From Patescibacteria group bacterium UBA4664 (GTDB taxonomy: Bacteria > Patescibacteriota > Saccharimonadia > CAILAD01 > BJGX01), in the NCBI GenBank assembly GCA_943354915.1, contig CALRDO010000005.1:3896-27895 (forward strand): 24,000 nucleotides of DNA, given 5' to 3'. This document shows positions 1 through 24,000 of this stretch, in pieces. A model generated the notes under the pieces. The model saw nothing but the letters and a program-made list of their open reading frames with translations. It searched no databases and was not told where the DNA came from. Positions within the stretch are counted from its first letter, which is position 1. Every line of letters starts with the position of its first letter. Made by a program: the position numbers and the translations under genes.

Positions 1-1016
1 CGCACTCCTTCCTTGCCAGATTCATCTCGCAAATCAGAAATACCAACTATCTTCTTGCTCTGCACAAGTTCAGCAATTTTTTCAACCAGGCTAGCCTTAT
101 TAGTCTGGTAAGGCACTTCGGTCACAATAATACGCTCACGGCCTTTTTGGTCTTCGGTAATTTCGGCTACGGCTCGCATTACAATAGAGCCCCGGCCGGT
201 ACCATAAGCATGGGCAATAGAACCGTCATCAAATATCACGCCCCCGGTTGGGAAGTCTGGTCCTTTGATGATCTTAATGAGGTCGGCTACGCCGGCTTCT
301 GGGTTGTCAATAAGGTACAACACAGCATCGACAACCTCAGTAAGGTTGTGAGTGGGGATATTAGTGGCCATACCGACTGCTATTCCTTGTACACCATTTA
401 AAAGTAGGTTCGGTACTTTAGCTGGCAAAACCTTTGGTTCGGATTGAGAACCATCATAGTTGGGCATAAAATCGACGGTATCTTTTTCGATATCAAGTAG
501 CATTTCTTCGGCATACTTTGTCATGCGGGCTTCGGTGTATCGATGCGCCGCAGCTCCGTCGCCGTCCATGCTTCCGAAGTTACCCTGACCATCGACCATA
601 CGGTAGCGCATAACCCAATCTTGAGCCATTCTAACCATTGACTCATAAACCGCGACATCGCCGTGCGGGTGGTACTTACCCAAGACTTCACCAACGATTG
701 TGGCAGATTTGCGGAACTTAACATTATGCCTAAGCCCTAGATTATTCATAGCAAAAAGTATTCGTCTATGGACTGGCTTGAGACCATCTCGGACATCAGG
801 TAGAGCTCTAGATACAATTACGCTCATGGCATAATCAAGGTAGCTTTTTTCCATTTCACCTTCGATAGTCTGCGGAGCAACCAGACCAAACTCGGTTTTG
901 ATGGCCTGTCCTTTACCGCTGGCGTTGGCACCACTAACGGGTGCGCTCAGTGAGTCCATTTGTTTCTCTGGTGGTGTGGTTGGTATTGCTTCTGGGTTGG
1001 GGATTTGTTTGTCCAT
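1..1016 (-). CDS. gyrA: DNA gyrase subunit A, N-terminal ~338 aa (gene continues beyond the left edge of the window)
   Basis: Absent from the supplied ORF track because no stop codon lies in the window. My own minus-strand translation from the ATG at 1016-1014 gives [10 protein letters not shown]...[35 protein letters not shown]...[22 protein letters not shown]...[26 protein letters not shown]...[23 protein letters not shown]. These are the canonical GyrA N-terminal, QRDR and active-site Tyr motifs. The start lies 1 nt after the gyrB stop (TAA, 1020-1018). It carries an N-terminal extension of roughly 35 aa relative to E. coli GyrA. An internal Met at residue 20 is an alternative start. Confidence 0.95.
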
Positions 1017-1017
1017 C

Positions 1018-3114
<2,097 letters not shown>

Positions 3115-3164
3115 CTATTAATATCGGCCATTAATAAGCCCCTATAAGGCTTGTGTATGTATAT

Positions 3165-3193
3165 ATTATAAGGGATTAGCAACCTCTAATCAA
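3165..3193 (-). promoter_or_regulatory. Candidate sigma70-type promoter for gyrB-gyrA
   Basis: Minus strand reads TTGATT (3193-3188), a 17-nt spacer, then TATAAT (3170-3165). This predicts a leader of roughly 60-68 nt. That leader contains an A/T-only hairpin, TATTAAT-N7-ATTAATA, at 3117-3137. Confidence 0.35.
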
Positions 3194-3231
3194 TCTATTT
3201 ATAGCTGTATGGGTACTCAAAACAGCTAAGC

Positions 3232-5667
3232 CTACAAGCCTAGAGCGTCTTTAATGGCCTGGCTGACTTCCTGTTTTGGCCTGGCGTAGTTAGCTCTACT
3301 TAACTCCACCATTTTTGCAAACTCCTCTGGCCTAGGTACCCCCAGTGGTGGCATGATTTCTTTTAATGAAAAGGGCGTAGATGGCACTCCGCCAATAATA
3401 ATCTTAGTAGCAGCATAATGGTTCTGGATATTAACTAAGTCAGATTCATCAAACGAAGGAGCAAATTGTTTTACAAGATATTCGGCATCATCTGGCCCTA
3501 CTCTAAAACTAATTATTGAACCAACATTCCCAAATACCGAATCCCTAACCTTTTCGTCTAGCTGAGAAATAAACTGGTTGGCCATAATTAGGCTTAAGCG
3601 GTATTTACGGGCTTCTGACAATATCGTAGCGATAGAGTCGGTTGAATAATTTTGGAACTCATCGATGTATAAACTAAAGTCTCGGCGCTGGTCCTCGGGG
3701 GTATCAGCTCTACTCATTGCGGCTATTTGGAATTTGATTATAAAAATAATCCCTAATAGTTGTGAATTAATATCCCCGAGCAGCCCCTTCGATAAATTAA
3801 CAAATAAAATTTTACCATCGTCCATAATATCACGTAGGTCAAAGGCTGATTTTTTTTGACCAACGATATTACGCATTACTTCATTATTGGCAAAAGCACC
3901 AAACTTCGATACGAACCAGCCGAGCATTTCTGACTTTGAATGCTGGTCGGTCTGAGCCATTTCGCCTGTCCAGAAATCCTGAATAATGGGGTCTTTAACA
4001 TGCTTGAATTTTTTCTTTAAATAATTATCATCCGTAAAAACTTTTGGGATTTCAATGAAAGTACCGCCTTCTGGATCGGCCATGACAGTTAAGGCCGCAT
4101 TCCTAAACCAGGCTTCAAACCTTGGTCCCATAAAACCTTGCCGGTTGGGGTCATAAATTTTATATAACATTGATATTGCTTCCTGTACTAAGAAATCTTT
4201 TTGTTCTGGATGGGCAGGGTCAAATTCCATAATATTCCAGCCCATCGGATTCTCAGTATCACCAGGATTAAAATAGATAACATCCTTGACTCTCTCTGGT
4301 GGAACCTTAGCCATCAGTTTCTCAGCCGTATCGCCGTGCGGATCGATAAAAGCCACGCCCTTGCCAGCATACATATCTTGAACAATACAATTCTCCAAAA
4401 AAACCGATTTACCCGTGCCGGTTTGGCCAATAATATATAAATGCCTTCGGCGATCATCATCGGAGAGTCTAATAATCTCTTCCTTGCCCTGATAGATGTT
4501 TGTCCCCAAAATTATACCCGTTTCGCTAATGGCCGCAGGTGCTGCTGCCTCCTTCATGCCAGTTCTTTCAACCTGGGCAGACATTTCGATTGTTTCACTT
4601 GGTAAATGGAATACCGTAGCTAGCTCAACTGTATTTAAAACAAGCCTATTTTTGTTGGCAGGAAAATACCTAAATATAAAATTAGTTGCCAATTCCTCGA
4701 CATTATCGGCCTTCTTAAATTCAAATGAGTTAGAGTTATTTAGTGTCATCTGGGCAAAACCCAGCTTAATACTGTCAACTATACCCTCTGCGGCTATGAG
4801 CTCATCGGAGCTTGCGACCACCCTCATAAGAGTCTCAAATACGGGATATTTTGACTTTTCTTCTAACAGTTCAATTTCTTTTTGCTCAAGCATATTGGGC
4901 TGTTTGTCACTCTTGGGTTGAGCCTCTTCTGATTTAGTACCCTTAAATGGTGCCTTAGCGACTTCCCCTGCTATGCCGATAATCTTCTCGCTCCCTTCTT
5001 TTTTATCAGGGTCCAAAATTCGCTTAGCAGCTGCCCTAGACGTCTTCAGCCACTTAGGGCTAGCCGGCCTAATTAGTATCTGGATAGCTGCGCCATCGGT
5101 ATCGTTTAAATTAGAGAGGCCCGATAGTATGCCCGACAAGGCATCTTGTTCGCTCATTTGATAATTTTGAATAGGGTAGTAGCTAGATTTTTTGAGTTCA
5201 AATTCTCCACCTGCCACGCCGCTTATTTTTGATTCTTTAGAAAAGAAATTAACTTCCTCTTTTTGTTCAATTTGAATGCCGGGATAACCCGAAGCAAGTG
5301 CTTTTTTAATCGGCTCCAATAAACTCACCGGCACAGCTACATAAAAAAATATCTGCTTGGCTTTTGCTACAATCTCAAAGCCCACATAACGCTGGCCATG
5401 GACCTTAGAATGTTTAGCCGCTATCCCAGATAATAACCTGTAAACTCCCTCGGCCTTAGCGATATTTGTTTGAATTTGTTCGTGGCCATCTCTGCCATCC
5501 TTAGTTGCTTCCCTAGGGGGAATTTTAATTAGTAGCGGAACTAATTTTAGGCTTCTCTCGACTGCCTTAGATTTACGGGAACTTTTTAGGATTAAAATAA
5601 CTGCCATCACAATAAAAACCATCAATGCTACTGCTATTAAAATAATGATTAACAAGAAATTATCCAT
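3232..5667 (-). CDS. Membrane-anchored FtsK/HerA-superfamily P-loop ATPase, TraG/VirD4 (type IV coupling protein)-like
   Basis: 811-aa ORF with an N-terminal TM helix (LLIIILIAVALMVFIVMAVILIL). Walker A is GQTGTGKS (4405-4428). Walker B is LYIDEFQNY (the DE codons are at 3658-3663). The downstream ARKYRLSLIMANQFISQL motif is typical of TraG/TraD/VirD4-like ATPases. The roughly 400-aa region between the TM helix and the ATPase is uncharacterised. Confidence 0.7.
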   Translation of the reverse strand: MDNFLLIIILIAVALMVFIVMAVILILKSSRKSKAVERSLKLVPLLIKIPPREATKDGRDGHEQIQTNIAKAEGVYRLLSGIAAKHSKVHGQRYVGFEIVAKAKQIFFYVAVPVSLLEPIKKALASGYPGIQIEQKEEVNFFSKESKISGVAGGEFELKKSSYYPIQNYQMSEQDALSGILSGLSNLNDTDGAAIQILIRPASPKWLKTSRAAAKRILDPDKKEGSEKIIGIAGEVAKAPFKGTKSEEAQPKSDKQPNMLEQKEIELLEEKSKYPVFETLMRVVASSDELIAAEGIVDSIKLGFAQMTLNNSNSFEFKKADNVEELATNFIFRYFPANKNRLVLNTVELATVFHLPSETIEMSAQVERTGMKEAAAPAAISETGIILGTNIYQGKEEIIRLSDDDRRRHLYIIGQTGTGKSVFLENCIVQDMYAGKGVAFIDPHGDTAEKLMAKVPPERVKDVIYFNPGDTENPMGWNIMEFDPAHPEQKDFLVQEAISMLYKIYDPNRQGFMGPRFEAWFRNAALTVMADPEGGTFIEIPKVFTDDNYLKKKFKHVKDPIIQDFWTGEMAQTDQHSKSEMLGWFVSKFGAFANNEVMRNIVGQKKSAFDLRDIMDDGKILFVNLSKGLLGDINSQLLGIIFIIKFQIAAMSRADTPEDQRRDFSLYIDEFQNYSTDSIATILSEARKYRLSLIMANQFISQLDEKVRDSVFGNVGSIISFRVGPDDAEYLVKQFAPSFDESDLVNIQNHYAATKIIIGGVPSTPFSLKEIMPPLGVPRPEEFAKMVELSRANYARPKQEVSQAIKDALGL

Positions 5668-5673
5668 TTGATA

Positions 5674-6075
5674 TTACTCGATATCCAAATTAAATCTTTT
5701 TTTCAAATATGCCCGACTTAAACTATGTTGAGCCTCGTCCTCAAAATATGGGTCATTATTGGTTTTTGCAACAATCTCATTGGCCTTAGTAACCCACTCC
5801 TTTTCGATTGAGCCCGAATCCTCGGCTGGTAGCTGGGCGAGTTGATTCTCAAAATTATTACTACCATCTTGTGGGGTTTGGGCTGGTCGCTCTAAATGCT
5901 GGGCACTACCGAGTGGTTCGGCTAACTGCGTGTTATGGGTCAGGCCTGGCGAGGGTGATACTGGGCTTATAATTTCAGATTTCGGCGGTATATTCTTGGT
6001 ATTTTTCTCAACATTAATCCCCTCCACACTATTAGTAGACTCAACAGAACCAGTCTTTTGCTCATCTGGCTTCAT
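5674..6075 (-). CDS. Hypothetical small protein (133 aa, low-complexity/Pro-Ser-rich N-terminal half), likely co-transcribed with the downstream ATPase
   Basis: The ORF ends 6 nt before the ATPase start. I recognise no motif. It is supported only by position and by an extended -10 element directly upstream. Confidence 0.45.
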   Translation of the reverse strand: MKPDEQKTGSVESTNSVEGINVEKNTKNIPPKSEIISPVSPSPGLTHNTQLAEPLGSAQHLERPAQTPQDGSNNFENQLAQLPAEDSGSIEKEWVTKANEIVAKTNNDPYFEDEAQHSLSRAYLKKRFNLDIE

Positions 6076-6082
6076 AGCAATA

Positions 6083-6091
6083 ATTATAGCA
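6083..6091 (-). promoter_or_regulatory. Extended -10 element TGCTATAAT, 7 nt upstream of the ATG at 6075 (leaderless configuration)
   Basis: Plus strand attatagca at 6083-6091 is TGCTATAAT on the minus strand. The 7-nt gap (6076-6082) places the expected transcription start at or next to the start codon. No Shine-Dalgarno sequence is present. Confidence 0.35.
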
Positions 6092-6119
6092 GTTATGCTT
6101 GCTAGCCACTAGAGCACAG

Positions 6120-7589
6120 CTAATAGTGGATCCAAACTGGCGTGCCGATATCAGCCCAGCCAAATAAGAAGGCGGCTGAACTCTTAGGCATATTGACGCA
6201 ACCATGACTCCCCCCGTAATAATAGTCTTGCCCGCCAAAACTACTCCGCCAGTCGGCGTCGTGCAAGCCGTAGCCTGCATAAAATGGCATCCAATAATCA
6301 ACATAGACATTGTAATCCCATCCATATGGCCGGCCGTTAAGATAGCGGCTGGTTTCTTTAGCATAAATACTAAATAAACCAGTTACCGTAGGGAAGCCTG
6401 CTCCAGTAGCTCCGCTAGTTATAGCCGTAGAAAAGATTGCTTGATTATCCTGGTAAGCCCAAAGTGTCTGGCTTGACAGGTTAATCTCTATATATCGACC
6501 ATAGTCCAGGCTAACAGATCGGTTCGTCTCGGTCTGAAAAGGAACCGGCTGTGACTGCAGATTAATTGAGACGCTATTGGTTTTAATGTTACTAATGATT
6601 TCATCAACGGCAGCATCTTGAATAATTACTGTGCCGTTTTGGCCTTCTTGCTCGACTGAACTTGCCCCGTTACGAATATTAACCTTCTTATTTCTAGGAG
6701 CAACATCTACTTGGTTGGCGACCGACTGCAGATAGCCCTTAACCTGCTCCCGCGAGAGATCAACCGCGAGGGTAACCTTGCCATCTGGGCTAACAGCATG
6801 GCTAAATACTAACCAATGCCCCATTGCGGTCTTGTCTGGTACAAACTGCCGACCTTCATAATTTAGCACAGCAGTGCGTGATAATATCTCCTCTGCCGAC
6901 TGCTTGGAGCTAGCTATATCGCTAGCTAAAAACGGCGCCTTAATTAAGACCGGTTCGAGCTTAAGGTTACGATCTTTGCCGTCTGCAATTGAACTGCTAA
7001 TGATAGAGGTTAATAAATTCTGATCGACCCTAAAGCCATCCGTATCGGGGACTACCTCTAGGCGTCCTTCAACTGCCTTCAATGTGGCATTAACAGGGTC
7101 GACCCCCACCACCGACACTACCTTAGTGGTAAATTTTTTAAGCTCATCTCGATTAATACTATAGGCATACCCTAGCTGTCCCCTTTTATCGGCATCAAAA
7201 AAACCTAGTAGCGCTATGGGGCTAGAATGCCCAACATCATAGGCAAGCTTGAGGGTCTCATCTAACTCATACCTGGCTCCCAGGTCGCTACCTGTAACAG
7301 AAAATTTATGGTCACCAACCTCTACGGTAAATTCTCTTTCCTTTTGCATACCAGCTAATATCTTCCGGGCTTCGTTTTGGGTCTTAAAGCTCAGGTCAGT
7401 GCCAGAAACCGATACGCCGGGGAAAATTACCCCAAGTGTAAAAACACTAACCAATAAATTCATCAGTACAAATGCAATTACAGTGCCTACCAGTATGAAC
7501 CAAATTCTAGATACCATAGAGGGTTTTTGACCACTTCTAGAGAGTATTGGCGGTAAGCTTAAAAAATGCGAGTGAGGTTTATTGCCCAT
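6120..7589 (-). CDS. L,D-transpeptidase (YkuD domain) with an N-terminal membrane anchor and a YoaR/VanW-type putative peptidoglycan-binding region
   Basis: 489-aa ORF with a TM helix (IWFILVGTVIAFVLMNLLVSVFTLGVIF). The C-terminal YkuD catalytic signature is GLHDADWRSSFGG...GGSHGCVNMP (His...Ser-His-Gly-Cys). The start could instead be the internal Met at MVSRIWF. Confidence 0.85.
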   Translation of the reverse strand: MGNKPHSHFLSLPPILSRSGQKPSMVSRIWFILVGTVIAFVLMNLLVSVFTLGVIFPGVSVSGTDLSFKTQNEARKILAGMQKEREFTVEVGDHKFSVTGSDLGARYELDETLKLAYDVGHSSPIALLGFFDADKRGQLGYAYSINRDELKKFTTKVVSVVGVDPVNATLKAVEGRLEVVPDTDGFRVDQNLLTSIISSSIADGKDRNLKLEPVLIKAPFLASDIASSKQSAEEILSRTAVLNYEGRQFVPDKTAMGHWLVFSHAVSPDGKVTLAVDLSREQVKGYLQSVANQVDVAPRNKKVNIRNGASSVEQEGQNGTVIIQDAAVDEIISNIKTNSVSINLQSQPVPFQTETNRSVSLDYGRYIEINLSSQTLWAYQDNQAIFSTAITSGATGAGFPTVTGLFSIYAKETSRYLNGRPYGWDYNVYVDYWMPFYAGYGLHDADWRSSFGGQDYYYGGSHGCVNMPKSSAAFLFGWADIGTPVWIHY

Positions 7590-7625
7590 GCTATCTATAT
7601 TATAAACAATTTTGCCCGTTATTGG

Positions 7626-10265
7626 CTATAATACTCGAGCTTTTATTTTTGAGCGGATAAGCTTAGTGGCTAGGCTTATTTTTTCATTTATTTGTGCTGA
7701 TGTTGGGTTGGGCCCCAAGTCGATACCAATTGTTATTGTTAAGCGCTTTTTTGAACTCTTTTTTAGTTCATCATTTTGGAATTCTACCTTATACTGCACC
7801 GAATAAAACTTATTTACCAAAAGCTTACTAATGCTCTGATAGATAGTTATATCAGCTAATTCTATTGTTAAGTCCCGATAGATTATTTGATAAGTTGGGC
7901 GGGGAAGAGCTATTGGTTCGGTCTTCGATTCTATAATTTTTTGGATTTCAATACTCATCATTGATACCTCGGTATCAATTTCGTATTGCCTTAAGGTAGC
8001 AGGGGAGAGTTGCCCGAATTCCCCTAGCCTCGGCAAAATTGATCCACTTCGATTTGGGATGTATAGCTTACTGACTATGCGAGCTACCACCAACTCCTGT
8101 CGCTGCCAGCCAAACAGGTTGTCTAGTACTCCCTTAATTCTAGCTAAACTATGCCCATGCCAAATGCTCACGGTCAGTACCCACTTCTCTTTTGGAGATG
8201 GCTGTGACTGCTCATAAACACGGCTGATTTCAAAAATGCCATCATGGCTACTAGTTTGGTTTGTACTAACTACCCTCAAGTGGCTACTAATAAGGTTGGT
8301 GCGTAAGAAGTCTTGCTCACTACTAAGCGGGTTTTCGATTTGAAGGTTTTTAGCACTATCGCCGCTAATATTGTCTACATCAAACTTCGACACAAATGAA
8401 TAGGTCATGACTTCAACGAGCCCTAATGCCGAGAGCTTTTCTCTAATCACCATTAGGGAGGGGAGTAGCTGATGGTCGGTGGTATTAGAGTTTTGGATTT
8501 CAGGCAAAGTCGCAGGCATCACTGCGTAGCCTAGAGACTTAGCAACTTCCTCAAATAAATCTGACTCTATTGAGATATCATTTCTCCACCATGGTACTTC
8601 AACAGATATGATGTGGTTAAAATTCTCTAAATATCTTCTTCCGCCAAGAAATAATTTTGATTTAGTATATTTAGTTACTGGCACAATGGAGGTCTTGCCA
8701 GTTAAATTCATTACTCTGTTTTTCCCAATAAAAATACCAGCGCCGGCTGGCACCAGCTTGGCTTTGGGCTCTCCAGAGGATAAAAATAGAACATCGCCAG
8801 GCTTTAAGCTAATATCGGGGACTTCCATACCTGACTTAATTTGATCTTTTAAACTAGCTCCTATCAATATCCCGGCGCTCGCAAATAGCTGGCTCAATAC
8901 TTCTGCACCAGCACTAGGTTCTAGCTTACTGCCTAAAGCCTTAACCGACTTGGTCAGTGAAAAATGTACCGGCTTAAAACCGCGCTTAGCAAATATCTGG
9001 ATAACTTCTTTCTCATCTAGCTTAAAGCCTAAGACCTTCTCGGCTTTTCTTATTCGCATACCTAATTTAAAAGAATTATATTCCAGCTCGACCTGGCGGG
9101 TAGGGGAGTCAATAACTTCAGCATTACAAATAGACTGCAGTAAACCAATAATTCTTCTGGTTGCAAAATCTGGGAGGGGAAGAGGGAGGCCTCGTTCGAA
9201 CCGTGATGATGCCTCAGTTCTAATGCCGTGGCGTAAAGCTGATTTTCTAATGGTAGTTTTATCAAAATTGGCGACCTCAATCCAAATTTCTGACGTGTCG
9301 CTACTGGTCGCGGTATTTTGACCACCAATAACACCTGCTAATCCGATGGGGCCAGAGTTATCCACAACCACTAAATCCTGGCTACTAAGATTGATAAGCT
9401 TGCCCTCTAGGGTCGTGAGTGCTTCACCAGGCCTCGCAAAGCGTACACCAAAATCTCCAGAAATCTTACTGGCATCATAGGCATGAGCAGGCTGCCCATA
9501 CTCAAGCATCACAAAGTTTGTAATGTCCACAACAGCATTAATTGTTCTTAAGCCTGCCGATTGTAAGTTATCCACAAGCCATGGAGGGCTAGGTGCGTCT
9601 GGGCTTACCCTTAGCTTAGTTAAATAAAAAGCATGGCACTGCCCGCTTTGCTTGACTTTTGCCACTTCTCTGTCCTGATATGTTATTTTAGCGATATCAG
9701 GTTCAATAAGACTATTATCAGATTGAGTAGCTGAAATTTCACGGGCTAGACCGATGTAAGAGAGGTAGTCCCAGCGGTTCGAGGGGGTCTTAATGTCTAT
9801 CACATCGCTAATTTTATCGATGTCGCACAATGGTTGCCCAAGCGGTAGGCTAGGGGGGAGCACTACTATGCCGCTATGGTCTTCGCCCCACCCCATTTCT
9901 AATTCCGAGCATAGCATCCCATGTGACCTCTCCCCTCTAATTTCTACTTCCTTTATTTCATCCCCACTAGGCAGGATTGTGCCTACCTGTGCTAGTGCAA
10001 CTATAATATTAGCTTCAATATTCGTGGCGCCGCAAACGACACTAACCACGCCTATGCCGGTGTCAACTTTAGCAATTTTGAGCTTATTGGCATTAGGGTG
10101 CAAAGTAACCTCGAGGACTCTGGCGACAATTATTTTTGCATCAAGTTTTTTCGCATACAGTATTTCTTCAACTTCTACTTCTGTCAATTCTAATGCCTCG
10201 GCCATAGCTTCGGTACTTAATCTTTTTTTAAGATATGAATTAGTTAATTTAGTACTAATTTTCAT
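7626..10265 (-). CDS. pheT: Phenylalanine--tRNA ligase beta subunit, unusually long (879 aa) because of an internal insertion
   Basis: N-terminal tRNA-binding domain (IIVARVLEVTLHPNANKLKIAKVDTG...VCGATN). B3/4 region (NAVVDITNFVMLEYGQPAHAYD). B5 region (LGFKLDEKEVIQIFAKRGF ... VPWWRNDISIESDLFEEVAKSLGY). The ATG at 10265 directly abuts the pheS stop codon (10266-10268). Confidence 0.95.
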   Translation of the reverse strand: MKISTKLTNSYLKKRLSTEAMAEALELTEVEVEEILYAKKLDAKIIVARVLEVTLHPNANKLKIAKVDTGIGVVSVVCGATNIEANIIVALAQVGTILPSGDEIKEVEIRGERSHGMLCSELEMGWGEDHSGIVVLPPSLPLGQPLCDIDKISDVIDIKTPSNRWDYLSYIGLAREISATQSDNSLIEPDIAKITYQDREVAKVKQSGQCHAFYLTKLRVSPDAPSPPWLVDNLQSAGLRTINAVVDITNFVMLEYGQPAHAYDASKISGDFGVRFARPGEALTTLEGKLINLSSQDLVVVDNSGPIGLAGVIGGQNTATSSDTSEIWIEVANFDKTTIRKSALRHGIRTEASSRFERGLPLPLPDFATRRIIGLLQSICNAEVIDSPTRQVELEYNSFKLGMRIRKAEKVLGFKLDEKEVIQIFAKRGFKPVHFSLTKSVKALGSKLEPSAGAEVLSQLFASAGILIGASLKDQIKSGMEVPDISLKPGDVLFLSSGEPKAKLVPAGAGIFIGKNRVMNLTGKTSIVPVTKYTKSKLFLGGRRYLENFNHIISVEVPWWRNDISIESDLFEEVAKSLGYAVMPATLPEIQNSNTTDHQLLPSLMVIREKLSALGLVEVMTYSFVSKFDVDNISGDSAKNLQIENPLSSEQDFLRTNLISSHLRVVSTNQTSSHDGIFEISRVYEQSQPSPKEKWVLTVSIWHGHSLARIKGVLDNLFGWQRQELVVARIVSKLYIPNRSGSILPRLGEFGQLSPATLRQYEIDTEVSMMSIEIQKIIESKTEPIALPRPTYQIIYRDLTIELADITIYQSISKLLVNKFYSVQYKVEFQNDELKKSSKKRLTITIGIDLGPNPTSAQINEKISLATKLIRSKIKARVL

Positions 10266-11261
10266 TTAAAATTGCTCCAAAAATTCTATTTTTGGTCTCC
10301 AAAGCTGACGAAGATCATCAATATTATACTTTATTACTGCGATCCTCTCCACTCCCCACCCAAAAGCAAACCCACTATATTGTTCTGTATCAATGCCTCC
10401 CTTTTTTAAAACATCTGGGTGCACCATACCGGCTCCGCCCAGCTCTAGCCACTTGCCATTATATTTAGCATCTAACTCTACGGATGGCTCAGTATATGGA
10501 AAATAGCTAGGCCTGAATCTTATTTCTGTTTCCTTGCCGAGCTGCCGTTTAACAATTTGCAATAGGGCTCCTTTAAGGTTTGCCATACTCACTCCTTTCC
10601 CAACCACCAAGCCCTCTACCTGGTTAAATGACCAGGAGTGTGTAGCGTCCTCGTTTTCACTTCTAAAGACTTTACCCGGGACAATAATCTTAAACGGTGG
10701 TTTATTTTCTAGCATAAACCTAACCTGCATTCCTGAAGTATGGGTTCTTGGTAAAAATTTTTGATTGCTATTTTTAATATAAAACGTGTCTTGCATCTCT
10801 CTTGCCGGGTGCGTTGCAGGCATATTCAAGGCTTCAAAATTAAACCAGTCCGACTCGATTTCTGGGCTATCAACAATAGCAAAGCCTAATTCTGTAAATA
10901 TCTGATAAGTTTCCTTTAGCACTAAGCTAACTGGGTGCAAGTGTCCAACCCTTGACTCGCTAGATAAACTTTTCCCGGGGCTACTAATATCGAATGGTTG
11001 ATATTGAGTTTGGTTCTCTAAGTCTTCGAGCCTGGTTTGCGCAGAAGCTAGCACAGCTTCTATCGACTCCTTTAGGCTATTTAGTTCCCGCCCCAGTTTA
11101 GCCCTTTGGGCCCCCTTGAGCTGAGCTAAATCGGCCATTGCACTAGCCAATAAGCTTTTCTTGCCGAGATATTTTGATCGTAAAAGAACAAGATCCTTCT
11201 TATTTTTTAGCTTAAGTGAGCTACTTTTAATCTCACCAATAATGCTGGCTGACTTGATCAT
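10266..11261 (-). CDS. pheS: Phenylalanine--tRNA ligase alpha subunit
   Basis: 331-aa ORF with an N-terminal coiled-coil. Class II core motifs are present (HPVSLVLKE, PATHPAREMQDTFY, LPRTHTSGMQVR, VFRSENEDATHSWSFNQVEG, FRPSYFPYTEPSVE, GAGMVHP, GFAFGWGVERIA). Confidence 0.95.
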   Translation of the reverse strand: MIKSASIIGEIKSSSLKLKNKKDLVLLRSKYLGKKSLLASAMADLAQLKGAQRAKLGRELNSLKESIEAVLASAQTRLEDLENQTQYQPFDISSPGKSLSSESRVGHLHPVSLVLKETYQIFTELGFAIVDSPEIESDWFNFEALNMPATHPAREMQDTFYIKNSNQKFLPRTHTSGMQVRFMLENKPPFKIIVPGKVFRSENEDATHSWSFNQVEGLVVGKGVSMANLKGALLQIVKRQLGKETEIRFRPSYFPYTEPSVELDAKYNGKWLELGGAGMVHPDVLKKGGIDTEQYSGFAFGWGVERIAVIKYNIDDLRQLWRPKIEFLEQF

Positions 11262-11266
11262 TAGAT

Positions 11267-11656
11267 TTAAATATTACCCTTTCTAGTAAGAAAAAACACT
11301 TCAACTAATACTACAATTAGTAAAAGGAGCATTATATCCCGCCAGCTTAGTGCGCGCAAACTAGATAGGGCTAGTAAGAGAGAGCTACTAAACCCTATTA
11401 GCAAACCTGTTCGCAGGCTACCTCTAAGTATAGCCATCAAATTATCTTTATTGCTAGATTTTCTAGAACGTATTTTATAGAAAATAATTGTTATGAGCGA
11501 CGAGAGCATCAGTAGTAAATTAATAAACCAAAATGTTACGCCTGCTGGGCCGAGCCTAGAGGGATTAGTGGTAAACAAGGAAAACACAAATAGCACGGCA
11601 GACAATAGAAAAATCAGCATGATAGCCACTAGATAAGCTTTACGATACTTCTTCAT
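11267..11656 (-). CDS. Hypothetical small integral membrane protein (about 4 TM helices), first gene of the pheST unit
   Basis: Hydrophobic ORF ending 5 nt before pheS. The ORF track begins it at a TTG (11668). I prefer the ATG at 11656 (MKKYRKAYLV...). No recognisable family. Confidence 0.5.
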   Translation of the reverse strand: MKKYRKAYLVAIMLIFLLSAVLFVFSLFTTNPSRLGPAGVTFWFINLLLMLSSLITIIFYKIRSRKSSNKDNLMAILRGSLRTGLLIGFSSSLLLALSSLRALSWRDIMLLLLIVVLVEVFFLTRKGNI

Positions 11657-11703
11657 AAGATATAACAATTATCGCACAGCTGGTTTTTATAGTACAGGGT
11701 ACC

Positions 11704-11835
11704 GGGCAATACTAATAATAAATGAATAATAAAATAACTACATTGAATACATTAATTTTATAGACATACATAGGTACCCTACTGAACACTTTATTTATCA
11801 ATAAATAATGAGTACTAAATTATTATGTATTGCCC
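11704..11835. repeat. 16-nt inverted repeat (one 1-nt bulge) flanking about 99 nt of A/T-rich spacer
   Basis: GGGCAATACTAATAAT (11704-11719) pairs with ATTATTA-T-GTATTGCCC (11819-11835). A second pair crosses it: AGGGTACC (11695-11702) with GGTACCCT (11773-11780). Confidence 0.6.
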
Positions 11836-12048
11836 CACGGATTACTAGCCATCATACTGCCAATTTGAGAAGAGTATTGCTTGTGGATAACAATTTAGTT
11901 GCTATTTAGCTTAAATAAGAGCTTTGTTGTAATTATTACTATATAACTACTAATATTGGGCGCTTGTACCCCTTGCTGCGTATTTATGACTATTTATGAG
12001 TTCTATGCCCTGTTTTTGTCTTTAACGACCTTTTATCCGTGCACAAAT

Positions 12049-12071
12049 AAAAAACACCTGGGTGGCAGGTG
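12049..12071 (-). terminator. Rho-independent terminator
   Basis: Minus strand reads CACCUG-CCACC-CAGGUG (12071-12055), followed immediately by UUUUUU (12054-12049). On the plus strand only UUUU follows the stem, so the minus orientation fits better. Confidence 0.6.
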
Positions 12072-12075
12072 TTTT

Positions 12076-12500
12076 AGATCATATTTTGACTAATTAGAAA
12101 TGGTTACGGGCCGATGCAAATGCCCTTAAATGTTTAGAAACAAGATTGGCATGTATCGGCCCGGATTGGGACCCTAACTGGGAGCTAAGGTCCATTGAAA
12201 GGTTGCAGTCGCAGTTCATTTAATTTTAGGTACGACGAGTTGCGACTGACGCTTCCCAACCATCGGTACGGTACTTGACCGGAGTTCTACCTTTTAGACC
12301 TAAAAGATATAATTCCGGCCAGGTTCCTTCGAGTATAAGCTGTTTCCCCCTAGAGCATAATGACTGCAAACAGGCAGACTCTACGACAGTAAGGAAGTTC
12401 TGGTACAAAAAACAAGGGGGTTGCTTTTTGTAGCCAGAGATTCCTTACCGTCAATTGATGTATGATGATCCTTTAAGAGTACAGGTCATCCCTTACGGTG
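12076..12500 (-). ncRNA. Candidate structured non-coding RNA of unknown class (5' end uncertain, possibly about 12549)
   Basis: Six nearly contiguous hairpins at 12385-12452 (about 29 bp, CCCCC loop), 12351-12383, 12279-12318, 12206-12248, 12169-12193 (9 bp, 7-nt loop CUCCCAG) and 12107-12163. At least 4 G-U pairs in minus sense, across two of the helices, would be A-C mismatches in plus sense. The region looks more GC-rich than its A/T-rich flanks. It is bracketed by an extended -10 promoter (12556-12564) and a terminator (12049-12071). No convincing ORF. Confidence 0.45.
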
Positions 12501-12555
12501 GTTTATTGTATGGCATAATTTTTATTTTTTGTTTTTAATGAACTAGAATAGCTCT

Positions 12556-12585
12556 AGTATAGCATTATACTTATGCTTATGTCAA
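12556..12585 (-). promoter_or_regulatory. Candidate promoter for the structured RNA
   Basis: Minus strand reads TTGACA (12585-12580), an 18-nt spacer, then TATACT (12561-12556). The hexamer is preceded by TGC, giving TGCTATACT. This is the same 9-mer found upstream of rmuC. Confidence 0.35.
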
Positions 12586-12636
12586 GAGTATTGCTGCTCT
12601 ATTTAAGTGTACACCTGGAATATAGTGTTATAATTT

Positions 12637-13620
12637 TTACAACAAGCCTACTTTTATCTTTACTTCGGCAAGTTTTTTATTGGCTATTTGGCTAGCCCTG
12701 GTGTTCCCCTGCTCAATAATACTCATTAATTTCTCTTCATTTGATCGATACTTTTCAAATTCCAACTGAAGTGTGGCTAATTTTTGAGCTACAAGCTCGC
12801 CCAGTGCCTGCTTAAACTCGCCATAGCCCTTAGCGGCAAAGATTTTTTCTACTTTAGCAATGTCAACATCAGCAAAGCCAGCGTATATCTCTATCAGGTT
12901 AGCTATAGCTGGCTTATTTTTTGGATCATAAATGATTGTAGTATCTGAATCTGTCACTGCCCTCTTGAATTTCTTAACTACTGATTCGGCGTTCTCGCCG
13001 AGCGCCACATAACTGTCTGGGCGATCGCTTTTACTCATCTTATAGCGGGGATCATCTAGCCTTTTTACCCTTGCGCCATGGCTAGGTACTACGGCTTTAG
13101 GCAAAATAAATGTTTCTCCATAGATATTATTAAAGCGAGTAGCAATATTCCTGGCTAACTCAACATGTTGAGCCTGGTCGTCGCCAACCGGGACTTCATT
13201 AGTGTCATAAAGTAATATATCAGCTGCCATCAGCACAGGATAGTTAAAAAACCCAACCAATTGGCCCTCCGAAGAAGTTTTTTTAGTCTTATCCTTGAAT
13301 TGCGTCATTCGATGGAGCTCTCCCATCGTCACAAAGTTATCAAGTATCCAAAACAGCTCAGCGTGGGCGGGTACCATGGATTGCACCAATATAATTGATT
13401 TATCTGGGTCAACCCCTACCGCTAAGAGCCAAGCTACCAGGTCTAAAGTCCTTTTTTTAAGCTCAGCCGGGTCCTGTCTAGCTGTTAGGGCATGCGTATT
13501 AGGCACAAAGAAGATGCTTCTATTATCCCCCTGATTGAGCGGCCAATGCTTCATTGCCCCTAAATAGTTGCCAATGGTCATCTCCCCAGTTGGTTTTAAG
13601 CCTGATAATACAGTTTTCAT
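12637..13620 (-). CDS. trpS: Tryptophan--tRNA ligase
   Basis: MKTVLSGLKPTGEMTIGNYLGAMKHW matches the TrpRS N-terminus and its TIGN variant of the HIGH motif. KMSKS is present (YKMSKSD). The ORF track extends to a GTG at 13635. The ATG at 13620 aligns with known TrpRS N-termini and sits 6 nt downstream of a TATAAT (13632-13627). Confidence 0.93.
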   Translation of the reverse strand: MKTVLSGLKPTGEMTIGNYLGAMKHWPLNQGDNRSIFFVPNTHALTARQDPAELKKRTLDLVAWLLAVGVDPDKSIILVQSMVPAHAELFWILDNFVTMGELHRMTQFKDKTKKTSSEGQLVGFFNYPVLMAADILLYDTNEVPVGDDQAQHVELARNIATRFNNIYGETFILPKAVVPSHGARVKRLDDPRYKMSKSDRPDSYVALGENAESVVKKFKRAVTDSDTTIIYDPKNKPAIANLIEIYAGFADVDIAKVEKIFAAKGYGEFKQALGELVAQKLATLQLEFEKYRSNEEKLMSIIEQGNTRASQIANKKLAEVKIKVGLL

Positions 13621-13646
13621 AGTTTTATTATACACCGAACAGCTTA

Positions 13647-14717
13647 CTAATCATCGCTATTGGGCCTATCAATGAAAGCTGGCTCTACGGCGTCCTGAGT
13701 GCCTGCGATATTAACGACATCTTTATCGACTTTTTTGAGTTCCTTATGAGCATTATTGTAATGATTAACAGTGGTCGAAAGCGAGCCACCAAGCTTATGC
13801 ATAAATCCTTCATAGCTCTTAATATGACGTCCGAGCATGCCAACTCTCTTTTGAATTTCTTTAGCTTGGTCCTCTATCTGGAGACTCCTTAATCCTTGCA
13901 GTACTGTCTGCAAATAAGCCATGAAGGTCGTGGGACTAACGATAATTACCTTTTTGTCTTGAAAGGCATACTCAATGAGGTCCCTTGAGGCGGTATCGGC
14001 GGTACCAATCTTATTCGTCAAGAGATCATTATAAATTGCCTCCGATGGGATAAACATAAAAGCAAAATCCATAGTGTTCTCGCTGGGTCTAATATACTTG
14101 CTGGTTTCATCAATACGGGCCTTGAGATCTTGCTTAAACTTCTTAATAAGGACTTCTTTTTGAGCCTTATCCTTCGCTTCTACCAAACGATTGTAGTTTT
14201 CTAAGCTAAATTTTGAATCTATTGGCAAGATTTTGTCTTTTTCTAGCAAGATTACCGCATCTACCATATCGCCATTCTTAAATTTATACTGTAATTTATA
14301 GCAACTAGATGGCAAAACATTGTCCAGTACGGTTTGCAGGTAATATTCTCCTAATACGCCTCTCTGTTTAGGGTTCTGCAAAACATTTTGGAGAGTTTTT
14401 AACTCATCTGCGACATCAACAACTCTTTTATTGGTCTCGTCTAGCTTCGTGAGCCGTTCGGTGACATCAATAATAAGCTTAGATGATTCGCTCATCTGTT
14501 TTTGAACGCTGGCCTGCATAGCAGAGTTGTTTTTATCTATCCTATCGTTCAGGTGAGACTGCGATTGGTTAATAAGCTGTTGAATACCCTGAAGGTCTTG
14601 CTTTAACATGCCAAGCAAATCAGAGCTGGTATCGGGCTTTTTGTTTATTAACAGGTATATAACTATCAATAAGGCAAGTAGAACGAAGCTGGATATAACT
14701 ATCAATACCGTATTCAT
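13647..14717 (-). CDS. rmuC: DNA recombination protein RmuC
   Basis: N-terminal TM helix and a long coiled-coil. RmuC family motifs are present (NPKQRGVLGEYYLQTVL, DAVILLEKDKILPIDSKF, FAFMFIPSEAIY, VIIVSPTTFMAYLQTV). I place the start at the second ATG (14717) because the AAGGAG at 14732-14727 abuts the first ATG (14726) but lies 9 nt from the second. Confidence 0.85.
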   Translation of the reverse strand: MNTVLIVISSFVLLALLIVIYLLINKKPDTSSDLLGMLKQDLQGIQQLINQSQSHLNDRIDKNNSAMQASVQKQMSESSKLIIDVTERLTKLDETNKRVVDVADELKTLQNVLQNPKQRGVLGEYYLQTVLDNVLPSSCYKLQYKFKNGDMVDAVILLEKDKILPIDSKFSLENYNRLVEAKDKAQKEVLIKKFKQDLKARIDETSKYIRPSENTMDFAFMFIPSEAIYNDLLTNKIGTADTASRDLIEYAFQDKKVIIVSPTTFMAYLQTVLQGLRSLQIEDQAKEIQKRVGMLGRHIKSYEGFMHKLGGSLSTTVNHYNNAHKELKKVDKDVVNIAGTQDAVEPAFIDRPNSDD

Positions 14718-14738
14718 TAAGCACATCTCCTTTTAATT

Positions 14739-14747
14739 AGTATAGCA
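14739..14747 (-). promoter_or_regulatory. Extended -10 element TGCTATACT upstream of rmuC-trpS
   Basis: Plus strand agtatagca at 14739-14747 is TGCTATACT on the minus strand. It predicts a short leader that contains the AAGGAG Shine-Dalgarno sequence. Confidence 0.35.
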
Positions 14748-14945
14748 CCCTTAATTTATTAATAAAAACGGCTGCTCGTAATAACTCCCGGGCACCAATG
14801 GTAACTACTATCTATTACCCACTTTGAACAATATATTACTTCATTAGATAGATTTATATTTTATACCTATCCTAAGCTACTTTATAGCTTAAAAACAGCC
14901 ATTAAATACATATACTCAATGCTTTAGCACTAGTAATATGTGCTA

Positions 14946-15296
14946 TTATTCAACCCCTAAAGACCTTAGGTATGTGATAGCTGCAGCTATCAAAAAACCT
15001 AAAAAAGCCAACATTAGGCCCGTTTGAATATAAAAGAATAATAAAAAACCTATGCCGCCTGGAGTCGTAGGGCCCGCAAATATAACTTCATTGCTTAAAT
15101 ACCTCAATATTTGCATCAAAACAACACATCCCAGCCCATATAAAACAAAGCGACGGGTTTTTGTACGGTTTAGCTTGCGAGCTGTAACCATTAGCTTAGC
15201 CTTAGAGGGTCTGTTTGCCAATTTGTTGCTACCAGCAGTCAATTTGAGGTGATTGTTGCGTCTATTAACATTCCTGCTAGTCCCGATAGTGCTCAT
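14946..15296 (-). CDS. Hypothetical small membrane protein (Arg/Lys-rich N-terminal tail plus 2-3 TM helices)
   Basis: 116-aa ORF with a strongly basic first ~50 residues followed by hydrophobic segments (FVLYGLGCVVLMQIL, GFLLFFYIQTGLMLAFLGFLIAAAITYL). TAATAT (15309-15304) lies 7 nt upstream of the ATG. No family recognised. Confidence 0.45.
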   Translation of the reverse strand: MSTIGTSRNVNRRNNHLKLTAGSNKLANRPSKAKLMVTARKLNRTKTRRFVLYGLGCVVLMQILRYLSNEVIFAGPTTPGGIGFLLFFYIQTGLMLAFLGFLIAAAITYLRSLGVE

Positions 15297-15322
15297 GGTT
15301 AATATATTACTCTTTTTGTACG

Positions 15323-15814
15323 TTATAATCTAGGCATCCACCATGGCAATATAACCTTAACGCTCCTAGTACTGCTACGATGCGTGGTAGGAGCAAAATA
15401 CTTATCAAGTATTCTCGGCCAATTCTCCTTAAGCCAGGTTTGCTGCTCTAGGTACATATATTCTAAACCGCGCTCAGCAAATTCCTGCTTTATAACGCCT
15501 CCCCTATGGGGGTGTTGCTGTTTTTGCTGCAAGGGAGAATTAAATCCATGAGCATAGTGAGTCATCTCGTGCACTATCGTGGCTACAACTACAAATTGAG
15601 GCACTTCCATATCCTGAAAGATAGGATTTATCCTAATAATTGAGATGCTTGGATCATTACTATCAAGGCCGATAGAGCCCAGCCTTCTTTTAGCTTTTTT
15701 GCCAAAAATAATCTTAATTTGATTAGACCGGGCAATATCGCTAAAATGAGCCCCCCAAACATAGCTTAAAAGACTCTCTAGCCAGTTTTGGTTGCGATAA
15801 GAATCTATTTTCAT
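15323..15814 (-). CDS. DUF45/YgjP- or SprT-like zinc metallopeptidase-fold protein (HExxH)
   Basis: 163-aa ORF. The layout KKAKRRLGSIGLDS...ISIIRINPIF...VPQFVVVATIVHEMTHYAHG matches DUF45/SprT-type zincins: an RLGS segment, a short beta segment, then HExxH. Its ATG overlaps the upstream helicase stop codon in an ATGA (15811-15814). Confidence 0.6.
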   Translation of the reverse strand: MKIDSYRNQNWLESLLSYVWGAHFSDIARSNQIKIIFGKKAKRRLGSIGLDSNDPSISIIRINPIFQDMEVPQFVVVATIVHEMTHYAHGFNSPLQQKQQHPHRGGVIKQEFAERGLEYMYLEQQTWLKENWPRILDKYFAPTTHRSSTRSVKVILPWWMPRL

Positions 15815-18657
15815 GTTAGTAATTTATTAAAATCAAGCTTACTATTCCCCTTATCACTAAATTTCATTGCTTTTATCCCCTCTACCGCCTGGGTAATTAG
15901 CTCTAGGGTTTTCTGATGATTAATTTTAGTATTTTTACCGACTATTAGGTCTTCAATATACTCTAAACTAGTTGCTGATACTGGACTTTGTTGTAATTTT
16001 TCCCACGAAAGAGCATAAATACCTAGCTGAATACTAACTTTAGCGGCCGTATCGGCTACTTTTTGATCTTTGACTCTCGATGTTTTAAAATCTCTTATCT
16101 CTACTCCATCCTTAGAGCTTAAGACAATATCATACCTACCTGATATAACAGTCTTCAGGGCCGGCAGCTGAAGCTCAAAGGGTTGTTCGATTGCAACTGG
16201 CTTTAATCTGTCGCCATGGTAGCTCTTGATGTATTTGTTGAGCGCCTTGACCCCAGTATTAAATAAGGCCTGTTCATGCTCTATCGAAACAAAACCTTCG
16301 CTACGCCAGGCACTCTTATAGACCTCTAGGACTTCTCGCTGTGAAATCGATCTACCCTTCAGCTTAAATTTATAAAAATGCTCTAAGGCGGCATGTATGC
16401 TTGAGCCATAAATAAGTGCGTGAAAAGGACCTTTTGGTAATTGTAGGATATGAAAAAGCCAAAACTCCTTTGGAGAACGCAAATAATCGGCTACCTGGCT
16501 ACTTGTTAGATACAGCCAATCGCCCCTGTAGAGCCTAGCTAGCAAACTATCTTGATTGGCAGTTTTAATGACTGGCTCAAAAGAACTAATTAGCTCGGCC
16601 ATACTACGCTGATCTTCTACTCTGGTTGTTTTAGCCGACCAATCGCTACCTAAGGCTTCACCGATAAACCTCGACGGCTTTCTTGGTCTCTTGCCGCCCC
16701 AATCAACTGCATAGCTCAAAAATACACCCATTCGCGCTCTAGTTAGGGCAACATAAAAGAGTCTACGCTCCTCTTGATAGTGATCTCCCTCCCCGAGTAC
16801 TAAAACTTCTTTTGGAAACTTAATGTCCTCGCGCCTTCTATAAGTTGGGAAGCTTTGCTCTACAAGCTCTGGGATAAAAACATAATCAAATTCTAGCCCT
16901 TTTGCCTTATGGACTGTCATAATCTGCACACCAGACGTATCAAGAGGAGATATATCACTCATAACATCGGCCGATGAAAACTTAATTTCATCTAAATACT
17001 TACAAAATTCTACCAGACTAGTATCGGTAGAAGCTAACTCAAATTGTTTTACAAGTTTAAAAAAATCAGTCATATACTGAACTGACAGGGCTGACTGGAT
17101 CGAATCGCCGGCTTCATCAAGCAGGTTCTTTAAGAACCCATTAGCCTTGATAGCAACAAATAGTAACTCTCCGGCCGTATAGTCCGAGAGCATCTCTCGA
17201 TATAAACTAATATCAGCTATAGCCTGCTCAATCCAGGGCTGATCAGATTCTTCATTTAAGGCATCAAAAAAGTTTTTATTTTGCTTGTGGGCCAGCGAGG
17301 ATATTATTGTTATTTGGTGTTTATCGTGATCTTTAAAAAACCCACTAATGAGTAGCTGAAAAAGCGCCGAGGAATCTAGCGGATCGGTGATTGACTTGGC
17401 AAGTACGACCAACATTTTTACACTTTTTTGGTCAAATAGCTCCACATCTTGATGGACATAGTATGCTATCTTTTTTTTCTGTAACGCCAAAATATAAGGT
17501 TTAATTTGACTATTCTTGCGTAGTAAAATTGCAATATCATTGTGCTCTACATGCCCACCCCCCAGGCGATCTATCGCTTCTACCACGCCGTCAACCTCAC
17601 TCAGCTTATGTTGATAATGTTCAACGCCCACGGTTGCCTTTGGACAATTATTGGCAATTAATTGTTTATTAATATTCTGAGCGATTTCGAGTCTATCTGG
17701 ATTATTATGTTGAATCAAACCATATCCAGCATCCAATATTAACTGGCCACTCCTAAAATTATCCTTTAGTACAACCAGCTTACTTTTGGGGAATTTGCTT
17801 TTAAAATTTAAGATATTTTGAACGGATGCACCTCTAAAGCGATAAATTGCCTGGTCATCATCACCCACCACCATAATATTCTCAAGTTCAGTGAGTAGCT
17901 CGCTTATAATCCCCATTTGGATAGCATTAGTGTCCTGGAATTCATCAACTAAAACATACTTATAGCGCTCATTTAGCTCTTTTTTGACTGCAGGCCGAGT
18001 TTTTAACAAATGTTGTAATTTTATCAATAAATCACCAAAGTCTAAGCTGTTTTTGCGTGCACAAAGCTCAGCATAAAGTTTGTATATTTTAGCTAAATCT
18101 AGCATTGGGGCGTTTTTTTGGCCGCTACTAGTATCTGCTAACTTGCGGGTCAGCTTACCAAACTCTAGACTATCAATTCCTTCATCTTTAAGTCTTGATA
18201 TAGCCTGCTTAATAGAGCCTATAAAGGCAAATGGGTCGTACTGTGGGCTATAATACTTAAATTCAATAGTTGACATTACCTCTTGCAAGATAATTGTCTG
18301 CTGAATATCATTTAATATCCGAAACTCTGGGCTGATACCAGCATCTAGCGCAAACTCTTGCAGTATCCTCTCGGCTAGGGCATGGAATGTCATTATTTGA
18401 GTATCAACATACCCATATGGTAGTAGCTCATCGACCCTCTGTTGCATTTCGGTTGCCGCCTTCTCGGTAAATGTTAGTGCTAGAACTTCCTCAGCCTTAG
18501 CTTTATTGGTTAAAATCAATCTAGCTATCCGATTAGTTATTACTGCTGTTTTGCCGGTACCTGCCCCTGCCACAACTAAAATGGCGCCATCATTATGGTC
18601 AATTGCCTCTAGCTGAGATGAGGTAAATTTGATTTTACTAGCTTTAGTGTTTGGCAT
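15811..18657 (-). CDS. UvrD/PcrA-family SF1 helicase fused to a C-terminal RecB-type PD-(D/E)XK nuclease domain
   Basis: 948-aa ORF. Helicase motifs are present (VVAGAGTGKT, LTFTEKAATEM, VLVDEFQDTN, VVGDDDQAIYRFRGA, NFRSG, MTVHKAKGLEFDYVFI, LFYVALTRAR). C-terminal nuclease motifs lie at about 15814-16500 (GSSIHAALEHF, GRYDIV, EIRDFKTS, QLGIYAL). No Cys cluster, so it is not a Cas4-type Fe-S nuclease. Confidence 0.85.
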   Translation of the reverse strand: MPNTKASKIKFTSSQLEAIDHNDGAILVVAGAGTGKTAVITNRIARLILTNKAKAEEVLALTFTEKAATEMQQRVDELLPYGYVDTQIMTFHALAERILQEFALDAGISPEFRILNDIQQTIILQEVMSTIEFKYYSPQYDPFAFIGSIKQAISRLKDEGIDSLEFGKLTRKLADTSSGQKNAPMLDLAKIYKLYAELCARKNSLDFGDLLIKLQHLLKTRPAVKKELNERYKYVLVDEFQDTNAIQMGIISELLTELENIMVVGDDDQAIYRFRGASVQNILNFKSKFPKSKLVVLKDNFRSGQLILDAGYGLIQHNNPDRLEIAQNINKQLIANNCPKATVGVEHYQHKLSEVDGVVEAIDRLGGGHVEHNDIAILLRKNSQIKPYILALQKKKIAYYVHQDVELFDQKSVKMLVVLAKSITDPLDSSALFQLLISGFFKDHDKHQITIISSLAHKQNKNFFDALNEESDQPWIEQAIADISLYREMLSDYTAGELLFVAIKANGFLKNLLDEAGDSIQSALSVQYMTDFFKLVKQFELASTDTSLVEFCKYLDEIKFSSADVMSDISPLDTSGVQIMTVHKAKGLEFDYVFIPELVEQSFPTYRRREDIKFPKEVLVLGEGDHYQEERRLFYVALTRARMGVFLSYAVDWGGKRPRKPSRFIGEALGSDWSAKTTRVEDQRSMAELISSFEPVIKTANQDSLLARLYRGDWLYLTSSQVADYLRSPKEFWLFHILQLPKGPFHALIYGSSIHAALEHFYKFKLKGRSISQREVLEVYKSAWRSEGFVSIEHEQALFNTGVKALNKYIKSYHGDRLKPVAIEQPFELQLPALKTVISGRYDIVLSSKDGVEIRDFKTSRVKDQKVADTAAKVSIQLGIYALSWEKLQQSPVSATSLEYIEDLIVGKNTKINHQKTLELITQAVEGIKAMKFSDKGNSKLDFNKLLT

Positions 18658-18703
18658 AATTTCACTCTTTATAATACTTACATCATACCTTAATACATTC
18701 AGA

Positions 18704-18712
18704 TGGTATAAT
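18704..18712 (+). promoter_or_regulatory. Extended -10 element TGGTATAAT for the 656-aa gene
   Basis: TGGTATAAT at 18704-18712 lies 21 nt upstream of the ATG at 18734. AAGG motifs sit in between. It lies in the 76-nt divergent region shared with the helicase gene. Confidence 0.35.
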
Positions 18713-18733
18713 AATACTTAAAGGTTAAGGTAT

Positions 18734-20704
18734 ATGGGAGCAGAAGAAATTTTTACAAGACATCTTCAAGTAAATCACCGCCCTAAGCATTCGGCAAAAA
18801 TAGTAGCTGAATCATTTGCTGTTGGGTTTGAACCCACGTCCTTAGCTAACTCTGAGCTTGGAAACCTGTACCTACTATTTGAAAATCTTCCCGATGACTA
18901 CCGGATGAATATTAACAAATTTTTAGATGGTTGCGGTAAAGCCTTTTACGAAAGTGGTGTCCAGGTTAGCTTCCATGGCAGGTTCAAAATATGCTTAAGA
19001 GCCCTCAATGAACTAATCAGCAAATCAAAAAGCAGGTGCAATATAGGTCTCGTTGCGGTCCAGGCTGATAAGATGCTGTTTGCAAGCGTTGGTGAGCCAA
19101 CAATGATCCATCTCCGTAAAGACAAGGCTACTAGCCTTGCCGAGGAAAGCCCTGGAACATTATTCAAAGAGATTGGCTCAGGCACAGTACAAACTGGTGA
19201 CATCATATTGCTAGCTAGCAAAGCAGTATCAACCAGCTTCACCTTGCCAGAACTAGGTAAAATTATTGCCTATCAAGCTATTGAGGATTCGAAAAATGAG
19301 ATAGTCAAATCTCTAAAACTACCAACCAATATACCCTATAGCATGGTCATCGTGCAGGCCGAAAAACTACCAATTCCAAAAGACCTCCTACGAAGAACAC
19401 CAGAAAATCTACCCAAGAAATCTAAAACAAAAATCAGCCATATCCTAGAATCATTACAGGCTACCAGCCAAAAAGGTGGCAAAAAAATCAAAGAAGGGCT
19501 TAAAAAGTCGGCTTCACAAACAAAAACCAAAGTCCTACCGTCAATTTTATCTAAATCCAAAAGTGGCTGGACTAAATTCTGGTCGAAATACATTAACCCT
19601 AAGCCTAAACAAGCTTTTATTGTTGTAATAATATCTATAATAATCATTGGTGGATTTATCTGGTGGTCTCCTTTATTCTCAAGCCAAACCCCCGCACTAA
19701 GGCAACTTGACGATGCAATTACCCTCATAACAGCTGCTGAAGCATCGCTAGAAAAAAATAACCAACAAGCCGTACAAGAAAACATCAACAGAGCTAAACA
19801 GATACTAACTGGTATTAGTAAGACAGACCAGGAAAAACTTAACCTGTTAGCCCTAAATAAAAAAATAAAACAGGGATACTCTGATGCTCAGAGTAGCTTA
19901 AGTAAGCTTGAAGATAAGATAACAAGCACAACTAGGATTAAACTTGCCAATGGTTTTGATATTACACAGGCTAGCCTAAGGGATATCCTTTGGGCTAATA
20001 ATAGTTTATATGGGCTAGATGCGTCTGCGGGAGCTATTATAGAAATTAACCCCTTAATGGGAGCTCCCGCATCCAGAGCAACTAATGCTGATTTAATAAA
20101 TGCAAAGGCGATTGCCAACCTCGGAGATACTGGCCTAGTAGCACTAGGATCAAGCAGCTTATGGCAATATACTGTTCCATCTGGCTTACAACAGCTCGCG
20201 GCGCCTTCAGATGGTGCCATAGATATCGCAACATACTTTAATAATTTATACCTCCTAAGCCCTAGCGAAGCACAGGTCATAAGGTATGTTAAGGCTGGCT
20301 TAACATTAACTTCTAAAGCCAGACTCCTTAAAAATCAATCGGCCGGTAGTCTATCTGGCGCTAGCTCGTTCGTTGTAAGTGGCAACATCTTTATTACTGA
20401 GGGCAAAAAGATTAAAGTCTTCGATCAGGGCTCTGAACAGAGCTATGATATTAATAATTTGCCAGATAGCTTTGGTGACATTAAAGATAGTTACCTCAAT
20501 ACCGAGTTAGGGTACTTTGTATTGCTAAACAAAGATTCCAATAGGCTGGCGTTGCTCAATACCTCCTCCGATTCGGCTAATTTTGTAAGGCTTTATGCCT
20601 TAGAAAATAATGCACCAATTTATGCCTTTACCATAGAGCCTAGTAGTAGCCAATTATTTATAAATACAGATAATAAAATTATCACTTACAAGATAGAAAA
20701 ATAG
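18734..20704 (+). CDS. Hypothetical bitopic membrane protein: cytoplasmic N-domain, one TM helix, an extracytoplasmic coiled-coil and a beta-propeller-like repeat region
   Basis: 656-aa ORF. A Lys-rich linker is followed by a TM helix (FIVVIISIIIIGGFIWW, near residue 300) and a coiled-coil segment. Repeated beta-strand-like units follow (NSLYGLDASAGAIIEIN, NNLYLLSPSEAQVIRYV, GNIFITEGKKIKVFD, GYFVLLNKDSNRLALLN, SQLFINTDNKIITYKI). Confidence 0.6.
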   Translation: MGAEEIFTRHLQVNHRPKHSAKIVAESFAVGFEPTSLANSELGNLYLLFENLPDDYRMNINKFLDGCGKAFYESGVQVSFHGRFKICLRALNELISKSKSRCNIGLVAVQADKMLFASVGEPTMIHLRKDKATSLAEESPGTLFKEIGSGTVQTGDIILLASKAVSTSFTLPELGKIIAYQAIEDSKNEIVKSLKLPTNIPYSMVIVQAEKLPIPKDLLRRTPENLPKKSKTKISHILESLQATSQKGGKKIKEGLKKSASQTKTKVLPSILSKSKSGWTKFWSKYINPKPKQAFIVVIISIIIIGGFIWWSPLFSSQTPALRQLDDAITLITAAEASLEKNNQQAVQENINRAKQILTGISKTDQEKLNLLALNKKIKQGYSDAQSSLSKLEDKITSTTRIKLANGFDITQASLRDILWANNSLYGLDASAGAIIEINPLMGAPASRATNADLINAKAIANLGDTGLVALGSSSLWQYTVPSGLQQLAAPSDGAIDIATYFNNLYLLSPSEAQVIRYVKAGLTLTSKARLLKNQSAGSLSGASSFVVSGNIFITEGKKIKVFDQGSEQSYDINNLPDSFGDIKDSYLNTELGYFVLLNKDSNRLALLNTSSDSANFVRLYALENNAPIYAFTIEPSSSQLFINTDNKIITYKIEK

Positions 20705-20738
20705 TTGCTTTATTTACTACACCTCATTTGAGAAAAAC

Positions 20739-22367
20739 CTACATTTTTTGCAGTAAATCAACGCCAAGAATAGCGAATAGAGACTGGTAAGCAAGCATAA
20801 AGTGCTCGATAAGCCTAAGTTTTTGAGAAGCGTTAGCGTCCCCTAACACTTTCTCGAGCTCATAGTATTCGTGAAAGGCCTTCGCCACTGCGACAGTCTG
20901 GTGTAGTAACTGATGAACCTTATGGCTATCGATAATTTCCTGTAATACCTCCTCTATTTTAGATAGCTCTAACAATAAATGTTGCTCAGCCTTAGTAAGA
21001 TTATAGCCTTCAAAGCTTTTAGATGAGCTAATGCCCTGTTCCTGAGCTTTTTTAACTATGGCGCAGGCCCTAGCGTAGGCATAAAGCGAATAATAAACTG
21101 GATTTTTAGCTGAGTGTTCTTTGACTAGATCAATATCGAAATCCATATGTGTATTCGTATCGCGCATAGCGAAATAAAACCGCGCTACTTCGGTAGGGAT
21201 CTCATCAAGGAAATCATCTAGAAGTATATAATTACCCTTGCGCTTGCTCATTTTAAACTCCTTGCCATCCTTAATGAGCCTAATGGTCTGAGTAGAAATC
21301 TCTATAAAGCTACTCAGGCCAAGCGCCCTAAGGGTATTCACAAGCCTAATAGCCTGCCCGTGGTGGTCTGGGCCGACTATTGTAATGGTTTTATCAAAGC
21401 CTCTCTCTTCTAGGCGCTCAAGCTGGTAAGCAACGTCCTTTAGGAAGTAGCTATAGCCATTATCGTAAGACCTTACCAGTACTTCGTCTTGCTTAAGCCC
21501 AACATCAGCCCCTTTCAGCCAGATAGCGCCATCTTTTTTACGAACTAAGCCGGCCTCTTTAAGCCTGTTGAGTGTCTTCTTAATATCTGGCTTACTTTCT
21601 GAATAGATAGAATCAAAATTTACTCCAAGGCGAACTAAACCTGGTTTTATATAGCTTTCCAGTATCATGGCAGCAGCTCTAGCGCCAATATCGGCTGGCT
21701 CGGATTCCTTAACCTTATCAACTGCGCCCATTTTTGTTGTAATTACTTCAGCAATATTATCAATATATTCGCCTCTGTACAGGTTAGTAGCTATCTCTTT
21801 ATCAAATTTAACACCAAGCGCCTGCTGAACCGCCCTACCTAGCGCGATTACTTGGTTACCGCCATCATTAAGGTAGTATTCACGGCTAACTCTATAGCCT
21901 TGTGATGCATAGATATTGGATAGAATGTCTCCGTAATAGCCCTGCCAAGCATTAGTTAGCACTAACGGCCCAGAAGGATTGGCAGAAATAAACTCTAATT
22001 GAATTGACTGAGCCTTGTGGGTCTTGGCCGTGGCAAACTTAGCATCAATGGAATCTGCATAATTTAACCAGATCTTATCTGATAAGCTAACATTAATAAA
22101 CCCAGGCTGTAAAAATTCAGCTTTTTTAATGTTTTTATCGCGGGCTAGGCCAGCAACGATACTTTCCGCTACTTCTGATGGGCTCTTCCCCTCTAGCTTA
22201 GAAAGAATAAAAGCTATATTCGTGCTATACTGCCCAAATTTAGGGTCACAATGGCTAATGCTGTGAATGATATCTGATCCACTAAGTGAATTAAAAGTAT
22301 TAGTAATGATAGCGGTCAAACTTTTGGTGAAAATTGCTTTAGGGTTTTGTTGCATATTACTTATCAT
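20739..22367 (-). CDS. argS: Arginine--tRNA ligase (atypical HIGH region)
   Basis: EFISANPSGPL...GD...REYYLNDGGNQ matches the ArgRS catalytic core. FKMSKRKGNYILLDDFLDE is the KMSK region. A DALR-type C-terminal domain ends in ...LLQKM. The ORF track starts at a GTG (22442), which would overlap smpB. I prefer the ATG at 22367 (MISNMQQ...) or the one at 22355. Confidence 0.88.
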   Translation of the reverse strand: MISNMQQNPKAIFTKSLTAIITNTFNSLSGSDIIHSISHCDPKFGQYSTNIAFILSKLEGKSPSEVAESIVAGLARDKNIKKAEFLQPGFINVSLSDKIWLNYADSIDAKFATAKTHKAQSIQLEFISANPSGPLVLTNAWQGYYGDILSNIYASQGYRVSREYYLNDGGNQVIALGRAVQQALGVKFDKEIATNLYRGEYIDNIAEVITTKMGAVDKVKESEPADIGARAAAMILESYIKPGLVRLGVNFDSIYSESKPDIKKTLNRLKEAGLVRKKDGAIWLKGADVGLKQDEVLVRSYDNGYSYFLKDVAYQLERLEERGFDKTITIVGPDHHGQAIRLVNTLRALGLSSFIEISTQTIRLIKDGKEFKMSKRKGNYILLDDFLDEIPTEVARFYFAMRDTNTHMDFDIDLVKEHSAKNPVYYSLYAYARACAIVKKAQEQGISSSKSFEGYNLTKAEQHLLLELSKIEEVLQEIIDSHKVHQLLHQTVAVAKAFHEYYELEKVLGDANASQKLRLIEHFMLAYQSLFAILGVDLLQKM

Positions 22368-22406
22368 TATATCCCAAGAGCACCTATTTGAGCTATAATC
22401 TAAGCT

Positions 22407-22853
22407 ATGAAGATTATTGCAACCAACAGACGCGCTCGACACGACTACGAACTCAAAGAAAAATTTGAGGCTGGTTTAGTGTTAACTGGATCCGAGGTTA
22501 AAAGTATCAAGGCTGGGCATATTGCCCTCAAAGGTAGCTACATATCGATCCGAAACAACGAAGCTTATCTGGTAAAGGCTCATGTTAGCCCCTACAAGCA
22601 GGCCAGTAATCTTGCCGAATATAACCCTGAAGCTGACAGAAAACTATTGCTACACAAAAAAGAACTACTAAAAATCATCGAAAGTGGTACTGCCGAGCAC
22701 TTAAGTGTGGTTCCGACCGCAATCGGACTCGTACGGGGCCGCGTGAAGCTTGAAATAGCCCTAGCTCGTGGCAAAAAGCTACATGATAAAAGAGAAACTA
22801 AAAAGCGCCAATCAATGCTCAAGGATGCCCGCCTTGATGGTGGTAATAAATAA
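22407..22853 (+). CDS. smpB: SsrA-binding protein SmpB
   Basis: 148-aa ORF with SmpB family motifs throughout: NRRARHDYEL, EAGLVLTGSEVKSIK, NPEADRKLLLHKKEL, GRVKLEIALARGKKLHDKRE. TATAAT (22394-22399) lies 7 nt upstream of the ATG. Confidence 0.93.
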   Translation: MKIIATNRRARHDYELKEKFEAGLVLTGSEVKSIKAGHIALKGSYISIRNNEAYLVKAHVSPYKQASNLAEYNPEADRKLLLHKKELLKIIESGTAEHLSVVPTAIGLVRGRVKLEIALARGKKLHDKRETKKRQSMLKDARLDGGNK

Positions 22854-22969
22854 AATATTTATTCAAAAATATTTTATTTTCTATCTGTAAAAGTACTAAT
22901 AATGCACATATATAAAATGCTAACACACATTATATATGTAGTAGTATTTAAGCCTTTAGGCTAAAAATC

Positions 22970-22998
22970 TTGCAAGAAACCCCTAATCAGCTTATGCT
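22970..22998 (+). promoter_or_regulatory. Candidate promoter for the aldolase gene (leaderless configuration)
   Basis: TTGCAA (22970-22975), a 17-nt spacer, then TATGCT (22993-22998). Only 6 nt separate the -10 from the ATG at 23005. No Shine-Dalgarno sequence is present. Confidence 0.3.
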
Positions 22999-23004
22999 TG
23001 ATAT

Positions 23005-24000
23005 ATGAACCAATCACTCTCTTCCCTAGCGATGCAGCTAATGGCTAGCCCTAAAGGGCTTTTGGCAGCTGACGAAAGCGACAAAACATGCTCAAAGCGT
23101 TTTGATGCCCTAAAAATTATTAGCACAAAGGAATCTAGGCGCCAGTGGCGTCAATTATTATGTATGTCGCCCAATGTTGGCTTGTACATTTCTGGCGTAA
23201 TACTTTTCGATGAGACAATTCGCCAAAAAACCGATAGCGGACAAAGCTTTGCAGAAGCCTTAATTAAGCAAGGTATACTCCCAGGTATCAAGGTCGATAA
23301 GGGCTTAGTTGAGATGGATAATTTTGCTCCCCAGACCATAACCGAAGGATTAGATGGATTATCCGAACGACTACAAGAATATTACCAGATGGGGGCTCGC
23401 TTCACTAAATGGCGCAGTGCTTTTACTATTGGCTCCGACTTACCCTCTCCGGCTGTTGTTAGGGCTAATCTAGTAGTTATGGCGCGCTACGCTTCAATAG
23501 TGCAATCAGCCAAAATGGTACCTATTGTAGAGCCCGAGCTAATCTACGACGGCGAACATAGCATAGCTGAATCAGCCAGAGCTACGGAGTTGGTCTTAAA
23601 AATATTATTTGAAGAATTAAAAGCCCTAAGAGTTGATCTATCAGGTTTAATACTCAAAACTAGCATGGTTCTAGCTGGCACGGAAACTGCTATTAGTAAA
23701 CCCAAGGAAGTTGCTGGGCTTACTTTGCGGGTGCTGCATGCAGCCGTACCAAGAGAAGTCGCCGGTATCGTATTCTTATCTGGTGGGCAGACCTCCCAGC
23801 AGGCTACTAAAAACCTCAATGCTATCGGCGTAGCAGGCTCTCAGCCCTGGCCAATTACCTACAGCTATTCCAGGGCGGTTCAAGACCCTGTATTGAAGCT
23901 ATGGCGCGGGAAAAATACAAATACTAAAAAAGCCCAAATTAAATTCGCCCAATTGTTGGCTCAAAATAGTGCCGCCCGCGGTGGCGAGTTCGCTGAGTAA
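23005..24000 (+). CDS. Fructose-bisphosphate aldolase, class I (Schiff-base, eukaryote-type glycolytic family)
   Basis: 331-aa ORF. The motifs KGLLAADESDKTCSKRF, PIVEPELIYDG, LILKTSMV (the Schiff-base Lys context, cf. LLKPNMV), VFLSGGQ and YSYSRA fit class I FBA. The stop codon is at 23998-24000. Confidence 0.9.
   Translation: MNQSLSSLAMQLMASPKGLLAADESDKTCSKRFDALKIISTKESRRQWRQLLCMSPNVGLYISGVILFDETIRQKTDSGQSFAEALIKQGILPGIKVDKGLVEMDNFAPQTITEGLDGLSERLQEYYQMGARFTKWRSAFTIGSDLPSPAVVRANLVVMARYASIVQSAKMVPIVEPELIYDGEHSIAESARATELVLKILFEELKALRVDLSGLILKTSMVLAGTETAISKPKEVAGLTLRVLHAAVPREVAGIVFLSGGQTSQQATKNLNAIGVAGSQPWPITYSYSRAVQDPVLKLWRGKNTNTKKAQIKFAQLLAQNSAARGGEFAE

Follow-up and report, generated by a model that had tools for sequence, protein, structure and literature searches.

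An inactivated NlpC/P60 domain inserted in the B5 domain of a patescibacterial phenylalanyl-tRNA synthetase beta subunit

The architecture of bacterial aminoacyl-tRNA synthetases is generally considered conservative, and eukaryotic synthetases carry accessory domains, such as the EMAPII/tRNA_bind, WHEP, and GST-like domains. The solved bacterial versions of PheT, the beta subunit of phenylalanyl-tRNA synthetase (PheRS) (E. coli 3pco, T. thermophilus 1pys/2iy5, and M. tuberculosis 7k9m, among others), possess a B5 hairpin without any added domain. The PheT encoded in the window that we analysed, a stretch of 24,000 nucleotides from Patescibacteria group bacterium UBA4664, displays the same domain series but bears a domain of about 122 residues at the B5 hairpin. 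Like the eukaryotic accessory domains, this is a non-core, peripheral graft that is conserved in a lineage; unlike them, it is found in bacteria (Patescibacteria) and is internal to B5 rather than terminal.

The closest described counterparts of the inserted domain are the catalytic NlpC/P60 peptidoglycan D,L-endopeptidases (e.g., C. difficile Acd24020, 7cfl; B. cereus YkfC-like, 3h41; E. coli MepS/Spr, 2k1g; and B. subtilis LytE/CwlO), with which the window insert shares the fold and the LKPGDxxF, GxYxG, and ARRY motifs. The inserts of those relatives that retain an intact active site additionally match these enzymes in the GKPYxxGA motif, the Cys of DCS, the His of GH(V/N)G, and a third residue that is Gln, His, or Glu, whereas the window copy lacks all three triad residues and the Cys-bearing N-terminal segment. 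Such endopeptidases are typically secreted or wall-anchored. The closest solved versions are cell-wall hydrolases, as judged by their entry names, whereas the window domain sits in a cytoplasmic synthetase without a signal peptide. A parallel for the degenerate state is provided by RipD (Rv1566c) of M. tuberculosis (4jxb, 4lj1), an NlpC/P60 pseudoenzyme with substituted catalytic residues, which is recovered among both the Foldseek and the profile matches of the insert. However, the window insert scores only 14.2 bits against the RipD model NCBIfam NF033743 (cut-off 215), and the likeness is one of analogous state, not of family membership; moreover, RipD is a stand-alone protein adapted to peptidoglycan binding, according to its PDB entry title, whereas the window domain is an insertion in a synthetase. 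We know of no synthetase with a papain-like cysteine peptidase domain. Full-text literature searches likewise returned no paper on an NlpC/P60 or papain-like cysteine peptidase domain in a synthetase; the papers retrieved that join PheRS with Saccharibacteria or CPR concern pheS as a counter-selection marker and the clustering of the alpha and beta subunits. The fusion, of which a sequence-only reading of this DNA knew no earlier case, appears to be undescribed in the literature searched, but PF00877, the Pfam model of NlpC/P60, is already marked by precomputed Pfam annotation in the PheTs of many relatives.

The pheT gene (7626..10265; this and all other features lie on the minus strand of the window unless otherwise indicated) encodes a protein of 879 aa, including the insert. 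It is recognized by the TIGR00472 (pheT_bact) model with 540.6 bits (cut-off 402.65), in two stretches with the insert between them, and Pfam identifies, in order, tRNA_bind (residues 45-144), B3_4 (210-381), a split B5, and CLM/tRNA_synthFbeta (584-773). Immediately upstream, and abutting it, is an open reading frame for the alpha subunit, pheS (10266..11261, 331 aa), whose orthologue at a related locus (L001) contains the Phe_tRNA-synt_N and tRNA-synt_2d domains; the pheS-pheT adjacency is repeated at that locus and at four others (L054, L056, L058, and L059). The window PheT is 92% identical to that of a "Candidatus Saccharibacteria bacterium" MAG, Baikal-deep-G207 (P0001), with which the gene order is also shared. 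The B3/4 editing domain (residues 210-381; 9123..9638) is detected by Pfam with an E value of 9e-56, and alignment equates its residues H261, E330, T350, and A352 with E. coli H265, E334, T354, and A356, which we take to be the editing-site residues of PheT. B5 is followed by tRNA_synthFbeta (residues 584-773; 7947..8516; E value of 1.5e-27), the catalytic-like module of the beta chain. At E values up to 10, the window PheT shows no match to the FDX-ACB (B8) domain (PF03147), though it has a C-terminal tail of about 105 aa, and this model does score in the PheTs of some relatives. Two opposite-strand open reading frames (8950-9321 and 9793-10269) fall wholly inside pheT and were treated as shadow ORFs. 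A conserved L,D-transpeptidase gene downstream was considered as a functional partner of the insert but not accepted as evidence of such a tie: a PheT without the insert (P0082) has the same neighbour, and in the other insert-bearing lineage gyrB takes its place.

The N-terminal half of the B5 domain (approximately residues 400-432; 8970..9068) ends in IFAKRGFKP, with the TIGR00472 and E. coli alignments unbroken up to residue 430-431; in relatives, this half corresponds to positions 2-34 of the B5 profile. The C-terminal half (approximately residues 555-580; 8526..8603), identified by Pfam B5 and the E. coli alignment, starts with VEVPWWRND, and the Pfam match places residues 550-580 on profile positions 37-67, such that the profile is split near position 34-36. 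Between IFAKRGFKP, which ends at residue 432, and VEVPWWRND, which starts at residue 555, lie 122 residues comprising the inserted domain and its linkers (residues 433-554; 8604..8969). This bears out the insertion of about 120 residues noted in the sequence-only reading, whose boundaries (residues 433-552, nucleotides 8610-8969) also proved to be exactly converted. Its figure of about 17 residues for the equivalent E. coli spacer has to be corrected: when 3pco_B, the E. coli PheT, is aligned by phmmer, window residues 430 and 557 fall opposite E. coli residues 435 and 448, respectively, leaving a spacer of about 12 residues in E. coli against about 126 in the window protein. The solved PheT chains of bacteria (785-845 aa) all fail to align over this region. 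The flanks of the insert, KPVHFS and HIISVE, are predicted to form strands by secondary-structure prediction. Hence, the insertion appears to have occurred where the B5 beta-hairpin turns at its tip, with the predicted flanking strands probably taking the place of the short hairpin seen in E. coli and in P0082, which has no insert, and this position would leave the module hanging off the periphery of the enzyme.

Several lines of evidence unify the insert with the NlpC/P60 domains. By itself, it matches PF00877 with E values of 3.2e-4 to 3.7e-4 (20.9-21.1 bits), which is just below the gathering score of 23; direct comparison with this profile, one of the checks suggested for the resemblance, is thus borderline on its own. 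All 37 inserts that were scanned match PF00877 at E values of 0.01 or less, the best at 3.8e-20, and BLASTP relates the window insert to one with an intact active site (P0006) at 2e-39 and 45% identity. A profile built exclusively from 21 degenerate inserts recovers NlpC/P60 structures from the PDB (3h41_A at 8.6e-12, 7cfl_A at 4.1e-10, and Spr/MepS at about 1e-8), and a mixed insert profile reaches 3.7e-20 against the PDB. An AlphaFold2 model of the window insert (pLDDT 79.6, pTM 0.72) was computed from an alignment that included intact homologues and is therefore biased towards the family fold, a bias partly offset by the search with the degenerate-only profile, which finds the same family. 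In a Foldseek search with this model, the best 50 PDB matches listed were all NlpC/P60 structures, including the non-catalytic RipD, with TM scores of 0.6-0.66, the best being 7cfl_A (E value of 1.1e-5, TM 0.65). The corresponding model of an intact relative's insert (pLDDT 87.5) matches 7cfl_A at 4e-10, with a TM score of 0.85 and 35% identity. Profiles, structure prediction, and relatives thus agree on the resemblance first remarked upon from the sequence, and the insert is shown to be a homologue, by common descent, of the papain-like NlpC/P60 domains (MEROPS C40-type).

The active site of the window copy has been erased. The catalytic Cys, found as FDCS in intact relatives, falls at G453-A454 (8904..8909), with a one-residue ambiguity in register, the MAFFT columns pointing to G453 and the BLASTP alignment to A454; just upstream, about 12 residues with the GKPYxxGA motif are missing, which shortens the Cys-helix segment. 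The catalytic His (GHVG or GHNG in intact relatives) is replaced by G508 (8742..8744), and the third residue of the triad, which most intact relatives have as Gln, His, or Glu, by N520 (8706..8708), whose column pairs in the profile alignment with the third-residue His of 7cfl_A. The substitutions proposed earlier, Cys to Ala, His to Gly, and His to Asn, are accordingly all recovered, the first as G453 or A454. There is no Cys anywhere in the window insert, and its histidines are confined to the flanking HFS and NFNHI linkers; judged by its residues, the insert cannot be a cysteine peptidase. On the other hand, it retains motifs of the NlpC/P60 core, namely, LKPGD (residues 487-491; 8793..8807), which is common to the degenerate and intact groups, and GRRY (residues 542-545; 8631..8642), the version of the C-terminal ARR(Y/V) motif, which reads ARRV in 7cfl and ARRY in 3h41 at the aligned positions. 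The NFNHI linker following GRRY is lineage specific. The window clade as a whole has lost the triad and the N-terminal GKPYxxGA/Cys-helix segment but preserves the core motifs AG, GMEVP, LKPGDxxF, GxxxG, and ARRY, along with the length of the domain.

Almost every related PheT from Saccharibacteria has the insert, as does a minority of the PheTs from other Patescibacteria; hence, the insertion, which had been singled out as unusual, is real but is not peculiar to the window gene. A survey of orthologues for retention of the triad, as had been suggested, revealed that most relatives preserve an intact site, typically of the form Cys-His-(Gln/His/Glu). The Cys and His are both kept in 118 of the 144 related PheTs and, among the matches listed, in 36 of the 49 species-representative PheT loci from Saccharibacteria/Patescibacteria MAGs. 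These loci were collected with a degenerate DNA pattern for FNH-x6-PWWRxD, which retrieved at least 50 stretches; one of them, from a Sphingomonas MAG (L040), was a chance match to the pattern and was left out. In a neighbour-joining tree computed with the insert masked, the root state is intact, and parsimony requires a minimum of 12 changes, or about 11 after correction of one sequence with a miscalled motif. This implies roughly ten independent losses of the active site, a number that is approximate given that the tree carries no support values. The distribution supports the view that the intact domain is ancestral and that the window copy is a secondarily inactivated relic. Loss can go further: P0082, which has only 14 residues at the B5 point, has as its neighbour in the tree a PheT with an insert shortened to 106 aa (P0039), and at least one relative can accordingly do without the insert.

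Taking these findings together, we propose, with a probability of about 0.8, that the window encodes a canonical PheT in whose B5 domain a degenerate NlpC/P60 domain is kept as a folded, non-catalytic module. Aminoacylation by PheRS would presumably be normal, the module being peripheral. In the intact ancestors, the domain would have been a thiol hydrolase joined to PheRS in the cytoplasm; to judge from the structures closest to it, its targets would be peptide or amide bonds of the gamma-D-glutamyl type. The window copy most likely persists on the surface of the enzyme, and we infer that it is a structural or binding appendage. One possibility is that it still binds a ligand or acts as a scaffold as its ancestor did; at the minimum, the insert might simply have to keep its fold, lest it poison an enzyme that the cell cannot do without.

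The rival to be taken most seriously, which we nevertheless regard as improbable, carries the latter option to its conclusion: the insert would be a pure vestige with no role of its own, tolerated and heading for deletion, and constrained only to avoid misfolding. The disappearance of all the catalytic residues and of the N-terminal motif, the roughly ten inactivations, and the clean deletion in P0082 next to a shortened copy all favour it, as does the pattern of selection. Between the window PheT and P0001, omega is 0.23 for the insert and 0.17 for the rest of the protein (p = 4e-4 against neutrality), and between two other members of the dead lineage (P0002 and P0004) the values are 0.20 and 0.12 (p = 4e-7); insert omega thus exceeds that of the remainder by a factor of 1.4 to 1.7, whereas in the one intact pair compared (P0100 and P0101) it is the most constrained part of PheT (0.034 against 0.082). 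Against a pure vestige, three pairs compared inside the dead clade give insert omegas of 0.17-0.23, significantly below neutral (p values of 4e-4 to 4e-7), next to 0.1-0.17 for the rest of PheT in this lineage, and constraint on the dead insert is relaxed, not absent. Further, degenerate copies with 23-55% identity to the window insert still conserve their length and core motifs, and the profile made from such copies alone still finds NlpC/P60 at 9e-12. This is no proof of function, as purifying selection on an in-frame insert of an essential protein can come from folding constraints alone.

A more ambitious and quite improbable proposal is that the module gives the PheRS of Saccharibacteria a second, non-translational job, as a cytoplasmic gamma-D-glutamyl/muropeptide hydrolase or an acyl-transfer activity coupled to Phe-tRNA synthesis. 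Under this proposal, the dead copies might serve as ligand-binding sensors or as docking modules, through which translation in these reduced-genome epibionts would be linked to the status of cell-wall peptides or to a partner protein. Less probable still is a role in PheRS proofreading, with the NlpC/P60 module replacing or supplementing the hydrolysis of mis-acylated tRNA and its loss reflecting changed editing needs. Papain-like thiol hydrolases can cleave esters, and the host subunit already performs post-transfer editing; however, the B3/4 editing residues are equally conserved in PheTs with intact inserts, dead inserts, and no insert, which gives no sign of replacement, and the structures closest to the domain all belong to hydrolases of peptidoglycan peptides. 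We give hardly any credence to the notion that the window insert is still an enzyme operating with substitute catalytic residues: it has kept the fold and several of the motifs that form the groove, but the triad positions hold Gly/Ala, Gly, and Asn, the Cys-helix segment is about 12 residues shorter, and the insert offers no Cys, with His only in its linkers. Finally, an ordinary variable PheT linker with a chance likeness to NlpC/P60, for which only the subthreshold PF00877 score of the window insert speaks, is refuted by its BLASTP match (2e-39) to inserts whose own scores on that model reach 3.8e-20, by the PDB profile searches (1e-11 to 1e-20), by the uniformly NlpC/P60 matches among the best 50 listed by Foldseek, and by the solved bacterial PheT chains, which do not align across the region.

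The preferred reading, a folded but catalytically dead NlpC/P60 module in a canonical PheT, bears on both annotation and biology. Annotation pipelines sometimes name the PheTs of relatives "beta subunit-related" or "hypothetical," plausibly on account of the insert interrupting the profile match, and through such misnaming of insert-bearing copies PheT could seem to be missing from these genomes. More generally, a papain-like cysteine peptidase domain has been maintained inside PheRS across a class-level lineage of Patescibacteria. The intact, dead, shortened, and deleted forms constitute a natural series, in which the window copy clearly exemplifies the dead state and with which it can be tested whether selection retains catalysis or the mere presence of the domain. 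The stronger constraint on the active-site-bearing insert than on the surrounding synthetase, seen in one intact pair, suggests that in these organisms, whose biology is little understood, an as yet undescribed activity is tied to an enzyme essential for translation.

The window's pheT gene (7626-10265, minus strand), directly downstream of pheS (10266-11261, minus strand; 331 aa), encodes an 879-aa protein that matches the bacterial PheT model TIGR00472 (pheT_bact) with 540.6 bits against a cut-off of 402.65. Pfam recognizes a tRNA_bind domain (residues 45-144), a B3_4 domain (210-381), a B5 domain split into two stretches and the catalytic-like module of the beta chain (584-773). The C-terminal ~105 residues (774-879; 7629-7946, minus strand) lack a match to the FDX-ACB anticodon-binding domain (PF03147) that some relatives do match, and may constitute a divergent B8 domain. 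The B5 profile is broken between positions ~34 and 36-37 by an insert (residues 433-554; 8604-8969, minus strand) lying between IFAKRGFKP, which ends at residue 432, and VEVPWWRND, which starts at residue 555. A sequence-only reading had placed a domain-sized extra segment at 8610-8969, which corresponds exactly to residues 433-552; aligned with phmmer to the E. coli protein (3pco_B), the window PheT does have such a segment: its residues 430 and 557 pair with E. coli 435 and 448, so that ~126 residues replace ~12 and not the ~17 given in that reading. Given the split profile, the beta strands predicted on both sides of the insert in both AF2 models (KPVHFS before, HIISVE after) and the short turn in its place in E. 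coli PheT and in P0082, a related PheT, we infer that the inserted domain probably sits at the tip of a B5 hairpin, on the periphery of the enzyme. In the Thermus thermophilus enzyme, the winged-helix-like B5 domain has been implicated in binding DNA.

The excised insert scores just below the PF00877 (NlpC/P60) gathering score of 23 (20.9-21.1 bits; E 3.2e-4 to 3.7e-4). NCBIfam adds weak matches to RipB and RipD, and phmmer a weak one to 3pbi. The relatives of the insert establish its homology to NlpC/P60. It shares 45% identity (BLASTP E 2e-39) with the insert of the related PheT P0006, which has the full NlpC/P60 signature. PF00877 is matched by all 37 inserts scanned (best E 3.8e-20), and a profile built from them reaches solved NlpC/P60 structures (up to 3.7e-20). 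A control profile free of intact sequences, made from 21 degenerate inserts only, recovers 3h41_A (8.6e-12), 7cfl_A (4.1e-10), MepS/Spr (~1e-8) and the noncatalytic RipD (9e-7), with the match spanning positions 28-119, the whole remainder past the lost Cys-bearing segment. An AF2 model of the window insert, whose input alignment included intact homologues (pLDDT 79.6, pTM 0.72), found NlpC/P60 structures in all of the best 50 Foldseek matches listed from the PDB (7cfl_A: E 1.1e-5, TM ~0.65); the domain of an intact relative was modeled better (pLDDT 87.5) and matched 7cfl_A with E 4e-10, TM 0.85 and 35% identity. The relatives, the profiles and the Foldseek matches thus uphold the NlpC/P60 resemblance first seen by eye. 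The best non-PheT matches to the insert profile (P0121-P0138) have 3-9 tandem NlpC/P60 repeats; P0121, of 1183 aa, has 9 matched stretches.

In an alignment of the window PheT with 116 full-length relatives, the column of the catalytic Cys (FDCS[Y/L]L) is occupied by G453, or by A454 in pairwise BLASTP, a one-residue register ambiguity; that of the His (GH[V/N]G) by G508; and that of the third residue, where most relatives have Gln, His or Glu, by N520. No cysteine is found anywhere in the window insert, and ~12 residues with the GKPYxxGA motif are also absent. The proposal of a catalytically dead domain therefore stands, as do its His-to-Gly and third-residue-to-Asn replacements and the loss of Cys; the proposed Ala in place of Cys holds only in the BLASTP register, with Gly in the multiple alignment. 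Degenerate copies keep RGF/HFS, AG, GMEVP, LKPGDxLF, GxYxG and TKSxxYxGARRYxxNFNHI. Past the LKPGD strand and ahead of the catalytic His, many intact inserts bear an extra ~30-residue segment (KIEKSVTDHYY...), as in P0100-type relatives (e.g., locus L056, 1001-3826), giving three size classes of ~138-145, 155 and 170 aa.

The closest relative, P0001 (92% identity; 'Candidatus Saccharibacteria bacterium' MAG Baikal-deep-G207), shares the window's gene order. For most of the best 120 homologues (37-92% identity, mostly 870-950 aa), the precomputed annotation places PF00877 in the stretch that separates B3_4 from B5. A survey of orthologues for a retained triad found Cys and His in 92 of the 117 aligned PheTs; in a wider set of 144, comprising the aligned relatives and further PheTs recovered with the insert profile, 118 are intact, 25 degenerate and one insert-less. 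A DNA-pattern scan with one genome per species returned at least 50 stretches, 49 of them PheT loci from MAGs titled Saccharibacteria, Saccharimonadia, 'Patescibacteria group' or just 'bacterium'; among the 49 listed, 36 have both motifs and ~11 are degenerate. A second set of PheTs has a more canonical NlpC/P60 domain (FDCSSF...LPRxSxxQ...GHVG...IHAS) at the same B5 position. In part of this set the N-terminal tRNA_bind domain is missing: P0208, P0234, P0237, P0239, P0244 and the PheT of locus L053 are 820-845-aa proteins of this sort, with a clear FDX-ACB C-terminus. Near P0250, another related PheT, only ~18 of the closest 120 PheTs have the insert, the others being 750-830 aa long; the few named ones are labeled Patescibacteria group, Parcubacteria or Moranbacteria, and one Thermodesulfobacteriota. 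By these counts, nearly all PheTs of the window's Saccharibacteria lineage have the insert, and its presence among other Patescibacteria is patchy.

A neighbor-joining tree computed from PheT after masking the insert puts the window clade (the query and P0001-P0004) among relatives with intact inserts. Parsimony gives an intact root and at least 12 changes, or ~11 after fixing one motif-pattern miscall, implying roughly ten independent inactivations, an approximate count since the tree is without support values. P0082 (~50% identical), with a plain 14-residue connection instead of the insert, neighbors P0039, whose insert is reduced to 106 aa. The intact P0016 nests among the degenerate P0007, P0009 and P0011; this hints at parallel losses that are very recent, at recombination in the insert region or at an artefact of the tree.

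Nei-Gojobori omega values, with p for the insert against neutrality, show that the dead domain is relaxed, yet clearly not neutral: 0.23 for the insert and 0.17 for the rest of PheT in window versus P0001 (p 4e-4), 0.20 and 0.12 in P0002 versus P0004 (p 4e-7), and 0.17 and 0.10 in window versus P0002, where dS is saturated (p 4e-6). In the one intact pair, P0100 versus P0101, the domain is more constrained than the surrounding synthetase (0.034 and 0.082; p 5e-17).

Directly downstream of pheT lies a PG_binding_4 plus YkuD L,D-transpeptidase gene (ldt; 6120-7589, minus strand). This adjacency, with an ldt that has an N-terminal membrane anchor and lies 37-264 nt downstream, holds in all Saccharibacteria loci with sufficient downstream sequence (L001-L057, L058), including that of the insert-less P0082, whereas the other insert-bearing Patescibacteria lineage (L053, L059) has gyrB after pheT and no ldt there; we therefore dismiss it as a clue to insert function. 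Between ldt and gyrB (1018-3096, minus strand), an 811-aa protein (3232-5667, minus strand) has weak similarity to VirD4/TraG-like type IV coupling proteins (T4SS-DNA_transf/TraG); its orthologue in locus L001 also has DUF8128. On the other side are a class Ib (Trp/Tyr) synthetase (12637-13635), RmuC (13647-14726), a UvrD/PDDEXK (AddB-like) helicase (15811-18657; annotation from the L001 orthologue) and ArgRS (20739-22442), all on the minus strand. A 656-aa ORF without a Pfam match (18734-20704, plus strand) opposes nearly all other window genes, with strong positive AT skew around it (0.25 at 19001-20000).

Replacement of proofreading by the NlpC/P60 module is very unlikely, because the B3/4 editing residues, whose E. 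coli equivalents are H265, E334, T354 and A356, are kept in every insert state. In the intact relatives, the conservation speaks for a genuine activity as a cytoplasmic thiol hydrolase, which by structural kinship would be of the gamma-D-glutamyl-peptide type. We conclude that the window has a relic NlpC/P60 domain that is catalytically dead and most likely kept as a folded, noncatalytic appendage, which may still bind something or may only be constrained to stay folded.

A full-text literature search, partly blind to the 'NlpC/P60' spelling, found no description of this domain in any aminoacyl-tRNA synthetase, and the architecture is recorded solely by automated Pfam annotation. NCBI labels some insert-bearing PheTs (P0001, P0030, P0114) 'hypothetical protein' or 'beta subunit-related protein', plausibly because the insert breaks up the profile match, and such names could cause PheT to be scored missing in these genomes. 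The window protein is in other respects a canonical beta subunit of PheRS; its inserted domain, of which the search found no description, is here in pseudoenzyme form. This dead copy is the less exciting state, but it points to a widespread, strongly conserved fusion worth experiments.

Follow-up and report, generated by a model that had tools for sequence, protein, structure and literature searches.

Gene organisation and transcription signals

The window, as we call the 24,000-nt stretch of DNA analysed here, derives from Patescibacteria bacterium UBA4664, a member of Candidatus Saccharibacteria (TM7, candidate phyla radiation), and carries between trpS and pheS a minus-strand unit that we annotate as an RNA gene (12585-12045), consisting of a promoter, a densely paired RNA of about 500 nt and a terminator. 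We scanned 1.7 kb of the minus strand (11200-12900) for promoters and terminators and found a TTGACA -35 hexamer (12580-12585, minus strand) and an extended -10 element, TGCTATACT (12556-12564, minus strand), separated by an 18-nt spacer and reaching a near-consensus promoter score of 11/12. This is the sole promoter-like site on the minus strand of the scanned interval, and the sole terminator-like site is an intrinsic terminator (12045-12075, minus strand) with a 10-bp stem (12075-12051), a 5-nt loop and a following U-run.

Both signals are conserved. The TTGACA hexamer is invariant in all aligned relatives, the most distant ones included, and a -10 of the TGnTAnAcT/TACAAT type is kept at the same spacing, while every relative has a GC-rich hairpin and U-run of differing sequence at the terminator position. 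Sequence conservation starts exactly at the -35 and stops at the terminator, and the 50 nt from the trpS stop codon to the -35 have diverged among relatives. The sequence scans and conservation establish a near-consensus sigma-70-type promoter and an intrinsic terminator belonging to the unit itself, although the transcript has not been observed. From the position of the -10 we infer a transcript start near 12549 and a 3' end in the U-run past the terminator; the limits of conservation, together with the fold z-score given below, predict a primary transcript of about 500 nt (12045-12550, minus strand). Without expression data, the existence, ends, abundance and stability of this transcript are inferred from sequence alone.

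Distribution and gene order in Saccharibacteria

No exact match to the TrpRS of the window is on record. Homologous loci were retrieved via the trpS protein (L002, L081-L092, L116-L118 and L120-L122) or by a DNA pattern in metagenomes (L095-L115), and six of 22 metagenome pattern matches (L094, L100, L101, L104, L108 and L112) were dropped after alignment as unrelated GC-rich sequence. A pattern derived from hairpin H7, described below, was the retrieval route for about half of the RNA family. Back-translated TrpRS peptide patterns were too generic and gave TrpRS loci from many phyla, which we used as negative controls. The family sample comprises about 24 distinct Saccharibacteria sequences with TrpRS identity down to 51%, from which we refer to two alignments, A5 (10 divergent members) and A6 (21 sequences).

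We found the RNA element in all Saccharibacteria trpS loci fetched (about 24 distinct sequences). A profile HMM did not detect it in any of the 79 non-Saccharibacteria trpS loci fetched, and 13 of these, including L001, L018, L037 and L072 from other CPR bacteria, were also negative with covariance model R1. The element was not found in phages, plasmids or viral contigs (IMG/VR), and it is single-copy within the window.

In most relatives the pheST operon (a small membrane protein gene, pheS and pheT) follows downstream of the RNA and shares its strand. A methyltransferase gene is located between trpS and the RNA in L120-L122, and either guaA (L092) or an extra ORF (L116) is located between the RNA and the pheST operon. 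Since insertions separate the RNA from trpS in some relatives and from pheST in others, the RNA is an independent gene, and its linkage to trpS represents conserved gene order rather than obligate coupling. The terminator is about 20 to about 500 nt from the next ORF, with 150-500 nt in most genomes. A consensus scan of the 380-nt spacer to the downstream operon found no good promoter, so read-through into pheST is not excluded; the spacer does contain its own conserved promoter-like pieces close to the ORF. The contigs of several relatives end inside the element, at the A-rich tract and the 27-bp inverted repeat described below, and A-rich tracts and long inverted repeats are typical assembly break points.

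A conserved fold maintained by compensatory substitutions

For the minus strand of 12049-12560 the folding energy is -170.5 kcal/mol compared to -116.8 ± 6.0 kcal/mol for shuffled sequences (z = -9.0), with none of 100 shuffles folding as well, while the plus strand gives z = -5.65. An RNAalifold consensus contains 96 pairs, 46 of them with compensatory changes. When tested for changes on both sides with pairing kept, 50 of 97 consensus pairs showed such changes, and about 91% of cells were paired compared to 25-51% for slid controls. The signal is present in both parts of the molecule, with 28 of 56 pairs changing on both sides in the 5' half (91.7% of cells paired versus 37-51% slid) and 22 of 41 in the 3' domain (90.6% versus 25-42% slid, with a covariation score of 0.33 versus 0.03-0.06). 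Covariation values were above all 500 shuffles and all slid controls; the tested structures are favoured over slid controls because they were derived from the same alignments. These data show that compensatory substitutions maintain a fold comprising hairpins H1, H2, H3 and H4 and a 3' domain in which H5, H6 and H7 emanate from one junction.

Consensus-pair cells contain 197 G-U/U-G against 64 A-C/C-A combinations on the proposed sense strand (about 3:1), an excess on the minus sense that agrees with the orientation of promoter and terminator. In minimum-free-energy and consensus folds the termini are unpaired, and the structure is a chain of local hairpins plus the junction. When we naively scanned all positions against all others for pseudoknot covariation, only isolated pairs came up; these did not stack and mostly reflected G-U tolerance and common ancestry.

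The 5' segment (12517-12544, minus strand) consists of AGUUCAUU followed by an A-rich tract and is single-stranded in both kinds of fold. Within it, GUUC.UU.AAA is invariant across the 10 divergent members of A5, and L120, representing the most distant clade, has AAGUUAAAAAAC in its place. We rejected a pairing of AGUUCAUU with AAUGAACU in the H5 loop as coincidental, as it is limited to the nearest relatives of the window, and rejected competition between the A-rich tract and H2 for the U-rich strand, as the complementarity is not kept in L002. The downstream spacer contains GTTCATT as well; we rejected a recurring operator, as the sequence is not enriched, with 28 matches window-wide versus 23 expected.

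Adjacent to this segment is a tiny ORF (12493-12516, minus strand; ATG CCA TAC AAT AAA CCA CCG TAA, encoding MPYNKPP*). Its 11 different versions follow the pattern M-[PL]-[HY]-x(-x)-K-P-P-stop, with variation in the last four codons almost all at wobble positions and a 3-nt, in-frame insertion in L092. L002, L097, L117 and L120 lack the ATG, and L102, L116 and L118 have deviating peptides. Given these coding-like substitutions, the RNA is possibly not purely non-coding near its 5' end, and translation of the ORF, inferred from the substitution pattern, may occur in the main clade only.

The hairpins differ in how freely their sequences change. H1 (12465-12490, minus strand) has seven consensus pairs, five changing on both sides, and H4 (12270-12327, minus strand) is the most freely covarying helix, with 15 of its 18 consensus pairs doing so. 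H2 (12385-12452, minus strand) is a covarying helix of 27-29 bp that is interrupted by a small internal loop and capped by CCCCC at 12420-12416; 97.8% of cells in its 27 consensus pairs are paired, and of these pairs six change on both sides and 10 are invariant. Its C5-6 UUG loop is present in every clade, L120 included. In the H3 region (12331-12381, minus strand), an outer helix of covarying pairs, (G)GGU/ACC(C), surrounds a variable hairpin that per-sequence folds recover in every clade, and a GGGGG run at 12350-12346 is limited to the main clade.

H4 is followed by the conserved junction UACCGUACCGAUGGUUGGGAAGC (12251-12273, minus strand), seen in alignments A5 and A6 and containing UGGU (12262-12259) and GGGAAG (12257-12252). 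GGU.GG is invariant in both alignments and the full GGU.GGGAA is found in 20 of the 21 sequences of A6; the one exception, L117, has GGUGGGAGG. L120 keeps UGGUAGGGAAG. The tract is unpaired except for UGGU, which pairs with ACCA (12104-12101) within UAACCAU (12100-12106, minus strand) and so closes a four-way junction around H5, H6 and H7. The UGGU/ACCA pairing is present in 22 of 22 sequences and absent in the L120 clade, and because it never varies, covariation neither supports nor refutes this helix.

Within the junction, H5 (12206-12248, minus strand) has eight modelled pairs, six changing on both sides, and H6 (12169-12193, minus strand) has 10, eight changing on both sides. The H6 helix is kept but its loop is not, with relatives having ACCCA, UUAG, UUCG, UCCAC and others, and we therefore rejected anticodon or tRNA mimicry by H6. 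H7 (12107-12163, minus strand) is a covarying hairpin that combines a GC clamp (CGGGCCGAU/AUCGGCCCG) and a UGCC/GGCA helix with internal bulges and a small hairpin at the apex. Pairing is kept in 98.8-100% of the cells of its 18 pairs, eight of which change on both sides, and CGGG, UGCCA, GGGCA and CCCG are invariant in 22 sequences. This apparent invariance is inflated because about half of the family was fetched with the H7 pattern; it is also seen in members fetched by synteny alone. As for CsrA-type enrichment, a count by eye gave seven GGA motifs in the RNA, about as many as chance would produce.

A preliminary description of the locus had proposed a minus-strand unit of about 400-500 nt with its own promoter, a densely paired RNA and a strong terminator, and this held, with the size corrected to about 500 nt including the conserved 5' A-rich leader. 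Its six hairpins within 12107-12452, including the long CCCCC-loop helix at 12385-12452 (27-29 bp), are conserved in relatives, and its argument that G-U pairs favour the minus sense is borne out by the 197 versus 64 cells. To its account we add H1 (12490-12465) and about 60 nt of conserved A-rich 5' sequence, neither of which it mentioned. One claim failed in part: the CUCCCAG loop of H6, described as anticodon-loop-like, is not conserved, and only the helix held.

No match to known RNA families and no conserved protein

At gathering thresholds, Rfam 15 gave no match in the window and 14 homologous loci (137 kb), and at E≤10 the window and the divergent members L117 and L002 gave only inconsistent chance matches. 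For RNase P RNA, neither RF00010 nor RF00011 matched at E≤10 (window, L117 and L002) or at gathering score (15 loci), and no motif in the region came within three mismatches of CR-I (GAGGAAAGUCC) or CR-V (ACAGAAnnCGGCUUA), which form P4. For tmRNA, ARAGORN returned nothing, no Rfam tmRNA model matched, there is no conserved T-loop and the ends are unpaired. The sole T-loop-like match (two mismatches, 12163-12173) is at chance level and not conserved. No 6S model in Rfam matched, and the fold is not rod-like and has unpaired termini. We found no RF00230 (T-box) match and, by inspection of the aligned members, no conserved antiterminator pairing with the terminator. Models for the OLE, ROOL, GOLLD and raiA motif RNAs did not match at gathering score or at E≤10. 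The RNA therefore belongs to no Rfam family.

Members do not share the position or frame of their longest ORFs, no long ORF is conserved, and indels in helices are not multiples of three. No conserved protein is encoded, and the only recurring ORF is the upstream ORF (uORF) of seven to eight codons in one clade.

The preliminary description had also excluded tmRNA, RNase P, T-box and other known classes, and this held in searches with Rfam 15, motifs and ARAGORN. The further checks that it proposed yielded no Rfam match at gathering thresholds, homologues at the same locus in all Saccharibacteria relatives sampled, and a strong compensatory signal. A decayed protein gene, which it had named as a refuting alternative, was not borne out, with no ORF conserved and helix indels not in threes. 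Its overall suggestion of a lineage-specific large structured RNA that is independently transcribed is supported, with transcription inferred from the sequence.

Interpretation

On balance, and by a modest margin, we favour the reading that the locus is a stand-alone gene for a structured, trans-acting non-coding RNA of about 500 nt, specific to Saccharibacteria and apparently universal there. The RNA would act in trans as a stable molecule rather than as a cis-regulator of a neighbouring gene. Our best guess, which we hold with low confidence, is that it may be the scaffold of a ribonucleoprotein to which proteins bind. No partner protein or target RNA has been identified. H1, H4, H5 and H6 look like structural spacers because their sequence changes freely while pairing stays, and H2 with its C-rich loop, the UGGU-N-GGGAAG junction and the H7 clamp look like contact surfaces because their sequence is kept phylum-wide; the latter three would bind a protein or another RNA. 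More speculatively, the invariant C-rich loop may pair with a G-run, either the GGG of the junction in a long-range tertiary contact or a G-rich target RNA. Such a contact has no covariation support because both sides are invariant. We rejected the GGGGG run at 12350-12346 as a partner of the C5 loop, as it is absent outside the main clade.

In a bolder version, which we can offer only as a possibility, the RNA is an unrecognised housekeeping RNA of Saccharibacteria with a status like that of RNase P RNA, SRP RNA or OLE, abundant and possibly essential. It might then be part of a lineage-specific ribonucleoprotein or of a self-assembling RNA complex, the C-loop hairpin, GGGAAG junction and H7 clamp might constitute a new type of functional site, and the RNA would be kept in genomes of less than 1 Mb because it is indispensable to the epibiotic CPR cell.

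The genomes of Saccharibacteria and other Patescibacteria are tiny, with little spare DNA, and a 0.5-kb non-coding gene with a near-perfect promoter has nevertheless been retained in every Saccharibacteria member sampled. Large, conserved RNAs with a high degree of structure are rare, and those studied in depth have mostly turned out to perform fundamental biochemistry or to have unexpected architectures. The literature that we searched contained no description of a structured non-coding RNA specific to Saccharibacteria. The RNA is new at the level of an RNA family, an orphan among large structured bacterial non-coding RNAs, with no evidence yet for a new kind of mechanism. If expressed and important, it would offer a new entry into the physiology of epibiotic 'microbial dark matter', a new Rfam family and a natural target for cryo-EM. 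Its role is directly testable because transformable Saccharibacteria strains amenable to Tn-seq exist (PMC10633639).

Alternative explanations

One alternative, which we regard as unlikely, is a cis-acting leader or attenuator of the pheST operon, in which transcription would begin at the promoter of the RNA and a signal would decide read-through of the terminator. This signal could be a ribosome that stalls at the MPxxKPP-stop uORF, or a bound ligand such as a tRNA. In favour of a leader, the RNA is upstream of pheST on the same strand in most relatives and remains next to pheST where an insertion follows trpS; its terminator is followed by a spacer without a strong promoter by scan; and the short ORF ends in Pro-Pro-stop with wobble-type variation. 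A Pro-Pro-stop context slows termination, and pheST is controlled by attenuators or T-boxes in other bacteria. However, the terminator is mostly 150-500 nt from the next ORF, and conserved promoter-like pieces are found in the spacer close to the ORF. In L092 the terminator is directly followed by guaA, which carries an extended -10 itself, and L116 has an intervening ORF. Inspection revealed no conserved antiterminator, terminator sequences vary between clades with no corresponding change upstream, four clades retain the RNA without the uORF, and there is no T-box match. Moreover, about 400 nt of conserved structure far exceeds the needs of known attenuators.

A trans-acting base-pairing regulator resembling Staphylococcus RNAIII, with its C-rich loop directed against G-rich ribosome-binding regions of mRNAs, also seems improbable. 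The multi-hairpin build, the RNA's own promoter and terminator, the invariant C5-6 apical loop, the UCCCA/ACCCA loop of H6 in the main clade, the conserved unstructured 5' tail and the small ORF in some clades would all fit. Base-pairing sRNAs, however, usually conserve only a seed, whereas here both strands of the 27-bp helix and of H7 are conserved. A G-rich Shine-Dalgarno sequence is missing from many genes of the window, no convincing target complementary to the C-loop was found near start codons in the 24 kb, and the H6 loop is not conserved.

We consider it very improbable that the RNA is a highly diverged RNase P RNA, tmRNA, 6S RNA or SRP RNA missed by Rfam models. The size class, the strong promoter and universality in the phylum are as expected, and in 10 of 35 complete CPR genomes RNase P RNA was found only with sub-threshold scores, many copies lacking helices (PMC8172020). 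These diverged CPR RNase P RNAs were nonetheless still found with RF00010 and keep core features (PMC8172020), while no RNase P, tmRNA, 6S or SRP model matched at E≤10 in three divergent members of our family and CR-I and CR-V are absent within three mismatches. CCGGGCC/GGCCCGG forms a local covarying hairpin rather than a long-range P4 helix, ARAGORN found no tmRNA and there is no T-loop, and the unpaired 5' and 3' ends give neither a 6S-like rod nor an acceptor stem.

The long inverted repeats and the contigs that end inside the element might suggest that the hairpins act as DNA, for example in replication, recombination or mobility, or that a gene has decayed here. Both are very nearly ruled out, as the element is single-copy in the window, absent from collections of viruses, phages and plasmids, flanked by the same genes throughout the phylum and free of ORF remnants, the contig ends fall at typical assembly break points, and the excess of G-U over A-C together with promoter and terminator orientation indicates an RNA.

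Comparison with known RNAs

Like OLE, ROOL, GOLLD and raiA/ModT, the RNA appears as a stand-alone, lineage-restricted molecule of hundreds of nucleotides with covarying helices and conserved junctions and loops, whose biochemical function cannot be deduced from sequence. Among these, raiA/ModT likewise comes with a promoter and a terminator of its own and reaches very high abundance (PMC10861870, PMC11706538), and OLE, ROOL and GOLLD homo-oligomerise, as revealed by cryo-EM (PMC12286853). The OLE, ROOL, GOLLD and raiA models do not match our RNA, and their hosts are Bacillota, Actinomycetota or phages, whereas ours are CPR Saccharibacteria.

Staphylococcus aureus RNAIII offers a likeness in form: it too measures about 500 nt, is built as a row of hairpins with a C-rich loop at an apex, has a promoter and a terminator of its own and contains a small ORF, as some members of our family do. 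There is no homology to RNAIII or to sRNAs with C-rich loops (RsaE/RoxS), and in the Saccharibacteria RNA the helices are also conserved in sequence, the ORF has only seven to eight codons and is not universal, and no targets are known. RNase P RNA is comparable in size, lineage-wide universality and multi-helix junction architecture, but our RNA has no P4 pseudoknot, CR-I, CR-V or model match.

T-box leaders share the setting of an aminoacyl-tRNA synthetase gene and an intrinsic terminator. Unlike them, the RNA has no T-box sequence, Stem I features, antiterminator or RF00230 match, its terminator is far from the next gene, and it lies downstream of trpS rather than upstream. One resemblance is that the invariant UGGU could in principle pair with an ACCA 3' end, although in most members it pairs with the internal ACCA.

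A predicted independent transcription unit between trpS and the pheST unit

On its minus strand the window carries, in order, rmuC (14726-13647), trpS (13635-12637), a hypothetical membrane-like open reading frame (ORF) of 133 aa (11668-11267), pheS (11261-10266) and pheT (10265-7626), and the upper half of the 970-nt gap between trpS and the 133-aa ORF contains the element. We located by promoter scan a minus-strand -35 TTGACA (12585-12580) and, across an 18-nt spacer, an extended -10 TGCTATACT (12564-12556), and by terminator scan a 10-bp GC-rich hairpin followed by a U-run (12075-12045, minus strand). These are the sole minus-strand promoter-type site and the sole terminator-type site found by consensus scan in 11200-12900. 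The element's own promoter and terminator, both claimed in the preliminary description, held. Judged by its signals, the element is an independent transcription unit, with a G+C content of 0.42-0.48 compared to ~0.30 in its flanks, and it is very likely a stand-alone structured ncRNA gene.

Most syntenic Saccharibacteria loci that we fetched share a collinear block (window 7626-15814) of UvrD/PD-(D/E)XK helicase-nuclease, 163-aa ORF, ~116-aa ORF, rmuC, trpS, the RNA, a ~130-aa membrane protein, pheS and pheT; loci L117 and L120-L122 depart from it upstream of rmuC. PheT of several relatives gave an NlpC/P60 domain match.

Conservation and distribution

A protein assigned by NCBI to Candidatus Saccharibacteria shares 98% identity with the window's TrpRS, and the few named entries among the best 120 relatives of this TrpRS are nearly all Saccharibacteria (one Ignavibacteria at 59% identity). 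We fetched DNA around TrpRS orthologues at 98, 81, 76, 72, 70, 70, 69, 65, 63 and 61% identity, together with one further Saccharibacteria trpS locus at 51% from a genome scan, and found the element at all these Saccharibacteria TrpRS loci, from 98% down to 51% identity. In the relatives with 81% and 76% TrpRS identity the element is 77-78% nucleotide-identical over ~610 nt; this similarity begins at the promoter and ends at the terminator, and the 50 nt following the stop codon of trpS are scrambled. Scanning metagenomes for a pattern taken from hairpin H7 gave, once 6 chance hits had been removed, another 16 genuine loci; in all 16 the element lies close behind the 3' end of a trpS gene. This brings the sample to ~24 distinct sequences from at least six clades. 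Homologues beside trpS in relatives, named in the preliminary description as a check, were thus present at every sampled Saccharibacteria locus.

No match to a whole-element profile HMM was found in 79 TrpRS loci from other phyla, and none to R1, a covariance model of the element's 3' domain (the H5-H7 region), in the 13 of them scanned with it, which include Parcubacteria, Falkowbacteria and other Patescibacteria. No match was found in IMG/VR, phage or plasmid collections, and the window holds one copy. The element is restricted to, and ubiquitous within, the sampled Saccharibacteria.

Many metagenomic contigs of relatives (L082, L083, L085, L093, L103, L109 and L110) end inside the element, in its A-rich 5' tract or in the 27-bp inverted repeat of H2, likely as an assembler artefact; public assemblies therefore often carry only a truncated copy of the RNA.

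A conserved fold

Folding energy is -170.5 kcal/mol for the minus-strand RNA versus -116.8 +/- 6.0 for its dinucleotide-shuffled versions (z = -9.0; plus strand, z = -5.65). The six hairpins of the preliminary description were all found (H2, 12452-12385; H3, 12381-12331; H4, 12327-12270; H5, 12248-12206; H6, 12193-12169; H7, 12163-12107), along with a seventh, H1 (12490-12465), and an A-rich 5' segment that is conserved and unstructured. From 20 full-length members RNAalifold predicted 96 pairs, of which 46 show compensatory double changes. In the 5' half (H1-H4, 56 pairs), 91.7% of cells held standard pairs, compared to 37-51% when 3' partners were slid by 1-3 columns; both sides changed in 28/56 pairs, and 0/500 shuffles reached the observed values. 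In the 3' domain (22 sequences, 41 pairs), 90.6% of cells were paired versus 25-42% slid, both sides changed in 22/41 pairs, and the covariation score was 0.33 versus 0.03-0.06. The tested structures were derived from the same sequences, and the 3'-domain alignment was made by fitting sequences to the covariance model; each of these biases the result towards the structure under test, and the sequences counted are also related to one another. Despite these caveats, the observed values exceed the slid controls by a wide margin, and 3-5 pair types occur in many helices. The covariation check thus came out in favour in both halves, and the fold is conserved. Consensus pairs contain 197 G-U/U-G cells versus 64 A-C/C-A cells, which together with promoter and terminator orientation establishes that the window's minus strand is the sense strand, as first proposed.

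H1, H4, H5 and H6 covary freely and hairpin H3 varies in length. Sequence is kept in all clades in H2, in a UGGU-N-GGGAAG junction and in the GC clamp of H7. Ten of the 27 consensus pairs of H2 show no variation, and its apical loop reads C5 or C6, then UUG, in all members, including the most distant clade. UGGU (12262-12259) pairs with ACCA (12104-12101) in 22/22 sequences, closing a four-way junction around H5-H7; covariation is silent on this helix because it never varies, and the L120 clade, the most distant, has lost ACCA. The anticodon-like loop that the preliminary description saw in H6 failed, as that loop is not conserved.

Alternative explanations

One rival that we retain, although it is unlikely, is a leader or attenuator role, kept because a consensus scan found no strong promoter in the spacer ahead of the membrane-protein/pheST operon. 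Against it, a 261-aa methyltransferase gene (locus 4007-4792) separates trpS from the RNA in L120-L122, guaA (5608-7140) directly follows the terminator in L092, an extra 114-aa ORF (4661-5005) follows it in L116, and the distance from terminator to next ORF ranges from ~20 to ~500 nt among loci. The AT-rich spacer before the 133-aa ORF also has conserved blocks of its own, some close to the ORF: AAAGTGTTCA.TAGG, 30 nt, then AATGTATTCAA (window ~11745-11795, minus strand), and TGTACTATAA (~11688-11697, minus strand, ~25 nt upstream of the ORF). The blocks are likely a promoter or operator of that operon. Inspection of the alignments showed no conserved antiterminator alternative. Gene insertions, variable distance, the spacer's own conserved pieces and the missing antiterminator together favour an independent trans-acting RNA. 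The L120 counterpart of the spacer blocks lies at 5470-5520. In L092 an extended -10, TGGTAGAAT, stands only ~5 nt before the guaA ATG, a position suggesting that guaA mRNA is possibly leaderless.

A known RNA class is the next alternative. Rfam 15 at gathering thresholds gave no match in the window or in 14 homologous loci (137 kb total), upholding the exclusion of known classes; relaxing the cut-off to E<=10 brought up, for the window, L117 and L002, only unrelated eukaryotic snoRNA/miRNA-type chance matches, which differ among the three. Since CPR RNase P RNAs are reported to score below Rfam thresholds in some cases (PMC8172020), we examined this class by hand and, allowing up to three mismatches, found neither CR-I nor CR-V in the element region; the diverged CPR RNase P RNAs of that study were still detected by RF00010. 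A candidate P4 helix was rejected: P4 is long-range, and the CCGGGCC/GGCCCGG strands here form a covarying hairpin locally. ARAGORN reported neither tRNA nor tmRNA, a T-loop search returned one chance-level match that is not conserved, and 6S or tmRNA architecture is disfavoured because the element's termini do not pair. The literature searched held no account of the element, nor of any structured ncRNA specific to the Saccharibacteria/Patescibacteria phylum. We conclude that it is a new RNA family absent from Rfam 15, of the orphan large structured bacterial ncRNA sort.

A decayed protein gene is not supported, as members share no long ORF (the longest differ in place and frame) and Pfam had no match in the window's ORFs.

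The element is non-coding, with the possible exception of a clade-specific 8-codon ORF, MPYNKPP-stop (12516-12493, minus strand), in the RNA's 5' region. The main clade, the window's own, has 11 distinct versions fitting M-[PL]-[HY]-x(-x)-K-P-P-stop, with variation in the last four codons almost entirely at wobble positions and an in-frame 3-nt insertion in one member. Elsewhere, the ATG is missing in four RNA-bearing clades, and three further clades encode unrelated short peptides instead. C-terminal Pro-Pro-stop is a slow-termination context. The ORF may be a clade-specific translated leader; it cannot account for conservation of the whole RNA. Lack of a Shine-Dalgarno before it is not evidence against translation, because most genes examined have none recognisable (starts 10265, 11261, 13635, 15296 and 15814); rmuC alone has AAAGGAG.

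Proposed mode of action

We infer that the element would act as a stable RNA in trans. The H2 C-loop hairpin, the GGGAAG junction and the H7 clamp may be binding surfaces, an inference from conservation alone, and the freely covarying helices would serve as scaffolding. Whether it is a trans-acting scaffold or ribonucleoprotein is as readily doubted as believed, and any particular contact, for example between the C-loop and either the junction GGG or an external G-rich RNA, is at most a possibility. The element's conservation pattern resembles that of the protein-bound or ornate SRP RNA, RNase P RNA and OLE, in contrast to that of seed-only base-pairing sRNAs.
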